Part shown: positions 1 through 64,000 of the stretch, one piece after another
Layout of the letters: the number at the start of each line of letters is the position of its first letter
Position numbering within the stretch: position 1 is the first letter of the stretch
Source of the DNA: Mytilus californianus
Taxonomy: Eukaryota
Assembly: GCF_021869535.1 (NCBI RefSeq)
Contig: NW_026262723.1
Coordinates: 73,222,001 to 73,286,000, forward strand
Length of the DNA: 64,000 nucleotides
Reading direction: 5' to 3'
Made by a program: the position numbers and the translations under genes
Notes under the pieces: generated by a model
Databases searched by the model: none
What the model saw: only the letters and a program-made list of their open reading frames with translations
What the model was told of the DNA's origin: nothing

Positions 1-885
1 ATACAGCTATCTTAGTTATATATTGATCTTACTGAATCCCAGGTCGTTATGTAGTTTGGGGTATTGCTGTCAAATTTAAGGATTAAATTAATCTAGGTAA
101 AAAAAAATCTAGTATTTGCAGTTTGGACTCAATTCAGATGGTACACTTTAATTTGTTTTATAACTTTTTCAAATCAACTTGGATTTTCATCAAACTATAC
201 AGCTTTTTCAGCTATATATTGATCTTACTGAATCCCAGGTCGTTATGTAGTTTGTTGTATTGCTGTCAAATTTAAGGATTAAATTAATCTAGGTAAAAAA
301 AGATAGAATTTGCATTTTGGACTAAATTCAGATAGTACACTTTAGTGTTTTTTATAACTTTTTCAAATCAACTTGGATTTTCATCAAACTATACAGCTAT
401 CTCAGTTATATACTGATCTTACTGAATCCCAGGTCGTTATGTAGTTTGGGGTATTGCTGTCAAATTGAAGGATTAAATTAATCTAGTTCAAAAAAGCAAG
501 AATTTGCAGTTCAGACTAAATTTGGATAGTTAACTTTGAATTATTTTATTACTATTTCAAAGCAACTTGAATTTTCATCCAAATCTACAGCTATCTTCAT
601 TATATTTTTATCTTACAAAAAAACAGGTTATTTGGTAATTTGGTTTATTGCTGTCAAATTTAAATATTTAAGTTATAGGTTTCTATCTGAATTTTGTCAA
701 AACTGAAAATTTTAGCCTTTTTTTACCTATTAACTAAGTCCTTAAATTTGACACAATACACCAAAACACAAAACAGCCTGGTATTTTGTAAGATAAATAT
801 ATAATAAAGATAGCTGAAAAGTTTGATGAAAATCCAAGCTGATTTGAAAAAGTTATAAAATTTAAAAAATGACACCTTTGTTTTG
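1..885. repeat. ~195-bp tandem satellite-like array (about 3.5 units, 1-690) plus one inverted unit (~715-885)
   Basis: Unit start 'tacagct...tattgatcttactgaatcccaggtcgttatgtag' recurs at ~1, 197, 391 and 585. 715-885 is a reverse-complement copy (aatttgacacaatac...gatttgaaaaagttataaaa). The array is cut by the window start. Confidence 0.85.
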
Positions 886-1137
886 TTAAAACAAGAATTT
901 AATATAATCATGATAATAGAACTTTCATAACAATCCTTGATAACCTTTTAAAAAAGGAAATGTGTTCCAAAGTTACAGTAAAAATTTATTTTAATCAAAT
1001 TTAAATAAATTTTTGTCAGATTTAAAGACATGGCATACAAGAGGCACTTTAATAAGGTTTAATTACATCAGTACATGTGTGTTTTACAGGTAAAAAGAAA
1101 GCCCTACTTTTCTTAAACTCGTGTATTACTTATCGAA

Positions 1138-1597
1138 TGTAGGACAAAAAGTCACAGACAAAAAGCCACAGGACAAAAAGTCACAATTCAGTTTTGAGAT
1201 TATTTTTCTTTAACAAGAAAACACTTATTTAAAAAAAAACATTTTTTGTACTTTTCTTGAACTTTAGTATATAAGCAACTTTGTAAACAAAATTTATATA
1301 AAAAAAGTATTTATAATGATCAAATAATTGTTATGAAAACGAAATGTCAAAGTGGGTTGGTACTTAAAAGGCTTCATGGTGCCAAGAAATATATCTTTTG
1401 CATAATTAAAATTTAATAAATCTTTATTTATCAAGTCTAATGAACAATTTCCTCAACTGTAAAATAAATATATGTGATAAAAAGTAAATATTTAAAGATC
1501 TTTCTCTAAAATATTCAAACAAGTGTATACATATTATTTGTGACTTTTTGTCCTATCAAATTTGTGACTTTTTGTCCTGTGACTTTCTGTCCATTTA
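1138..1597. mobile_element. MITE-like element with subterminal (GGACAAAAAGTCACA)n inverted repeats
   Basis: Left end aggacaaaaagtcacagacaaaaagccacaggacaaaaagtcaca; right end tgtgactttttgtcc...tgtgactttttgtcctgtgactttctgtcc; non-coding AT-rich interior. Confidence 0.7.
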
Positions 1598-1905
1598 CCT
1601 ACTTATCTAGTGAATTCAAAAGGCCTTGCGATTTAAGTTTAACAGGATGTTGCAATTTTGAATGAATGTCATTTAGAATTTAATACTCTCTGGTAGGTGT
1701 GATCTTTTTGCCCCAAGCAGGAGGTATTGCTTTATACTTCACCACTTTAATCAGAAGGACAATTTTAATAATTTCTTTAATGTTTGATCCCTTTTTGATA
1801 TATTCATATAATATATATCAACATGTCGAGACAATGTCGAGACTAGTCAAGTAAAATGTGAGCACAAAATCTGGTCTTTTCAGACTCTGAGCAGTTTGTA
1901 GTGTA

Positions 1906-2137
1906 GATAATGAACAAATCCAAAGTGATGAAGAAGATGACCTTGTAATAAGAGCCTATGACAGTTCTGACAGTGATAATGACAATGATGATAATAATAC
2001 TAAATGATGAATATAGTAGTAATAGTAGTAGTAGTGGCAGTGAAAGTGAAAGTGAAATTGAAAAGGAATCTTATTTGCCTTCTTAAAGGAGGAGATCATT
2101 TAAAATTCCAGACAAATTCAAAGACTACTATATGTGA
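1906..2137 (+). pseudogene. Possible decayed C-terminus of an LTR-retrotransposon (Ty3/Gypsy-like) pol
   Basis: An acidic/Ser-rich reading with one frameshift and one stop ends RRRSFKIPDKFKDYYM*, resembling the RxxRxRxxPxRxxDY tail typical of pol ends. No other pol domain is visible. Confidence 0.35.
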
Positions 2138-2172
2138 TCTATGTTAATCTGATAAAAATGAAGTTAAATATA

Positions 2173-2250
2173 AAAAAGAAGATGTGGTATGATTGCCAAT
2201 GAGACAACTCTCCACAAGAGACCAAATGACACAGAATTTAAAAACTATAG
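2173..2250 (+). repeat. Fragment of an abundant dispersed repeat (GATGTGGTATGATTGCCAATGAGACAAC family)
   Basis: The same motif recurs at ~15990-16050, 22240-22445, 23455-23730, 28895-29013 and 58588-58690 (+), with reverse copies near 12590-12740, 46440-46570 and 58725-58775. Confidence 0.75.
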
Positions 2251-3092
2251 TCAGTTTGATTTATTCATAGATTAGATAGGACATATACTTATTTAGTAGA
2301 TATTTCATATAGGACAGAAACTTTTTTTGGTATATTCAGAGGTTAGGACATAGATTTTTTTAAGGGAGAAATATGAATTGCACCGGTCCCAACCCCCCAA
2401 TAAATATTGACCAACCCCTTAAAGAACAGTGAAGGCAACAAAAAAAAACTTTGGAACAGAATAAACATGAAAAAATACTTTGATATAAAATTAAAAAAAT
2501 ATGTAAAAATTTGATTAGATATTTTACATGTATAACTGTTTAACAAATGTAAAAAAAAAACGAATTCATGGATAGTGTTTCTGCACAAAAAAGCATGATT
2601 GTCAAATATAATTCTGTCCTCCCATAAAGCAGAATTTACCTACCCACTGTTAATTTAGAATAGTCAGATTCTAAATTAAGCTGCAATTTTTTTGAGAAAT
2701 GTATTCTACCATACACTTTATACATGTTAATTGTTTAATATTGCATGTATCATTTATTATAGTCAATAACATATTGTCATCTGTTTGGGCTCCTGTGTTG
2801 GCAATAAAATATGCTTATGTATTGTTTTGTTTACTTTATAACAGCAATATAGATACAGTTCACACATAGTAGCATTATTTTTCAACTATCCAAATACATT
2901 GTAGCATGAAATGTAGCCACAACTTTGATCATGTTTTTTGTGCTTTAACATGGGACACACACTTTTTTACTAGGTAAAGTGCATGGGACAAGCATATTTT
3001 TATTCTGCCAGTAACCATGGGATCAAGAGAATTATTTCAGACAATTTTCTTTTTGCACCGGTCCCATGCATCAAGAAATTTTGACCGGTCCC

Positions 3093-5800
3093 TAAGAACA
3101 CTATACCAAAGTGGTAAATATGCACAAGTAACAAAAGAGATGGATAAATACAAGATTGAAATTCTAGGACTAAGTGAAGTTAGATGGAACACATCAGGCA
3201 TGACAAGTTGAATAAAGGCCACAAAATTATTTATTCTGCAGACACCAAACAAAATGATCCACATGAAAAGGGAGTTGGATTTCTTATAACAAAAAGATCT
3301 AAAACAGTTCTGCTTGAGTGGAATCCCATCTCACCAAGAATTATCACAGCACGCTTTAAGCTTTAACCCAGGTTTCCAAAAAACCACCTTGATACAAGTA
3401 TACGCCCAAACGAATGGTGCAAAAGACAGTGAACAAGAAGACTTCTACCGCTCATTACAGACAACAATAGAAAAAGTGCCAAAAAGGGACCTATTGGTAC
3501 TAATGGGTGACCTAAATGCCGAGGTTGGATCAGAAAGAGCTAGAGGGATGGGAGAGAGAAATTGGTCCTCATGGGATAGGAAAAATGAATGAAAATGGTG
3601 AACTATTCGCAGACCTCTGTGCTACCAACAACCTTGTCATAGGAGGAACACTTTTCAAACATAAGAACTGCCATAAGGTAACCGGGGATTTACCAGCAGG
3701 AAATGCAGAAAACCAAATAGACCACATAACCATTTCGCAGAGATGGAGATCTTCACTGCAAGATGTAAGGGCAAAAAGAGGAGCAGATGCAGCTTCAGAC
3801 CAGCATCTAGTTATAGGGTCAATAAAGATGAAACTTTTAGCCCAAAAAAACAGATGTCAAAAGAAGAAAGTTTAACGTTGGGAAGCTAAAATACCAAACA
3901 TAAGAGAAGAATTTCAAATATCTCTTCAAAACAGATTCTCATCTATAAGATAAAGTGACCTGGATATAGAGAACAATGATATTAACGACATATGGGAGCA
4001 GGCAAAAAATGCAATCCTAAAAACCTCCGAGGAAACATGCAGTATGAACGCAAAAACTGGATGTCAGATGATACATGGGTTAAGGTTGAAGAAAGGAGAA
4101 AGGCCAAAGAAAAGGTCTTATATGCCACCACAAGACAACAGAAAAGACAAACACAAGACCTCTATAGGGAGAAAGACAAAGAAGCGAAGAAGAAATGTAT
4201 ATATGTTGAACAACTAGCACAAGAAGCAGAAATTGCCTGTAGCAAAGGAGACATAAAAATTTCTCTACAATACAACTAGACAACTTAGTGGCAGACGATC
4301 CAACTCAAATGCTCCAGTTAAACATAAAAAATGGCAATGTAATTACCAAAATTGAAGAACAATTAAAACGATGGAAAGAACATTTTGAAGAAGTGCTAAA
4401 CAGACCCCCTCCAACAGACCCATCTAACATAGAAGGGAGAAAAGTCCTGAATATCAAGACAGGAGATATAACTAAAACAGAAGTTAATGCTGCAATAAAA
4501 CAACTTAAAAATGGAAAATCAGGAGGAATTTACAACATACCCCCTGAAGCTATTAAGGCAACGGATAACATCTGTATTGATAAACTTCACCAACTACTCA
4601 ACACAATATGGAATGGTGAACATATACCTGAAGACTGACGTAAAGGAATCCTCATTAAACTATCAAAGAAGGGCGACAACTCCATCTGTAACAATTGGAG
4701 AGGTATTATTTTGCTTTCCATTCCTATCAAAGTCCTATGTCACATCATCCTACAAAGATTAAAGAAAGAAGTTGATAAATTGCTGAGAGATGAACAGGCC
4801 AGTTTCAGACTGGCAAGAGAGATCATGTATTGACCAAATTGATACACTAAGAATCATCATTGAGCAAACTATTGAATGGCATACATCCCTATACTTAACA
4901 TTTATAGATTTTGAGAGGGCCTTTACTAGTATAGACCATCAAGTACTGTGGGACATCCTCAGATATTATGGAATACCTGAAAAGATCATATCCGTTATCC
5001 AACAGCTCTATGATGGATTTTCATGTCAAGTGATCCATGCAGGGACCCTAACAGATCCATTTCCTGTATCAACTGGTGTCAGGCAAGGATGTCTACTCTC
5101 TTCTCTCCCTTTTCTGGTGGTTATAGACTGGGTGAGTCGGAAATCATACAATATTCCTCTGGGCATTAATTGGACATTACAGTCGTGCTTCGAAGACCTT
5201 GACTTTGCAGACGATATCTGCCAGCTTTCCCACCGCCATGAAGATTCACAAAACCAAGCAACCAACCTTGAAACAACTGCAAAACAATTAGGACTGTACA
5301 TAAATGCAAAAAAGACAAAATCTATGAGGGTTAACGCACACCAACTTAACAAAACCAAAGTGAGAGATGCTGAAATTGAGGATGTCCCAGAATTCACATA
5401 TCTTGGAAGTGTCATCGGTACACGATACGTAAAAACAACACAAACGTAACTAGACAGGCGTTAGATTGGAATCCGCAGGACCATCGTAAAAGAGGGCAAC
5501 TAAAAACCACCTGGTGCAGAGATCTAACCTCTGATCTACAGAAAATCGGGAAAACATGGGGAGCAGGGGCGTTTCTATGATATTTGAAAGATGGGGCGTA
5601 GAATGAAATATTTTTTGGACCTTTTTTTAGCTAAAAAAAACATAAAATAATTAATGAATATGATAAATTGCCATATTCAATACAATATTAGCAGATTACG
5701 ATAGTTTTTTTTTAAAAGGGGGGCGTACGCCCATTACGCCCTCACCTGGACCCGCCCCTGGGGAGAAACAAAGAAACTAGCCAAGGACAGGAACACCATT
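3093..5800 (+). mobile_element. Degenerate RTE-clade non-LTR retrotransposon (APE endonuclease + reverse transcriptase)
   Basis: ORF fragments carry APE motifs (RTLYQSGK, ILGLSEVRW, LMGDLNAEVG, QIDHITIS, SDQHLV) and RT motifs (FIDFERAF, GVRQGCLLS, DLDFADDI, FTYLGS), plus the RTE-type tail ALDWNPQ..RKRG..KTTW and WGETKKLAKDR. It has several stops and frameshifts, an internal deletion near 5420-5450 and a truncated 5' end. Confidence 0.92.
5564..5760. mobile_element. MITE inserted in the RTE 3' coding region
   Basis: Termini CAGGGGCG...CGCCCCTG are flanked by GGGAG (5559-5563 and 5761-5765). Removing the element and one GGGAG restores tgg gga gaa aca aag (WGETK). Confidence 0.85.
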
Positions 5801-7374
5801 ACAGTCATGTTTACCGAATCGGAATTGACGTATCTTAATTTTCTAATAAATCATCGTAAATTTCATTTATGTCATCCAACATATAAAAAGAATTCTGCTA
5901 TATTCGACGGCAAATTGAATTTTTGTTTTATTGTTTCTTCTACAGAATATCTCCAGATGAGGTCCAGATTCAATTTTTTGTACTCTTCACCAGAAGACAT
6001 TCTGGAGATGTACAGAAGAGACCAATAAAACACGCCCCATACTAAAAATGTGCGCACGATCAACGCTTTTGCAACCCTCTTAAGTTTTACTGAGATTTAA
6101 AATTGGCATTTGATTATGGTTCCAATGACACACTTAATTTTTCAAATTATGTTTTTAATGTTCGTCAACTTGGGTTTGTATTTGATATAGCCTTCTACTG
6201 TTTTAATTACGGCACCACAGGTGAGTCTTGTGTAGACCAAACTCGTAATGGCATAATTATAAGCCGATGATAAGCCTGGTAGATTATATGAGTTTTTCAC
6301 CCCCAAACATGACTATCCTGTACGATTTTTTTTTCCTTATTTAATATTTATTAATGAAATGCACATTTATACCCCGAGGGGTTGAAGGCATATACACAAT
6401 GCAATACAAATATATACACAATGCAATACAAATATATACTCAATGCAAAAATTATAGAATGTTAAATCATCATATATACCGGTAGTAAAAAAAGTAATAA
6501 TATTTATGCTGTTGTTGTGTCCACTCTCCTCGGTGCAAATGACTTTTTAATGAACGGAACAGTAAGCTGCTGCATAATATTAAATGTAGATAGAAGTAAC
6601 TGTAATTTATCTTTTTCAGATGATTTCATAATTCCTGGATGAATATTATTGATGTCTTTTTTAAGCTGTTTTCTTAAAGATTTATTAGTTGCATATGTTA
6701 AAGAAAATAGTTTCATCTTCAAACTCATTAATATTACAATGTTTTCCAGTTCTATTTTCTCTTTGGATTCTTTTATTTCCTCTCTATTTCCAAGAAATGG
6801 TCACTTACTCGCATTTTACATAATATTTTTCGATTTCCAAAATATATTTAAGAATGCATTTGTCTAACTCATATGTTGTCTTAATTTTACTGTCAAAGAA
6901 CATTTCACTTGTTTCATTAGTTGATTTTAATTATTCAAAGGATATATTTTCAAAGCTATCGTTTAGTTCCTTTTTAATATTTTTTGAGAATGAACTCTTC
7001 TCTTGTTTATAGTTTATTTCCTGTATTTCCAGTAACTTAATCTTTTCTCTAATTGCAAACAAGGAATTGTATAGGTCGGAACATATACAAATCCTTGTTG
7101 CAAACAATGTTTAATAACATAATAATTTAATATAATTTAATAACAATATTCAAATTGAAATATGCATACAACAAAATTGTCCAACACATCATTATATGTA
7201 AATGAACTTAAACTCTATATGATCGATCCATATTCACAAATATGACAATAAACGGTAAACTGTACGTTGTAGTTACTGGAGCACCATCGATGAACTGACA
7301 GTTGGACAATTTCTTTATATGATATAACGGAAACCCCACCCTTTAAACCGCCCAAGGATTTCACGTGCATATAT

Positions 7375-7560
7375 AAAACTGAGAATGGGAAATGCGTCAA
7401 AGAGACAACAACCCGACCAAAGAGCAGAAAAGAGCCCAAGACCACAAATGGGTCTTCAACACATCGAGAAAATCCCGCACCCGGAAGCGGGCTTCAGCTG
7501 GCCCCTAAACAATGTATACTATATAGTTCAGCGAAAATGGATAACCAATATATCTAAATC
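7375..7560 (+). repeat. Dispersed repeat (GTCAAAGAGACAACAACCCGACC family)
   Basis: A reverse-complement copy lies at ~54165-54330 (...gggtcttcaa...cccgcacccggaagcgggcttcagctggcccctaaac). Confidence 0.7.
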
Positions 7561-7699
7561 CAATAACAACCACTCGTTTCACAACTTCTCTAACCAGTTT
7601 TTAATATATTTAACTATATTTAATGCAGGGGAAACCCTAAAGTCAAACGAAAACAAATAAATAAATCTTTTTTCTTTTTACGGTTTATTTATTTAATAA

Positions 7700-8000
7700 A
7701 CATAGTCTTTACAATAAACACACCATCTGAAGTCCTGCCGTTCTTCTTAAAGCCTAGTTGATGGTGGCATATATTATTTTCAAATAAAATAAGTAACCTA
7801 CAATTTATAACCATATTAAATAATTTCCTCAGACAGCTCATCAGAGAAATTCCTCTGTAACTAGATGATCCCCACTTTTAAATATAGGAACAATAAATGA
7901 CTTATTCCAATTTTCAGGATATAGAGAGGCGCTATAATTTGGTCACGGCTTTATCAGAAGTATATTGTGTATGTCCTGATTTTGTTCGAAGCCCAAAGAA
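7700..8000 (-). mobile_element. Degenerate LINE reverse-transcriptase fragment (CR1/L2-like)
   Basis: The minus strand reads PENWNKSFIVPIFKSG..SYRGISLMSCLRKLFNMVINCRLLILFENNICHHQLGFKKNGRTSDGVF, the typical N-terminal part of a non-LTR RT. Confidence 0.8.
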
Positions 8001-8448
8001 CACATTAGCTGTGGGAATTTTAATAGAGATTGAGAGACTTTTCAATAATTCTCCCTAGCGTGACAAATTCAGGGAAAATTATCCCCATCTCTTTCGATAA
8101 CAAAGCTCTATTTTAATGAGGTTTTGATAAAATATACCCGCCAAAGTTTACAGTAAAACACAGATGTCTTTTGCTGGCTGTCTCGATGACTTATAAACCC
8201 AGTCATACATTTTTTTCATACTAAAACGTTTAGCAGGAAATAGTTATAGGAATTTATTTAAATGATTACACTCTGGCTTAACAATCAACAGAGGGAACAG
8301 GGTAGAAAATTTGGTCACTACTCTCAAAATTGTGGTATTAAACTTTGCTTTTATCCCAACTCGATTTTCATAGTTGAAATATTTATAACAAAGTTGGTTA
8401 CAAATCTTAAGGATTATTCATAAATGACATTTTACTTGCACCCCAAGT

Positions 8449-8716
8449 GTGACTGGGGAATAGAAATGTGGTCACTACAGGTCTTCTTCCGATCGGCAGT
8501 AAAATCTTGCCAAAGTGGGTCCGTTTGGCTGTGCGTTAAATCCGATGCCTCGTGTAGAGGGTGTCACGCTCTCTGCACGTTAAGAAACCGTATAACAACT
8601 CTTAGAGGGGTCCGTAGGTGGCCTGTTGCAAGGCAAAATTTCTGTCCGTATCCAATATACATGGATTAGATATTTGCCACTGGACGTTAAGGAACCAACA
8701 ATCAACCAATCAATCA
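8449..8716 (+). mobile_element. SINE-like element with (CAAT)n tail
   Basis: Relatively GC-rich body (tctgcacgttaagaaacc...ggtccgtaggtggcctgttgcaagg). The 3' end atatttgccactggacgttaaggaaccaacaatcaaccaatcaatc is shared with a second copy at ~30105-30162. Confidence 0.6.
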
Positions 8717-8824
8717 TTTTACTTGCAAACTGATTAAAATATAGATTATGTGTCCAAGCTTTGTATAAGGTTGTAAGAGAAGCACAGGATCTGTATCTTA
8801 ATGAGATTTTGCTTGGTAAAACAT

Positions 8825-8968
8825 CTCGTCCACCACTCAAATGTATCTTCTACAACTACGGTCACTTCTCGTCCACATTGCACCACTCAAAGGTATCTTC
8901 TACAACTACGGTCACTTCTCGTCCACATTGCACCACTCAAAGGTATCTTCTACAACTACGGTCACTTC
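8825..8968 (+). repeat. 50-bp minisatellite (about 2.8 units) just upstream of the C1q gene start
   Basis: caccactcaaa..tatcttctacaactacggtcacttct starts at 8831, 8881 and 8931 with near-identical units. Confidence 0.9.
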
Positions 8969-9039
8969 TGCTTATCAACGCTCTTGACACTTATTTGGAA
9001 AATCAAAAGAGGTCAACAATATCAGATAACGAAAAGGAA

Positions 9040-9932
9040 ATGTCTGCCATAACTCTTGTTTTGTTAGCATTTACCAGTGTTTCTTCGGGACTTCTTCTTG
9101 ATGGTATACCCTCTCAAGAGGAATTGCATTCTGATGCCACTCTTCAGCTTCTCCTATCGGAGGTTACTAGACTTAGCAATGAACTGAAAGAAGCTCAGGG
9201 GAAAATTAACACCTTGGACAATCAAGTCGGTAAAACACTTATTTAGACACCTTCGTGATACTTGTATCTCTTTTTTCGAGGAATAAACATCAATGCAGCA
9301 AATTTAATATAATGATATTAATGATTCATATAGTCATATTTTTTAATATTGTTTATTTTAATACACAAAAACATTGTGCAAAGTAAGTCTTGTGTATTCC
9401 TAAACAAATTCAAATGCTCAATAAAAACAATGGATACTAAAATTACTTCAAAACGATAGTCAGTGTGTTTTGTTTTCCAGACAAGCTAACGAATAAAGAT
9501 CGTGACATTGCATTCTTTGCCTACCTAGGACCTGATATGGTAAACCCTAGTTCTGGAACAACAATAGTTTTCAATGAACCAATGACGAATTCAGGCAACG
9601 ATTATGATCCACAACATGGAGTTTTCACGGCCTCTGTCAATGGAACATATAACTTTCACCTAGTTGCCGCCTCACCCGAGAACAGCGACCCCTCCCATCA
9701 ATTTCATTTATACATCACGAAGAACAAGCCTGGATCTTACGTGTCATATGGTTGGTTGGACAGAACTACGGACCATTGGGTTCAGACCAGTGCTTCTGCT
9801 GTTCTGCATTTGCTTCAAGGAGATAGAGTTTGGGTTGAAGTTGGTTTAGTCCTAGGTTCACACACCCTTGCAGGACACAACGACAATAGAGCACACACAT
9901 ATTGGTCTGGTTTTCTGATCCATGCTGATTAA
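9040..9932 (+). CDS. Secreted C1q-domain-containing protein (signal peptide, short coiled coil, globular C1q), 213 aa; exons 9040-9229, 9481-9932
   Basis: Signal peptide MSAITLVLLAFTSVSSG is followed by a heptad-like segment. A phase-1 GT-AG intron (gtcg|gtaaaa...ttccag|ac) joins it to C1q motifs AFFAYL, IVFNE..TN.GNDYDP..GVFTA..NGTYNF, LHLLQGDRVWV, TYWSGFLI. AATAAA lies near 9945. Confidence 0.92.
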
Positions 9933-10434
9933 AACATTTACCAAATAAAACAACCATAGATTAATATTGTTGTCCATTCTTTGATCACTGTTTTCATTTC
10001 TATATTAGTAAATCACTGATTTTTGTACTCCCTTTTTGTATTTCAAAAATCCTGTTACTGAAAGATTTCACACTTGAATTTGTAGTATGACTGTTATCAG
10101 GCTGTTATATCGTGCGGAATTTAAATAAATATAAAACAAGTAACTGTCTTATACGAATGACAAATAGTTTTACTTCCAAATTCTAAATCAGCACAAATAG
10201 CACATGTTGGACTCAGTGCTACATCTAATTTAAAAATTAAAAAAAACACAACTTTATAGATGGAGAAATTAAACACAATTTCACTACCCTTGCAAGTTGA
10301 CTATATTGAAACCTTTCATGGCTATTTAACAAATTACCGAATATGATCCAAAAATAATTAATAAAATAAATGTAAAGTATTTAATATTTCACGTACTAGT
10401 ATGTTTTAACAAATAATAAGATAACAATCATGAT

Positions 10435-11643
10435 AAAATAAATTGCTTCGCCGAGCGCAGCTGGATACGACCGCAGAGGTCCAACCCTTAACAGGTGGGG
10501 AAAAAATGGACACAATATTCGCGCTTGATACAGGTCTGAATTTGGATTGTAATTAAATATTTGACACATAATAGGTTTCTGACACAGAATAACTGTAGTC
10601 AAAGAACTTAGAATTGGTTATATGATTTGAATTTATATTCAATTTTTTGCTGTTGCGAATTGACCCCCCCCCCCAAAAAAAAAAATGTACCCCATTTTTT
10701 TTTGCTTTTGTGCAATACACTATGCTGTTGCGAATTGACCCCCCCCCCCCCTCCCCCCCCAAAAAAAAAATTACCCCCCTTTTTTTTGCTTTTGTGCAAT
10801 ACACTATGCTGTTGCAAATTGACCCCCCCAAAAAAAAAAATTTACCCCTCCTTTTTCTTTTTAATTTCTGAAACCTGAAATGAGAAAAAATTGTTCCCCC
10901 TCACAATTTCTTTTTTACCCCCCCCCCCCCCCCCCCTTTTTTTTCAAAAAAAAAAATTCTTTCCCTCAAGATATCGACATAATCTCAATTCAAATTTCCA
11001 ATGGAGTTTGCAACCATAATTACCCATTTAAATACATCATAAAAGTCTTAAAATAGAAAATGACATACATAATCATGGCTAAAATTAATATTCCTTAATC
11101 AGCATTTTTAAATAGTAACTTTTAAAAATAAATTGACAGCTAATCACCTCAAGACAATACAACATTTCTTTATACATAATTTAAAAGCAGTGTAAGGGAG
11201 GTAATCCAAACATTATATTGTACTTTTTTTAATTGTCCATTAACCAGGAAACCCTTGTTTTCCCCCCTTTTTTGCCCCTAATTCCTAAACGGTTTGAGCC
11301 ATAATCCCACAAAGCCAATCCTAACAATCCCTTTGTGGATTGGAAACTCTAGGTATAATTTCAGAGAGATCCATACACCGTTCCACAAGTTATTGTCTGG
11401 AAACTAGAAAAATGCTTACTTGGGCCCCTTTTTGGCCCCTTAATTCCTAAACTGTTAGGACTATAACCCCCAAAATCAATCCCAACCTTCCTTTTGTGGT
11501 TATAAACCTTGTGTTTAAATTTCATAGATTTCTATATACATTTACTAAAGTTATTGTCCGGAAACCAAATGTCTAAGGACGACGCTGATGATGACGACGT
11601 GATACCAATATACGACCGCAAAATTTTTTCCGGTCGTATAAAA
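10435..11643 (-). mobile_element. Helentron-type non-autonomous element (HINE-like), copy A
   Basis: One end has the hairpin atacgaccgcaaaattttttccggtcgtata beside a GAC microsatellite; the other end has the subterminal repeat gatacgaccgca. Homologous to 14705-15989 and 43843-45137. Confidence 0.7.
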
Positions 11644-13522
11644 ACCATATTTGTAATATTTTATCATTTTTTCAGTCGACAGTAATGTGAAGAGATAAAT
11701 TCTGTATGCTATATACTAAATAAATGGACTCTTGTGATATATAAATATTCTTTATGTATCATCAACTTTCCTATGTTGACAATACGAATGAAACAAAGAA
11801 AAATACTATGGTCCTTACTTTTTCTCATCGATTATATCAAAAGAACTTTTTACTTTCTTGTCAAACAGTTATATCTTCATATCTAGAATCTTGATGTTGC
11901 TATTAATGAATAAAGAAAAAATCGACAGGATGTAAGATCATAAGTTTTCATAACTATTGTCATTTCAATGTACTTATATTTTGGCATTGTAAAAAGTCAT
12001 GCTATTCTCAGACTGCTAATGGCGTCTTTTCACTAAATCCAGTGGGATGTGTATAGATTAATACTCAAGTCTGGGAGAACATTATTTAAGAAATAATTCG
12101 TTAGGCATTATATTTGTCAATATCTTTATAAATATCTTTATACCGAGCAATAGCAAGGTGTTAAATATTGACAAATATAATGCTTACCCATGTTAAAATG
12201 AGCATAAAGCATGGCATGATAGAATTATATCGATTCTGATATATTTAGGAATATTTAGAACGTTTGATCTTCGAAGCGACCTATAATACACATTCAAAAG
12301 GCAGCCATATTGATTTGGTGAACCAAAAACGTTATCAAAAATCAACAGTTGAACGATAAAAAAATTAACATATATACGTAACTTTACTTTTAGAATGATT
12401 TTATTTAATTTCCTAGCGAGCAACACCAACAAAACTTTCCATTTCGACCTCCAGCGTTGTTCAAACTACAACTGACGTTGCAATTTCAATTTGTTGTCGT
12501 AATTTTTTTTAGTTTATTGTTTGAAATAAATCAGCATAAATCATGCCGCTGATTTCCTCGTTTGAATTGTATCACATTATGTCATGTCAGGACCTTTTAT
12601 AGCTGACTATACTGTATGGGTGTTGATCATTGATGAAGGCCATATTTTGACCTGCATGCAGTTGCTTACATCCAAGTCATTTCGACTCTAGTTGATAATT
12701 GTCTCATTTACAATCATACAACGTCTCCTTATTTTCATATACTAGTAAATAAGAAAACTTTTTAGTGGATTAAACATATTTTTCCCCTTCATCTATCAAA
12801 GTCACCTTGGTAAAGGAAAGTCACAACAAACACATTCTAGTTTGTGATATATTTAAACAATTCAAGAAATGGCACACCTGGAAAAGAGAGGCGAATGAAA
12901 CCAAAGGGAAAATCAACACAACTTGGAACATAACCTGGAAATGTTTAATCTGGCAATCAGCTCAGTCTTTGGTTTTCTATGTTGTGTTTTGGGTGCTGTT
13001 GTGTGTCTGTTGGTCTTTTTCTTTATTAGCCATGCATGGAGTTGTCAGTTTATTTTCGACTTATGAGTTTGAATGTCCCTTTGGTATTTTTCGCCTCTAC
13101 TTTGTGAATAGATTTGACAGATTTTCAAAGATCTGCCGTCAACACTTAATCGACGAGGTTCTTGTATTTGGACTGACCCATAAACGAGAAGGGTGGGCAA
13201 GCTACTTCGTAGATTTGTTTCGTTTCTTATACATCCTTGGCTTTACAATATTTGGCATTAAGCGTTCCTGATGAAGGTTAATCCAGAAAAGCGCTTCAAA
13301 CGCATGAAATTTATAACATGTTTTCAATTTTTATTTAGTACTAAACCATCCCCTTTTATCTGTTTTAATCATTTTTTTAAGGCAAACAAAATGATTAAAA
13401 TAACTGAAACAGTTTTCAATGTTTGATAGAAACTTCACGACAACCATTCATTTAATAACATATTTAATAAATAAATAGCAAGAACACAGCAGATCATTCT
13501 ATAAATTATAACAGTTTACATT

Positions 13523-14594
13523 TCATGTTGATTGTTTTTTATCACTAGGACAAAATCTCATATCTGGCGTTGATCTTTGATACCATTCTGTCCATGACCC
13601 ATCGTATACGGACACATCTTCTTTCCCACACAAATAGGCAGCAAATGTCGTGCAACAAGCAGTTACACCTAAAACAGAAGTAATACATATATATGTCACT
13701 TACATTTGAAAAATTATTTTCCATTTACATGTAAACGGTACCTGCAATATAACCTTGAAAGCAAAGATTATGACCCTAGATGACAGATAACGACTCTTTT
13801 CGTTGGACGGTTCATGAACAGCTCTTAACTTCTTAGATTTTATATTTGACTGTCCTTATACTTTTTAAAATTACAAGTCAAATATAATTGCAAAAAATAT
13901 ATGCTTCTTTGAAAAAAAAGTAAAACAACATTTAATAAATTTCATGCGTCTGGTGAGCTTTTCTAGACTTACCTTCATCGGGAACGCTCAAAGCCGAATA
14001 TTCAAAAGCCAATGATGTATATGAACCGAAAAAGTTGAGGAGCTACATGACCAAAAAAATAGCCAAATCCATCTAAGGTCAATTTTCCCTGAGGTAGTTG
14101 TAACTTTAGTTTCTTTATAAGTTCAAAATTTATAATCAGACAATTTTAGGAATGTATCTTATTTGGGTTACATGCGAAATCAGGCCATGACCCTTGAAGG
14201 CATACTAGTATATCGATAGATTCAATAATTGTCTTTATTATTTTACAAGGATACACATCCTTGTTTTTTATAACTAAATGCTCACATATGTCTGAATATC
14301 TCGCTTGGCAGTCATATCTACATTTACATGTTGCTAGATTGTTTACCTTCAAATAGACTTCGTACAGAAAATATTCCCCTAAATGAAAGCAATTGGTAAA
14401 AAAGTTCTGAAGAAGAAAAAAAAATTCTCTAATGAAGCCACCGCCGAATATGAATGCATCTGATGCTCTATAACATTCCTCGCAGGCAAAAGATACCAAT
14501 AAAATAAGAATAGTTATGAACCACACAAGGAACTATTCTATTTTGTTGCTTTCAATTGGTTTACCAGTTCTCAAGAAGAAGTTATTCCTTTCAG

Positions 14595-14630
<36 letters not shown>

Positions 14631-17600
14631 TTCTCCACCCAAAACAAATATAAGTGTTGGCAATAGAGGTCATGTTTGTTATCCGATCGGAACAACATTA
14701 CAATATAAAAATAAAATGCTCCGCTGGGCGCAGCTTGATACGACCACAGAGGTCGAACCCTGAACAGTTGGGGCAAGTATGGACACAACATTCAAGCTTG
14801 ATACAGCACTGAATTTGGATTGTGATTAAATATTTGACACAGCATATATATAGGTTTCTGACACAGAATGAATGTGGTCTAAGAACTTAAAAATTTTTGA
14901 TTTACCTATTTAAACCATATCATTATTATTTGCTTTTATATATAAATCAAAAATAACCAATTTAAAATGGGAAAATTTTAAAGAAAAAAAAGGGGAAAAA
15001 AAATCCCCTCCCAATTTTTTGAACCCCCTTATGATTCATCACCCCCAAACTCAATCCCAGCTTTCCCTTTGTGGTATGGTACCTTGCAGTACAATTTCAG
15101 AGAGATCCATACACTTGAACACAAGTTATTGTCTGGAAACTAGAAAAATGCTTGATTTTTTGGCCCCAAATTCCTAAACGTTTCAGGCAATTACCCGCAA
15201 ACTCAAACCCAGCTTTCCCTTTGTGATATGGAACCTTGTAGTACAATTTCATAAAGATCCATACACTTACACACAAGTTATTGTCCAGAAACTAGAAAAA
15301 TGCTTGTTTTTTGCCCCTTTTTGGCCCCTAATTCCTAAAATTTTAAGGAAATTACCCCCAAAATCAATCCCAGCCTTCCATTTGTGGTATGGTACTTTGC
15401 AGTACAATTTCAGAGAGACCCATACACTTGAACACAAGTTATTCTCTGGAAATTAGAAAAATGCTTATTTTTGGCCCCTTTTTGGCCCCTTATTCCTAAA
15501 CCTTTCGGGCAATTACCCCAAACTCAATTCCAGCTTTCCTTTTGTGATATGGAATCTTGTAGTACAATTTCAGAAAGATCCATACACTTACACACAAGTT
15601 ATTGTCATGAAACTAGAAAAATGCTTTTTTGCCCCTTACATGGCCCCTAATTCCTAAAATTTTGAGGCAATTACCCCCAAAATCAATCCCAGCATTCCCT
15701 TTGTGATATGGAACCTTGTGGTACAATGTGAGAGAGATCCATACACTAACACACAAGTTATGTCTGGAAGATACAAAAATGCTTATTTTTGGCCCCTAAT
15801 TCCTTAACTGTTGGTACCATAACCCCCAAAATCAATCCCAACCTTCCTTTTGTGGTATTGAACCTTATGGTAAAATTTCATAGAGATCCATTCACTTAAA
15901 CTAAAGTTAGAGTGCGAAAACCAATGTGTCTTCAGACGACGACGCCAACGTCATACCAATATATGACCGCTTTTTTTGCGGTCGTATAATAAGGAGATGT
16001 GGTATGATTGCCAATAAGACAACTAAACTAACCACCAAAGTTCAAATGAAGTGGGTGTAAACTCATTTAACTATTAAATTAAGTTCGGTCTAATTTGCCA
16101 CTATCGTCAGGGAAGGAAGTCAGCTTATAATTAACTACGGACGATTATTTATGGCAAAACGTCATGCAGCAATTTGGTTCGTTCGAAAAAAAATTAACTT
16201 ACCAAATAACACATTTTAATTTATATTGCATCATAAAAGTAATAGGATATTGTATTACGAACATTTTCGCTCATTACCTAGAACGTCTATAACCGGTTTT
16301 GAAGGATTCAAACATTGCTTTGCTTACTTAACATACCTGGACCATTTTTATTTTTCGGAATTTCTGTGAAATTAACTTTGCTCCGTTTTAATCTGTTAGA
16401 AATGTTCACGAGAGACAAATATTCTAAAAAAAAAAGATCCAAAGGTATTTAATTAGTTTTTAGACAAGAAATGTTTGCTTACCTGAACCACAAGTGGATA
16501 CTAATGGTTTCGATAAATCAATTCCAGTTTCATTGAAAAGTTTTTTAAGCTCTTTTACATCAAGCATAACACCGCTTTCCTTATCCACAATATTTTGGTA
16601 ACAGAGATTCTTTGTACCCGGTATATGACCAGGCTCTATACCTATAATAAAACAGAAAAGTTATTATAAAAAAAAAATGTTAACCAAATCTTTAATACAT
16701 TGACCGAATTTGATCAAACTTTGAATATCAAGATTTCCTACAGATTGTATTAGAGTGGAACTGCTTATTTCTTTTTTTATTATGTAAACCGGGACAAAAA
16801 CGAGCTATGATTTACAGGTTCCCGTCATAATTAAAATAAATAAAAGAGGTCTCGTTTAACTTTTCTTCCAGTACGCACCAGCGGTCAACTGGTCGACTAC
16901 GAGTATCCTGCCTCACTTTTGGAGTTATAACAAAGAAAATTAACATAAAATAGGTTCAATTTATATACTTGTGCAAGTAAAGACATGTCATTTAAGTTTA
17001 ACGATGGAGCTGAGCCTTGAAAGATTCAGTACTCTTACAAGAGACAGTACAGTTGTTTTGTATGATGAAGCTCTGAATGCTTTCTTGTTTTTTTTGTTGT
17101 TGAAAGGGCTTTCATTTGGTATCATTTATATAAGCTCATTTATAAATGTATTGTTTTTTATGATGTTGTTTGTCACTCCCATATTTGTCAAAGCTCTTAT
17201 CTATAATTGAATTTGATCGATACATCATTACTAATCGACTCTTTTTCTTCGTTCCAGTTCTGTATGGTCCTGGACATATGCTTTTTCTTTGGTCGACTTA
17301 TTGGAGATGTTTACATTCCATTTGAGAAAACCGATGGCACGATAGGCTTTGGAGCAGATCTTTAGTATTAACCTCATTTTAGATGTGTCGAAACAACCTT
17401 AATAACTAAATTACCTTCTCTTGGTTCCGGTTTGATTCCCATAAATCGCCCTTCTCCTCGAGCATCCATTAATTGAAATGAATTATCTTTTAAGTTTTTC
17501 TCAATATCCTTGTATGACTTTACTAAATGAGGGTGATAAAGTCCGTGGAATATTGTTTTCGGAACATGAATAACTTCCGATGTCGTCGGTAAACCCTCAG

Positions 17601-18003
17601 AGCACCATTTCATAAAACCACCATCAAGAACAGACACCATTTCATGTCCAAAAACTCTGAACATCCACCAAACTCTAGGAGCAGAAAAAAAACCGTAGTT
17701 TACACTATTATCATAAACAATAACATGAGTGCTTAGATCAATACCTAAGTTGCCTGCATACCGCTCAAAGTGTTTTATGTCTGGTAACATGTGACCGTAT
17801 GGAGAGGATTTATCACAGCATTCGTCAATATCAAAATATGACGCTCCCGGGATATGCTTTTCTTCATATTCTAGTCGACCGTTTCTGTTCGAAGATGGCA
17901 AGTGAAAAGTAGAGTCAAGAATCCTAATGTCTTTTGGAACTCCACTTTTCAAAACATTGTGCAACCATTTAGTTGTGACCAGAGCACTTGCTTTTGTCAA
18001 CAT
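13523..18003 (-). CDS. MPST: 3-mercaptopyruvate sulfurtransferase (tandem rhodanese domains), 297 aa; coding exons 18003-17415, 16641-16483, 13668-13523
   Basis: Rhodanese signatures [42 protein letters not shown]|GIEPGHIPG, active-site loop CGS|GVTA (MPST type, not the CRKGVT of TST) and VYDGSWTEW. Both introns are phase-1 GT-AG; the CDS totals 894 nt. Confidence 0.93.
14598..14627. repeat. (TA)n microsatellite
   Basis: About 15 TA units in the last MPST intron. Confidence 0.95.
14705..15989 (-). mobile_element. Helentron-type non-autonomous element, copy B, with internal ~160-bp tandem array (in the last MPST intron)
   Basis: Core repeats (gatccatacac at 15104, 15256, 15417, 15577, 15736), subterminal inverted repeat gatacgacc/ggtcgtat, end hairpin tgctccgctgggcgca and GAC microsatellite. 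Close inverted match to 43843-45137. Confidence 0.8.
16990..17350 (-). mobile_element. Decayed LINE 3' fragment in the first MPST coding intron
   Basis: The minus strand reads [20 protein letters not shown]...ELERRKR and later ESFKAQL, resembling the post-RT tail of CR1/Jockey-like LINEs. Heavily deleted. Confidence 0.45.
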
Positions 18004-20464
18004 TCTAGAAAAGAAAATACAGATGAAAGGTAAAACTGCAAATGATAAATGAAGTGAACAATTGACTTGAAATTAATGTATATCGCTCACTTTGAATTCG
18101 TTAATGTATTATACAAATAGCAATAAAGGTTGTTTCAATTGAAATGCAAGATTTCATGCTTTAAGCATCTAAATTCTATATAAACTGAAAAAGGTCTCGA
18201 TCCAGATACCATAAGACTTGAAACTGTCAAGAAACATATTCCACCATGGACAATTATTGTTCGTCTTCGTGGTTGCATATAAACTGTTGACTTCTAACCA
18301 ATTTTATAATTGTAGGATCGATAGTAGGATTGGTCCATTGTACCGTTGGACTCAACACATGCGTCACGCGGGCTGGTTACCAAATTAACGCTGACAAATA
18401 TGTTAGTACGGGAATGTTGAGTGTTGATTGCAGTTTTTGTCGTGAGTTGCACACAAAGCCCCTATCACAGTCGGCCACCACAATACCAACTGTTGAGTAC
18501 TCTGCAATTGTCGATTATAGAAAGGACATTCGCCTACCATTTTCCACTAAATATTTTGTGTTTTATGACCATTGAGCTCTTTACTCCTGTTGAATACAGC
18601 CCTCCGATGCTTAGTCGATAACCGAAGATCAAGGAAAGAATTTTCAAATGTAAAATGTTTATTTTTGGGACACCTGACGTCTTTATCATGAGTGAGCAAT
18701 TTCTACTAAATGAAAGATGGCAAGGAGATAAATAACTGATATCATTCCTTTAGTACATGGTTAAAACAGGTAAGGTAGACCTTCTAAACCCAGCACTAGA
18801 TGTCATATCGAACATGTGAGTCAATGCAGCAGAGGATCTCTCAATAGCAAATTTAAAGAATAACGACACCAGATCCGACATACATTGTCACACAGCCGCT
18901 ACTTTGTCAGATACGCTCAACAATATTAGCATATCGTTGTAAATACATGCAGAACAGATTTATTTCTATTTCTATTAGTAAAACATTTGTTTATCACATT
19001 ACATGGATAGAAACCTATGTACCAGATTATTTATTTGATAAAACGGTCAGAATCTTACTATTGTATTTATTTTGCAGGGTATTTTTGATCATTTTTTATT
19101 TAGTATTTGTTATAACCTGAGTTTGTCCAGAAATAAAACGAATCCACCTCAGAAGAAAGTATTGTGTTTTATTAGCCCTAGAAAGTGCTACTACACTTCT
19201 AACTTGTATAGTTCATCCATATTTTTTTTTTCTCTGAATGGAGGAACAAAAAATGTGGTGTACATCTGGGAACAATATATGTGTTCCTGTGTACATTTAT
19301 CGTTAAAAAATAACAGTTCTACTTTCGTAAATTGCACAACCTTTTTTCTAGTGGTCATAAAAAAGTTTTGTTTCACAGTTTTGATAGGCGTTTGCTATCT
19401 GTACATGACATACAGGTTTTGTCTTAAACCTTCAGAAATGAAACTTGAGATTCAGTTCAAACTTTAGAACAAAATATTCATGGTATAGTTAATTTTGTTA
19501 AAATTGAACTGATGGGGTGTCTCATATTACTTTGTTTTGTAAATTTAAGGACTAGTGACTACCAAAGTTTGTCATAATGAAACTATGACATTTTTTGCTT
19601 CCATGCTCGACATCTTTCCAAACTGAATTTGAAAGGAATATGAATTTGGCTTCTTCTTCTTCTTCTTCTTCCAGGTAAGGAACCGGATTCAAAATTGAAT
19701 GTTATTGGTTCCGCACGAAAAATTCTGACAGCAGATACTACAACAGAACAAAACCAAATTCTGCAGGGGGAAATGATATGTGACCATGACACAAGAGATT
19801 TAATAGTGAAGTACTGAATATCTTATTTTATCTAAATCAAGTTATACAATTGTACTAAGTCTGTTTTGAATTGTAATTTAAACCGGCGTGTTCGATCCAA
19901 CTAAGATACTTTTTTAACGTTAACGGGTACCTCAGTCAGTATGGTACTGAGACACGGCCCGTCTTTCCAGACATAAACATATCATAAGTTTCTCTCTTCC
20001 CGGGACACAAACGTTTGGTGACACCAAAAGTACAAAGTTACGTTAGGGTGTCAATTAAACAAATCGAGGCGTGTTCGATTATATTTCGGACGTGACCTAC
20101 AGGCTACACTACAGTTGACACAGTTTTGTGTCCTCTATAAATGTAAATAGGCTTTATTCGCGCAAAAAGTATGTAACTTAGCCATTCGTTTACACAACTA
20201 TCATGACTATGAAGGTGAAATATTTTTCTCACCTTTCTGAAAGACAAGAGCATTGATGAATTACTTCCCTTTTTGTTTTTGTGTACATGCATACAACATT
20301 GAAAAGAAATGTAAAATAGTATCATTAGCTTTGTAAATATTAGCTTAAAGACTATACAAAATCACAGGAGGCATGTCACTAAAATATCTTACTACTTTGA
20401 ATTAAACAAAGCAAATGTTTATAATTGATATTAACGTAAGCGACATAACTTCTTTTGTGTGAAA

Positions 20465-23400
20465 ATGTCGTCCGACGAGGAATCGGATGAAATCGAAGAT
20501 CAAGAAAAATTAGAAGAAAAAGTAGACTTTACATCGTCCAGACAGGCAAAAAAAGAAGCAAGACTTAATCAAATTATTTTCGAAAACGAACATAAAGCCA
20601 AAATAAGAAAAGTATGCAAACATTTATCACTACTTTGTAGCTACACTTACACTTTTAGTACAGACTACAGTCCAAATAAATCATATAACTTTATCAGCAC
20701 ATCAGCACAAAATGTGCACCATAATTAAGTTACCTTGTTTTGTAACCTCCGTTGCCATAAGGGTTACAAAAGTTACATTGGTTGCACACATGGGAGAAAT
20801 TAACTTTCATATTGCAATGTATTGTTTTTCCAGGTCGCAACATTAACTAACAATTATTCAGTAACATGAACATGATGAATGGGGGTCGGGATCAGGGTTA
20901 TGCATCATGATGACTGATGTACAAATTATGGTTATATTGAAATTATAATTATTTGGTTTTGAGCATTCCTGATCTTGGTAAATCCAGATGCACAAACTTA
21001 AGTGTTTTCATTTTTATATGATTGAGGTTGTTAATCATGTTAATGTTATAGTAGTTATTCTGATTAAATGACATTTTTGACCCAACTTTTGCATTTTCTG
21101 ACAAGCCTTTTGAAATTTATAATGCTTAAGATCTATAAGTAGGAAAAATGATCAGCAAGATCTAAAAATAAATAAGCATAAACAAAATCCTTAATTGTTT
21201 TCTCATCAGTGACATCACTTGCCATCTGTCCTCAGTCATTTTGTACCCCAAATGACATGTTGTAGGGGACAGAATTACACGACTGGCTTCTGTCCATCTA
21301 TCTGGTCTTAGTAAGGGCTCTCATGTGTACAATTCTTGTCAGATTTTTATTAAATTTATATAAAAAAGGTTTTTCATAAGTTATGTCCCTTAAAACATGA
21401 CCAAGGGTAAAAAAAAATATGGGTAAAATAATCATCTATCTTCCATACATGTACCTTTATAGATTGAGAAAATCTGATGGTCAAAAATGTTTATAATGTA
21501 AGAACTTCCAACTGTTCTTTTTCACCAACTTAAAAGCTGAATCACAGTGTGTGGCATGTATAAGTCAACATTGCCTAGTTGTCACCCTTGAATGACAATT
21601 TTTACATATTATTGTGGTTTTATTAAGGAACCACACATGTATATTATATAGAGAGAAGCTTTACATAACAAAATTATCAGAAGGACAATATGTACAAATA
21701 AGTCCATACTACATATAGTTTATGCACAAATACCAGTAAATATTAATGGAGTTAAAGCTTACTTAAAAAGTCTTTGATTTAGAAACAGTTGAACAATTTT
21801 GGGATTGTTTTCTATGTTAGTACCTTTAGACTTAAAGATGACTCTTGAATTTTTACAGGTTTCAAAAATATTAAAGAAAAAAGACCATGATATAACAGAT
21901 GAAGAAAAAGATATTTTAAGACAATCTCCAGAAATAACTAATAGATTGGTTAAATTAAAAGAAAGGAGAGGAACATTAAAACAAAGAGTATTAGAGGTAC
22001 TGCATCTGGTATATGTATATTGACATGTTGTTTTTATTGTATAATAATTATTTTTTCCCTTGTGCAAGAGGGTTGAGCCCAATGGCCAAGCCCATGGTAA
22101 ATGTAATTTTTAGTATGTGTACCATGCTCATTTTGACGTGGCTCATTTCTGTTTTTAACTTGCTTAACCCATAAAAGTAGTCTTAACAGTTACTTGTAGT
22201 CCATCAGTGTGCTTAATAAAACTAAACCAATAATATAAAAATAAGGAGATGTGGTATGATTGCCAATGAGACAATTCTCCACAAGAGACCAAATGACACA
22301 AAAATTAACAACTATAGGTCTTCAACAAAGAGTAAAACGTTAACCCATACCGCATAGTCAGCAATAAAAGGCTCCTAAATGACAAATGTAAAAAATTTCA
22401 AACGAGAAAACTAATGCTGGCCTGATTTATGTACAAAACATTTGGATTGGCAAAGATGTCTTTACAAGAGTTAATTACCTAAAGACATGATGTTATTGCA
22501 AATTTAGTGTACAAATAGAAAAACACCTTGTTCTTTTGTTTCTGACGGATCCATCAGGCAAAATATTTCTGGAGATCTTCTGTAATTCCATAATATTATT
22601 AACATAATTCTCAAGGAATGATTTTTATTGAAGACTGAAATAGAATTTTAGCTAGTCTTTGTACATCAAGTTTATATTTTTTTCAATTTATTTTCACATA
22701 TCTGTGTAGTGGTTACATGATTATGTATGAATGACATTTTGTTATAATTTATTTATGGATAACTGGTTTCCTTTAGAACTCTTTCAGCTTTTAAATAAAA
22801 TAGAAAGTCAACAACACTCATTTTAAGCCACTGGTTGAAAGTTAAATCTCTTGTCTTTAAAGTTTATGTTTACCTCACAGAGATCCTCTTCAGCACTTCG
22901 GCTTTAGTTGATTTAACTAAAGTAATGGTACTATAAGTTGTAACTACTTAGACAATGTTTCCAAAACACAAACTTATGATAAAAGTAGAGATAAGTTACA
23001 GCAGTGTAGTTGACAGTTGTATAATGCCCCACCAGGACAGGACTAGCATCTATGTCAAATCTACTTGATAATTGTATACAATCTTGTTCTAGATTGAAGA
23101 TCCTGTTGAGGAACTGGAGTTGAAATGTGAAGAACTAGCTGAAGCTATTAGACATTCCAATAAAGTTGTTGTATATACAGGTGCTGGTATAAGTACGGTA
23201 AGTTTCTTTCTCAGATCCCTAATATACACACTCCGATATTTAATTAGCTCTCAGTCTGTGTGGATAATTACAATAAGTTTTTTTTCCAAGATCCCTATTA
23301 CACACACTCTGACATTTACCTAGCTCTGTGTGGATAATAGAGAACAACCATAACTATACAAAATTATGTGAATTGGGGACTAGCATATTCAGATTCAGTA

Positions 23401-26400
23401 ATTATAAAGCATAGCCTTTTTAATGTTATGTAAACATGGAACATTATGTTATGTAAATGAGAAAAAATGGTATGATTGCCAATGAGACAACTCTCCAACA
23501 GAGACTAAATGACGTAGAAGTTAACAATTATAGATCACTGTATGGCCTTCAACAATGAGCAAAACTCATAATGCACAGCAACCTATAAATGGCCCCGATA
23601 TGACAAATATAAAACAATTCAAATGAGAAAACTAACGGCCTGATCTATGTACAAAACAATAATAAAAGAACAAATAGGATATACAGCAACAAAAGACAAT
23701 CACTGAATTACAGGCTCCAGACTTGGGACTTAGCTCTCTTTCAAAGGTTTATAAAAAATGGATTGTAATATGGGATATGAATCTGATGGAATTTAGTTAA
23801 AACCAAAAGCTATACTTTAAATATGAAGAAAGTAATGAAACAGCCAGTTTCACCACACAGATTGATTCATTGTTTAAAAGGACCTTTTTGATTATCTACT
23901 GTAAACCAACTTATTTTCGCGACTTTCGCGAGTAGAAAAATAATGCGAAAATAAATAGTCGCGAATATGTAAAACTTGGATCTTTCCTTATTAAACTACA
24001 TCAAGTCAATTAGAAAATTGCGAAATTAAATAGCCGTGAAGTGGACTAGAAAGGGTTAAACGCGAAATAAAGTATCCGCAAAAATAAGTTGGTTTACAGT
24101 ATTTGTTTTGTGTTGCAGTCTTATTGATGTATGCTCTACATTTTGTATTTATGAATTTCTGAATTGACCTGAAAGTAGTAAATGTACTACATGTAGAAGT
24201 CATGTACACACATTTTTCATAATAAAATTTTTACTTTATATAGGCAGCCTCTATACCGGACTACAGGGGACCAAATGGAGTTTGGACACTGCTACAAAAG
24301 GGACAACAACCCAAGTAGGTTTTCTAAAAGCTCACATAATTCAATTGTCTCCCTCTTCCATTTCTTGCAATTCAATTTTCAGCACTATGAATATACTGCA
24401 GAACTATTGAAGTGGCCACAGCTGTATGTCAGATCTTTTTCATGTTTGTAAGATTCCAAACCTTACCTGTTCAATTTCAATCATTCAAATATCTGGTACA
24501 ATTTTATTGTGTGTGTCTTTTGACCTGACAATAAATTATTGAGGATTTGTAAGATAAAGATAATAATGGCATCTTTGTCAAGATAATTACTGTAAAAAAA
24601 TCAAGTTCCAATAAATCCTGGGAGAATAAAGCATATATTGGTCATCCCACAGTAGGGGTTACAAAAATTGGGACAATGTATTGTTATTTTAAAGGGATAG
24701 TAACACAAAAAAACTGGATAAAACAGATAGTTAAAACATTTGACTATATGATATTGATTGTCAACACTCATAGTAAAGCCATTATCTTAAAGACTTACCA
24801 CATAAAATCAACCATGATTAGTAAAGCAGGCGAGACATTTCAGCTTGTTCACTTTTGTTTATCAAATTCTCTTCAATTTTGTATAAAAGCTTTCAATTAT
24901 CAAAATCTTGAAAAACTGCAATGGTTGAGGAATCAATTTTTGGGGAGGTGGGGGCTAATAAAAATATTCCATATTAATAATTTTGGAGTATGGGGTATGT
25001 GAGTTTGCTCTCTAAGAGTTCTATAGTTTTGGCTGTGGCCTCAAAAGGGTAAACACATATGAAATTCAACTGTCTCAAGAAAAGTGAGAATACCGGTACT
25101 CAGATTTCTGAAATCAGCAGAAACAATATTTATCCTTTCCCTCATTGTTCCTCTCCATATCAGATGACATTTCAAATTAAAAGAAAATAAATTTTCAGTA
25201 AATCAAAAATACATGAACTTTGAAGTTAAAATATACAGAAGAATCATACAAAATTAAATCCATTAGTATCATCAATTCTAGCATTGTAAAAAGATAGTCA
25301 TGTGGTCAACACTATTTAGAAAAAGCACTGGGCACTTTTATATTTTTAATTGTCAGATTTGATCACTACAATAGTAGAGGATCATTATGTTTATCATAAA
25401 GTTGTGGATACATCAAAAAATTATTACACATGTTCACTATAATGCAAACGTTTTAATATAAATGTTAAATTAGGATGTTGACCTAGATTTTATGGTTCAC
25501 CTATCATGATAATGTGATAGTGTGAGTGGGATTTATGTCCAAAGGTCACATATTTTTGTTTCACCTGTTATTGAATATTACAGAGCTCAAGATTTATGTG
25601 ATGCTAAACCTACATTGACACATATGAGTATCAAGAAGTTAGAAGATGCAGGGCATGTAAGTATGAAATGAGATAATTTATGAAGTAGCTGATATGGAAT
25701 TTTATTCATTTATTTAACAAAGTCATAGCAGGAATGTCATTCATTACTTTGTGAGATGTTTCTGTTAACAATATCATTCATCTTGTAGTTTCTTGTTTAA
25801 ATCTAAATGTAAAACTTTAGAGATTTAATTCTGGATTATGAGACAACGAATCAATGCAAGAACTGACAAAATACTACATTATACAAAGTATATAAAGTTA
25901 AGTCATTTGTTATGCCAGTAAAGATTTTTAACTTTTGTAGATGTGATGATGATACAGGATAATTAAAGTAGCTCTTGACCAACTCTTTTAAAAGATTCAA
26001 ACAATGTCATGGACCATAAAAACAGGTCAATTTTGATTTTGGTAGTTTTGACATTTACAGTTCAAAAGTCATGCTCCTTAGTGACCTCGAACATTGGTAT
26101 TTCTTTGGTTCCACTAGATAAATAAAATACCACATGACCAAAACTTTTAAGATTTTAACACAATGTTATGAAACATAAAATACAGGTCACATTCAGTTTG
26201 AATTTTGGTTGTAGAATTTACTGTTAAAGAGTTTTTGCAAGCAGGGTTATCAGTGATTACTAGATCCTCTTATTCCAGTTTCTTTTAACTGTTGTTTCAA
26301 AAATATGCATGAATAGTATATGAATACGAATTTGATTCATCAAAATTGATGTATTTGTTGTTTGTTAAGCATCAGTTTCAAATATTACATGTATTTTAAG

Positions 26401-29400
26401 GAGGACCTCAAATTGAAGTCTAAAATAAGAAAATTTATTAAAGTGTGATTAAGAGTTTTCAAGAAAGAAATCATGGCATGATTCGATTCATTATCAAGTT
26501 ATTTTACCTATTTAGATATATCTAACTTCCAGGTAACACATGTTGTATCTCAGAACTGTGATGGTTTACATATGAGAAGTGGTCTTAACAGAAGAAAATT
26601 ATCAGAAATCCATGGAAATATGTACATAGAGGTATGTAAACACGATCGCATTTGGAATCACTAATTTTGCATTGCCCATTTATTCTTTCATCTGTCCTCA
26701 AAATACAGCTGCTGGTGATATCTTGTTGAACTGTTTGACTATTTACTCAGATGAGTACACTATGTTACAAATGGTAATTTTCATCCCTCTGCAATGGAAA
26801 TGTAAATTCTATAGAAAATTGAATTGTAAGTGCTCTCAAGCCTAAATTTCTTGTTTGGTTTTGAATTGAAAATGAAGTTTATCAGCAATGCCTTGGGCAG
26901 TGCCGATCATTCATTTCAACATTTCAATATGTCCCGTTGAAATGTAAGTTCTAGTGAAAATTGCATTGTAAGTGCATTCAAGCCTACATTTCTTGTCAGG
27001 TTTTTGTGAAATTTATATCAAAGGTGTATATCAGCAGGACTTTAGACTGGTTCAATAATCAGTGCAGATCAACTATTTTTACAGGACGTATGCCCCTTGG
27101 AAAAAGAAATTCTCTGGAAAATTGCATTGTCAGCGATTTCACACCTTCATTTCCTGTAGGATATTTTTGAAAAAGTAAAGAACCAAAAAAAATGTATTTA
27201 ATACTGTAAATTCAGAAATTAATGCAAGGTTTTTATTAATGCGAATAATGTGACAAGGTGATTATCGCATTAATAAGACCTCGCATTCTGATATCTCAAT
27301 AATTTCTGAATTTACAGTACTTTTATCCCTCTCCATGAGTGGGGCTAGATTGTATCCACCTTGTCCATCCGTCTGTCCATTCTTCCATCAAATATTTCTG
27401 TCACACCTTTTTCTGATACTACTTTTACCTGTGAGTACATTTAAGAACTTTTGAAAACTTTCTTCCTGTTTGCTGATACTTTAAAATTTTCAATATATTG
27501 AATGAACTTTAAAAAATTTGACATATTTCTCCAGTACAGGAGTTGTAAAATGTGAGCACGTTTTCAACTTGCACATTACATATCTGCCTTGGCTTGTCGG
27601 TCAAGTACAAAGCAGGATTTATTTTCATATCACATTTTCATGTTTACTTCCTCAATATGCATTTAATTTTCTTTTAAACTTTAAAACAGCCATCATCATC
27701 ATCTCAATAATGTTAAGCAAACAAAAAACAATCAATCTATATTACTAAACTTATTTAATGATTCTACTTACTGTCTTTCTCAGATTTGTTACAGTTGCAG
27801 GCCACATCAAGAGTACATCCGACTATTTGATGTGACTGAGAAGACAGGAGTGAGACGTCACCAGACAGACAGGAATTGTCACACCTGTAAACAGCCACTT
27901 AAGGATACTATAGTACACTTTGGGGAGAAGGGAGGGATGAAATGTCCATACAGGTGGAAAGAGGCTGCTAAAGCTGCTGATAGATGTGATATTATCCTGT
28001 GTCTAGGATCTAGTCTCAAGGTTGGTTCTTATATTATCCTATGTATAGGATCTAGTGTCAAGGTTGGTTCTGATATAATCCTGTGTCTAGGATCTAGTCT
28101 AAAGGTTGGTTCTAATATAATCCTGTGTCTAGGATCTAGTCTCAAGGTTGGTTCTGATATAAACCTGTGTCTGGGATCTAGTCTCAAGGTTGGTTCTGAT
28201 ATTTTCCTGTGTCTAGGATCTAGTCTCAAGGTTGGTTCTGATATAATCTTGTGTCTAGGATCTACTCTCGAGGTTGGTTCTGATATGAACCTGTGTCTAG
28301 GATCTAGTCTCAAGGATGTTTCTGATATTATCCTATGTCTAGGATCTAGTCTCAAGGTTGGTTCTGATATTTTCCTGTGTCTAGGTTCTAGTCTCAAGGT
28401 TGGTTCTGATATTATCCTATGTCTAGGATCTAGTCTCAAGGTTGGTTATGATATAATTCTGTGTCTAGGATATAGTCTCGATGTTGGTTATGATATAATT
28501 CTGTGTCTAGGATCTAGTCTCAAGATTGGTTCTGATATAATCCTGTGTCTAGGATCTAGTCTCATGGTTGGTTCTGATATAATCCTATGTCTAGGATCTA
28601 GTCTACAGGTTGGTTCTGGTATCATCCTATGTCTAGGATCTAGTCTCAAGGTTGGTTCTGATATAATCCTGTGTGTAGGATCTAGTGTCAAGGTTGATTC
28701 TGATATAATCCTGTGTCTAGGATCTAATCTCCTGGTTGGTTCTGATAAAATCCTGTGTCTAGGATCTAGTCCCAAGGTTGGTTCTTATATAATCCTGTGT
28801 CTAGGATCTAGTCTCAAGGTTGATTCTGATATAATCTTGTGTCTAGGATCTAGTCTGATGGTTGTTTCTGATATGATTCTGTTTCTAAGATAATATAAAA
28901 GTTAAAAAATTTGAAAGATTGCCAATTAGACAACTCTACATCAGACACCAAATGACAGAGAAGTAAGCAACTATAGGTAGCCGTACAGCCTTTAACAATG
29001 AACAAAACCCATGTCCTGTGTCTAGGATCTTGGCTTATAGTTGGTTCTGATAATACTGATAACACTGTCTCAAGAACATTATTGTTATTTGTAGTTTTGA
29101 TGTTCATATTATCCCCTTTATTGAATTCTTAATAGGCTATATTTTCTGTTATATAGATACTGAAAAAATACTCATGTTTATGGTGTATGGACAGAAAAAT
29201 GAAGAATAGGCCACAATTGTATATAGTTAACTTACAGTGGACACCGAGAGATGATGCCGCTACTATGAAAATCAATGGTAAATTTAAACATATGATGGTC
29301 TTGGGTGCGTGTGAGAAGGAGAGGTCAGATGCCCATGATACAAGATCACATGAAACAACAAGAAGTTCTAAAACTTTCTGTAAAATCAGACCAATAAAAA

Positions 29401-32400
29401 ACAGTATTATATAATTTGGTTTCAATATTAGAAATATTATACTATAGGTTATGAGCTAAGGATATATTCTAACATGACGTTCTTCAAACACTTTGAGTAC
29501 ACACCTGTGGTAAAATATGAATATATTGTTTGGGCTGTTCCGATCGTACTCCCGCATCATATGCTTTTTTATGAATGAGCTACCTGACGTCATAGAACGA
29601 TGACATAAGAATATAAGCATTTTTACGGGAAAATACACGCTTATGAAACCGAAAATCATCACAACAAGGAAACGTAAACAAACGATGCTAAAATGTGTTA
29701 TATAAGACATATAAAAACAATTATCATGTAGATTCATCAAAATCTATCTAAATATGTCATTGTAAATAGTTTATGCATGCCATTTATTCAGTTTGCTCCG
29801 TTCTTTTACGTCAATTTAATAGTGCGTTTATTTATGGGAACGGCAAATAATGCCTTCACCTAGAGCGCTTCAATCCAAAAGAATTGCTGTATTTGTCCTA
29901 TTAGAATCGAAATAATTCATGGGGGCTTGAATATATCGTGATTTTACCACGGGTTGTCCCTTTATGCCGATATTTTACCCCTCGCTATCGCTCAGGGTAA
30001 AATATTTGTCATAAAGGGCCAACCCGTAGTAAAATCACGATATATTCAAGCCCCCATGAATTATTTCTTAATTTTTATATAGAAGACTCATCAGTAAGTT
30101 TTGTCATGAACATGCATGAAATATTTGCCACTGGATATTAAGCAACCAACAATCAATCAATTATCAGTCTGTCAAGGATTCTGTTGTCATACGTTTTAAC
30201 CAGTATAACACTTATATTTCTCAACTTATTTATTATTTCGACCATTCATCCAGTAAGTTCATCATAACTTTCTTGTCAGTTACAAAAACATTTTAATTGT
30301 CTTGCCTTAACAGAGTCAAAAAGTGGTTCATAGGTATTCTGTTTCCAGCGCCGGCGGCAGCATTGTCAACAATGTATTAGTTTTTGATTAGGTCAGTTTA
30401 TGGGGAACCACTAGTAATAGGTCAATGATATTTGGTATGCAGTTGTATCAGCACTGGCACATCTAATTTCCATAGAGATTTTTTGGCCCTGCCAACTTAG
30501 TCATGGTCTATTGACTTTGAAACTTTTGCTTAATTTACATGTATTAGTTTGTGATTAGGTCAGTTTATGGGGAACCACTAGTGGCAGGTCAATGATATTT
30601 GGTATGCGTATGTAATAGCATTGGCACATCTCATTTCCATGGAGATTGTTTGGCCCTGTACCTTCAGTCATGGTCTTTTGACTGAATATTTTGCATAACT
30701 TACTTGTTAAAGTATTGCTATTTTGATTTCAACATTTGCATTGTACTTTCAAAATAAGTCAAAGGTGAGACATATCTCTGTGTCAACAGTTTATTTTACA
30801 TTTGAGTTCTTTTGAATTTGAATTAAAGATATTTATTATCAATGCCTGTTTTAAAATCCATTATCATAAAATCCTCCCCATTTTGTATTGCCTTGACGGA
30901 GTCCAAAAGCGAGACATAGGTATGCTGTTTCAGGTGTAGGAGGTGGCGGCGTCAACAATATATTAGTTTGTGATTAGGTCTAGTTTATGGTGAACCACTA
31001 GTGGTAGGTCAATGATATTTGGGATGCAGTTGTATTAGCATTGGCACATCTCATTACCATGGAGAATATTTGGCCCAGCCCCCTCAGTCATGGTCTATTG
31101 ACTTTGAAACTTTGCTTAATTTACATGTATTAGTTGGTGATCAGGTCAGCTTATTGGGAACCACTAGTGGTATGCAGTTGTTTAAGCATTGGCATATCTC
31201 ATTTCCATGCAGATTATTTGGCCCCGTCCCCTCAGTCATGGTCTATTGGCTTTGAAACTTATGCTTAGTTTTCATGTATTAGTTTTTGATTAGGTCAGTT
31301 TAGGGGGAACCATAAGTGGTAGGTCAATGATAATTGGTATGCAGTTGTATAAGAATTAGCACATCTCATTTTTATGGAGAATATTTGATCCTAACCCCTC
31401 AGTGATTGTCTATTGACTTTGAAACTTTTGCTTAGTTTACATGTATTAGTTTGTGATTAGGTCAGTTTAAGATGAACCACTAATGTTAAGTCAATGATAT
31501 TTGGTATGCGAATGTATTGGCATTTGCAAGTTTCATTTCCATGGAGATTATATAACCCCACCTCCTCATTATAGTTCATTGACTTTGAAACTTTTACTTA
31601 GTTTACAAGTTAATGTTTGTGTTTAGGTTTGTTTAAAGGGAACAACTTATGAAAAGTCAATGGTATTTGGTATGCAGTTGTATTAGCATTGGCACATCTC
31701 ATTTCCATGGAAATTGTTTAGCCCTGTACCTTCAGTTATGGTTCATTGACTTTGAATACTTGCATAACTTACATGTTAAAGTATTGCTATTTTAATTTTA
31801 ACATTTGCATTTTCAAAATAACAAGTAGGCGAGACAATCTCTGTGTTTACAGTTTATTAGATAGGGAATTGTAAATAAATTGCTTTCATAAAAATATGTG
31901 CTATACTTGTCACCTGGATAGCATCTTTATTTTTTTTCAGAATATCATAACGTTTTCATGTAATGAATAATATTAAGATCTTGAATGTATAGAATCGTCA
32001 GACAGGGAATGTCTCTTTCTAGAGGGAATTTGAAGAATGAATACTTTGTTAATGTTTGTACAATGGTCTTCTGACATGGATGCCACTTACTTTCTATTCC
32101 AGTTAACTTTAAAATTCAGTAGAAAAATTTAGTATTTGATATTCAAACCTTGCATAGGTTTGATTGTCAGGAAATTTTACAGTTGCAAACTGCCTTTTAC
32201 TTTGTTTCACTTTGGAAAGTTTTTTTGTTATTTGGAACAATTCAAAAAACAAATTATAGAAAATTTGATAGTACTTTTCATGCTAAACCATAATTTTGAA
32301 ATAGATTTGTACATACTGTACTGTATATAATCTTTTCACCTATTTTGTCCATGTTTTTATTACAGGTCGATGCGATGATGTAATGAGACGAGTGATGAGA

Positions 32401-35400
32401 CATCTTGGTTACTCTATACCTGAGTATTTTGAGTATGTATTGTATATCAATTATCATACCCCCAAAAAGTCTTATATAAATACAATGTAGCTTTGATTTC
32501 TTGTCCCGGTTTGTCTATACTTTTGGTCCTTTTTTGTTGTATCAGCTCTACAATGTTTGTATAAGGTGTTAGGTTTTCAAATATGTTTGCCTGGAGCATC
32601 ACTGAAGAGACATTAATAGTTATTATGCATATCTGGTGCAGTACAAATTGGTACCGTTAATCAGTAAATGTTAGCAGATCATATAAAATTTCTATGGTTA
32701 TTCATTTTGTTAAACCTTTATTTAGAGCAATGTACAAATTAGACTTTAATGATCGAATGATTCATTCACTCACAATATACTGAAAGTACTTCTATTTGTG
32801 GGATACCAAAAGTGTCCAATGAACTATAACAACTGTTGTCCAAATCAAGATATGGAAAGATCCCTATGTAGGTTTGACTACATGAATATGGGCATATAAT
32901 CTAGAGAATACATTGAATATCAGCCAGTGCACGAAAATTGATTCCCATGTATAAAAGTAATTTCACAGTAATATAATCAATAAAGGCCATTATTTGTTGT
33001 CAACCAGTAAATGTTAAGTTTTTGTAGTCCCATTGTACTTTCCATTGAAAATGTAATTATACACAGGTGAAACAAAACATATATAATTAATTTACTTACC
33101 AGAAAAAAAGTGATGAAATCTGTGTAATTTATGACTGAATATTTATGAAATCCAGCCAAACACAATAGATAAAAGGATCTGGAGAATATGTCAATAAAAC
33201 AGCAACCAAACAATACTAAAAGCAAAAGGACATCTCATGTATTCTATTTTATTAAAGTGAAATATTTTCAATTTACACTTGTTTGTACTGATGTTTGTCA
33301 GTATCAGTCTTGTTCAGCCATTTTATCTATCATTGTTAAAGCTTCGTGTTGATCAAATTTACACTTTGATATTGAGGTGTATATCTATCAGTTATTGCAT
33401 ATGTTCATGATATGATCTTTAATCTAGATTTCTTTGAAAGCTACAATATGTATTTCAGCAAAAACTGTAATAGATATGTTGGGAAATATCTTCACAATCA
33501 ACGATAATTGATAACCAAAAATCCCAAGTGATTTAAATACATTGTACTAAATTAACCCCTTTTAGTCGTTATTGTCCTTAAATAACAAATTTTAGCATTT
33601 TTGCCTATTATCTTGAAAACTTTAATAGATAGACAGAGACTGTAAAGAGCAAAAATAGATCTAAAGAAATCTAAAAATGATTGAAACCATTTATTGACTC
33701 CTTTACAGTGATGTAGGAGTTGACTAGTAAGTGTGGGGCATACTTCTGAAGAATAAAAAGCTTCATAGTCTTACTTAGTCAGTGTCCTCTATAATTTTCA
33801 ATTTTTGTGTACAAAAAAAATTTGCCAAAAAATGGTGGGGGGGGGGGGGGGGGCAATTTTGCCCCCTTGCCCCCGGCTCCTACACTATTGCTGTAGAAAT
33901 TTTTGGCTTTTATTTTGAAATCTATTATATATAGACAGAAACTTTGCGCAGCAACAATTCTCAGCTATTTAAGATCTCTATAAATTTATAGAAAATTGTT
34001 GATTTTTTTCTGCTTTTTATGTTAATCAAAATGACATATTTAACAAATGAGGTGATGAGTCTCCTTGGAGCATTAAGGTTGAAGATTAACATCAAATATA
34101 CATAGTTGCTCATAGTGAAATTCATTCTTATAAATCTTAAATTTCTTGTAGGGAAGAAGATCCATTATTTTCTTTAGCAACATCACTTCACGAAGAAGAA
34201 AACGACACTACTAGTAAAAAGATTCTGCTAAAACCAGACATAGAAGAAATAACTAGACATAGAAATTCACAGAATGAAATTCGTAGAAATTCAACAGAAT
34301 CTGAAAGGAATAAAACTTTAGCAAGATTAAGTAACACAGATTTGACTGGTTTAAAAACACTTCCTTCAAGTTCTGTTGCAGGAAGTTCAACAAATTATTC
34401 CATGGGAATAAATACTCAGGAAAAAATAAATACAGAATTAACTGTTGTAAAATCAGAGAAGATTAATGATCAAAATCATTTTATTCATAACCCTTTAGAA
34501 CATCCATTAATTCATCATAACCATGCACTTAAATCAGCGTTGGAAAAAAATCATACTGAGAATTTCTACCGCTATAACGGAATATGGGCAAAATCACCAT
34601 TAATTCCTTACAATCCATATTCTTTACCTCCATATCTACCTGGTGTGCCAAACGGTAGACAACAAATAAAGTTTGGTGAAGTTGCATTTCAGAAGTATGT
34701 TGATCAAGGTGATAATCAAAGGAAAGAGGTTAAAGTTGAACCAAATCTAGATTTATCTACATTTGGTGGAAAGAAACCTAAGCTGGAAAATAACCGTGCC
34801 AAAAATAATGAAGTAAACAAAAATTGTACTAATTCTCATGGCAAAATGAGATTACCGGAAGACATGCAAAAGTTAGAATCTAGAAGCAAAATGGCAATGG
34901 TCCCAAGTAAAGAAAAGTGTGCTGTGAGTCCCAGAAAATCAAAAACAAATTCAATCCGTAATAGTGGAAAATGTAGTCCAGATAGAATAGGTGATACAAA
35001 AATAGGACACACAGATCCTATATCTAATTCTACATCTGTTACACAGAGTAGCAGAGGAAGGAGGGCTAGGAAATCATTCTGTCCAAACTGTCACGGTGTT
35101 AGTGGTGACTGTCCGTGTACCGTACTAGAATCTGTAAAGAAAAGGAAACCACCATCTTGTGGTAAATGTGAAAAACATCCATGTACTTGTCCAAAAACAA
35201 CAACTCTATCTATTTGTTTAATATGTAGAAATTCTCTAAATAAATGTGAATGTAAAACAAACATTTTGGAACATCCCTCCAAATGTACGGCATGCGGATT
35301 GTCAAAAACAGTGTGTAAATGTCAATGTAAAACAAACATTTTGGAACATCCCTCCAAATGTAGTGCATGTGGATTGTCAAAAACAACATGTAAGTGTCAG

Positions 35401-36399
35401 TCTTCCTTCAGTAAGCTTATACTGTGCCAGTTTTGTAGACACACTCCTGACAAATGTAAATGTGCTTTGAATGGCCAGACATTTCTGTTACTGTGCCCTG
35501 TTTGCCATCAGCATAAACATCTGTGCAAATGTGTGCTAAATCATACCTCTTCCTTTACTCAGGGTGCAAATGTGCCAAATTTTACAAACATGTCTAACTT
35601 ACCAATGGCACCTTTAATGCCATTTTTTGACTATGCAAAATTTGCATTTCCAATGAACAATATTTCATCGCTTTACATGCCACAAGTCTTTCAGAATAAT
35701 CTTATGAATGGTCTGCTGCCAAGCAATTATTTAAATGCTTTGTTACCAAGTAGCAATGTTAATCCTATGTTACCTAGCAATAGATTAACTGGTTTACAGC
35801 AGGATAAAGTTCTCAACGGAGCATATAGTGCTAGAAATGTCAATAGTTTGGTACCAGTTAATTATGTGACAAATGCATTGAAGGTAGAACCAATATTACA
35901 AGATCATTCATACTTAAATAAAGAACAGATGCAATCATTATCTCCTAACTGTGATAAACATTACCAAAGATCTCAAACTGAGAAACAGACAGTCGAAAGT
36001 GTAGCTACAAAAACGGGTTTAAAGACTGTAGAAAGAATACCTACAAGAACAGGTCTGATGACCGAAAGTATATCTACAAGAACAAGTCTGAAGAGATGTT
36101 ATAGTTATGTAGATGATATTCAAAAAGCAGAAGAGGACATTGTTTCAGAAACTTCTCCAAGAAAATGTAATGTTAATCATTCCAAGATCCAGAAAAAAGA
36201 GCCTGTAGCAATCAAAAGTACAGAATCATCCAATCCTATCGTTATAGATATTGAAGAAGAAACTGAGCAGTGTGAGAGTGAAAAAGTATGTCAAGGTGAT
36301 AACGAGAAAGAGGATCAAGAAAAACCTAAACTAATGAGGAGCATGTCCGTTCCAGGATGGTTTGGAAAAGGTCTCAATCTTCGAAAGAAGCGTAGATAG
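20465..36399 (+). CDS. SIRT7: NAD-dependent protein deacylase sirtuin-7, about 1101 aa; exons 20465-20611, 21859-21996, 23093-23197, 24244-24314, 25584-25656, 26533-26631, 27784-28020, 29157-29277, 32366-32432, 34152-36399
   Basis: Sirtuin motifs [10 protein letters not shown]|[41 protein letters not shown], zinc CxxC pairs, [16 protein letters not shown]|[15 protein letters not shown]|RCDDVM, DPLFSLA and the class-IV C-terminal PGWFGKG..RKKRR. All introns are GT-AG and phase-compatible; the CDS totals 3306 nt. Confidence 0.95.
23899..24099. mobile_element. TA-flanked MITE (Tc1/mariner-like ends) in SIRT7 intron 3
   Basis: TA|CTGTAAACCAACTTATTTTCGCG ... CGCAAAAATAAGTTGGTTTACAG|TA. Confidence 0.85.
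27204..27317. mobile_element. Short TA-flanked MITE in SIRT7 intron 6
   Basis: TA|CTGTAAATTCAGAAATTA ... TAATTTCTGAATTTACAG|TA. Confidence 0.85.
27988..28890 (+). repeat. 42-bp tandem array built from the SIRT7 exon 7/intron 7 junction (native unit, 20 full copies and one partial)
   Basis: Unit GTTGGTTCT GATATAATCCTGTGTCTAGGATCTAGTCTCAAG equals 9 nt of intron plus the last 33 nt of exon 7 ([14 protein letters not shown]). 28021-28860 is exactly 20 x 42 nt. Confidence 0.97.
29909..30067. mobile_element. Near-perfect foldback (palindromic) MITE in SIRT7 intron 8
   Basis: Arms of ~72 bp (gaaataattcatgggggcttgaatatatcgtgattttac...) flank a ~14-nt loop with few mismatches. Confidence 0.85.
30300..31860 (+). 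mobile_element. Two adjacent Helentron-type elements (~30300-30795 and ~30885-31860) with ~150-167-bp internal tandem units
   Basis: Both start ttgcctt.ac.gagtc.aaaag, carry a GGC microsatellite and repeated tgtattagtttgtgattaggtcag cores, and end aggtgagaca/aggcgagaca.tctctgtgt..acagttt. Confidence 0.75.
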
Positions 36400-37524
36400 T
36401 AATGAATGATATTTAATGTATTTTTATATACAAAATGTTTATATTCAAGTCATTCAGGGATTTTTGTAATAATTTATATGAATATGTTTTTTTGTTTAAT
36501 TGTATGGAAGTTTGGTTTGAATTGTATGGTTAATTTTCTTGTTAAAAAGAAGAAAATACTATAAGCCAATTAATTTTCATGTGTAGAAAAATTGTGCGTA
36601 TATAAATTGTCTTGGTACATCACCTAAATTTGAAAATAACGAAAAATAGATAACTAATAATCCAGCTAAAAAAGGCTAAATGCCAAAAAGTATCCATGAA
36701 AATTAGTTGGTTTTATATTAATAAGTTTATGGTTTTGATAAAACTGACATACTGCAGCGCAGAATTAATTGTATTGAATTATTAACTATGTAAATAACCA
36801 ACAGTACAGCCTACTGGGTAGGTTATGGTAACATACTATGTAGAATTTACCTGTTACTAACAGAATAATGTAGCATGCATGTTAGATGTTAATGATCCTA
36901 TTTTCTGGTGTCGATTTTTGCCTTCTCTTACAGTTGTTGCTGTGTTCAAGACATAGATGCCACTTTATCGAATGTTTTTGTATTTTTTGGCTGATAAATG
37001 ACAGTAATTTTGGTGTCAACTTTCACTATGTGTAAAAGGTTATCAGATTAGGTACAATTTAGATTTATTACCTTTGAAAGACTATTGGTACATGTTATAA
37101 AAGTAAATTAGTTTCATTTCAGTTGGAAGCATCAGATCAGGCCCATATTCATAGTCATGCTTCATTGACTTTAGAATTTCATTGTTCAAAAGTTTTTTTA
37201 TCAATTCATAATTTATGGTAGATTACTGATTAGAATACTGTTGCAGATGTTCCTTGCATCTCATCTGCAAGAAGTATATGCTCATTTTTTAGACATTTAC
37301 TAGTTTAATGTTTAATAATTCAAAAGCAAAAGATGAAAAAGGGAAGAATGCTGTGTAAGATTAGGGAATAAAAAATGAAAATCAATATAAATAAAAAATG
37401 TGGGTATTTTACAGTGAGACAGCAACGTGACATAACAAATGTCTATTAATACTTTCTAGTTAAGGTAAAATTTCTACAAACAATTCTTATTCTCATTGCA
37501 GATGGACTGTTAATGTTATAGTCC

Positions 37525-37624
37525 TGACTTGGTATGGGGACTGCAAAATGAAAGTGCCGAGCTGGATCAGGTTTTGACTTGGTATGGGGACTGCAAAATG
37601 AAAGTGCTGAGCTGGATCAGGTTT
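37525..37624. repeat. 50-bp direct duplication downstream of the SIRT7 stop
   Basis: tgacttggtatggggactgcaaaatgaaagtgc.gagctggatcaggttt at 37525 and 37575, one mismatch. Confidence 0.9.
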
Positions 37625-39524
37625 TACAGTGTGCCCAATCCTCCCAATTTTATATGACAGTCATTTCAATTTCTATTATGTATTTGTCCACATTTGGGCA
37701 TGGCTGTTTATTTGTACAGTTGAATTGATATGATTTATACATCTTGCACATCGAAACAGAAACATTAAGCAAGAGCAGCCGAGGTTCCAGTTCTGAGTAG
37801 GGTACCCCTCTTAGGTCACCAGGTCACATTTAAAAAATGTCTTGGGTCACCATGTCTCTTTCTAAGCTAACAAAACATTTATTATAAATAAAATGGTTTT
37901 GAACATTTTTAAAGGTCACAAGTCCTTTTAAATGAGACCTCATGTCGCAAGGTCTCAAGGTTGCAGGTTTGATTTGACCATTTTGGAGCCTCAGTAGCTG
38001 CAAAGAATTTGTGTGTCCAGAGAGCATGCAGGCATACTCCCACAAGTATTGTCCCCAGTCAGTTCAGATACGGCTTCTGTATTATACATTTTTATGCATA
38101 AGATATTGTAAGATACATGTGCAAATAGGTACATGTAGTACTGAGATTTATGTGTATGCAGAAAGATCACATTATAGAGGCAAATTTATTTTTAAAATAT
38201 ATATTCTTTTTTTAATTATAGTGACCCTGGAAATGTATGAGTGCTTGTATAGCTGATAGATAAATGATTGATCAGTACTTATGTATTATGGCGGAGTGTC
38301 ATTGCAAAAAATATACCTCATTACTTACTGAATGATCCATGACATAAGAAGTACTTAAGCCACAACCACTCTTGCACATCTGCATTTTATATGACACATA
38401 CTGTGAATTCAGAATTTAATTCGTTCATTTATTATCGCAAATCCTTCACCTCTGGACAAGATGAGATATCTAATTAATGCGATTGCAAAAAATTTATGAA
38501 GGACATCACTACTGAAATTATGAATGCTAGCTTTTATTATTGTGAACATGATACTGTCACATTTTTTGCATCAATAAAATATTGCACTAATTTCTGCTTT
38601 AGCAGTACAGGTAGTTTCTCAACAAATTTATGTTTTAAATATGTATTTATGCTGGATCGTATGGCTTTAACATATCTCAATTAGTATGGTGTTTACATAT
38701 TGAATGAAGTATGCATGTTCACACTATACTGACTTCTTTAATAGAGGTATGTTCCTTTGAACAAAACCTGCTCCAACAGAGTTGTAAGGAAGAACAACTG
38801 AAATCAACACCACATAAGTTTAAAGGTCATCATCACAAATTGGTTGATTGATATAATGTGTCTGTGTTTTCACAGTCTTAGATCTCGGGTGCAGATCCAG
38901 GATTTTAAAAAAGGAAGCCCCTAGTAAGCCAATGTTTGGAGTGATACTTGTAAAAAGTCTATGCATTTAACATATATGTAGCTCCATAAGGGGACCTGGC
39001 CCTGCCTCTGGATCTTAAGATACCTGTATAGTTTTCTGATCTATAATTTTCCTGATTGTGACATTATGACTTAGTGTGGATTCTCATGGCAGTGATGCAT
39101 ACATAGAAGAAGATTACCCGCTTTCCCTTTATTCTGAGTTTATACAACTCACTCAAATTTGTTTGTTACCTTGATTTTTATATTCTTAATCAATTAATGG
39201 TATTGGATCATTGGTAGACTGATCTTAACATTTAGATTCTGATGCCAAAAAGGTGGCATATATCAGTGTTAGCTGTAAACTATTTTTTATCATTTTTTAG
39301 GGACCAATAATATGTGGGAAGGTAAAAAAGTGCTTTAAATGGACACTCTCTATTTGAGTGAATGGTTGACCTAGATCTAAACTGGTGAGGTATTTAATAG
39401 TTTTGGATTGTAGGACTTGCATCCCCAATCATTTCAATGATGTTTGTGATCTACTTGAAGATTTGATCTGTGACAATTCTAGATAAAAACTTGCTGGCCA
39501 GAGTCTAGGGCAGCAATTTCTATG

Positions 39525-40297
39525 TTTATGCCCCCGCCGTAGCGGAGGGGGCATTAAGTTATACCCTTGTCCGTCTGTACAGTATGTACGTCCGTCCGTA
39601 CGTAGGTCCCAAAGTTGGTTTCCGTTCTCTAACTTTAGTTTGCCTCAATCAAATGTTATGAAACTTGTACACAATACTTAATACCACAAAACGCAGATCA
39701 AGTTTGAATTTTGGTGGCGTTACTTAAACCGTTCTAGAGTTATGCTCCTTTACAAATGGAAAAATTGCTGAATTTTTCGTTTCCGTTCTCTAACTTTAGT
39801 TTGCCTCAACCAAATGCTATGAAACTTATACACAATGCTTATAACCACGAAACACAGATCAAGTTTGAATTTTGGTGGCGTTACTTAAACCGTTCTAGAG
39901 TAATTCCCCTTTACAAATGGAAAAATTGCTGAATTTTTTGTTTCCGTTCTCTAACTTTAGTTTGCCTCAACCAAATGCTATGAAACTTATACACAATGCT
40001 TATAACCACAAAATACAGATCAAGTTTGAATTTTGGTGGTGTCACTTTTATTGTTCTAGAGTTATGTCCCTAAACAAATGGAAAAAAATTGCTGAATTTT
40101 TTGTTTCCGTTCTCTAACTTAAGTTTGCCTCAACCAAATTTTATGAAACTTATACACAATACTTATTACCACAAAATTCAGATCAAGTACAAATTTGGGT
40201 AGTGTCACTTTTACTGTTCCTCAGTTATGTCCCTTTATAACTTTATATGATATGCAAGCGGGGGCATCAACTGTGTCCCATGGACACATTCCCTATT
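39525..40297 (+). mobile_element. Helentron-type element with ~162-bp internal tandem units
   Basis: Subterminal atgcccccg/cgggggcat, GTCC microsatellite, tttccgttctctaac repeated four times, 3' hairpin tgtgtcccatggacaca. Confidence 0.8.
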
Positions 40298-40538
40298 TTT
40301 TTTCTATATGGAGTGGACTCTGACGTCCCACTACCCTGCAACAAGTCCTAGATAAGGCTGTCAGAGCTGGATGAAAATTACTAAATTGATACAAAAAATT
40401 TAAGAAATTATTGTTAATAATATTGGTAGTAAATAGATGGTAAGCAATGAAACTTTTTCTATCTTAGTTTTAAACCATTACTTGAAAAAATTGAATACTT
40501 TTCTTGTCAGCAATCTGTATATTTTTCAGTGCATTGTA

Positions 40539-42830
40539 TTTTTAGCTCACCTGACCTGAAAGGTCAAGTGAGCTTTTCTCATCACTTTGCGTCCGTCGTC
40601 CGTAAACTTTTACAAAAATCTTCTCCTCTGAAACTACTGGGCCAAATTTAACCAAACTTGGCCACAATCATCATTGGGGTATCTAGTTTTAAAAATGTGT
40701 GGCGTGACCCGGTCAACCAACCAAGATGGCCGCCACGGCTAAAAATAGAACATAGGGGTAAAATGCAGTTTTTAGCTTATAACTCAAAAACCAAAGCATT
40801 AAGAGCAAATCTGACCTGGGGTAAAATTGTTCATCAGGTCAAGATCTATCTGCCCTGAAATTTTCAGATGAATCGGACAACCCGTTATTGGGTTGCTGCC
40901 CCTGAATTGGTAATTTTAAGGAAATTTTGCTGTTTTTGGTTATTATCTTGAATATTATTATAGATAGAGATAAACTGTAAACAGCAATAATGTTCAGCAA
41001 AGTAAGATTTACAAATAAGTCAATATAACCGAAATGGTCAGTTGACCCCTTTAGGAGTAATTGCCCTTTATAGTCAATTTTTAACCATTTTTCGTAAATC
41101 TTAGTAATCTTTTACAAAAATCTTCTCCTCTGAAACAACTGGGCCAAATTAAACCAAACTTGGCCACAATCATCATTGGGGTATCTAGTTTAAAAAATGT
41201 GTGGCGTGACCCGGCCAACCAACCAAGATGGCGGCCACAGCTAAAAATAAAACATAGGGGTAAAATGCAGTTTTTGGCTTATAACTCAAAAACCAAAGCA
41301 TTTAGAGCAAATCTGACATGAAGTAAAATTGTTTATCAGGTCAAGGTCTATCTGCCCTGAAATTTTCAGATGAATCGAACAACCTGTTGTTGGGTTGCTG
41401 CCCCTGAATTGGTAATTTTAAGGAAATTTTGCTGTTTTTGGTTATTATCTTGAATATTATTATAGATAGAGATAAACTGTAAACAGCAATAATGTTCAGC
41501 AAAGTAAGATCAACAAATAAGTCAACATGACTGAAATGGTCAGTTGACCCCTTTAGGAGTTATTGCCCTTTATACCGGTAGTCAATTTTTAACAATTTTT
41601 CGTAAATCTTAGTAATCTTTTACAAAAATCTTCTCCTCTGAAACTCCGTGGCCAAATTAAACCAAACTTGGCCACAATCATCATTTGGTTATCTAGTTTT
41701 AAAAATGTGTGGCGTGACCTGGTCAACCAACCAAGATGGCCGCCACGGCTAAAAATAGAACATAGGGGTAAAATTCAGTTTTTGGCTTTTAACTCAAAAA
41801 CCAAAGCATTTAAAGCAAATCTGACATGAAGTAAAATTGTTTATCAGGTCAAGATCTATCTGCCCTGAAATTTTCAGATGAATCGGACAACCCGTTATTG
41901 GGTTGCTGCCCCTGAATTGGTAATTTTAAGGAAATTTTGCTGTTTTTGGTTATTATCTTGAATATTATTATAGATAGAGATAAACTGTAAACAGCAATAA
42001 TGTTCAGCAAAGTAAGATTTACAAATAAGTCAATATAACCGAAATGGTCAGTTGACCCCTTTAGGAGTAATTGCCCTTTATAGTCAATTTTTAACCATTT
42101 TTCGTAAATCTTAGTAATCTTTTACAAAAATCTTCTCCTCTGAAACAACTGGGCCAAATTAAACCAAACTTGGCCACAATCATCATTTGGTTATCTAGTT
42201 TTGAAAATGTGTGGCGTGACCTGGTCAACCAACCAAGATGGCCGCCACGCCTAAAAATAGAACATAGGGGTAAAATTCAGTTTTTGGCTTTTAACTCAAA
42301 AACCAAAGCATTTAAAGCAAATCTGACATGAAGTAAAATTGTTTATCAGGTCAAGATCTATCTGCCCTGAAATTTTCAGATGAATCGGACAACCCGTTGT
42401 TGGGTTGCTGCCCCTGAATTGGTAATTTTAAGGTGATTTTGCTGTTTTTGGTTATTATCTTGAATATTATTATAGATAGAGATAAACTGTAAAAAACAAT
42501 AAATGTCGGCAAAGTAAGATCTACAAATAAGTCAACATGACCGAAATTGTCAGTTGACCCCTTTAGGAGTTATTGCCCTTTATAGTCAATTTTTAACCAT
42601 TTTTTCGTAAATCTTAGTAATCTTTTACAAAAATCTTCTCCTCTGAAACTACTGGGCCAAGTTAATTATAGATAGAGATAATTGTAAGCAGGAAAAATGT
42701 TCAGTAAATTAAGATGTACAAACACATCACCATCACCAAAACACAATTTTGTCATGAATCCATCTGCGTCCTTTGTTTAATATTCACATAGACCAAGGTG
42801 AGCGACACAGGCTCTTTAGAGCCTCTAGTT
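40539..42830 (+). mobile_element. Helentron-type element with ~505-bp internal tandem units (4 full and one partial)
   Basis: 5' ttttagctcacc...gtgagc, GTCC microsatellite, aaatcttctcctctgaaac at ~40617, 41118, 41627, 42128 and 42631; 3' ggtgagc then hairpin aggctctttagagcct and a T-run. Confidence 0.85.
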
Positions 42831-43334
42831 TTTTTTTGTATTATATATCGCCAGGTATTTTTAAAATTCTTTGTATACATGTATGATCATACATGTTATT
42901 TACCTTTAACAGTCAGTGAATTATTATCTTGTTTCTATATTTTCATAATAACATTTTTTTCAGGTGTAGCAGACGTTTGTAATTATTTGATGATATGGTT
43001 GAAAGTGTATATTGATTAGTTTGTGTAGGATATTTTGTAAGTGCAGTTGCAATATTTGTACAAGAGTATACATTATTTATTTATGTAAAATATGATGCAG
43101 TATGTATTTATAAGGTATAGTATGTTGTATTGAGTGGTTGCAAACTTTTTTTGGAAAATTTGTGAAATAAAACATTAAAAATCTAATGAAGTTATACTTT
43201 GTGAAACTTCTTTTGTGGTTTTATGCTTTGAGAGAGGTTGTTGGTTTTATCCCATATATTAAGGAATAAGAGCAGAAACTGCTTGGCCCTGAGTTAGGAC
43301 ATGTCTAGGTAAGATTTGAGACTGAACAAAGGGC

Positions 43335-43453
43335 CACAGATTTGAGAGTCATGACTTCACTTGACACAGATAGTACACACATCTGAGGAAAGGACACAGA
43401 TTTGAGTGTCATGACATCACTTGACACAGATAGAACAAACATCTGAGGAAAGG
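43335..43453. repeat. 60-bp direct duplication
   Basis: cacagatttgag.gtcatgac.tcacttgacacagatag.aca.acatctgaggaaagg at 43335 and 43395. Confidence 0.9.
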
Positions 43454-43842
43454 TGACATATTTGCATACCTGCCAACCTTTTGAAAACTCCATGGGGGGT
43501 TTAGTGTGGGACAACAATTTCAAAGGTTACAATATTGCGGCGTTTTTTACTGTGCGCTCTTTTGTTCTCTAGAAAAAGTGTCATATTTCTTTATATGGTT
43601 TACTGATGATGAGCTAATAAGTCCTTTTCTTATTTTTTATTCACATGATTCTAGTACTTATATTATTGTGTAGAAAAGATGAACATGTAGCTAGAATACT
43701 AAGAAATATTTTCTGTTGTAGGAATATTTAAAGTGACTGTTGACTTTTACAATTTGAAAAAAATGGACAAAGGACATTTATCTGATTCCATGGCAACACT
43801 GTATGGTCTGTTACAATAAGTGTAATGTCCATAAGCTACTAG

Positions 43843-45137
43843 TTATGATACAACCGCAAAAAAATTTTGCGGTCATATATTGTTATGACGTTGTGGTTCG
43901 GCGTCGTCCGAAGACACATTGGTTTTCGCACTCTAACTTTAGGTTAAGTGAATGGATCTCTATGAAATTTTACCATAAGGTTCAATACCACAAAAGGAAG
44001 GTTGGGATTGATTTTTGGGGTTATGGTACCAACAGTTGAGGAATTAGGGGCCAAAAATAAGCATTTTTGTAACTTCCAGACATAACTTGTGTGTTAGTGT
44101 ATGGATCTCTCTGACATTGTACCACAAGGTTCCATATCACAAAGGGAATGCTGGGATTGATTTTGTGGGTAATTGCCTCGAAATTTTAGGAATAAGGGGC
44201 AAAAAAAGGGGCAAAAAACAAGCATTTTTCTAGTTTCATGACAATATCTTGTGTGTAAGTGTATGGATCTTTCTGAAATTGTACTACAAGGTTCCATATC
44301 ACAAAGGGAAAGCTGGAATTGAGTTTGGGGGTAATTGCCCGAAACGTTTAGGAATAAGGGGCCAAAAATAAGCATTTTTCTAGTTTCCAGAGAATAACTT
44401 GTGTTCAAGTGTATGGATCTCTCTGAAATTGTACTGCAAGGTACCATACCACAAATGGAAGGCTGGGATTGATTTTGGGGTAATTGCCTCAAAATTTTAG
44501 GAATTGGGGGCCAAAAAGGGGCAAAAAACAAGCATTTTTCTAGTTTCCGGACAATAACTTGTGTGTAAGTGTATGGATCTTTATGAAATTGTACTACAAG
44601 GTTCCATATCACAAAGGGAAAGCTGGGTTTGAGTTTGGGGGTAATTGCCCTAAACGTTTAGGAATTTGGTGCCAAAAAGGGGCCAAAAAACAAGCATTTT
44701 TCTAGTTTCCAGACAATAACTTGTGTTCAAGTGTATGGATCTCTCTGAAATTGTACTGCAAGGTACCATACCACAAAGGGAAGGCTGGATTGAGTTTGGG
44801 GGTGATGAATCATAAGGGGGTTCCAAATAATTTGGGGGGGGGGGGGATTTTTTTCCCCCATTTTTTTCTTTAAAATTTTCCATTTTAAATTAGTTATTTC
44901 TGATTTATATATAAAAGCAAATAATAATGATATGGTTTGAATAGGTAAATCAAAAAATTTTAAGTTCTTAGACCACATTCATTCTGTGTCAGAAACCTAT
45001 ATGCTGTGTCAAATATTTAATCACAATCCAAATTCAGTGCTGTGTCAAGCTTGAATGTTGTGTCCAAACTTGCCCCAACTGTTCAGGGTTCGACCTCTGC
45101 GGTCGTATCAAGCTGCTCCCAGCGGAGCATTTTATTA
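43843..45137 (+). mobile_element. Helentron-type non-autonomous element, copy C (inverted relative to copies A and B)
   Basis: Reverse complement of the 14705-15989 element, including its unique non-repetitive arm; internal ~160-bp array; 3' hairpin tgctcccagcggagca followed by TTTT. Confidence 0.8.
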
Positions 45138-45190
45138 TGTATATGATAGCACTGCATCTTTAAATTTTGTCAATCAGCCATGCTTTTCTT

Positions 45191-45499
45191 GAGGGTATGA
45201 ATGCCTTTTACCGTCAGGCATCAAACGGTCTTTTTCGGCTACCGTTAGCGTCAAATTGGTTAAAATTTTACCGTGATTCGTCAAAATGTCATTAATTGTG
45301 ATTCGTCAGAGGTCTCAAATAATTATCGTTACCGTTATTTTTGGAAAAAATTTAACGTGATTCGTCAAAATCAGTCGATTTTTTTATCGTCTAAAAGAAA
45401 GTGTACATTTTATCGTCATGCACCAAAAATTACCGTTAACGTCATTTGGCAAGAATGTTTACCGTTATTCGTCATGAAGGTACCCCCATTACGACCCTC
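45191..45499. mobile_element. MITE-like element
   Basis: Imperfect termini gagggtatgaatg / cattacgaccctc; CpG-rich interior with repeated accgt and ttcgtca motifs. Confidence 0.55.
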
Positions 45500-47515
45500 T
45501 TTCTTCTGACAGGTAAACAACACATTGAACAAGTGTCTACTTTAAATGGTAAGCTTTTAACTGTCTCAAATCTTTACAAAATGTTGAATCTGAAGACATG
45601 ATAAAACTGACAAACACTGACTTGTCAATACCTGCCTAAACATGTGGTGTTCAATTATTTCATGTTCACATGATTTTGTATAATAGCAATTAGAATTATG
45701 TAATTATTAATTAAACCCAAATTAAAACATTAACGGAACACAAGCCAATCTGTAAAGACGGTCCTCGCAAATATATTATTTATCTTTTATTTACAGGTGC
45801 AACAATAAAGATAATTATATTAATTTAATAACTAATTTAATTACCAGGATTACTAAATGTTTTATGTAATGATTAAGATTATTTAATTACTAGTATCACT
45901 ACATAAAATTTTCGGCAACAAATGAAATTAGAAGTCGGGTTAAAGCGAGTAATTAAACACAATGACAGAGACATATACACACATGAAAAACTATATACTA
46001 TGTACTATACATGTCTCTGACAATGGTAATGAAATATGGAAAGTAAGGAACCAGTTACCTTGTTAGTAGTTGTATGTGATATGGAAGTATTATATTGCCG
46101 TACGGTTGCCCACAATTGCTTACATCCACTTCATTTGAACTTTGGTGGATAGTTGTCTCATTATCTCCTTATTTTTATATATTACTTCCATGGTCATATG
46201 TATTTCGTTATTTGGAGAATCGGGTGTTAATGACAAATCTTTCATTGTTTCTCTTAAATTTAATCACAACTTTATAGACTCGTGATGATAAAGAGATATA
46301 CATATATATTGCATACACACCTGTCTAATGTTGAACCCTGAATGTTGGTCTCAAAATGTCTTTTGGTTTATTTTTGTCATTTGGTGGCTGTCCGTTGACG
46401 TATTCACCCAAATCTCTTTTAAATCATATGTTAAAACGTAGCTTGCTATGCTGTATGGGTATTTCTCATTGCTGAAGGCCGTACGGTGACATAGTTTCAA
46501 GTAACTTTTACGTCATTTGGTCTCTGGTGGAGAGTTGTCTCATTGGAAATCATACTACAACTTATTTTTATATCAATATAACATTATATTCATAAATTAT
46601 ATGTTATTTTGGGTCCCAGTTTCCAAAACCGACGTCTTCGACATGGACAACAGTGACACAAGACAACAGAAGTGCACATTATGCGTGTCGCTACAAATTC
46701 TCATTTACATGTTAGGTCCAACATAAATAAAAGATAATCGTGATGTTAAAAATAACTTTGTTATAACCTGGATGACTTCCTAGCGAATTGATGTTATAAA
46801 ATGTTAAAGTCACTCAGTCATGAAATAAAGACTTCGGGAACTGATATGTTGCCACGGAATGGAGTACGAGGGTAATATACACTTACTATACCGATTTCAG
46901 AGCGCAAGACTTGTAAGAGATAACCTGTGACGTTTTTTATTTAAATCTTGTGAAATATAGAGATACCATTACATGAAAAACTTTACGACAGACAAGGGTA
47001 CGCAGGTCGACAATCCACTACTTCATTTGTGGTAATAACCCTCTCAAGATCGTATATTTGATTTATGCAAACTGTCCTGTTTATTTCTAAATGTAATACT
47101 TAACTCACATTACCGATATTTGTATTTACATTTGTAAATATGAAAAAAAATATTATTAATTCAACAATAAAAATATTAATAAGCTTTCAAATGGCCCGCT
47201 GAGACATTGTCGGTTTTTTTCAATTGTCTATTCTTTATAACCATTATATGTAGTTGAATGAGAATTTCGATTATAAATTAACATGTATTTTTTGTTTATC
47301 CAATTCTCCATTAACAAAGTGCTAAAAGAACAATAATTGATATACATCGGTTATATTTATTGAAAAACTTCAATTGATTTACCTGTGTTGGGTTTAAATA
47401 CCTATATACTATTTCACGGTTTCACGGTACTCTGATTATACCTACCTATTCAACAGTAGACTTGAAACTTTAAGTTAATTCGTAGTATTCTGAGATAAGT
47501 TCAGACCAGGATGTT

Positions 47516-47597
47516 ATGAAGTTGATCATGACGGAACATTACATTTTAAAATTGTGTTTTTTATGTCTCGGATTATTACAGTATGGATCATCTGAAA
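47516..47597 (+). CDS. Candidate first coding exon (signal peptide) of the Hedge/M15-fold gene
   Basis: MKLIMTEHYILKLCFLCLGLLQYGSSE (alternative ATG at 47528) has a hydrophobic core and small residues before a cleavage point, then a strong donor a|gtaagt in phase 1, matching the phase-1 acceptor at 56066. The link across 8.5 kb is inferred. Confidence 0.55.
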
Positions 47598-50500
47598 GTA
47601 AGTAAACTATTTAATGTACTAAATAATTCATTTTGGGGTAAACTCGAGGAAGTATATTCTGTAACTCCTGTCTTGAGTTGTTCTATACAGAGACATATAT
47701 ATACAAATATCTGTCTCTGTTATGTACAATTAAAAGATATAAGATATTAGATATGTGGGTTTGTTCCTTTATACGATATTTTGGTTGCCACATACCAATC
47801 AGATGCAATATTGTAGTGTGGAGATGTAAGTGTTTATAAGAATAAAAATAGATCACCAAGCATCATATCAAAATACACTATTTTGAGAACATATTTCCTG
47901 TTGTGTCACAGTGATATTTTGATCGCATGTACATAGGCAACTTGTCAGTAAGATTTATATTCACAAAGCTTCTAGTGAATGGATTTATTCAATTATTTTA
48001 GCTGTGTTCTACGATATTTCGGTATTCTAGGAACCAAATATCTTATAGTTCAACATTTATTTGTTTGTTGTGGTATTCAAAGCACGGCTTTAAATAGATT
48101 GTCTAAAAAGCATTATAAATAATACGCAATCATGATTCATAAAGTATTTCTAAAGAAGAAAAAAATGGATTTATCATGAACAAGGAACACACAAATATAC
48201 CTGATCCACTTTGTTAATATTTATTTTAGTGTTAATCTGGGGAAAAAAAACATGTTGGGACAGACATACCAAATAAAACAACATGACATAAAAATCTGAA
48301 ACTAAACTATGCACTCGAGGTTCAGATAAATCATATAATAAGCCTATTGTTTCATAATAAAGCTTTATCAACATTTAAACCAAATCTAATAAACAAAAGA
48401 TGAACCACCGAGAAAAGGGAAGAACGCATTTCCCGTACATAATCCACATGTTAGCCTTGTGTATAACTCTAGGTTATTCGACGGAAAACGTCTATCTAAA
48501 AGTTTTTGAATATTTATGAATAATTTGTGAAGATTTTTTCTTTAGATTATTTCAGACTTTTTAATATCGAAATTCTGTGTTATGTAAGGTATCTCACTTC
48601 TGTTGTACTAAATAATTCAGTATACTAAATGACTGACAATTGCTAATAATCTATTTAATTGTTTTGATTACACGATTTGGGTAAAACAAAACAAAACATA
48701 GGTCCCACGAATTTATTTCACATGGCTGCCTTTTACAATAAGTCTTTCGATCCTTGCTGAAATAATAACACTTCATATGACCAAATAATATATGCGTATA
48801 AAAGTAGCTCAAAACTACAATTTTGATACAGATATAGCCCGGTAAAATGGCGTTCCGGCTAAATGGAAATCAAGAAGGAATATTTCGCTCCTTAAACTTT
48901 TATTTTAGCAGTCCGGCAAGACCGAACAACAAACTCCAAACCAAATGTAAAGTAACATACAAACAATAACATTAAACCATTGTGGTGACGTCAGCCTATT
49001 CATTTACCGTGGATTCTTTTTCTAGAATCAACGCTTCCTAAATCTGCCGCTGAAATTGACTCACCAAATTATATTCAATTGTTTCCTTTGTGTGCCTAAT
49101 TTCATTAAGTTTGAATTGGCTAATTTACTGATTTCTGTTCACTAATGGAATTAATTTAAAAACTTACCTTTAATTTTTGTAATTTTTATATGCCTTCACT
49201 GGGAATCGAACCCTTCCTTGAAATCTGTTATGTGTGACTGACATCAAAAATATAACACTTCTACCTTTAAAGATGTTCATATTACCAGGCATATGAATAT
49301 TATCTGTTTATAAAAAATAAGACATATTCGAAATTATTTCTAATAAAATTGAGTAACCTTATTCAATCTTTATTATCTTCCCCAAAATTGACTGTGTTTT
49401 AGATATAATTGTAGAAACCTTAAACTCCCAAAAGAAAAAAATATCCGAATTTTCAAACATGATCAAGATTTGATCAGAATTAATATTTCTTTTACCTTAA
49501 TAAAGTGTTATTTATAACGACACGGGTCATCATCATCGTCATCAAAACCTACGTCGTCATCACAAAAAATAATGTTTCACTCTTTTTATTTCTTTCTTTA
49601 TCTCTTCTTCACTTATAATTTGTATCATATCCTATAAATTGTTCTCTTAACATACATACATTTTCATGTTATATATATAATTGTTATAATGTTATATTGT
49701 ATTACGGAAAAGACCTCTTAAATACGCGTTTTTTTTTTGTGTCTAATTCATTTTGATTAGTATGTTATTGGAATGAAAATAGTCTAAAAGTTAAATCACA
49801 AGATACAAACATATTTCCTTCATGTCCTTGACAGTGAAAAATTAAAGTACAGGTATTTAAACACTCACAAGAGTATCCATGGCACCTTTCTGACAACAAC
49901 AAAAACCCGAAACAAATTAAAAAAAACAACAAAAACAACCATAATTCGATTTAGCAAATGAAAGGTCTTATTACGTACAGTAAAAGCAAGAAAAACAACT
50001 AAGATCAACTTAAATACGTGTCTATTTAATCCATCGACTTGTCCTCGTAAATGGTGCTTGATATACATGCTTTTCTCTAAACTTTAATCAATTTTTAGTA
50101 ATAAGTGATACTTTTATGATTTTAAAAACACGAGTACCCGAAAACCAGGATGGTTAATCACGTCATATCTAGGGCTAGTTTAGTTCGCAGGTCATGTATC
50201 AATAATTTATTGATAATTCAGCCTTGACAAAATTTAAAACATACAGTTACAGTCGAATAAACCGCTATTCAATTTCATGTTTCACTCATATTTTATAATA
50301 TTAGGTATTACCATCAACAATTTAAGTTGTTGGCTTCAATGATTATATAAACAAACTTTGTATATGTTTGTTATTGTGTGGGGAAACCCAAGTTCAACTC
50401 GGTAGGAGTCTGGGATTCCATTTGGTCAGATTAAAAACCAAATCAAAAAAAGTTTCAACTGATATGATCGTATACTGATTTTATTGAAAAACAATTACTA

Positions 50501-51276
50501 GAATATTATATACGATTTTTGATGAAAAATGCATGCGCTTCGAGTTGAAGCAAAGTTCAAAATATACCGCGATAGCCAAAGGCGATACATATAAAGTTGA
50601 AAAAGCTAAAAAGTAAAAAGGCTTAAAACTACCGCATGTAAAAGTTGTACAATGATCCTGCAAGAGTATTAGAAACAACCACAGACCAAGAAATCTCCCC
50701 CATACTATTGATTTTTTTTGCAAGGGTTAAAGGTAGCTCACTTTAGGTACAGTAATACCGAAACAATGACTTACTTTGTAGACTTCTGTGTATATATGCA
50801 TGTTTATTTGTTTGTTTGTGTGTTTGTTTTGAATGGTGCGTGCGTATTTTGTTTTGTTTTATTAAACAGATAATATCCTTATTATATCCATATAAAAAAA
50901 ACACCACTCATAACTGTTCAAATAATAGGTTTTGAAGGGAAATATATATAATTGACACTAGTTAGAAGAAGGGAAGATGATTTTTACAAGCCTTCTTCAA
51001 TGGATTTTATACGTGACAACCGCCTTTTCGAAGCTTTCTAAATATCCATTCTGTGGGATCTTGTACATTCTTTGAATACTTGGCTTTTGTGTTTACATAA
51101 GGGTCCAGTTATGCTTGAAAACCGTTTAATGGTTAGCAAGCATACCGTGAGCAGGTAAAAAAACTGAAAAATAAATGTGCATGTCTGTCCTGGAGAGGTG
51201 GTCTTTTGATGTATTTGTTAATATGAAGGTACCATTTCAAGATATAAACTTTTTATCACCACTCTGAAATGATGTT

Positions 51277-51530
51277 GGGGATCGCTTCGGTGCCCGAGTG
51301 GTTTAAGTAGTTCGTCTACTGTATCACTAGCCTGTCAACACTGAGGTTGTGAGTTCGAACCACGCACGTTCGACTCCTATCTTGATCGACCCGGATTGCC
51401 AATTTTCCTGTCGAATGTCTGTGGTTCTCGACGGGCACTCTGGCTTCCTCAACCAATAAAAACTGGCCGCCACGAAATAGCCAATAGTACTAAAAGTGGC
51501 GTTAAAAACTAAATAATTACTCAATCAATC
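51277..51530 (+). mobile_element. tRNA-derived SINE (V-domain-like core)
   Basis: A-box-like tgcccgagtggtttaag, B-box-like ggttgtgagttcgaacc, core gtggttctcgacgggcactctggcttcctc and tail tcaatcaatc. Confidence 0.75.
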
Positions 51531-53169
51531 ACACGATGTTGGCGAACATACAATAATCAAGAAAGATAGAAATTTTAAGTTCACCGATTGCAATTAACCT
51601 TTCAAAAATAACTTCATACAAGTCATGATATTCACAGAAAATTAAGAAATACCAGTTTTAGAGATTTAACATAAGATTTCCCTATAATTTATTTGCACTC
51701 TACTATTGTATATAGTTTTAAAATGACAGAAATGAATAAAACTGGGGATTAGATAAAAAAAAAAAATGTCGACTACAATAACCTACTGTATTTCACTTCA
51801 AAAGGAAGTTTGACTTGTAAGATATGATATGCAACGTAGATCAAATGATATATTTTTAAGTGACAAACCAATATGCTTACGATTTTGATCACTTGATTTG
51901 GGATTAACAAAGACAACATGATATTTGTAGTTCACTGTAAGATCTTCTTTGATGCTTATTTCTATTTGATACGTTGACTACATAGACTATATGTCGAACT
52001 AATAGGAAGATAAAATCTGTATTTATATTCCGGGTACTTTTTCTAAGAGAAATATATAAAGTCAACTTTACTGCGTTTAGAGCCAAACTGTAAGTTACGC
52101 ACGGGACCAAAATGATTATAAAATCTGCACGGTCCATGACCAACTTTGGCCGCATGGTGTAACACTTTCTTTAGAATATAGACCGTAGAATTATCTTCGT
52201 GTCTGGAAGTTTTTCATGATGACATGCGATAGTAATGAATCGACAGAAGTTTTCAATCTCTCATGCAATCATCACCATTTTCACCGTCGGTATACTGTTC
52301 TTCATCTGGTGAAAATAACAATTTATAAATTGCGAGCGTCTGAAGCGCTACACTGTCTTTTAATGTTATACGGTTTCTAATAAAGTGAATGACCAAGCAG
52401 ATGATCACTTTAAGAAGTTTCTCCTCGACGTTGGGTTTTCTTAAATTTTTCTTAGGTTCGCTCTTCTCTTCTAATGCAGCCTGATGTCACGCATGAGGTG
52501 GTAATGCCTGTTTGATACCTTTTCTTATATCTATATACCTTTTATAAAACAAAACCATATCGAATTATGGACAGACAAATCAAGTTATGCTGATAATTAA
52601 ACGTAGACAAGACCTTGAACTGTTGTCAGTGTCTTCAGAAAAAAGTGATGCCATGCATAGAATGATTCTTCTACCACAGTTTTTCCAGGCAGTCACCACT
52701 TTTGTATTGTGCTATCCCGAATAAGTTAAAGACAACACTAAACGAGAAAGAGAAAATTCTGCGAATCGCCAATTAAGCGTCTTTAAATAGCCACAAGATT
52801 TATAGTTTATATCAAACAGGTTAACATAGTAAAATTCAGCTGACGCAACCAAATCTATCTCGATCATGCCAGATGTCAACCGATAATTCAAGAGAGTTGA
52901 ACACAGTCAACCATCCAACAACATCAATGTAAAAAAAATGTATTTACCTTTACTGAGTGGCAATATACCTACTTCTGCTGCATACAGTGTTCATTTTTAA
53001 CTGTATAGCTTGTTACAACTAATGTGATTTCCTCAACAGAGCAACCTTGTGTCTGAGAAATCCAGTTTGCGTTATACTCAGACTGTGCTGTGAGGCCGCT
53101 GAGAAATTTACTAATTACCAAATGCCAATGGTTTTCATAGGACTGCAGTCATACTAGTCTAATTTTTAT

Positions 53170-53835
53170 CTTTCTTTTATCGAAATCAATTAACTACTGG
53201 CCGAATATGAAAGAAATACATGCTTTGACTGCTGACCATTAAGATAATGCTACAATAGAAACAACGAATTCTTTCCCATAAGAGCAGACGATAGATTTGA
53301 GTTCGTAGATTGCAAGCTTTTTTTTAACATTATTGTGATATTTTTATATCATGATATGTATATAATTATCTATGCATTAGTGTCGGTGTTTTGTTTGGTT
53401 TTGTCTGTAATGTTTTTCCAGATAGGTAGGAATCATTTTGGGCATTTGAGGCGAGCACGCTATATAAGTTGAGGAGGACAACTTGGCATGAAAACACTTT
53501 TCTATTTTTCTTTCATCGAAATCAATTCATTATTGGCCGAATAAAAAAAATGCCCTGTTTGCTTGGCATTAAGACAATACCACATGCGAAACAATAAATG
53601 CTTCCCCATAAGAGCGAGTAATATTTTCCACAGTTTTTATTAGCGTTCGTAATTCCAAGCTTTAGTTTTCAGTATTCTGAACTTTATTTCATATGCCTGA
53701 CACTATTTATGTACTAGTGTCGGTGTTCTGTTGGTTTATGTCTGTCTTATTTTTCCGGACAGGTATTAATTATTTGGGGCATTTGAGGCGAGCAAGCTAC
53801 TTAGTTTGAGGACAGCTTGGCACGAAGCATTGTTT
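53170..53835. repeat. Diverged ~338-bp tandem duplication
   Basis: tttct.t.atcgaaatcaatt...ttggccgaata...cccataagagc...tagtgtcggtgtt...gggcatttgaggcgagca...gaggaca.cttggca occurs at ~53170 and ~53508. Confidence 0.75.
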
Positions 53836-56065
53836 TTTTTTTCCATTTTGTGTGTTTGCTTTTTCCTATTTGGTTTGATGGAGGTTTATATCTTTGACCT
53901 TTCACTTCTATTTCTGTTACTTTGTGTATTGTATGATTATGTCAATTTGGCCTGCGAGATCGCGACAGTCATATGGAAGTATTCGAATAATGTACACAAC
54001 AACCGTTTACACAGAAGTTGTTTTATGTGTTGTCAAACAGCGAAATTTCAATAAGATTTGAATTGTTTATATATATTTTTTAATCTTCAGTTTACGACTG
54101 GTGAAACTTTTACTTTGGTTTATTTGGTTTATTTGTATGTTTTGGTGTTTAGTGTGGCGTCCATTTTGCTGAATTATGATACATTATTGTTCAGGAGTCG
54201 GCCGAAGCCCGCCTCCGGGTACGGGATTTTCTCGTTGCGTTGAAGACCCATTGGTAGCCTTGTGCTGTTTTATGCTCTTTGGTCGGGTTGTTGTCTCTCT
54301 GATACATTTCCAGTTTCAATTCTCTATTCAATCAACTGAACATCCAATGTCAAATGATCGAAAAACTAGAATTGGACGCTTGAAAAGATAGATAAAGACA
54401 GTTTTACAGGTGATATGTATGAACTGTAAAAAAAAAACCCATCTTCCTCCATTAAATAGTTTCTCTATTTTACAATCAATAAATTACAAATGTACACTCG
54501 TTACTCTTTTTATGCACAAACATTCATTTATGAACGAAACAGTTAAATATACAATATGTTACAACAATGACCGTGTTCCAATACTGTTGAAGCTTAAGAC
54601 CGGGTAGACCCTGACAGACAGTTTCATATCAAATTACTTAAAAGAAAACCGTTAGTATGAACTCCAATAATTGTAACTATCTTACCACGTGTAAGTGTCT
54701 TTTATAATTTAGAAAAACGATTGGTATGTGTCACTGAGCATTTATTTTAGGAAATTAGCTTCAGTGTACATGAGGTCAAAAGGTTTGAAAGAAGAAATAA
54801 ATGAAAATATTGTTTGAAAGGAAAAATAAATGCAAATAATGCTGTACTACATTTATTGAACTGATTTGGCCCGTATTCAAGAAGGGACGAACTAATTTTC
54901 TTCGTGTATTGCTACTTAATTTTCATGGGTATGATCAACTAATCATGTGGCACAATATATTTCCAAGTCATTGTTGATAATGTAAATACTAATTTGTAAG
55001 TATTATGGATTTTCCCCCCTTGTAATGACTTGATAAAATTAAGGGAACGTGGTCTCATACGATTGGATGAAAAAGAAAGCTTATTGTTGATATTTATAAC
55101 GTTTAAATGACTCTCGAATAAGGTAAATCAAAGCTTTCCACTACACCGTGTATAAATAAAATACTCGATACGACAGAAAGTCGATTATGCATTTTGTTGA
55201 AAACTTTTACTTTTTATCTAAGTGTCACATTCATGTATAGACTAACATGATATCGTCTTCAAAATAACTTTGAAGTGATTTTGAGTTTAGAATTGTTGTT
55301 TGTTTAGTGTTTGTTTTGAAGTTCACGTAGTAATATGGTCAATAATCCTTCTTGGTCATTTATGAGTTACAGAAAAAAAAACATATATATCATTTCACAA
55401 ATGTATAGTTAAGTTAGATTTTACCCCCAAAAATCTTGTTTTTTACATGAATAAAAGGAAATGTGCGATATACGCCTATGGCACAGCAATCAAACGGCAC
55501 AAAATCACTGAATTGCGAATTGCAGAAAGTAAGGACAAGAGCACAGCGCAACGTTGTGATATAGTTGTGATACAAGTCTGGATTTTGGCGGTTTAGAGCT
55601 TGGTATAGACATTTGTCTATTGTTGGAGTTGCCACTTGGAACACTGGCCTCTTTTTATTCATTGAAGTTTAAGGTAGACACTCTGAGGGTAGACATATTT
55701 CCCTTTATTTATGTTTGAGGTGTGTCTTAATTTTTAAAAGCATGAACATAGATTTCCAGTGAAATAAAAAGATAGACGTACTGACACAGCAACCGGTACA
55801 TTAAGATTATAAATGAGGATGTATGCTTTTACCAACAAAGAAAGGGATGTGAGGAACTAATTCAACAAAGCAGAGATTATCACACACAGAAAAAGCAACA
55901 CAGTTATGAAATGAAACAATATATGACTATGGTATTCAAAGAAAATTTATTTACACAGAAGCATTTGAAGATTTTATGAAGGGCATTTTTAGTAAAAAAA
56001 GTTTACATTGTAAGATTTAATTTGTTATTAAAGGTTCTGAAAGTTGTGTTTTTTTTTTCTTATAG

Positions 56066-59000
56066 AGATAGCGTTTGATACCGGTATTAGTTTGGACGTT
56101 GTTGACCCAGACCTGTTGGGAACGGAAAAAGATAATGTTGCTGATCCAGTCAATACAGGTATGTGTTCATCAAAATCAACCAATTCATAAAGAAAGTCAA
56201 TTAAAGTCTCGCAATTTGAGAGAAAGTTTTTTTTACCATACGTTACAAATTCAAGAAACATACAGACCGAAAGCGAAAATATATTATAGTATGCATACAT
56301 TAATTATGGAAACTTTTATCAGATGAATGCGTTATGTTGAGAATCAAACAGATTTAACTACTGAATAAATCAATTTAAAAATTCGGACCTGCAGTTTACG
56401 GATTTTTTCGTGTATTTCTGATAGCGTGTGCATCGAGATTGGTTCACACTATTAGTACCATCCTTTGATATGTGCATAATTAGCCAATAAAAGTTCTCAT
56501 ATTTAATAAAATGTAAGGTACTTGCCTCCAAATATTTGATGTTGGTATAATTGTTAAAACTCCCTTGATCTTGCAGGGAGCTACTTGTTTAAAGCAAAAA
56601 ATGATGGTGACACCAGAGCTTTGACATTGAACATACTGGTACGAGATTTCAAGTCGGCAGATTCGCTGTACTTTAGGGCTCATCCAACTTTCCTAAAATG
56701 TATACAAGCCGCCATGACCAAACTCAGAAATGCTGATAAACAGGTAAAATATTATAAAAATAGATAGTAGCAAAGAAAAAAAACCAAACGTAACAAGAAT
56801 AATATTTTAGGATTTTCTCCTGGAGTTTTCATGAAATATGAATCAAGAACGTCCCTCTTAAATTGGCAGTTTTCATACACTATAACCAAAAGCAATAGCT
56901 TTACAAAATTGAATGCCGTATGCAAGGCACGCCCGCACAAAAAAAAAATTCTATTTTAAGGAATTTTAAACTTACAAACTGAAAAAATGTATCCAGTAGA
57001 TATCAGTTCTTTATACTAGACGATCAATGTAGTAGAAGATTCCAATTTCAGCAGCACATATTAATGCCAAAAGTTCTTTTTCACAAACATGTAATTGCGA
57101 GGGTACACACTTTTTATCAAGTCTCAGACACAAATGTATATCTTGTTTAAAATTGTTAATAAGTGATAAACACATCTCTCATACTATACTTCTCTGTTTC
57201 AAGGTCGCAGTTAAGCAAGGGTTTCAAACACACAATGACGTTGGAGGTGGTACCTCAGACAGAGAAAATTACCTTAGAAGCGGTGCTGGTATCACACTAC
57301 AGGCTAAGCAGGGAGTAACTGTCACTCTGGACGAAATCGTCACTGCTGTCTTGCAAACATGTCCTGTTCCTATGATGGTAAGTAGCAGTTCTTAAACCCC
57401 TTGAGCATACGCCCTCTTCCAATAATTTTATGTATTGTATAGACAGTTGTCATCTATAATTTGTTATATTCAAATTGAAGATGACAACATATTGCGGTTC
57501 TATTCACATGCATCTTGCAATCCAAATTACTAGTATATATTCATTCCTGTCTGGAAACAATGATTCCTGTTCCGGTGTCTTAGTTTACGCCATTTTGAAA
57601 ATATTGACCTCTTGTAACTGTCAGCGTATTGTCGTTTCGGTGTGCTCTATAGTGTATTCCTTACCAGTGCGTTTATTCCGTCGGAAATGAAACACTAGGG
57701 GAAACACGCCGGGGATCATTTTCATAATTATTTCTCCAAAAGGAAGTCAATTCCAGAAAAGATTCACTGTTGCATGACAACACTAGTATATAACATGTAT
57801 ATCTGTCTTCGAACCACGCCGTCTGTAGTAGCAATCATGTTTCGATAACATCTTTAACATTAGGTTTGTCATCAAAACGCAATCAGACCAATTGATGCCT
57901 TTTGATGAAACATCATTTCTGTCTTGAAAATGGTACCTGCTCCAATTATTTAAAATATTTAAACTTGTCGATAATATCTCTGGTATGTTATGTCCAATCA
58001 AGACAAAAGCAAAGTGATTAATTATCAATGAATCAAATCATATCGCTACGAAATGGCAACTTCTGTACTCCACAAAGTATCGAACCAAACTATTATATAG
58101 AAAATCTGAAAATATTTCATCTGCCGCTCATCTCAGCTGTTGCAAATTAGACATTTGGCTTTCAGTAAGAGAGCATATAGGAATCTCTTCCTCAAAAATG
58201 AAATCTCAGGAGAAGTTAAATCTCAATGTTATTACACCTTTACCGGTAAGGACCCATATATACTTAAGGAAACACCAATAGGATATAAAATAGAAAGAAG
58301 TCAGATATTCCATAAAAAAGCGAATTAAATACACACTCTAGCGTATGAGCAATGTTAAAACATCGAATCTGGCCACTTAAATCGCTAAGTAGACCATACA
58401 TTTGTAAGATGGACAGGGACATGAATGCCATCGACTTATTTTACAAGACGACAACATATATGCAAAAATCTTTCGAGATACCAATATCACGAACTAAAAC
58501 ACATGATAATGTTTTATCCACGCATCACTTAAGTCTCGATTCCTTAGTAGCAGATTCCCTAAGCATTGTAGCTTTTACTATTTTATAAAAATAAGGAGAT
58601 GTGGTATTATTACCAATAAGACCACGATCGACCAGACACAAAAAGATAATGCAAACAACCATAGGCTAGCATAGGGGACTAAAAGGCATGAACTTAAACC
58701 CATACCGTAAAGTAAATCAGTCTTGGATGGAAAGCGGTCTCATTGGCACTCATACCACATCTTCTTATATCTATTTACATTTACTCAAATTATTTATATA
58801 TAACAGAAATTAGAGAGAGACATTGGCATTGAGAAACTTGCGGATGGCGTCCATGTTCACATGAAAGGAGCTACCCATACTTCAGGACCAACGTTCACTG
58901 GCGTGTCAGGAGAGTATGATGATATAAATGCTGGCTTAGGTAATACTGTCTTATTACAATCAATTGAAACACTGATATATATATAAGATTGTTTTTTTTA

Positions 59001-62000
59001 TTTGTTTTGAATATGCACTTGGCCTTTAACAGTCCTATACAAGTAGGTGAATGGGGATATGAATGCCTAATCTCCATCTCAGATTTCTTTGGTCTTCAAA
59101 CTACTTAGTAGTCTGAGTATACTATTTTAGATATAAAACAATGACCATTTTATATCTATTCATCAAACTTGAATACCCTCTCTGTAAAAACAAGAATTGA
59201 ATGTTAACAATATCACTAGGCAATGAATATATAGATATGTCAAAAGTCCGTCGTTTGCAATGAGAAACAACCAAAATCTTATGAATGAAAAAAACAGAAG
59301 GTGCAAAAACTAATTAAGTACTGTATATTTTCTTAAAGTTTCATCGATCGTGTATTGGAGGAGGTGCGAACACAAACGGACATATACGGCGATCTTTTTA
59401 CTGTACATTATACAACTTGGCCATACTTTGGAAATACAAACTTGCTTCATTCATAGTTACATGGAAAGCAAAAATAATCTGAAAATTTATTCATAACCAT
59501 TGAATAAGATCTTTCTTCTGTGTTCATTTTAGATCCACAGAAAATACCAGATTGTTCCAATCTTAACACAGTTGCAGATGGTGCGTACTATCCTGGTGGA
59601 TACGATGATCCAACAAAAGTAGTAGGTGTAGTTGATGAACCAGTGGATAGAACTATGACAGTAGATGCCAGCAGGTATGTGGGCAGAATTGTTTAAATAA
59701 TTGATTTGTCAAACAGGTATCGATATGACGGTGGAAAGTAGCGGGTAAGATACCGGAGGAATAGAAATTCAAAGTAAAGAATAACAATTTCCCACAGTTA
59801 AATTGACCTAAGGTGGTTAAGAACATTCGTTGTTGGTCCTTTTGATTATGTAGCCCATGTATAAGTACATCTATGGCAGTCCGAGTTTTTTATCTTTTGG
59901 CATATCGAACTCAGAAAAAGATAGTTTACTTTAATTAACTTTGTGTCACACGTGAAACAGCTCCTTTTAACCCTTCCGGAGTAACTGAGATCACTTCCGG
60001 TTTTAATCTTTAGTTTTCTATATCGTGTTTTGTATTCTGTTGATTATCGTTTTGTCATTTTTCGATTTTTGCCATGGAGTTGCCAGTTTGTTTTCGATTT
60101 CCCTTTGGTTTCTACTGTCTCTCTTTTGTACCATCCTGTATTGATTTAACATCGTCAACGCTCATGACTACAGTTTCATATAGGCACAGAAAATTACAAT
60201 AAATATATTTGGAATACAACCAAAACAAAAATCCAAAAAGGCCCTTTAGAGATAAACCATTAACTTTGTCTTGGAGAGTATTTAGCATAAAAAATGGTTT
60301 CTTTATATAAGTTGACGTATCCTTTTTTCGGTAAACATGTTTATTACCATGTCAGCGCACCCGTTCTCGCTTCTTTTGGAGTTCATGCGATTTTCTCAGT
60401 ATTTGTTTCTTAAATTGGTTTATCTCTTTTCGATCTACTATCGCCTTAGTTTATCAACGAATGATTTGGTTATCAACACATACTTGGATGTGATTTGTCC
60501 GTTAGAAAACTCCCCTTTGGTTTACACTTTCGTAACCTATTTAAACACTGTGATTTATTTATGTGCAGTACACATGAATGAAATCCTGGGTTCTAAGAAA
60601 ATTGAAATTGAAGTAAAAAAAATAAAAAATGTTCGTGTTCAGAATTATAAGGATTTAAGGGCATACGACACAGTTTTGATCCCACGGTGATTTATTACGA
60701 AAATTTGCATACAAGCTATTTTTCACCCAGTCAATTCAAATATGTAATAAAAAATAAACCTTCATGTGCCACTTTAAGAGATAAATGGGGTCGAAATTTT
60801 AGACATTTACTCAAAATTTTTGTTTTTTGGACATTTCTATCCCTTGGATAGACATACCTAACTTTTTTGTTTCAAAAGATAAACAAAAATGGATTTTTGT
60901 AAAAACATTTGGAAAATCTTCTTTACATAAGTATGGTCTAAATTTGTATAACAATTCTTTGGAAATAATTAATTTTTATCAAAGTTTCATGATTTTAGAA
61001 AATAAACGGCATTTTTTGCTGTATATTTATCTAATTTAAAAAAATTTCATCTGTGACTTTTTCATAACATTTGGTACAAAAAATCAGAGGTTATTGATGG
61101 GTAAACTTGATCGCTGACTCAAAAACTTTACATTCAGTTTGTGACTTCATCGACCCAATGTACACATCAATTAATAACCTCTAAACAAAATGTGGCTATT
61201 AGGTTAAAACTACATGACTGTAAAATTCAGTAAAAATACTTTTTTCCATTCTCAATTTTATTTTTAAAATATACTGTTTAATTCAATTTTTTTAGACTTG
61301 TACAGTATTTGGGTAACAACGTCGACTTCAGTGATTGTGCAAATTATGCAGGAAATGCATTAACTGGACCTACGCTAAGGTAAGAACAATTTTGTACGGA
61401 TTAATACCAGAGCATATAAAGATATTACACACAAAAAAAAATCAAATGGTAAAAAGAAGTATTGCAAATTGTAGAATTTGTCCTGCAAAATAAATATTTG
61501 TGATCCTAATCCATAAAAATACTATTTTATGGCAAGTTATTTCAGCTTAATGACTTTATTTCATCTATGAACTTTTTGTAAAGAAAAATGTTGAAAAAAT
61601 CCAATTAGGTTTAATTTTGATTTTAGGTGTGCACAAAGAACGATGACAACAAGAATGTACAATGCCGTAAAATACTTACAAAAAATGGTTATAGATAATA
61701 TGTCAGGTAAGACAAGATATATAGCCAATGCTTTAATCGTTGATATGAGAAACACTATCAAATACCAAACAACAAGCCTGCTTTAATTGAATAAAAACAA
61801 AAAAGATATTTAATATGACTTTTTAATCATTGTTTGTATTGCATTTTTCAATAATTACATAAAAAACTAGAATCAAATTGCATATTCAAAAAGAAAAGGG
61901 CATCATTGTATGATAATTCTTCACTAAGCAAGCAATCTAATAAACACATATTGTTATTAGATGTTTAGTTATGGAGACAATACTACAAGTAACCGAAACT

Positions 62001-63392
62001 AATTTAATTCATCGACATTACTATGCGCTTTCACAAAAATCGGCCGAAATTGTGGACATCCAGATATTTTATAACAACACTTATAATAAGTAGTAACGGT
62101 TTTATCCAATAGGCAAGTTGGAGATCACAAAAGCATGGGACGATACAGGTGCAAATCCAGATTCTCTCCATTCGGAAGGTAGAGCTCTGACAGTACAGCT
62201 CAAGGCATCATCTTCGTCAGCAGATATGACAACGCTGTCACGATATGCTATATGTGCGGGTGTAGATTATGTTGCACACAAAGGTTTGTATGCTTTGATA
62301 TTGTAAACAATAATGGTATCCTTAAAGTAAGTATTGTAAACCAATGCTATCGATTTGGTTTATATTTTTCTTTATAAGAAATAATTCAAAGACGGTACTA
62401 AGAAAGCCTAAAAACAAATATAATAGTGACATTTCTTTTATAAAAGCTTAATCAATGATTTCCTAGTAATTTGTTGCATTCACCCATAATGTTTCTCTTT
62501 GAAATTTATATTGATGTGGACTGCATCATGGCTAGTACCAGTGTAGAGAAGAAAAGTTATAAGGTAAAATTAGGAAAATACAATTTAAAATGAAAATAAC
62601 ACTTAGTAAATTTCATGTGTCCTTAGCCCTTCTTTAGATTTACATTCACCAGGAACACGAAATACATACAGAATTTATGATAAGCAAAACAAAGGGCCAA
62701 GAAATCACTGTTTTTCAAAGAATTTTTTTTTTTCATAGGTGATCACCTCTTGCTAGCTGTAAAGAAAATGAAGGGTGATATAGCTAATATGATCCAGTTT
62801 AAATCCATTCAACTGATGGCAGTAGAACCACCATCTTCGAAAGCGTCATACTACAGTTTGCCATCTGAATTTACAGAAACTGAGATTAATGCCAAATATT
62901 CCCTGTTTGACAGCAGTGGTCGGGTTAGTATAAACATTAATATTAGTGTATCAGTAACAAGTAGATGGTAGAAATGCATTTTGTATTCGAATTAGTCATG
63001 CCTTTTATGTACTGTATTAGTGATGCCTTTCACCACATTTATTAGAAGTAATATTCAGGATTTGTATCAGCACTCATATTCAGCATCTATTTGGTTTACA
63101 TGATATAACGTTTAGGAGATGAGACAAAAAGACAATTTTTAATTAAAGGGAACAACTCAATAAAGTTTGGTGACCGTCTTTTAGAATTACATTCATTTAT
63201 CATAATTGATACAAAACACAATACATATTGAAATAATTCAATTATTGCAGGAAGATTTCAAGCTAAACGACAATGCTACAGTTGGAATGTTTATGTCACA
63301 AGATCCAGACTACCGTTACTTTAGATTAGACCCTAGAATAGTCGAATGTTATTCTTCAATAGTTGACAGTGAAAACAAAAACTCAGATGACT
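56066..63392 (+). CDS. Hedgehog/DD-peptidase-fold multidomain protein (M15A-like, Hedge, M15A-like), 3'-incomplete; exons 56066-56158, 56577-56743, 57204-57377, 58807-58939, 59533-59674, 61296-61379, 61627-61706, 62113-62283, 62739-62923, 63251-63392
   Basis: Ten GT-AG exons join without stops (phases 1,0,0,1,2,2,1,1,0,1). Exons at 59533-62765 align by eye with Hedgehog N-domains: LVQYLGNNVDFSD, AQRTMTTRM, KLEITKAWDDTG, SLHSEGRALTV, LSRYAICAGVDYV, DHLLLAVK versus Shh LTPNYNPDIIFKD, ADRLMTQRC, KLRVTEGWDEDG, SLHYEGRAVDI, LARLAVEAGFDWV, AHIHCSVK. Confidence 0.85.
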
Positions 63393-63519
63393 GTAAGTAT
63401 GATATTTAGAAATACTTGTTTATTTCGGAATTGGCTTGTTAAAACGATATTGTTTTTATTGTAAAATTTTCAGTTTATAAATTTTGTAATTGCACTAATA
63501 GAGGTTGTGACTTCTTCAG

Positions 63520-64000
63520 GTAAAGATGTCCTCAGACGAGAGGTGTCATCTTTAGACTCATTTAGATTTGCTGTTCTGTTTTTGACATCTAAAACTTTTG
63601 GTCTCGATCGAACCTGGTGAAGGTTATGACCGACACATTTTTGTGCTTACTGAATTTGGCAGTATACCTTCATATAACTACTACTTGGTCGATGTCTCTG
63701 CTAATGGTCCGTTAGTCCCCGAGGGAATCATTCACCCAGATTTCAGAGCCTTGGTAGGATTTAAAAGATGTATTTTAATTGAAAATGTTCATGTTATAAA
63801 TGATGACATTGCAGTAAAAGTATGGCTGCAACTCTCTCAAATTTGACTGTCATGTTGAAACTCGTTGATATGTTGCTGCTCTCATTTATTTTAAGTTTAC
63901 TTATTTTTGATTCCAAAACTGCTGGTCTATCGCATATCTTACGATGGTTATTCCAGAAACGCGTGTCATGTACATGCAAATCGATAGACTGCATACCTGT
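63520..64000. repeat. Dispersed repeat fragment in the intron after the last visible exon
   Basis: No phase-compatible coding continuation was found. The sequence (ggtcgatgtctctgctaatggtccgttagtccccgaggg...) looks like a recurrent bivalve repeat; this is from recall and was not searched. Confidence 0.4.

What the first reader, a model, noticed from the sequence alone, without database searches (positions are those of the whole stretch)
27988..28893. SIRT7 exon-7 splice donor amplified into an in-frame array of 20 extra 42-bp units
Seen: each unit is the last 33 nt of exon 7 plus the first 9 nt of the intron. Twelve of the 20 copies keep an AG|GTTGGT donor like the native one, all in phase 0, and there is no in-frame stop until 28891. 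Established: the duplicated peptide [11 protein letters not shown] is the Rossmann beta-strand and GSS/GTS loop that binds NAD+ in sirtuins. Inference: donor choice could give isoforms with 0-18 extra 14-aa copies of this element while still splicing in frame to exon 8. This would be a tunable and probably length-polymorphic splice-site ladder in a catalytic domain. The AG|GT junctions could also serve as recursive splice points. Caveat: the unit is naturally stop-poor (antisense frames are open too), so the ORF alone does not show selection.
Basis: partly seen in the sequence, partly recalled or inferred. Interest (0 to 1): 0.82.

Follow-up and report, generated by a model that had tools for sequence, protein, structure and literature searches.

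The report
Splice-junction minisatellite in mussel SIRT7
The end of exon 7 of the California mussel's SIRT7 gene, with its splice donor, has been copied about 20 times into the following intron; this kind of repeat is already known ("mirage"), every transcript seen ignores the extra donors, and so it is probably a harmless, length-unstable passenger.

Summary
From 27988 to 28891 there are 21 in-register 42-bp units plus a half unit. Each unit is 33 nt of exon 7 plus 9 nt of intron. Twelve extra AG|GTTGGT donors are all in phase 0, and the frame is open to 28891.

The array is not an artefact. Pieces of it occur in DNA of another individual, and an array sits at the same boundary in all five Mytilus species examined:
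- 42-bp unit in M. californianus and M. coruscus
- 51-bp unit in M. edulis, M. galloprovincialis and M. trossulus
- 4 to 46 units

The scallop has the same intron but no array.

The isoform ladder is not supported. One RNA contig, two raw RNA reads and all eight annotated Mytilus SIRT7 proteins use only the first donor (LGSSLK|ILKKY). That junction is colinear with SIRT7 of other phyla. RNA depth was low, so minor use of downstream donors is not excluded.

Substitutions in the units look neutral: codon positions are flat, the syn/nonsyn ratio is as expected, donors are kept at the chance rate, and M. trossulus has an in-frame stop.

This is a new member of a known kind, the splice-junction ("mirage") minisatellites of human F7, IFI6 and CBS and of amphioxus Adh3. 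This scan had already noted such arrays elsewhere in this genome (ANKS3).

One oddity remains: the three large long arrays contain no indels.

The parts
27784..28020 (+). SIRT7 coding exon 7 (79 codons, phase 0 at both ends); ends ...[11 protein letters not shown]
   Evidence: tblastn of the M. californianus RefSeq protein P0121; 78% identity to scallop SIRT7; aligns to residues 195-273 of solved SIRT7 9gmk_K; RNA contig covers 27782-28018
28018..28026 (+). Authentic 5' splice site AAG|GTTGGT (cut after 28020). It is the only donor seen in use. It is weak: T at +3 and G at +4.
   Evidence: Joint 28020|29157 (GT..AG) in one RNA contig and 2 raw RNA reads; annotated proteins read K|I here; other donors of the gene are mostly GTA...
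27988..28869 (+). 21 in-register 42-bp units (unit 0 = native exon end + 9 intron nt; 20 extra copies). Each encodes about [14 protein letters not shown] in the exon frame. 12 extra units have an intact AG|GTTGGT.
28870..28891 (+). Terminal half unit (unit positions 1-22, 4 mismatches); the frame closes at TAA 28891-28893. It is orthologous to the terminal half unit of M. edulis.
28892..29012 (.). Non-array insert; 28917-29012 is a fragment of a very high-copy dispersed repeat. It lies at the same place in M. edulis, so it is older than the species split.
   Evidence: Word depth 6,000-11,000 against about 5-20 in the flanks, with loose ends at 28917/28968 and 29012; alignment with L008
29010..29079 (+). 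Relic of one to one-and-a-half degenerate units (ends ...GTTGGTTCT at 29048) beyond the insert, then what is probably the original intron start (GATAATACTGATAA...). It is also present, more decayed, in M. edulis.
29157..29277 (+). SIRT7 coding exon 8 ([14 protein letters not shown]...MKIN + 1 nt); acceptor AG at 29155-29156

Best explanation
This is a splice-junction ('mirage') minisatellite. A 42-bp piece made of the last 33 nt of SIRT7 exon 7, the donor and 9 nt of intron was duplicated in tandem.

Origin (inferred): slippage between short direct repeats. The likely original intron start, CTGATAAT..., resembles two places in the exon, CTGATAGAT and GTGATATAAT. These places are 9 nt apart, which would explain both the 51-bp and the 42-bp unit.

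Since then the array has grown, shrunk and homogenised by unequal exchange. It did so separately in the californianus/coruscus clade and in the edulis complex.

For the spliceosome the whole array is intron. The most upstream donor, next to the exon's own signals, is chosen, and the 12 identical copies downstream stay silent pseudo-sites, as shown experimentally for the human F7 intron-7 minisatellite. The in-frame open reading frame follows from the coding origin of the unit and its length of 3x14 nt; it is not maintained by selection.

Shown here: the structure, its presence in five species, use of the first donor in all transcripts and gene models seen, and the neutral substitution pattern. 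Inferred: the slippage origin, and the reason why the first donor wins.
For: Structure.

Reality of the array:
- Contigs of another individual (X2) and of a run under another organism label (X8) carry array pieces with 0-4 differences.
- An array lies at the same boundary in M. coruscus (42 bp, 13 + at least 8 in-register units (TRF 12.6 copies), split by a 5.2-kb insertion), M. edulis (22 x 51 bp), M. galloprovincialis (4 x 51) and M. trossulus (46 x 51).
- The 3' half unit, the inserted repeat fragment and the relic unit are orthologous between M. californianus and M. edulis.
- Pecten maximus has the same intron position but no array.

First donor used:
- Joint 28020|29157 in an RNA contig and 2 raw reads, no other joint, zero sense depth in the array.
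- RNA-like runs hold only the exon share of words.
- P0121, P0122, P0123, P0124, P0242, P0243, P0244 and P0250 all read LGSSLK|ILKKY.
- Orthologues from chiton, hemichordate, urchin and amphioxus are colinear there.
- No protein with extra units was found.

Neutrality:
- M. californianus has 54 substitutions, at codon positions 16/18/20. Distinct events are 9 syn : 23 nonsyn against 34 : 89 possible.
- P(no stop) is 0.16 by simulation.
- 12 intact donors are seen against 11.9 expected.
- M. edulis and M. trossulus show the same pattern, with a TGA in M. trossulus unit 43 and block duplications of 3 and 8 units.

Precedent: PMC1557585 (F7, IFI6, CBS, LMNB2, PDGF) and PMC3087553, PMC3902484 (amphioxus mirages that do not disturb splicing).
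Against: - RNA evidence is thin: about 3 sense reads over the exon end in the one raw-read run, of which only about 6% was read, plus one contig. Contigs drop rare variants, so donor use of a few per cent, or use in one tissue, would have been missed.
- In two human precedents (IFI6 6-16, CBS) the first two pseudo-sites are used.
- Both unit lengths are multiples of three.
- The three large long arrays (M. californianus, M. edulis GCA_963676685, M. trossulus) carry 70 distinct substitution events but no indel. The indel:substitution ratio of flanking introns (0.06-0.08) predicts 4-5, giving P about 0.005-0.014. That could hint at selection on the frame. Against this, the unit lacks the homopolymer runs where indels arise, and M. 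coruscus shows a 1-nt deletion (assembly quality unknown).
Confidence: 0.8

Rival explanations
1. Leaky ladder. The second and perhaps third donor (28062, 28104) are used at a low level, as in human IFI6 and CBS. This would give in-frame SIRT7 mRNAs with one or two extra 14-residue copies of the strand and GSS loop. They would be splicing noise or weakly deleterious products, not a regulated system.
For: Donors 28062-28230 are identical to the authentic one in the 9-nt site. In-frame products would escape nonsense-mediated decay. IFI6 and CBS give precedent. RNA depth here was too low to exclude it.
Against: No such joint, read or contig was seen. Gene models built with RNA support in five species show no such isoform; the three M. 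trossulus isoforms differ only in the C-terminal tail. In F7, identical pseudo-sites are not used at all.
Confidence: 0.15
2. One reading: a selected, tunable isoform ladder. Donor choice across the array yields functional SIRT7 variants with 0-18 extra NAD-loop modules, and the frame and donors are maintained by selection.
For: All donors are in phase 0. Unit lengths are multiples of 3 in both clades. There are no indels in three long arrays.
Against: - Substitutions hit codon positions evenly, the nonsyn:syn ratio equals the mutational expectation, and donors are lost at the chance rate.
- M. trossulus carries an in-frame stop, and M. coruscus a frameshift and a 5.2-kb insertion inside the array.
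- M. galloprovincialis has only 3 extra units.
- No transcript or protein supports it.
- Inference from the sirtuin fold: repeating a core Rossmann strand inside the catalytic domain should unfold it, not tune it.
Confidence: 0.03
3. Cis-acting splicing element. The cluster of U1-binding pseudo-donors downstream of a weak authentic donor (GTTGGT) helps recruit U1 snRNP, or protects the intron from premature cleavage. Copy number would then modulate SIRT7 output.
For: The authentic donor is non-consensus at +3 and +4, while the other donors of the gene are mostly GTA-type. An array has persisted at this boundary in all five Mytilus species.
Against: Copy number ranges from 4 to 46 with no sign of constraint, and donors decay at the neutral rate. 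Pecten splices the same junction without an array. Minisatellites persist without function. No expression data bear on it.
Confidence: 0.04
4. Assembly artefact: a collapsed or inflated repeat.
For: Tandem arrays are error-prone in assemblies. The older M. edulis assembly shows a garbled middle part that the newer one lacks.
Against: Variant-specific pieces of the array occur in short-read contigs of an independent individual across all bins. Arrays are present in six assemblies of five species. The exact copy number in this individual was not verified with long reads.
Confidence: 0.01

Closest known systems
Human F7 intron-7 37-bp VNTR (Borensztajn et al. 2006, PMC1557585)
   Same: It is a minisatellite whose first unit spans the exon 7/intron 7 boundary, so the authentic, rather weak donor (there UGG|GUGGGU, here AAG|GUUGGU) is followed by identical pseudo-donors. 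The array is length-polymorphic. Only the most upstream site is used.
   Different: F7 has 5-9 units of 37 bp with only 4 exonic nt, so its units are not in frame and carry almost no coding sequence. The mussel array has 21 units (up to 46 in M. trossulus) of 42 or 51 bp that are mostly exonic sequence and stay in frame. The silence of the pseudo-sites has been shown by mutagenesis in F7. Here it rests only on a few reads and on gene models.
Amphioxus 'mirages' (Adh3, globins, TnC, PGBD5; Canestro et al. 2002 cited in PMC3087553; PMC3902484)
   Same: These are tandem duplications of an exon-intron boundary in an invertebrate. Many units keep AG/GT. Splicing is undisturbed. Length is unstable, evolution is concerted within the array, and the edge units diverge more.
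   Different: It is a different phylum and different genes. The amphioxus arrays described have few units (3-6 in the globins). The mussel array is retained at one boundary across at least five species, with two clade-specific unit lengths.
Human IFI6 (6-16) intron 2 and CBS intron 13 minisatellites (as summarised in PMC1557585)
   Same: The authentic donor is followed by many reiterated donors (25 in IFI6; 15-20 units in CBS).
   Different: There the first two pseudo-sites are constitutively used, which gives extra isoforms. No such use was seen here.
Recursive splice sites (ratchet points) of long Drosophila and vertebrate introns (from general knowledge, not tested in a paper here)
   Same: An AG|GT junction inside an intron would regenerate a donor after splicing.
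   Different: Ratchet points have a strong pyrimidine tract and sit in very long introns. The unit has 45-55% pyrimidines and two competing AGs just upstream, and the intron is 1.1 kb.

Membership tests
Splice-junction ('mirage') minisatellite | Head-to-tail tandem array with a minisatellite-sized unit | tested here: met
   Period 42, 21.5 copies, 88% matches, 0% indels; 19 pattern matches against 0 in shuffles
Splice-junction ('mirage') minisatellite | The first unit spans a real exon-intron boundary, so the authentic donor is reiterated in the intron | tested here: met
   Unit 0 is 27988-28029. The exon ends at 28020, as shown by the RNA joint 28020|29157, tblastn of P0121 and colinearity with orthologues. 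There are 12 extra intact donors.
Splice-junction ('mirage') minisatellite | Normal splicing uses the authentic (most upstream) donor | tested here: met
   The only joint seen is 28020|29157 (1 contig, 2 reads). Eight annotated Mytilus proteins read LGSSLK|ILKKY.
Splice-junction ('mirage') minisatellite | Downstream pseudo-donors are completely silent | tested here: inconclusive
   Sense RNA depth in the array is zero, but only about 3 reads cover the exon end. Minor use cannot be excluded.
Splice-junction ('mirage') minisatellite | Length instability and concerted evolution, with divergent edge units | tested here: met
   4, 22 and 46 units of 51 bp in the edulis complex, and 21 and about 23 units of 42 bp in californianus and coruscus. 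There are block duplications, and the two M. edulis assemblies differ. The terminal half unit and the relic unit are the most diverged. Polymorphism within M. californianus was not measured.
SIRT7 (class IV sirtuin) | Sir2 catalytic domain; closest relatives and the solved structure are SIRT7 | tested here: met
   Pfam SIR2 at 86 bits on P0121. Best hits are named sirtuin-7. Exon 7 aligns with 9gmk_K SIRT7 residues 195-273 at E 1e-28. P0121 is 100% identical to the window's last exon.
Alternative 5' splice-site ladder in use (IFI6/CBS type) | Junction reads or transcripts from downstream reiterated donors | tested here: not met
   None in RNA reads or contigs, in annotated isoforms or in protein searches. 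The test has limited power.
Recursive splice site | A strong 3' splice site (pyrimidine tract, no competing AG) juxtaposed to a donor, in a long intron | tested here: not met
   Pyrimidine fraction is 0.45-0.55 against 0.60-0.85 at the six boundaries where an AG acceptor is seen (other printed boundaries are approximate; one scores 0.50). Two AGs lie within 15 nt upstream, and the intron is 1,136 nt. There is no lariat or sawtooth data.

The most novel reading that the evidence does not exclude
The frame of the array is under selection. Both clade-specific units are multiples of three, and three long arrays (87 extra units, 70 substitution events) have no indel. This would be so if downstream donors are used often enough, in some tissue or stress state, for in-frame products to matter. 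Array length (4-46 units among species) would then set the dose of SIRT7 variants that carry repeated NAD-loop modules.
Probability: 0.05. Interest if true: 0.65.

Novelty: new member of a known kind. Interest (0 to 1): 0.3.

Why it matters
As a single locus it matters little. It is an intronic repeat that the spliceosome appears to ignore, and gene predictors and readers should not mistake its long open frame for coding sequence.

Its value is as a natural test bed for 5' splice-site choice. Related species offer the same weak donor reiterated 3, 12-14 or 38 times at fixed spacing and in frame, so any mis-selection gives a stable, countable product.

It also adds molluscs to the short list of animals (humans, amphioxus) in which splice-junction minisatellites have been described. 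Together with earlier notes of this scan on the same genome, it suggests that they are common in mussels.

Tried and rejected
- Dispersed satellite or transposon origin. Rejected: the unit is found only at this locus in the 1.65-Gb assembly, and it carries sequence that encodes a peptide conserved from mussels to vertebrates. The direction of copying is therefore exon to array.
- Open frame as evidence of selection. Rejected: only 3 of 126 possible single changes make a stop, and the simulated P(no stop) is 0.16.
- Conservation, or purging, of donors. Rejected: 12 are intact against 11.9 expected, and the other species show the same.
- 'M. edulis breaks the frame, hence neutral'. I first drew this from the older assembly L008. 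I withdrew it when the newer assembly L013 showed a clean 22-unit array. The garbled middle of L008 is probably misassembly or another allele.
- Looking up M. trossulus isoforms X2 and X3 gave no contig; X1 worked.
- The original 'mirage' paper (PMC117041) is not held. It is cited only through PMC3087553.
- Antisense ORFs of 136 and 95 aa in the array are mechanical products of the repeat.
- A Pfam Stanniocalcin match on the read-through translation has no significant stretch. It is an artefact of the Cys/Leu-rich repeat.
- Left out by rule: I built no spliced isoform models (exon 7 + n units + exon 8). I therefore made no structure prediction of a +14-residue SIRT7. Exons were searched by reference only.
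Full report
**What is there.** Tandem Repeats Finder reports one array at 27987-28891: period 42, 21.5 copies, 88% matches, no indels.
- Cut in register from 27988, unit 0 is the last 33 nt of the exon plus the first 9 nt of the intron. Twenty further full units and a half unit (28870-28891) follow.
- A 33-nt unit pattern with up to 3 mismatches matches 19 times in the window and never in 100 shuffles.
- Twelve of the 20 extra units keep AG|GTTGGT, all in phase 0. Two units have lost the GT.
- The exon frame runs open for 369 codons to the TAA at 28891.
- The other two sense frames have 37 and 41 stops. The antisense frames have 26, 4 and 40.
- The array is found only at this locus in the 1.65-Gb assembly, as far as that search reaches.

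**The gene.** The last exon of the gene is 100% identical to RefSeq protein LOC127709244 of Mytilus californianus (P0121, 1101 aa).
- tblastn of P0121 places ten coding exons in the window. Exon 7 is 27784-28020 and exon 8 is 29157-29277.
- Exon 7 is 78% identical to scallop SIRT7. It aligns with residues 195-273 of solved SIRT7, 9gmk, and falls in the Pfam SIR2 domain.
- In chiton, hemichordate, sea urchin, amphioxus and ark-shell proteins the sequence runs ...ILCLGSSLK then ILK/LRK.Y... without a gap. The 28020|29157 junction therefore gives the conserved protein.

**Is the array real?** Yes.
- Contigs of an independent DNA run of the same species (X2) cover every bin of the array, and the listed pieces differ by 0-3 letters.
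- A run filed under another organism label (X8) carries several pieces with 2-4 differences, and is identical in the flanks.

More telling, an array sits at the same boundary in every Mytilus genome I could reach through annotated SIRT7 proteins:

| Species (locus) | Unit | Units in register | Notes |
|---|---|---|---|
| M. californianus (window) | 42 bp | 21 | open frame of 369 codons |
| M. coruscus (L011) | 42 bp | 13 + at least 8 in register (TRF: 12.6 copies) | split by a 5.2-kb insertion; one 1-nt deletion |
| M. edulis, newer assembly (L013) | 51 bp | 22 | clean array |
| M. galloprovincialis (L012) | 51 bp | 4 | units identical apart from one base in the native unit |
| M. trossulus (L014) | 51 bp | 46 | 38 extra intact donors; in-frame TGA in unit 43 |

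- The 51-bp unit is 42 exon nt plus 9 intron nt.
- The older M. edulis assembly (L008) has about 15 units with a garbled middle. I take that for misassembly or another allele, because the newer assembly is clean.
- Pecten maximus has an intron at the same position but no repeat.
- The Pinctada imbricata gene has no intron there.

**History.**
- The terminal half unit, the non-array insert after it, and a decayed unit beyond the insert (29010-29048) align between M. californianus and M. edulis. Positions 28917-29012 of the insert are a fragment of a very high-copy dispersed repeat; word depth there is in the thousands.
- So an array of at least two units, already interrupted by that insert, existed before the two clades split. 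The present arrays were homogenised separately.
- Block duplications confirm turnover by unequal exchange: units 7-9 equal units 14-16 in M. edulis, and units 19-26 equal units 33-40 in M. trossulus.
- What follows the relic unit (GATAATACTGATAA...) is probably the original intron. Its first bases after GTTGGTT, CTGATAAT, resemble two places in the exon, CTGATAGAT and GTGATATAAT, which lie 9 nt apart.
- Slippage between these short homologies would produce a 51-bp or a 42-bp duplication. This is inference from the sequence. It also means that the two unit lengths are not independent draws, so both being multiples of three is weak evidence of anything.

**Which donor is used?**
- One RNA-like run (X10) holds a 1706-nt contig that joins 27782-28018 to 29155-29279. 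With the 2-nt ambiguity this is 28020|29157, GT..AG.
- The one raw-read RNA run (X21, stranded, about 6% read) has two reads with the same joint and no other.
- In the sense orientation RNA depth is about 3 over the exon end and 0 in every bin of the array. A single pair over about 27950-28140 lies in the opposite orientation, so it is not a sense SIRT7 transcript.
- Six RNA-like runs from two studies hold 0.16-0.19 of the sampled words of 27600-29400. Exons 7 and 8 alone make up 0.20.
- All eight annotated proteins of five species read LGSSLK|ILKKY. The three M. trossulus isoforms differ only near residue 995.
- Two word searches of 5.8 billion proteins, covering lengths 203-646 and 606-1927, found no protein with an extra unit.

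The depth is low, however, and a minor isoform of a few per cent would have been missed.

**Selection?**
- In M. californianus the 20 extra units carry 54 substitutions (32 distinct events). They fall at codon positions 16/18/20.
- Distinct events split 9 synonymous to 23 non-synonymous, against 34 to 89 possible. The higher synonymous count per cell (20) comes from two synonymous variants that five units each inherited.
- Only 3 of 126 possible changes create a stop. Simulation gives P(no stop) = 0.16. It gives 11.9 intact donors, against 12 observed.
- M. edulis (11 non: 3 syn) and M. trossulus (17: 6, plus one stop) look the same.
- Neither the peptide nor the donors are conserved or purged.

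**One thing I cannot explain.** The three large long arrays have 70 distinct substitution events and no indel. Alignable flanking introns give 0.06-0.08 short indels per substitution, so 4-5 would be expected (P about 0.005-0.014). The unit lacks homopolymer runs, and M. coruscus shows a 1-nt deletion. I therefore treat this as a modest oddity and not as evidence for a maintained frame.

**Recursive splicing.**
- The 20 nt before the unit's AG|GT are 45-55% pyrimidine, with two competing AGs.
- This gene's real acceptors have 60-85% pyrimidine where the printed boundary shows an AG; several tblastn-derived boundaries are approximate.
- The intron is 1,136 nt. The sequence therefore gives this idea little support.

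**What is known.**
- Borensztajn et al. 2006 (PMC1557585) describe exactly this arrangement in human F7: a 37-bp VNTR whose first unit spans the exon 7/intron 7 boundary, with 5-9 units. They show by mutagenesis that the identical pseudo-sites are functional but that only the most upstream one is used. They explain this by 5'-to-3' scanning.
- The same paper lists IFI6 6-16 (25 pseudo-sites, first two used), CBS intron 13 (two used), LMNB2 and PDGF (only the authentic donor used).
- In amphioxus such arrays were named 'mirages' (Canestro et al. 2002, cited in PMC3087553). They are reported not to disturb splicing, to be length-unstable, and to evolve in concert with divergent edge units.
It reports five such arrays in ANKS3 of this same genome, and another note (s1-302664) reports one with about 40 donors. 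I did not check those loci.
- I found no paper on such arrays in Mytilus.

**Verdict.** The functional reading is not supported.
- The locus is a new member of a known kind. It stands out only for its large, mostly exonic, in-frame unit and for its persistence at 4-46 copies across a genus.
- I put 0.8 on a silent, neutrally evolving splice-junction minisatellite, and about 0.15 on low-level noise from the next one or two donors. A selected isoform ladder or a U1-recruiting element gets a few per cent each.

Noticed in passing
window 27988-28869; L013:13423-14544; L014:7475-9820: The three large long arrays contain 70 distinct substitution events but not one indel. The indel:substitution ratio of flanking introns predicts 4-5 (P about 0.005-0.014). 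Both unit lengths (42, 51) are multiples of three.
   Followed up: partly
window 28917-29012: Fragment of a very high-copy dispersed repeat (summed word depth 6,000-11,000 in DNA runs). It is transcribed from other loci, mostly in one orientation, in the RNA run. It lies at the orthologous place in M. edulis.
   Followed up: partly
L011:22176-27361: In M. coruscus a 5.2-kb insertion, presumably a transposon, sits inside one unit and splits the array in two. The letters TTA flank it on both sides.
   Followed up: no
window about 27950-28140: One read pair of the stranded RNA run crosses the exon 7 end into units 1-3 in the orientation opposite to SIRT7. It may be an antisense transcript or a trace of DNA.
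   Followed up: no
window 30372-30683 and 31168-31761: Two arrays of a 167-bp tandem repeat (1.9 and 3.6 copies) lie in intron 8 of SIRT7.
   Followed up: no
M. edulis has a 51-bp, 2.1-copy repeat at the corresponding place.
   Followed up: no
L010:4500-4949: The Pinctada imbricata SIRT7 gene reads through the exon 7/8 junction without an intron (150 residues contiguous at 100%). The whole 1012-aa gene spans only 6.5 kb.
   Followed up: no
P0002 (Mizuhopecten yessoensis) and P0124 (M. edulis, older annotation): These look like gene-model errors. The scallop model skips the exon 8 equivalent. The older M. edulis model lacks 35 residues that include the GAGIS motif, which are present in P0121.
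   Followed up: partly
window 27600-27782: Intron 6 just upstream of exon 7 holds further dispersed-repeat pieces (depth 50-530, loose ends at 27602, 27708 and 27740).
   Followed up: no

What the first reader, a model, noticed from the sequence alone, without database searches (positions are those of the whole stretch)
35080..35532. SIRT7 carries a large C-terminal insertion with seven CxxC-x(4-6)-CxC modules
Seen: the last exon encodes 748 aa between the conserved DPLFSLA and the terminal PGWFGKG..KKRR. Within it, 151 aa hold 29 Cys as CPNC-x6-CPC, CGKC-x4-CTC, CLIC-x6-CEC, CTAC-x6-CKCQC, CSAC-x6-CKC, CQFC-x6-CKC and CPVC-x6-CKC. Established: human SIRT7 is 400 aa with no such region; CxC/CKC clusters typify metallothioneins; and C-x2-C-x6-C-x-C occurs at the N-terminus of DTW-domain proteins such as E. 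coli TapT. Inference: a lineage-specific metal-binding array may make this deacylase metal- or redox-responsive, or give it a new nucleic-acid or protein-binding arm.
Basis: partly seen in the sequence, partly recalled or inferred. Interest (0 to 1): 0.72.

Follow-up and report, generated by a model that had tools for sequence, protein, structure and literature searches.

The report
Zinc-knuckle array in mussel SIRT7 tail
The California mussel's SIRT7 (a nuclear deacylase enzyme) carries seven tandem four-cysteine units in its tail. They are expressed, conserved, probably bind zinc, and were multiplied in mussels from the single unit found in scallops, oysters and an ark shell. What they do is untested.

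Summary
Window 35080-35532 (+) encodes 151 aa with 29 Cys, arranged as seven C-x2-C-x4/6-C-x-C modules. They lie in the 748-codon last exon of Mytilus californianus SIRT7.

- **Expression:** RNA reads and contigs join exon 9 to this exon (32432>34152, GT..AG). They cover the exon with no internal splice.
- **Conservation:** The array occurs in M. edulis, M. trossulus and two deeper mussel-type lineages. All 24 core Cys are invariant, and dN/dS is about 0.25.
- **Turnover:** Module 4 varies from one to three copies. It arose by independent 75-bp and 51-bp tandem duplications.

- **The long insertion is not lineage-specific.** Protostome SIRT7 tails run from 218 to 1540 aa.
- **The module is not new in mussels.** Scallops, oysters and the ark shell carry one such unit where mussel module 6 sits.

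No Pfam family or solved structure matches the array. The identical spacing in E. coli TapT binds one Zn through its four Cys.

Most likely the array is a basic string of independent Zn(Cys)4 knuckles. It would extend the nucleic-acid-binding tail of SIRT7. A metal- or redox-sensor role is not excluded.

The parts
20465..32432 (+). SIRT7 exons 1-9 (N-terminal helix and SIR2 catalytic domain); exon 9 ends at 32432 and is followed by GT
   Evidence: tblastn of the annotated protein P0001 on the window finds 10 blocks. Pfam SIR2 is found. The best solved relative is human SIRT7.
34152..36399 (+). Exon 10, the last coding exon: 748 codons plus a stop at 36397-36399; acceptor AG at 34150-34151
   Evidence: The frame is open. 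The joint 32432>34152 (GT..AG) appears in raw RNA reads X21 and in contigs of X1 and X2. Cover by contigs is colinear and nearly continuous, with no internal joint.
35080..35532 (+). Cys array: seven C-x2-C-x4/6-C-x-C modules (29 Cys in 151 aa), net charge about +16
   Evidence: All 24 core Cys are invariant in three deep lineages.
35080..35118 (+). Module 1 (CPNC-x6-CPC), preceded by the invariant GRRxRKxF
35158..35190 (+). Module 2 (CGKC-x4-CTC); the loop is x4 or x6 depending on lineage
35215..35253 (+). Module 3 (CLIC-x6-CEC)
35284..35322 (+). Module 4a (CTAC-x6-CKC), followed by the extra Cys codon at 35326-35328
35359..35397 (+). Module 4b (CSAC-x6-CKC), the recent duplicate of 4a
35425..35463 (+). 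Module 5 ([13 protein letters not shown]), the best conserved module
35494..35532 (+). Module 6 (CPVC-x6-CKC), positional counterpart of the single module in other pteriomorph bivalves
   Evidence: Alignment A3.
35241..35399 (+). 75-bp tandem repeat, 2.1 copies, 90 % matches; it duplicates the linker plus module 4
   Evidence: Tandem Repeats Finder. RNA contigs break only here. M. edulis has a 51-bp unit at the same place.
35902..35916 (+). DHSYL, core of the bivalve-wide tail motif DH[SCF]YL..QM..LSP
   Evidence: Invariant in A1 and A3. Present in most bivalve SIRT7 tails: pteriomorphs, unionids and Solemya, but not the heterodonts scanned.
36337..36396 (+). Conserved SIRT7 C-terminal tail [13 protein letters not shown] followed by a basic run
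   Evidence: It aligns to the human GWFGRG tail. The GW[FY]G core with a basic run is present in every protostome SIRT7 scanned; RSxSVP before it is mainly bivalve.

Best explanation
This is a real, transcribed and selectively maintained part of the mussel SIRT7 protein. It is a tandem array of six core four-cysteine modules; module 4 is present in one to three copies, giving 6-8 modules in all. Each module most likely folds round one Zn2+ as an independent Zn(Cys)4 knuckle. The array arose in the mussel-type lineage by serial tandem duplication of a single knuckle that other pteriomorph bivalves carry at the same place in the SIRT7 C-terminal tail. It is still changing copy number by unequal crossing-over. 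It sits inside the segment that in human SIRT7 is the disordered, basic, nucleic-acid-binding and DNA-activating tail, and it is itself strongly basic. The most likely role is therefore a multivalent nucleic-acid or chromatin-binding arm that tunes where, or how strongly, the deacylase is engaged. Shown here: presence, expression, conservation, duplication history and the absence of any known domain match. Inferred: Zn binding (from the TapT precedent) and nucleic-acid binding (from charge and context).
For: Expression: the exon 9 to exon 10 joint and colinear cover of the exon appear in RNA reads and contigs. A full-length intronless 960-aa mRNA contig carrying the array exists in a second lineage. 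Constraint: dN/dS for the array is 0.26 (M. californianus vs M. edulis) and 0.25 (L002 vs L006). Cys columns are invariant in 24 of 24 cases against 29 of 90 non-Cys columns, Fisher P = 2.8e-10. Origin: modules are orthologous by position across lineages. Other pteriomorphs have one CxxC-x7-9-CxC aligned with module 6. Independent 75-bp and 51-bp duplications affect module 4. Independent units: totals of 6, 7 and 8 modules are all tolerated, and the module 2 loop is x4 or x6. Zn precedent: TapT has CXXC-X6-CXC, holds about 1 Zn by ICP-MS with no Fe-S cluster, lies in a basic RNA-recognition extension (PMC7026641), and coordinates Zn with C31/C34/C41/C43 in the crystal structure (PMC12630136). 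Context: net charge is +13 to +20. Human SIRT7 aa 363-400 is an IDR with an NLS, reported there as predicted to bind nucleic acids and to mediate activation by DNA (PMC11790868). The insertion maps between human residues 364 and 377.
Against: There is no direct evidence of metal or nucleic-acid binding. The AlphaFold2 model of the array was uninformative (mean pLDDT 42). The resemblance to TapT is one of spacing only, not homology. RNA depth is low (24 raw reads), so minor isoforms that skip the array cannot be excluded. The taxa of the deeper lineages (P0005-P0008, P0042) are not named by the tools.
Confidence: 0.55

Rival explanations
1. Metal- or redox-sensing (metallothionein-like) segment: the Cys-rich array binds variable amounts of Zn, Cd or Cu, or is reversibly oxidised. 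This would couple metal or oxidative status to SIRT7 activity in a metal-accumulating animal.
For: Cys makes up 19-21 % of the array and CKC motifs are frequent.
Against: The spacing is strictly periodic, with 8-13-residue linkers and conserved non-Cys residues such as RHTPDK. The array contains 8 His and 4 aromatic residues. No metallothionein family hit appears even at E up to 10. The ancestral state is a single 4-Cys unit, which cannot form an MT-type cluster.
Confidence: 0.12
2. Protein-protein interaction platform: the knuckles recruit partner proteins (chromatin or nucleolar factors) rather than nucleic acids.
For: Small Zn modules often mediate protein contacts (general knowledge). The same tail carries several conserved short linear motifs, including DHSYL, RSxSVP and an acidic I/V-rich run. 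That pattern suggests a docking region.
Against: The high net positive charge and the position in a tail known to bind nucleic acids favour nucleic acids. No partner is known.
Confidence: 0.2
3. Tolerated repeat expansion with little function of its own: a duplicated motif drifting in a disordered tail.
For: Copy number of module 4 varies between close species. Tail length is very plastic across protostomes.
Against: All 24 core Cys and many flanking residues are invariant across lineages with dS above 1. The array's dN/dS of 0.1-0.26 is as low as or lower than the rest of the tail.
Confidence: 0.08
4. Annotation or assembly artefact: a retained intron or a mis-joined gene.
For: None was found. 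The only caveat is low RNA depth.
Against: A spliced joint leads into the exon and RNA contigs are colinear. The ORF is uninterrupted in five independent loci, each running from E[ED]P[LI]F[ST]L to PGWFGKG. A full-length mRNA contig exists in another lineage.
Confidence: 0.02

Closest known systems
Human SIRT7 C-terminal tail (aa 363-400)
   Same: It occupies the same position, after the DP[IL]FSLA helix and before GWFG[RK]G plus a basic run. It is basic and disordered, carries an NLS, and is reported to mediate nucleic-acid binding and activation by DNA.
   Different: The human tail has about 12-20 residues where the mussel has about 700, and it has no Cys modules.
SIRT7 of other pteriomorph bivalves (Argopecten, Pecten, Mizuhopecten, Ylistrum, Saccostrea, Tegillarca)
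   Same: They have the same gene and the same tail landmarks: TTSKKIL, one Cys4 unit, DHCYLNKxQMQxLSP and [13 protein letters not shown]. Their single unit aligns with mussel module 6.
   Different: They have one CxxC-x7-9-CxC instead of 6-8 units of x4/x6. They lack the mussel-specific blocks FGEVxFxKY..GDN, NHTSS and DYAKFxFP.
E. coli TapT/YfiP N-terminal zinc finger (CXXC-X6-CXC)
   Same: The Cys spacing is identical. The four Cys bind one Zn in the crystal structure (PDB 9kyt). The motif lies in a very basic extension needed for tRNA modification.
   Different: It is a single copy, fused to a DTW/SPOUT-like domain, and bacterial. No sequence homology is detectable and no DTW hit appears.
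Fungal Zn2Cys6 binuclear cluster (Gal4/RSC3/RSC30 type)
   Same: The half-site C-x2-C-x6-C has Arg after the second Cys and Lys before the third. RSC30/RSC3 are the best solved-structure matches to the array profile.
   Different: The matches are not significant (E 0.088-0.26; Pfam Zn_clus E 5.7, 7.6 bits against a cut-off of 21). Each mussel module has its own fourth Cys, and odd module numbers argue against obligatory pairing.
Tandem CCHC zinc-knuckle arrays (CNBP-type; from my own knowledge)
   Same: Both have about seven short Zn knuckles separated by roughly 10-residue basic linkers. CNBP-type arrays bind single-stranded nucleic acids, so this is a functional analogue.
   Different: The ligand set and spacing differ (C-x2-C-x4-H-x4-C). 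No zf-CCHC hit appears.
Metallothioneins
   Same: Both are Cys-rich and have CxC and CKC motifs.
   Different: The array has lower Cys content, periodic modules with long linkers, and His and aromatic residues. No MT family hit appears.

Membership tests
SIRT7 (class IV sirtuin) | SIR2 catalytic domain | tested here: met
   Pfam PF02146, E 3.3e-24. The catalytic HGN motif aligns with human SIRT7.
SIRT7 (class IV sirtuin) | Closer to SIRT7 than to SIRT6, including the N-terminal helix | tested here: met
   Human SIRT7 9gmk scores E 1.9e-127 over aa 25-381. The best SIRT6 hit scores 1.7e-50 over the core only.
SIRT7 (class IV sirtuin) | C-terminal GWFG[KR]G followed by a basic run | tested here: met
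   [15 protein letters not shown] lies at 36352-36396. It aligns to human GWFGRGCTKRTKRK and is shared by every protostome SIRT7 scanned.
TapT/YfiP-type CXXC-X6-CXC zinc finger | Spacing C-x2-C-x6-C-x-C with four conserved Cys | tested here: met
   Six of seven modules have it; module 2 has x4. The Cys are invariant. The TapT spacing was verified.
TapT/YfiP-type CXXC-X6-CXC zinc finger | Association and homology with a DTW domain | tested here: not met
   No DTW or other Pfam hit appears in the exon or array at E up to 10.
TapT/YfiP-type CXXC-X6-CXC zinc finger | One Zn bound by the four Cys | not testable with these tools
   The AF2 model has no metal and pLDDT 42. ICP-MS or a structure is needed.
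Fungal Zn2Cys6 (Pfam Zn_clus) | Significant match to PF00172 or to solved Zn2Cys6 domains | tested here: not met
   Zn_clus scores E 5.7, 7.6 bits against a cut-off of 21. RSC30/RSC3 score E 0.088-0.26.
Metallothionein | MT family profile match; about 30 % Cys; lack of His and aromatic residues | tested here: not met
   No MT hit. Cys is 19-21 %, with 8 His and 4 aromatic residues.
CCHC zinc knuckle / CXXC / Tesmin-CXC domains | Profile match to the respective Pfam families | tested here: not met
   No hits at E up to 10 for the array or for two-module pieces.

The most novel reading that the evidence does not exclude
The array is a previously undescribed type of tandem Zn(Cys)4 domain that gives mussel SIRT7 a new regulatory input. 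One version is occupancy-dependent sensing of Zn, Cd or oxidants, tying chromatin deacylation to metal or redox load in a metal-accumulating sentinel animal. The other is sequence- or structure-specific recognition of a nucleic-acid target such as rDNA or rRNA. In both cases copy number would be tuned by ongoing unequal crossing-over.
Probability: 0.12. Interest if true: 0.7.

Novelty: new variant of a known kind. Interest (0 to 1): 0.4.

Why it matters
SIRT7 is activated and targeted through its disordered basic tails, and how those tails evolve is hardly studied outside vertebrates. This is a clear natural case in which a single small Cys4 unit in the tail was amplified into a conserved 6-8-unit array while the catalytic core stayed about 60 % identical to human. 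If the units bind Zn and nucleic acids, the mussel enzyme offers a built-in comparison for testing how tail valency controls class IV sirtuin activation: one knuckle in scallop or oyster against seven in mussel. If the units respond to metals or oxidants, the array would link metal load to chromatin regulation in a widely used biomonitoring animal. The result also corrects the idea that the long insertion is a mussel peculiarity; it is the protostome norm.

Tried and rejected
- **AlphaFold2:** the array modelled with an 8-row alignment gave mean pLDDT 42 and pTM 0.16. It was unusable, so no fold search was run.
- **Pfam scans:** scans of the whole exon, the array and two-module pieces at E up to 10 gave only sub-threshold noise: Intu_longin_1, KAsynt_C_assoc, and Zn_clus at E 5.7.
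- **Solved structures:** the array profile against PDB sequences gave only non-significant RSC30/RSC3 Zn2Cys6 matches.
- **Profile search:** the whole insertion against 1.84 billion representative proteins gave 17 hits. Only the three mussel-type clusters have a best-scoring match that reaches the array. The others match best from profile position 398 onwards, past the array, and the named ones are bivalve SIRT7.
- **Literature:** searches for the motif notation found nothing, and searches on mollusc SIRT7 found no description of this array.
- **Taxa of the deeper lineages:** sample accessions for P0005-P0008 were not found in papers, so I call them mussel-type without naming species.
- **M. 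trossulus DNA:** P0002 is not on record in the contig index, so M. edulis (L005) was used for dN/dS.
- **Readings rejected:**
  - Retroviral Gag CCHC knuckles: wrong ligand pattern and no hit.
  - A fused antimicrobial Cys-rich peptide gene: the array is in frame, in a nuclear enzyme, and deeply conserved.
  - A retained intron: spliced RNA contigs are colinear with the exon.
- **Spliced model:** Full-length searches used the database protein P0001 returned.
Full report
**What is at the coordinates.** The window comes from Mytilus californianus. The last exon is 100 % identical to NCBI protein LOC127709244 (P0001, 1101 aa). A tblastn of P0001 places ten coding blocks on the + strand between 20465 and 36399. 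The final exon runs from 34152 (acceptor AG at 34150-34151) to the stop at 36397-36399. It is open for 748 codons, from EEDPLFSLA to [15 protein letters not shown].

Window 35080-35532 translates to 151 aa with 29 Cys. The rest of the exon has 8 Cys in 597 aa. None of 20000 composition-preserving shuffles of the 151 aa gave even four matches. The pattern occurs nowhere else in any frame of the window.

**Is it SIRT7?** Pfam finds a SIR2 domain. The best solved relative is human SIRT7 (9gmk), at E 1.9e-127 over residues 25-381 of the mussel protein. This includes the SIRT7-specific N-terminal helix. SIRT6 reaches only 1.7e-50 over the core. The human sequence aligns up to DPIFSLATPL...SRKSL and again at GWFGRG plus the basic run. 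The mussel insertion therefore lies between human residues about 364 and 377. That is inside the segment missing from the cryo-EM model (aa 363-400). The authors describe it as a disordered tail with an NLS, predicted to bind nucleic acids and reported to mediate activation by DNA (PMC11790868).

**Is it expressed as one exon?**
- Raw stranded RNA-seq reads (X21) and contigs of two further runs (X1, X2) show the joint 32432>34152, with GT..AG ends.
- One X1 contig runs from exon 9 straight to 35278. Others cover 35258-35353 and 35333-36445.
- No joint inside the exon was seen. In the best-covered run (X1) the only contig breaks fall at the 75-bp tandem repeat.
- Raw-read depth is low (24 reads), so rare isoforms are not excluded.
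- Independently, a 3576-nt Logan contig from another lineage (L007) carries an uninterrupted 960-codon ORF. It encodes the catalytic domain, a six-module array and the tail, so it is an mRNA.

**Conservation.**
- The word search found M. trossulus and M. edulis orthologues at about 83 % identity. It also found three clusters at 39-42 % identity from Logan, ENA and JGI assemblies: P0005-P0007 and P0008.
- In every fetched locus the ORF starts at E[ED]P[LI]F[ST]L and ends at PGWFGKG. The insertion is therefore in the same exon everywhere.
- All 24 Cys of six core modules are invariant in alignments A1 and A2, together with flanks such as GRRxRKxF and NHTSS.
- Among three deep lineages, Cys columns are invariant in 24 of 24 cases against 29 of 90 for non-Cys columns (Fisher P = 2.8e-10).
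- Nei-Gojobori dN/dS for the array is 0.26 (M. californianus vs M. edulis, dS 0.30) and 0.25 (L002 vs L006). This is similar to or lower than the rest of the tail.
- Modules match best by position across lineages, so the six-module core predates their divergence.

**Ongoing turnover.** Module 4 (CxxCGLSKTxCKC) is present once in the P0005-7/P0042 lineage and twice in M. californianus, M. edulis and P0008. It is present three times in M. trossulus. In M. californianus the duplicate is a 75-bp unit (2.1 copies, 90 % matches). That unit also copied the last Cys of module 3, which explains the odd CKCQC and the 29th Cys. In M. edulis the unit is 51 bp, so the two duplications were independent. Totals of 6, 7 and 8 modules are all tolerated, and the loop of module 2 is x4 or x6. 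This argues that the modules act as independent units rather than obligatory pairs.

**How far does it reach?** A profile of the whole insertion was searched against 1.84 billion representative proteins. It gave only 17 hits at E up to 0.001.
- Only the three mussel-type clusters have a best-scoring match that reaches the array.
- The other hits match best from profile position 398 onwards, mostly from about 530, which is past the array.
- Where named, these are bivalve SIRT7: Tegillarca, Solemya, Argopecten, Saccostrea and Sinanodonta.

A search with the catalytic domain then listed long SIRT7 proteins from many protostomes, and I scanned their tails.
- **Tail length:** the tail between the DPxF-type motif that closes the catalytic domain and PGW[FY]GKG is 218-1540 aa in gastropods, cephalopods, Lingula, annelids, a myriapod, crustaceans and insects. 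The large insertion is the protostome norm, not a mussel feature.
- **Single module in pteriomorphs:** scallops (four species), oysters (two Saccostrea species plus unnamed oyster-like assembly contigs) and the ark shell each have exactly one CxxC-x7-9-CxC. It lies about 70 aa upstream of a conserved DHCYLNKxQMQxLSP motif and aligns with mussel module 6 (A3).
- **Other bivalves:** heterodonts and unionids have a different conserved unit, C..C.FL..YG...K..C..C.
- **Other groups:** none of the other groups scanned has either unit.

The mussel array is thus a lineage-specific amplification, from one unit to six or more, of a pre-existing bivalve tail knuckle.

**What is the module?**
- No Pfam family matches the exon, the array or two-module pieces at E up to 10. 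This covers metallothioneins, zf-CCHC, zf-CXXC, Tesmin-CXC and DTW.
- The best solved-structure matches to the array profile are the Zn2Cys6 domains of yeast RSC30 and RSC3, which share the half-site C-x2-C-R..K-C. These are not significant (E 0.088-0.26; Pfam Zn_clus E 5.7).
- AlphaFold2 gave an unusable model (pLDDT 42).

- E. coli TapT has CQRC-x6-CLC at residues 31-43.
- The protein holds about 1 Zn by ICP-MS and no Fe-S cluster.
- The motif lies in a very basic N-terminal extension, and Cys-to-Ser changes abolish or nearly abolish tRNA modification (PMC7026641).
- The 2.05-Å structure shows Zn coordinated by C31, C34, C41 and C43 (PMC12630136).

This is a precedent for the spacing, not evidence of homology.

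**Most likely mechanism.** Each module probably binds one Zn through its four Cys. The array has a net charge of +13 to +20 and few hydrophobic residues. It sits in the tail that mediates nucleic-acid binding and activation in human SIRT7. I therefore favour a multivalent nucleic-acid or chromatin-binding arm.

I give about 0.9 to the descriptive part, about 0.7 to Zn binding and about 0.4 to nucleic-acid binding. Overall confidence is 0.55.

The rivals are these:
- **Protein-docking platform (0.2):** cannot be excluded here.
- **Metal or redox sensor (0.12):** weakened by the periodic architecture, the conserved non-Cys residues and the single-unit ancestor.
- **Tolerated repeat drift (0.08):** contradicted by the invariant Cys and the low dN/dS.
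- **Artefact (0.02):** contradicted by the spliced, colinear RNA.

**Novelty and verdict.** I found no paper that describes this array or the bivalve tail knuckle. It is a new variant of known kinds, namely SIRT7 C-terminal tails and tandem small Zn modules. It is real and tidy, but of moderate interest until a function is shown.

**Limits.**
- The taxa of P0005-P0008 and P0042 are not given by the tools.
- RNA depth is low.
- No metal, binding or structural test was possible.
Full-length searches used the database protein returned.

Noticed in passing
window 35902-35916 (DHSYL), within the conserved block at about 35890-35960: The motif DH[SCF]YL-x2-3-QM-x2-LSP is invariant in mussel-type tails. 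It is present in scallop, oyster, ark-shell, Solemya and unionid SIRT7. Its core fits the [DE]HxY HCF-1-binding-motif consensus (my own knowledge), which would link SIRT7 to HCF-1. This is untested.
   Followed up: partly
window 36337-36396: The residues directly before GWFGKG read R-S-x-S-V-P in most bivalves. This fits the 14-3-3 mode-1 consensus RSxpSxP (my own knowledge). Human SIRT7 lacks it.
   Followed up: no
window 36235-36261: PIVIDIEEE (SSPI[IV][IV]ID followed by an acidic run) is conserved in mussel-type tails and looks like a SUMO-interaction motif.
   Followed up: no
P0056, P0061, P0063, P0067, P0017, P0057 (heterodont and unionid SIRT7 tails): A different conserved four-Cys unit, C..C.FL..YG...K..C..C (x12 spacing), replaces the CxxC...CxC unit of pteriomorphs. 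P0019, P0020 and P0022 are probably last-exon ORFs of similar genes.
   Followed up: partly
window 27832-28893: An open frame after exon 7 is built of about 20 repeated [13 protein letters not shown]-type units. The annotated protein splices past it.
   Followed up: partly
window 33564-33709 (intron 9), and 33838-33856: A short element with very high depth in RNA contigs (up to 267x in X1) and a fixed T>A at 33622 points to a transcribed repeat family. A poly-G run follows nearby.
   Followed up: no
P0004 (M. edulis SIR2L7) / L005: The M. edulis gene model lacks the exon-3 residues that include the GAGIST NAD-binding motif. This is probably an annotation gap rather than biology.
   Followed up: no
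P0002 vs P0003 (M. trossulus isoforms); window about 36010-36100: The two isoforms differ by one 11-aa TGLTTESISPR unit. The M. californianus tail has the related KTGLKT / RTGLMT / RTSLK repeats, which make a second small tandem repeat in the tail.
   Followed up: no

Follow-up and report, generated by a model that had tools for sequence, protein, structure and literature searches.

Gene Structure and Expression

The DNA analysed here (the window, 64,000 nucleotides from Mytilus californianus) contains the 5' half of a gene on its forward strand (+), to which all coordinates given below refer, and the gene extends past the end of the window at position 64000. The exon boundaries, splice sites and frame proposed in an initial annotation of the sequence hold: the 10 exons located at 56066–63392 are all flanked by AG and GT, are phase-compatible, and join in a single open frame of 456 amino acids. 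However, the gene starts earlier than the first of them, in a signal-peptide exon (exon 0) whose coding part, 47516–47597, begins with an ATG at 47516, encodes the signal peptide (MKLIMTEHYILKLCFLCLGLLQYGSS|EK), and ends before a GT donor at 47598. The last base of this exon, base 1 of a split Lys codon, joins exon 1 in frame. Exon 0 was located by tblastn with residues 2–24 of the M. coruscus protein P0020, and its N-terminus is similar to that of M. edulis P0021. With its addition, the window comprises 11 exons and 484 codons, without stops or frame breaks. Exon 1 (56066–56158), which has AG/GT flanks, keeps the frame and is collinear with P0020, encodes the N-terminal linker past the signal peptide. 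No Rfam matches were obtained in the region 47000–64000.

Spliced junctions are carried by RNA contigs from 3 runs (2 samples, 2 studies). X1, a single 3657-nt contig, and X3 (1870 nt) join exon 4 through to exon 10 at exactly the predicted positions, and X5 contains the junctions between exons 4 and 5, 5 and 6, 6 and 7, and 9 and 10. The joints are 58939>59533 (X1, X3 and X5), 59674>61296, 61379>61627, 61706>62113, 62283>62739 and 62923>63251. The loose-ended sequence that precedes 58807 in the contigs is the end of exon 3, and the loose end after 63392 stays in frame (..DD|LIEVEVIRGY), the transcript running on to an exon outside the window; at the M. coruscus locus, the following exon is found ~1 kb downstream of exon 10, which corresponds to roughly 400 bp beyond the window end. 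The proposed junctions are therefore matched by RNA from the end of exon 3 to exon 10, but those joining exons 0 and 1, 1 and 2, and 2 and 3 are based on homology and contig-length arithmetic, X1 extending 102 nt upstream of exon 1, a length accounted for by 82 coding nt and a 5' UTR of 20 nt.

The window product is 97.6% identical to P0020, a 925-aa protein annotated without a name in a public gene set, and the locus is syntenic with that of M. coruscus, a gene of the SIR2 family lying upstream. This is a genuine gene, and it is expressed in Mytilus. It was originally described as hidden, which is overstated because public gene sets already predict its protein, although as an uncharacterised one.

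The Hedge Domain

The Hedge domain as a whole spans 58936–62776 (residues ~216–388). Exon 5 (59533–59674) encodes its N-terminal part ('TKVVG...'), which shows a weak collinear match to Shh 5–61; exon 6 (61296–61379) includes a shortened Cys-bracketed loop, placed by the family alignment; exon 7 (61627–61706) encodes a helix ('RCAQRTMTTRMYNAV') and is the point at which the Pfam HH_signal span of P0020 begins; exon 8 (62113–62283) contains the core ('SLHSEGRA'); and exon 9 (62739–62923) completes the domain ('DHLLLAVK') and continues through a linker into the next one.

Exon 8 alone matches Pfam HH_signal (PF01085; cut-off 22.1 bits) with 34.5 bits and an E-value of 2e-8, as well as the sequences of Shh, Ihh and Dhh structures in the PDB, whilst the remaining single exons, being too short, gave no Pfam match. 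P0020 reaches 42.7 bits and its relatives up to 80 bits, with every member above the threshold. A profile of the family Hedge domain aligns collinearly with ShhN (E 4.8e-19) over two segments: Shh 5–61 is matched weakly and 58–158 strongly, with a family-specific loop between them. It had been claimed that a Hedge domain lies here outside a hedgehog gene and follows Shh in order, and both statements are borne out; the domain is complete in order, with a divergent first third, and the signature SLH-x-EGRA is conserved in the family.

As had also been noticed, the domain lies some 200 or more residues into the protein: it begins at around residue 215, ~190 residues past the signal peptide. The mature protein starts with EKIAFDTG instead of CGPG. 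The equivalent of Shh His141 is retained in 20/21 members. Thr occupies the position of Shh Asp148 (exon 8) and Leu that of His183 (exon 9), and the equivalents of these two zinc ligands and of Glu177 are substituted in all members.

A function as a Hedgehog-pathway ligand or decoy has to be considered, in which the Hedge domain would modulate Hh signalling by binding partners of the Patched, Ihog/CDO/BOC or HHIP type. In its favour, this is a bona fide Hedge that has been conserved for >500 million years, and the animals concerned also possess Hh signalling. However, the domain lies inside the protein, which has neither a palmitoylation motif nor a Hog domain for cholesterol addition, and the substitutions at Asp148, His183 and Glu177 extend to every member. 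The Hedgehog calcium sites make up much of the known partner-binding surface, and their residues are mostly lost in Mytilus. Taken together, this makes such a role quite improbable.

The Flanking Peptidase-Fold Domains

The Hedge domain is preceded by a domain A (56609–58884, residues ~70–198) and followed by a domain C, of which the N-terminal third is visible in the window (62879–63392, residues ~423–484). Domain A begins in exon 2 (56577–56743), which was recognised by its flanks, frame and similarity to P0020; its core is in exon 3 (57204–57377), with a degenerate 'YLRSGAGITL' at the position of the H-x6-D motif, and its end ('VHVHM') in exon 4 (58807–58939), together with a linker. Domain C starts in exon 9, and exon 10 (63251–63392) encodes its first helix and strands.

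In Pfam searches, domains A and C of 21 members matched no M15 family even at E up to 10, profile searches of both against PDB sequences gave no matches, and neither domain matched the curated M15 models (PF08291, PF05951, PF02557 and similar). An AlphaFold2 model of domain C (pLDDT 84.8) was more informative: in Foldseek searches against the PDB, its best 50 matches were all Hh-N or LAS peptidases, in the AlphaFold DB it retrieved 'Peptidase M15A C-terminal domain' proteins (E ~1e-8), and it superposed on ESM Atlas clusters carrying PF08291 with TM 0.69/0.88 and an rmsd of 2.1. The structures closest to it are those of cell-wall DD-/LD-peptidases and of phage endolysins. Thus, the model shows domain C with a LAS (Hh/DD-peptidase) fold of the M15A type. 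Domain A is aligned with C by hhalign with a probability of 99.4% (E 1.8e-21, 131 columns), and through this homology a Peptidase_M15_3-like fold can be assigned to it. The peptidase-like segment foreseen after the Hedge domain, in place of Hint/Hog, is therefore present, M15A in fold according to structure and with no Hint found by Pfam; however, the PF08291 search suggested for its recognition failed for both A and C, and the fold emerged only from structure prediction. The alignment of Hedge with A or C is weak in hhalign (probability 24% and 3%, respectively), and therefore sequence-level proof that Hedge diverged from a copy of either is not claimed.

In domain C, the first zinc-binding His is conserved in 17/21 members, the Asp is replaced by Q/E/R/A, and F-V-D takes the place of H-x-H; in domain A, the first His is R/Q and the Asp is Leu, with H-x-H partly retained. 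Thus, no more than one of the three zinc ligands remains in any of the three peptidase-fold domains, and the triad H-x(3-6)-D ... H-x-H is incomplete throughout. An active peptidase was rejected on the basis of this loss of metal ligands.

The Polybasic Site and the C-Terminal Domain

Beyond the window, the architecture was taken from P0020 and about 25 relatives: signal peptide, domain A, Hedge, domain C, an R-[KR]-R-R-R site, and a CD38-fold domain. The tandem of Hh/DD-peptidase folds that had been envisaged does exist in A, Hedge and C, but the alternation stops there, domain C being followed by a furin-type site and the CD38-fold domain. The polybasic sequence is present in at least 20/21 members and satisfies the convertase motif R-X-[KR]-R, and 9 conserved cysteines are found on each side of it.

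The C-terminal domains of 19 members gave no match in Pfam, Rib_hydrolayse included, nor, as a profile, against PDB sequences, and a region-restricted search with this domain returned family members only. Its AlphaFold2 model (pLDDT 79.9) has as its best 50 Foldseek matches only CD38 or ADP-ribosyl cyclase structures, with probability 1.0 and TM-scores of 0.4–0.5 for CD38. Both lobes of the cyclase fold are matched over ~200 residues, the Aplysia cyclase being the best match, and PF02267 proteins were retrieved from both the AlphaFold DB and the ESM Atlas. The domain is thus shown by modelling to adopt a two-lobed ADP-ribosyl cyclase/CD38 fold, with the reservation that this relationship, like that with M15A, comes from AlphaFold models built on only 19–21 sequences. 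Since A and C, like the C-terminal domain, have no sequence-level match, only structure prediction revealed their folds. Its 9 cysteines follow a pattern of their own. It also contains two Trp of note, one invariant within CNNLLHW and the other present in 16/19 members, and a core strand is directly followed by a conserved D-E-x-[DE] acidic cluster; there is no invariant Glu.

These features bear on a possible role as a targeted extracellular enzyme, with an active CD38-like NAD glycohydrolase or ADP-ribosyl cyclase anchored or regulated by its peptidase-fold domains, which could act, for example, as a pro-region cut at the furin site. The match to the entire two-lobed fold, the two Trp positions and the acidic cluster agree with this, and a shorter paralogous family apparently joins a single M15A-like domain to the same type of C-terminal domain. 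CD38 itself uses a pair of Glu and a pair of Trp, located in its cleft, for catalysis (PMC12605009). However, this domain has no invariant Glu and matches no Rib_hydrolayse sequence model. A tentative alignment with CD38, to be taken as a lead only, puts an invariant Arg at the position of Glu146 and no acid at that of Glu226, and it counts against activity. We regard activity as possible but unlikely.

Distribution of the Family

Proteins with this architecture have been found in molluscs, one annelid, one nemertean, one starfish and amphioxus (Lophotrochozoa, Echinodermata and Cephalochordata). The family is low-copy, with extra copies in Mytilus, Solemya and Branchiostoma, its tree roughly tracks the species tree, and identity across phyla is ~35–45%. 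One amphioxus copy is mislabelled "SHH", which exposes a source of mis-annotation. HH_signal is the sole Pfam family in the members of 918–960 aa; Hog/Hint, VWA and cadherin were not found by Pfam in full-length members, nor was any hydrophobic or transmembrane segment besides the signal peptide in the full-length homologue. Secretion, as predicted from the outset, agrees with the signal-peptide exon and with this lack of a membrane segment. The presence of HH_signal, the RNA-supported junctions and a downstream part free of VWA, cadherin and Hint also leave the initial annotation standing. A full-text literature search yielded no paper describing the family, in line with the suggestion that the protein might be uncharacterised. 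The family is an uncharacterised one conserved across non-vertebrate Bilateria. The claim of a third Hedge architecture in a mollusc is correct in that the protein is neither hedgehog nor hedgling, but the architecture is not mollusc-specific.

This conservation also bears on whether the gene could be an artefact, arising from a chimeric model, a pseudogene or a frame open by chance. Fusion or truncation is evident in the public models of some relatives (P0031, 1691 aa; P0032, 2043 aa; P0008, 766 aa). However, the frame is uninterrupted, spliced RNA contigs come from three runs and include one long single transcript, and the same architecture and length (918–960 aa) recur in five phyla. An artefact was rejected on the RNA contigs and the conservation, and is highly improbable.

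It could also be proposed that the protein is an immune or microbe-directed effector, in which stem peptides of bacterial peptidoglycan would be recognised by the dead M15A and Hedge domains, with the CD38-like domain as effector. The structural proximity of domain C to cell-wall peptidases and phage endolysins, the additional copies in three genera, and the fact that the ARC fold is a domain of bacterial polymorphic toxins, from which it is thought to have reached animals (PMC3482391, PMC12605009), are all consistent with such a role. Nevertheless, low copy number, near-species-tree inheritance and the degree of cross-phylum identity are unlike those of fast-evolving effectors, and we regard it as unlikely.

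Proposed Function and Processing

Our preferred reading, to which we assign a probability of roughly 0.7, is that this expressed Mytilus gene encodes a soluble secreted protein of ~925 aa, processed by a convertase and consisting of a non-catalytic binding module and a CD38-like domain. In this proposal peptidase activity is excluded, the zinc sites being lost, and a role as a lipid-modified Hedgehog morphogen is likewise discounted, since both the CGPG start and the Hog domain are missing. A furin-type convertase would probably cut it at the polybasic site in the secretory pathway, giving two pieces: an N-terminal three-domain fragment, which may bind a peptide or glycan ligand, and a CD38-like C-terminal fragment, which may or may not still turn over NAD. 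The odd count of 9 cysteines on each side suggests a single inter-fragment disulfide, which would hold both fragments together; it is predicted to link a linker Cys (around residue 619 of P0020) with the C-terminal domain. Cleavage, disulfide and binding role are all putative. The functions first put forward, namely Hh-like ligand or decoy, matrix or shell protein, and microbe binder, are likewise conjectural.

Evolutionary Implications

To our knowledge, Hedge has only two textbook contexts in animals, hedgehog and, outside bilaterians, hedgling. The origin of Hedge is debated between hedgling and the bacterial Hh/DD-peptidases. The family described here adds a third, bilaterian-wide context, in which Hedge is flanked by M15A domains and fused to a CD38 fold, every part tracing back to folds employed by bacteria in cell-wall and toxin systems. 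It might be imagined that the animal Hedge arose in a protein of which this family is a surviving relative, that protein being an early-acquired, bacterial-style secreted one of the M15A plus ARC toxin type, one M15A-type module of which became Hedge, hedgehog being formed later by joining Hedge to Hog. This scenario is speculative and we think it improbable; if true, Hedgehog ligands and CD38/cADPR enzymes would both trace to one bacterial conflict-system ancestor. In any case, a concrete protein family is now at hand for testing how Hedge arose, and an unstudied secreted protein of amphioxus, oysters, mussels, Owenia and starfish is open to knock-out and assay.

Comparison with Known Systems

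The family shares with hedgehog (Hh/Shh) a Hedge domain collinear with ShhN, secretion, and the SLH-x-EGRA signature. Hedgehog, however, consists of Hedge plus Hog, whereas in the mussel family Hedge is internal, without CGPG, the G|CF site, Hint or the sterol-recognition region; Asp148, His183 and Glu177 are substituted, and there is an additional Cys-bracketed loop. Separation of the N- and C-terminal parts would depend on a convertase motif, in contrast to the autoprocessing domain of hedgehog. Membership of hedgehog was rejected, as Hedge is not followed by Hog/Hint and a CGPG start is lacking. Molluscan genes termed "Hh-related", "Lophohog" among them, were likewise set aside, being Hog-domain proteins separate from the Hedge/CD38-like family.

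With hedgling the family shares a Hedge without Hog in a large extracellular protein and an incomplete metal motif, the latter having been described for the Hh/DD-peptidase motif of hedgling (PMC6027127). Hedgling, found in sponges and cnidarians, has an N-terminal Hedge, VWA, cadherin/EGF and a transmembrane segment in >3000 aa, none of which applies to the ~925-aa mussel-type protein, and membership was rejected for lack of VWA, cadherin, EGF and a membrane anchor. We know of no description of hedgling in bilaterians, where the mussel-type family occurs. With Hog/Hint, VWA, cadherin and transmembrane segments all absent, the family is therefore neither hedgehog nor hedgling.

Compared with M15A/PF08291 enzymes (the Streptomyces albus zinc D-Ala-D-Ala carboxypeptidase 1lbu, MepK and phage endolysins), domains A and C are without a complete His/Asp/His zinc triad and without a sequence-level M15 match, and they sit in an animal secreted protein. 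The ADP-ribosyl cyclase/CD38/BST-1 family (PF02267) has the same two-lobed fold, is also extracellular and cysteine-rich, and occurs in the same animal groups; in contrast, the C-terminal domain described here is unmatched by sequence models, has no invariant Glu, and lies behind three peptidase-fold domains.

Lastly, the layout of bacterial Tox-ARC polymorphic toxins, in which N-terminal modules are followed by a processing site and a C-terminal ARC fold, is shared by the mussel family, and its M15A/Hh-type domains are likewise bacterial in type, as in bacterial Hh/DD-peptidases. No evidence of toxicity, of an immunity partner, or of a bacterial protein with this domain combination was found. 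Unlike the bacterial toxins, the mussel family is encoded by animal genes that contain introns and are inherited vertically.

Gene structure and expression

All ten exons proposed in the initial annotation (E1-E10, 56066-63392, forward strand) were recovered on re-derivation from the sequence, each bordered by AG and GT, with compatible phases and a joined frame of 456 residues without a stop. Public RNA runs labelled as this species contain about 15% of the words sampled from this 7.3-kb stretch, close to its exonic share of 19%. When RNA contigs were aligned over window positions 58001-64000, contigs from runs X1 (3657 nt) and X3 (1870 nt) joined E4-E5-E6-E7-E8-E9-E10 exactly at the called coordinates, every joint being GT..AG, and shorter contigs from X5, a separate study, spanned four of these six junctions. 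Intronic bins of the same stretch outside repeats have zero depth. Thus, the gene is real, expressed and spliced as read. The contig overhang 5' of 58807 corresponds to the final 30 bases of E3, and the overhang 3' of 63392 reads on in frame (LIEVEVIRGY).

The first coding exon (exon 0) lies 8.5 kb upstream, with its ATG at 47516 and its donor after 47597; its product is a hydrophobic signal peptide of typical form, and a Lys codon split across the junction links it to E1 in frame. Junctions E0-E1, E1-E2 and E2-E3 lie outside the RNA-aligned stretch and are based on homology and on the length of the X1 contig, in which E4 begins at position 537, the preceding 536 nt being accounted for by E1 to E3 (434), the coding part of exon 0 (82) and UTR (20). 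With exon 0 joined to E1, the window therefore codes for residues 1-484 of the protein, which would be secreted. A minimal upstream open reading frame (ATG TTA TGA, 47511-47519) in the 5' leader overlaps the main ATG.

Two introns carry repeats. The E3-E4 intron holds a short element at 58600-58800 (core ~58737-58775) whose summed depth is huge in each of the four RNA runs (word depth of its contigs 2,000-19,000 versus ~10-110 for exons) and which is joined to hundreds of different flanks in RNA contigs; it is probably a dispersed repeat of very high abundance (SINE/MITE-like tail) that does not belong to this gene. Between E5 and E6, the repeat-like stretches 60650-60950 and ~61000-61200 match numerous short RNA contigs that carry variant letters and show odd junctions within them, and look like transcribed repeats, not exons.

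The counterpart in Mytilus coruscus

Over 456 residues, the window protein shares 97.6% identity with P0020, a 925-aa "unnamed protein product" of M. coruscus, named in UniRef "Hedgehog N-terminal signalling domain-containing protein". The gene is thus already annotated in public M. coruscus data, yet uncharacterised. The two loci align collinearly at the DNA level (~86-97% identity), and their synteny is confirmed by a shared upstream neighbour, a SIR2-family (sirtuin) gene (L001:1-2818 in the M. coruscus contig). The gene extends past 64000: in addition to the in-frame contig overhang, the M. coruscus locus contains six further coding exons, the first of which would fall ~400 bp beyond the window end. 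Downstream in that contig, on the other strand, is a PDZ/DUF4749 gene.

The Hedge domain

The proposed Hedge domain is present: E8 alone reaches 34.5 bits against Pfam HH_signal (gathering score 22.1) and aligns with the sequences of Ihh, Dhh and Shh structures. HH_signal is found in all full-length relatives at 26-80 bits, usually covering profile positions ~68-155 of 161 (15-154 in one member). Searched against the PDB, a profile built from the Hedge region of the family found only Hedgehog N-domains (best E 4.8e-19). It matches Shh in two collinear parts, residues 5-61 and 58-158, divided by a family-specific loop that is rich in Cys in most members and short in Mytilus.

The metal ligands of this domain have been largely lost. 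By alignment and column counts, the equivalent of Shh His141 is His in 20 of 21 members, that of Asp148 is K, T, E, V, R or L and never Asp (0/21), His183 is replaced in all 21, and Glu177 is mostly Lys; calcium-site acids are partly retained in other phyla and mostly gone in Mytilus.

Over the 59533-63392 exons, run X21 (2026 RNA-seq, same species label) has the transcript in a diverged version only, all reads differing from the window at some 30 exonic sites; it represents a second allele or a paralogue. Its E8/E9 join reads HKDTYLLL versus HKGDHLLL, so the residue equivalent to Shh His181 is variable within the genus.

The flanking domains

Two regions border the Hedge domain, A on its N-terminal and C on its C-terminal side. 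They are homologous, aligning with each other over 131 columns (hhalign probability 99.4%, E 1.8e-21), and resemble Hedge only marginally. Neither was named by Pfam or by profile searches of PDB sequences. An AlphaFold2 model of C (21-sequence alignment, pLDDT 84.8) retrieved only Hedgehog N-domains and LAS peptidases (VanXY, VanY, LdcB, ChiX, endolysins) among its top 50 Foldseek matches in the PDB, "Peptidase M15A C-terminal domain" and DUF882 proteins in AlphaFold DB (E 1e-8 to 1e-4), and PF08291/PF05951 clusters in the ESM Atlas (TM 0.69 for the query and 0.88 for the hit, rmsd 2.1 Å). The peptidase-like segment initially suspected after the Hedge domain is thus borne out, C by its modelled fold and A by homology to it being assigned to the Peptidase_M15_3 type. 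By column counts, the zinc triad is complete in neither, and the three peptidase-fold domains may have a binding role in place of a catalytic one.

A representative search also returned P0017, a bacterial-looking protein of 1127 aa with two intact Hh/DD-peptidase domains (SIHYEGRAADM..., HVHAS) and amidase-like and peptidoglycan-binding regions, whose intact motifs make it a useful reference for the degenerate animal domains.

The C-terminal half

In the part of the protein encoded beyond the window, R-[RK]-R-R-R (KRKRRRKR in Mytilus) follows domain C in at least 20 of 21 members; this conserved polybasic site conforms in sequence to a furin-type motif, where a convertase would cleave the protein. 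Nine conserved cysteines lie on either side; taking into account this odd count, one disulfide would join the two fragments and tether them after cleavage.

The final 280 residues, with their nine invariant cysteines, have no Pfam match. The Foldseek top 50 for their AlphaFold2 model (pLDDT 79.9) comprised only CD38, BST-1 and Aplysia ADP-ribosyl cyclase; PF02267 proteins were matched in both AlphaFold DB and the ESM Atlas, and a language-model feature search listed a PF02267 cluster, as a lead only. The domain is therefore predicted to be CD38-like at fold level. Two Glu and two Trp serve in CD38 catalysis (PMC12605009); in the family, one Trp is invariant, a second nearly so and an acidic cluster conserved, with no Glu invariant among aligned members.

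Two shorter, uncharacterised AlphaFold DB proteins without a Hedge domain, A0A8B6GDD1 (678 aa) and A0A2T7NW12 (583 aa), carry the same CD38-like domain behind a single M15A-like one. These proteins seem to constitute a paralogous family, and thus the M15A-plus-CD38-like pair may be the core unit.

Phyletic distribution

Members of 918-960 aa were counted, and the taxa found by word-seeded, capped searches are a lower bound. Lophotrochozoan relatives were found in bivalves (Mytilus, Pinctada, Pecten, Ylistrum, Mercenaria, Tegillarca, Solemya), gastropods (Patella, Batillaria and, via AlphaFold DB, Lottia), the annelid Owenia and the nemertean Lineus; deuterostome members occur in the starfish Asterias and three Branchiostoma species. 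The initial proposal of a third architecture in a mollusc holds as to an architecture outside hedgehog and hedgling, and the family is not restricted to molluscs. In a maximum-likelihood tree, starfish and amphioxus sequences form one supported clade (100/99), pteriomorph bivalves and gastropods group sensibly, and the window protein stands beside M. coruscus, a topology consistent with vertical descent from a bilaterian ancestor. One member, P0043 (Branchiostoma lanceolatum, 945 aa), is publicly annotated "SHH", a misnomer that could mislead hedgehog gene counts in amphioxus.

Relationship to known Hedge proteins

In the literature checked, the only Hedge-domain contexts named are Hh and hedgling. 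No description of the present family was found in open-access literature, although it may be mentioned elsewhere, in agreement with the suggestion that the protein is uncharacterised; its component folds are known, and both the family and its architecture seem new. Hedgehog has a Hog domain and a CGPG start, whereas the family has neither, and membership was rejected; a canonical lipid-modified Hedgehog ligand would likewise be excluded. Hedgling membership was also rejected, since the VWA domain, cadherin repeats and membrane anchor of that protein are all absent.

It has been proposed that Hedge derived from bacterial Hh/DD-peptidases (PMC6027127), an origin on which the architecture of this family bears. 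The animal ARC and Hint domains are believed to stem from bacterial polymorphic toxins (PMC3482391), and the combination of bacterial-type M15A modules, processing site and ARC-fold C-terminus recalls these proteins; speculatively, the family could have had a polymorphic-toxin-like origin.

What the first reader, a model, noticed from the sequence alone, without database searches (positions are those of the whole stretch)
56577..58939. Bacterial-style M15A (zinc D-Ala-D-Ala peptidase-like) domain preceding the Hedge domain
Seen: LTLNILVRDFKSADSLYFRAHPTFLKCIQ..QVAVKQGFQTHNDVGGG..ENYLRSGAGITL..TLDEIV..RDIGIEKLADGVHVHMK. By eye this follows the bacterial and phage M15A pattern (LS.NF...EF..KD....IDP.L...L...I.ITSGYRS..HN..VGG...S.H..G.A.DI.....IG.Y...VHVD). 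Established: M15 peptidases cleave peptidoglycan peptides and share the Hedge fold. Inference: one animal polypeptide joins a prokaryote-like M15A module to a Hedge module. This suggests an intronised horizontal acquisition or a relic of how Hedge arose, and possibly peptidoglycan recognition in a filter feeder.
Basis: inference. Interest (0 to 1): 0.78.

Follow-up and report, generated by a model that had tools for sequence, protein, structure and literature searches.

The report
Dead M15A-like domains flanking Hedge
A California-mussel gene for a secreted protein has, on both sides of its Hedgehog-type 'Hedge' domain, a copy of a bacterial cell-wall-peptidase-like (M15A) domain that has lost its zinc site. 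The same unannotated layout is found from molluscs to amphioxus, which gives a new way to ask how the Hedgehog signalling domain arose from peptidases.

Summary
Window 56577-56743, 57204-57377 and 58807-58939 (+ strand) are exons 3-5 of Mytilus californianus LOC127709245 (XP_052070622.1, 928 aa). Transcript contigs splice them to the Hedge exons.

They encode a 154-aa domain, X1, which Pfam does not recognise. It folds with high confidence (pLDDT 95). Its best solved match is the M15A type enzyme, Streptomyces albus zinc DD-carboxypeptidase 1lbu (Z 10.8). Hedgehog N-domains score Z about 8. In the ESM Atlas its nearest models are all phage or bacterial Peptidase_M15_3/MepK clusters (TM 0.68-0.72). 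Profile-profile comparison with a phage/MepK M15A profile gives 94% probability (E 1.6e-7), against 14% for the neighbouring Hedge domain.

A paralogous second copy, X2, follows the Hedge domain (X1 vs X2 E 2.8e-17).

None of the three domains keeps a full His-Asp-His zinc triad in any of 15 species, so they are pseudo-peptidases.

Orthologues with the same X1-Hedge-X2 layout occur in bivalves, gastropods, an annelid and amphioxus. No close bacterial relative was found. A recent horizontal transfer is therefore unlikely and the fusion is ancient.

Peptidoglycan binding and a 'relic of Hedge origin' remain untested. I found no literature on this family.

The parts
47516..47597 (+). Coding exon 1: start codon and signal peptide (aa 1-28 of XP_052070622.1)
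   Evidence: The open stretch has a hydrophobic N-terminus and a GT donor in phase 1. The exon chain reproduces P0047 exactly.
56066..56158 (+). Coding exon 2: mature N-terminus and lead-in to X1 (aa 28-59)
   Evidence: AG/GT borders and continuous frame.
56577..56743 (+). Coding exon 3: first part of the M15A-like domain X1 (N-terminal strands and long helix; conserved F-R and Cys)
   Evidence: The splice junction 56743|57204 is seen in transcript contigs. The homologous exon in L002 is 84% identical.
57204..57377 (+). Coding exon 4: core of X1 (central strand V-A-V-K-Q-G-F, the degenerate 'SxHxxGxAxD' region, helix with the second conserved Cys)
   Evidence: hhalign register against M15A is.
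58807..58939 (+). Coding exon 5: end of X1 (G-I-E-K...V-H-V-H-M strands, retained HxH) and linker to Hedge
   Evidence: Residue table.
59533..59674 (+). Coding exon 6: start of the Hedge domain
61296..61379 (+). Coding exon 7: Hedge domain (Cys-bracketed loop)
61627..61706 (+). Coding exon 8: Hedge domain helix
62113..62283 (+). Coding exon 9: Hedge core (K-L-E-I-T-K-A-W ... L-H-S-E-G-R-A)
   Evidence: Pfam HH_signal hits this exon alone at 1.2e-8. PDB Shh/Ihh/Dhh hits are about 4e-5.
62739..62923 (+). Coding exon 10: end of Hedge and linker
63251..63392 (+). Coding exon 11: first third of the second M15A-like domain X2. The rest is in exon 12, which starts 385 bp beyond the window end.
   Evidence: X1/X2 paralogy is shown and the X2 structure.

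Best explanation
Exons 3-5 of Mytilus californianus LOC127709245 encode X1. X1 is the first of two paralogous domains that are homologous to bacterial and phage M15A peptidoglycan peptidases (the MepK / Peptidase_M15_3 / Streptomyces DD-carboxypeptidase type of the LAS fold).

X1 and its paralogue X2 flank a genuine but also zinc-less Hedge domain. The protein is about 930 aa and carries a signal peptide. It has a conserved polybasic (furin-like) site before a Cys-rich C-terminal region. The family dates back at least to the protostome-deuterostome ancestor.

Shown here: the gene model, the transcript, the fold, the homology ranking (M15A above Hedge), the paralogy of X1 and X2, the loss of the zinc triad, and the taxonomic spread.

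Inferred: because the metal site and, in most species, the substrate-carboxylate arginine are gone, X1 does not hydrolyse anything. It most likely serves as a non-catalytic binding or scaffold module in an extracellular protein. The old peptidase cleft may be reused to hold a peptide or glycan ligand. A muropeptide is one candidate; an extracellular-matrix or receptor ligand is another.
For: Gene and transcript.

Fold:
- AlphaFold2 model of the 97%-identical M. coruscus X1: pLDDT 95.1, pTM 0.89.
- An exhaustive VIA-align search of 48,161 PDB representatives puts 1lbu first (Z 10.7, rmsd 2.7, 117 aa). All of the next ten are M15 or Hedgehog chains. Unrelated folds score 5.6 or less.
- ESM Atlas: the ten nearest cluster types all carry PF08291/PF05951 (TM 0.68-0.72, 125-134 of 154 residues).

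Sequence homology:
- hhalign X1 vs M15A: 93.9%, E 1.6e-7.
- X1+X2 vs M15A: 96.3%, E 1.7e-9.
- X1 vs its own neighbouring Hedge: 13.6%, E 2e-3.
- Reversed M15A control: at most 1.6%.
- The Owenia X1 domain hits PHROG 894 at E 1e-4. All ten M15A reference sequences also hit this phage endolysin family, at 4e-11 to 1e-25.

Paralogy: X1 vs X2 98.9%, E 2.8e-17. X2 matches 1lbu at Z 12.1.

Dead site: residue table.

Ancient family. No prokaryotic close relative was found.
Against: - No Pfam M15 model (or HH_signal) matches any of the 30 X1/X2 sequences, even at E 10. PDB sequence-profile searches found nothing.
- Foldseek E-values to PDB are weak (best 1.5e-3).
- The structural margin over Hedgehog domains is 2.4 Z units for X1. 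That is real but not huge.
- The M15A profile was built from one subgroup (MepK-like, 'NFVHID' phage proteins).
- The structure was predicted for the M. coruscus orthologue (150/154 identical), not the window protein itself.
- The proposed binding role has no direct evidence. Retention of HxH in 11/15 X1 domains hints at some residual metal or ligand chemistry that I cannot explain.
Confidence: 0.8

Rival explanations
1. X1 is simply a diverged tandem duplicate of the neighbouring Hedge domain, that is, an ordinary animal Hedge. Its M15A look would be a by-product of losing Hedge-specific loops.
For: - Hedge and M15A share the LAS fold, and Hedgehog N-domains are the second-best structural matches (Z 7.7-8.4).
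- hhalign aligns X1 and Hedge weakly but in the correct register (E 2e-3).
- All three LAS domains of the gene have an intron within about 3 codons of the same structural position, just before the central strand.
Against: - The profile match to M15A is four orders of magnitude better than to the adjacent Hedge.
- HH_signal does not hit X1 or X2 at E 10.
- 1lbu beats every Hedgehog chain by 2.4 (X1) and 4.1 (X2) Z units.
- Atlas neighbours are all PF08291/PF05951.
- M15A-specific motifs are present, such as G-[FY]-R/Q and the G-I-G-x-Y...F-V-x-I of X2.
Confidence: 0.08
2. X1 is a recent bacterial or phage gene fragment acquired horizontally by mussels and later given introns.
For: - The nearest structural and profile relatives are phage and bacterial proteins.
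- A precedent for phage-type M15 domains in animals exists: rusticalin (PMC6339383).
Against: - Orthologues with the same three-domain layout occur in bivalves, gastropods, the annelid Owenia and two Branchiostoma species.
- Identity to M15A enzymes is only 12-18%.
- There is no tblastn relative in 185,579 prokaryotic genomes or in 50,697 phage records (tested with X2).
- The domain is spliced, expressed and of host-like base composition.
Confidence: 0.03
3. X1 is an active zinc D-Ala-D-Ala or L,D-endopeptidase that digests peptidoglycan of filtered bacteria.
For: - The fold and family are those of peptidoglycan peptidases.
- The protein is secreted.
- The C-terminal HxH is kept in 11 of 15 species.
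Against: - The first zinc histidine is present in 1/15 species and the zinc aspartate in 0/15.
- In the mussel they are Leu and Thr.
- The substrate-binding Arg of the S-G-Y-R motif is Gln in Mytilus.
Confidence: 0.03
4. The resemblance is chance: X1 is a lineage-specific domain of another fold.
For: Pfam, the PDB sequence searches and the Atlas feature search all return nothing.
Against: - The model is high-confidence, and all top structural hits across three libraries are LAS-fold.
- hhalign gives E 1.6e-7 against 0.03 or worse for the reversed control.
Confidence: 0.02

Closest known systems
MEROPS M15A / Pfam Peptidase_M15_3 (PF08291) and Peptidase_M15_2 (PF05951, MepK/YcbK); type structure 1lbu (Streptomyces albus zinc D-Ala-D-Ala carboxypeptidase)
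   Same: - Same fold over the whole domain (Z 10.8 for X1 and 12.1 for X2; Atlas TM about 0.7).
- Homologous by profile-profile comparison (94-96%).
- Same order of motifs: helix, central strand with G-[FY]-x, the H/D strand, helix, G-x-G-x-Y hairpin, and final strand carrying the last zinc histidine.
   Different: - It is an animal, intron-containing, internal domain of a 928-aa secreted protein.
- It is below every Pfam threshold.
- The zinc triad is incomplete in all 15 species.
- Two invariant cysteines are added.
- There is no peptidoglycan-binding partner domain.
Hedge domain (Pfam HH_signal, PF01085) of Hedgehog proteins
   Same: Same LAS superfold. It lies in the same polypeptide. Like Drosophila Hh, it lacks a complete zinc site.
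   Different: - X1 and X2 are not detected by HH_signal.
- They align to the neighbouring Hedge at only 14% probability.
- X1 and X2 carry no Hog domain for lipid attachment.
- Calcium-site residues were not examined here.
Bacterial Hh-like M15A peptidases ('bacHh', Roelink 2018, PMC6027127; PMC8052667)
   Same: They link Hedge and M15A peptidases and were used to argue that Hedge derives from a bacterial DD-peptidase.
   Different: - Those are bacterial, keep the zinc and calcium sites, and resemble Hedge itself.
- Here the M15A-like domains are animal, zinc-less, and sit beside a Hedge domain.
Hedgling (Hedge + VWA + cadherin repeats; sponges, cnidarians; Nv 200640 in PMC2362128)
   Same: It is a Hedge domain outside a hedgehog gene, with an incomplete zinc motif, in a large extracellular protein.
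   Different: - In Hedgling the Hedge domain is N-terminal and is followed by adhesion modules.
- It has no M15A-like domains.
- It is reported from non-bilaterians, whereas this family was seen here only in bilaterians.
Rusticalin and rusticalin-like proteins (ascidians, amphioxus, coral, placozoans; PMC6339383)
   Same: An MD-clan (M15-type) peptidoglycan-peptidase domain embedded in an animal secreted protein, proposed to be of phage origin.
   Different: - The rusticalin domain is of the phage A500 L-Ala-D-Glu peptidase (M15C) type.
- Per the paper it is detectable by ordinary sequence search.
- It is not associated with Hedge.
- X1/X2 are of M15A/MepK type and far more diverged.

Membership tests
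M15A peptidases (PF08291/PF05951; MEROPS M15A) | Hedgehog/DD-peptidase (LAS) fold of the catalytic domain | tested here: met
   The predicted model has pLDDT 95. 1lbu matches at Z 10.7-10.8, rmsd 2.7, 117 aa. Atlas M15_3/M15_2 clusters match at TM 0.68-0.72.
M15A peptidases (PF08291/PF05951; MEROPS M15A) | Sequence match to the curated family models above the gathering score | tested here: not met
   No M15 Pfam family is hit at E<=10 by any of the 30 X1/X2 sequences. Only the Owenia X1 reaches the phage M15A family PHROG 894, at E 1e-4.
M15A peptidases (PF08291/PF05951; MEROPS M15A) | Detectable homology by profile-profile comparison | tested here: met
   hhalign gives 93.9% (X1), 80.2% (X2) and 96.3% (both pooled). 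The reversed control gives at most 1.6%.
M15A peptidases (PF08291/PF05951; MEROPS M15A) | Zinc triad: His and Asp of the SxHxxGxAxD motif plus the C-terminal His | tested here: not met
   X1 has His1 in 1/15 species, Asp in 0/15 and His2 in 11/15. In the mussel these are Leu, Thr and His.
M15A peptidases (PF08291/PF05951; MEROPS M15A) | Peptidoglycan peptide hydrolysis | not testable with these tools
   This needs recombinant protein and muropeptide assays.
Hedge domain (HH_signal, PF01085) | Match to the HH_signal model | tested here: not met
   X1 and X2 give no hit at E<=10. The true Hedge domain of the same protein gives 1.8e-10.
Hedge domain (HH_signal, PF01085) | Closer to Hedge than to other LAS families | tested here: not met
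   X1 vs the family Hedge: 13.6%, E 2e-3. X1 vs M15A: 93.9%, E 1.6e-7. Hedgehog chains score Z 8.4 or less against 10.8 for 1lbu.
Hedgehog proteins proper | Hedge followed by a Hog/Hint autoprocessing domain | tested here: not met
   Pfam finds only HH_signal in all full-length members. No Hint domain is found.

The most novel reading that the evidence does not exclude
This bilaterian X1-Hedge-X2 protein preserves the setting in which Hedge arose. On this reading, an early animal secreted protein carried tandem copies of an M15A-derived domain that had already lost catalysis. The middle copy diverged into the Hedge domain, or shares its immediate ancestor with it.

The near-coincident intron just before the central strand in all three domains would then be a trace of that internal duplication. 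Hedge would be a product of domain duplication inside an animal gene, rather than of a separate bacterial transfer.
Probability: 0.12. Interest if true: 0.9.

Novelty: new variant of a known kind. Interest (0 to 1): 0.68.

Why it matters
The link between the Hedgehog signalling domain and bacterial DD-peptidases has so far rested on comparing animal Hedge with bacterial enzymes. Here a conserved animal protein carries both kinds of LAS domain side by side. Two copies are closer to the phage/bacterial M15A type and one is a true Hedge. All are zinc-less, and the family dates to at least the bilaterian ancestor.

Three things follow.
- It gives a concrete set of sequences, from molluscs, an annelid and amphioxus, for testing how Hedge diverged from peptidases. 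That includes duplication within an animal gene against separate transfer.
- It shows that current domain libraries miss an M15A-like pseudo-enzyme family in animals.
- It offers a candidate non-catalytic peptidoglycan-fragment or matrix-binding protein in filter feeders that can be tested at the bench.

If the domains turn out only to be structural spacers, the finding is still a useful annotation of about 300 previously blank residues in a conserved protein.

Tried and rejected
- **Pfam, PDB and Atlas on single exons.** Pfam and PDB phmmer on the single exons, and the Atlas feature search on exon 4, gave nothing for X1.
- **Word search.** With the exon-4 open stretch it found only three genomic fragments. 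With the X1+X2 profile it found one fragment and no M15A proteins.
- **Lophohog.** I first thought of Lophohog, but it is a Hog-domain family and irrelevant.
- **False exon.** I provisionally read the open stretch 63586-63843 as a next exon. The RefSeq-identical exon chain shows it is intronic. The real exon 12 lies 385 bp beyond the window.
- **Pairwise comparisons.** blastp of X1 against Hedge and against the tail of my model showed nothing. Only profiles show the X1/X2 paralogy.
- **Phage tblastn.** tblastn of X2 against phage genomes returned noise.
- **Atlas searches** on the whole protein and on the C-terminal part gave no usable hit.
- **No phylogenetic tree was built.** At 10-18% identity the alignment is unreliable. 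An unrooted tree of four clusters (X1, X2, Hedge, M15A) cannot say whether X is nearer M15A or Hedge. The hhalign and Z-score rankings are given instead.
- **Spliced peptide not typed.** The spliced window peptide has no reference, so I did not type it into family, fold or profile tools. The database copies P0047 (identical) and P0037 (97% identical) were used instead.
- **Reads-tool limits.** There are no N runs in the window. Read laying was given 5,901 letters.
Full report
**What is in the window**

The finding's start and end are exact exon borders. On the + strand, 56577-56743, 57204-57377 and 58807-58939 have AG acceptors and GT donors. They join in frame with an upstream exon (56066-56158) and six downstream exons into one 456-codon open frame.

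Laying public runs on 56500-62400 showed transcript-like contigs from two studies of the same species label. One is 1,870 nt at depth 57 and one is 599 nt. They are spliced at exactly these junctions, all GT..AG, and run from the finding's exons straight into the Hedge exons. Stranded raw RNA reads lie on the exons in the sense orientation, but with 5-10% differences, which suggests a second allele or paralogue.

The spliced translation is 100% identical over 456 aa to P0047. P0047 is XP_052070622.1, 'uncharacterized protein LOC127709245' of Mytilus californianus, 928 aa. In the genomic locus, 17 coding exons translate exactly to that protein.
- Exon 1, the signal peptide, is at window 47516-47597.
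- Exon 12 starts 385 bp past the window end.

The gene model, the expression and the claim that one polypeptide carries both modules are therefore all confirmed.

**The family**

A profile of exon 4 searched against 1.84 billion representatives, and a word search with a full-length relative, found proteins of about 920-970 aa:
- Mytilus coruscus, M. edulis and M. californianus
- Argopecten, Solemya, and two unionid mussels
- two Patella species and Batillaria
- the annelid Owenia
- Branchiostoma floridae and B. belcheri

All have a signal peptide. Pfam sees only HH_signal, at about aa 220-410.

Alignment shows the following layout:
- a conserved block before the Hedge domain (X1, aa 54-207 in the mussel), which is the finding
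- a second conserved block after it (X2, aa 427-583)
- a polybasic R/K run
- a Cys-rich C-terminal region

I found no paper that describes this family or cites its accessions.

**What X1 is**

Sequence-to-model searches are blind to it:
- No Pfam family, neither M15 nor HH_signal, matches any of 30 X1/X2 sequences at E<=10.
- PDB profile searches find nothing.

Profile-profile comparison shows that X1 and X2 are paralogues: 98.9% probability, E 2.8e-17, 132 columns. X1 against the neighbouring Hedge domain gives only 13.6%, E 2e-3, though in the structurally correct register.

AlphaFold2 on the X1+X2 alignment gave a confident model: pLDDT 95.1, pTM 0.89. The first row of that alignment was the M. 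coruscus orthologue, which is 150/154 identical to the window protein.

The structure searches agree with each other.
- **Foldseek against PDB.** It returns M15 peptidases and Hedgehog N-domains as top rows, with weak E-values.
- **VIA-align.** This was run both as a second look and exhaustively over 48,161 representatives. It puts 1lbu first (Z 10.7-10.8, rmsd 2.7, 117 residues, 17-18% identity). 1lbu is the Streptomyces albus zinc D-Ala-D-Ala carboxypeptidase, the M15A type enzyme. Hedgehog chains follow at Z 7.6-8.4 and phage M15C endolysins at 6-7.5. Unrelated folds start at 5.6.
- **X2.** Its model has pLDDT 90.4. It gives 1lbu Z 12.1 against 8.0 for Hedgehog.
- **ESM Atlas.** The ten nearest cluster types to X1 all carry PF08291/PF05951 (phage and bacterial 'Peptidase M15A C-terminal', YcbK/MepK). 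TM by query is 0.68-0.72 over 125-134 of 154 residues.

For a sequence-level test I built an M15A profile that owes nothing to X1. It uses E. coli MepK from the K-12 record plus 19 phage relatives from IMG/VR. hhalign then gives:

| Query | Probability | E-value |
|---|---|---|
| X1 vs M15A | 93.9% | 1.6e-7 |
| X2 vs M15A | 80.2% | 1.4e-5 |
| X1+X2 vs M15A | 96.3% | 1.7e-9 |
| Family Hedge vs M15A | 25.8% | 7e-4 |
| Any of these vs reversed M15A profile | 0.1-1.6% | 0.03-0.66 |

Independently, the Owenia X1 domain hits PHROG 894 ('endolysin') at E 1e-4, in register. All ten M15A references, including MepK, hit the same family at 4e-11 to 1e-25.

X1 is an M15A-type LAS domain, not an ordinary Hedge.

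**It is not an enzyme**

I mapped the M15A zinc ligands through the hhalign register onto 15 species.

| Domain | First His | Asp | Last His |
|---|---|---|---|
| X1 | 1/15 | 0/15 | 11/15 (as HxH) |
| X2 | 12/15 | 2/15 | 0/15 |
| Family Hedge | 13/15 | 0/15 | 0/15 |

In the mussel, the X1 residues at these three positions are Leu, Thr and His. No domain in any species has a full triad.

The arginine of the S-G-Y-R motif is Gln in Mytilus X1, though Arg persists in amphioxus, Batillaria and one other sequence. Two cysteines are invariant across all 30 X1/X2 domains. A disulfide between them would fit an extracellular protein, but I could not measure the distance.

**Origin**

The three-domain layout occurs in Lophotrochozoa and Cephalochordata. 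The fusion therefore predates the protostome-deuterostome split.

A pattern-plus-tblastn scan of 185,579 prokaryotic genomes with X1 found no relative. A tblastn of X2 against 50,697 phage records found only noise.

A recent, mussel-specific horizontal transfer is thus very unlikely. An ancient transfer, or descent and duplication together with Hedge, cannot be told apart with what I could run.

One observation bears on this. Each of the three LAS domains has an intron within about three codons of the same structural point, just before the central strand:
- X1: ...N-A-D-K-Q | V-A-V-K-Q-G-F, phase 0
- Hedge: ...N-M-S-(G)-K-L-E-I-T-K-A-W, phase 1
- X2: ...N-S-D-D-(L)-I-E-V-E-V-I-R-G-Y, phase 1

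This is suggestive of duplication of an intron-bearing unit. The phases and exact positions differ, so it is weak evidence.

**How it most likely works**

The shown facts are these: the protein is secreted, it has three zinc-less LAS domains, it has a conserved polybasic site, and it is conserved across phyla.

My inference is that X1 is a non-catalytic binding or scaffold module that reuses a former peptidase cleft. From general knowledge, many peptidoglycan-recognition proteins are amidases that lost their zinc, which makes muropeptide binding a reasonable candidate. Published work on Shh suggests its zinc centre mediates matrix association (PMC8052667), which makes a matrix ligand an alternative. 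Neither is tested.

**Known relatives and novelty**

The closest known families are M15A/MepK peptidases (homologous, but membership as an enzyme fails), Hedge, bacterial Hh-like M15A (PMC6027127), Hedgling (PMC2362128) and rusticalin (PMC6339383).

The gene itself is annotated but uncharacterised. The two M15A-like domains and the X1-Hedge-X2 architecture are, as far as I could find, undescribed. I rate it a new variant of a known kind.

**Earlier notes of this scan**

Notes on the same window said three things:
- The gene is a multi-exon secreted Hedge protein.
- Its Hedge has lost zinc ligands.
- A second M15A-like module begins at the last visible exon.

My tests agree with all three. The last note prompted me to examine exon 11.

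Noticed in passing
window 58470-58863 (intron between exons 4 and 5): This stretch has enormous summed contig depth in every run laid (up to about 600,000 in a DNA-like run). Many loose ends lie at 58722-58779. It is a very high-copy repeat, probably a small mobile element.
   Followed up: no
window 59849-61227 (intron between exons 6 and 7): Several further stretches have depth in the thousands and contigs with internal joints. These are other dispersed repeats.
   Followed up: no
window 44048-44870: Five head-to-tail units of about 160 bp lie upstream of exon 1. Their + strand frames repeat a peptide-like string (...N-L-C-V-S-V-W-I...[10 protein letters not shown]...). This is a tandem repeat.
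   Followed up: no
window 56577-56743, 57204-57377, 59533-59674, 61296-61379: Raw stranded RNA reads of the same species label cover these exons only at 90-95% likeness, with many fixed differences. They also show the 59674|61296 junction. A diverged allele or a paralogue is expressed. M. edulis also has two family members (P0038, P0039).
   Followed up: partly
window 56743|57204, 61706|62113, 63392|(64385 beyond the window): All three LAS domains of the gene have an intron within about three codons of the same structural position, just before the central beta strand. The phases are 0, 1 and 1. This may be a trace of internal duplication, or it may be coincidence.
   Followed up: partly
L036 18784-19095 and downstream (outside the window; P0047 aa about 600-928): There is a conserved polybasic run (R/K x6-7) followed by a Cys-rich region with an invariant C-F-G-x-C-G-T-C-L motif. 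It has no Pfam or Atlas match. It is a second unannotated conserved module of this protein.
   Followed up: partly
window 63586-63843: An 86-codon open stretch lies in intron 11. It is not part of the RefSeq-identical exon chain. Its nature is unknown.
   Followed up: partly
alignment A5, columns of C47 and C114 of X1: Two cysteines are invariant in all 30 X1 and X2 domains and absent from the M15A references. They may form a disulfide added in the animal lineage.
   Followed up: no
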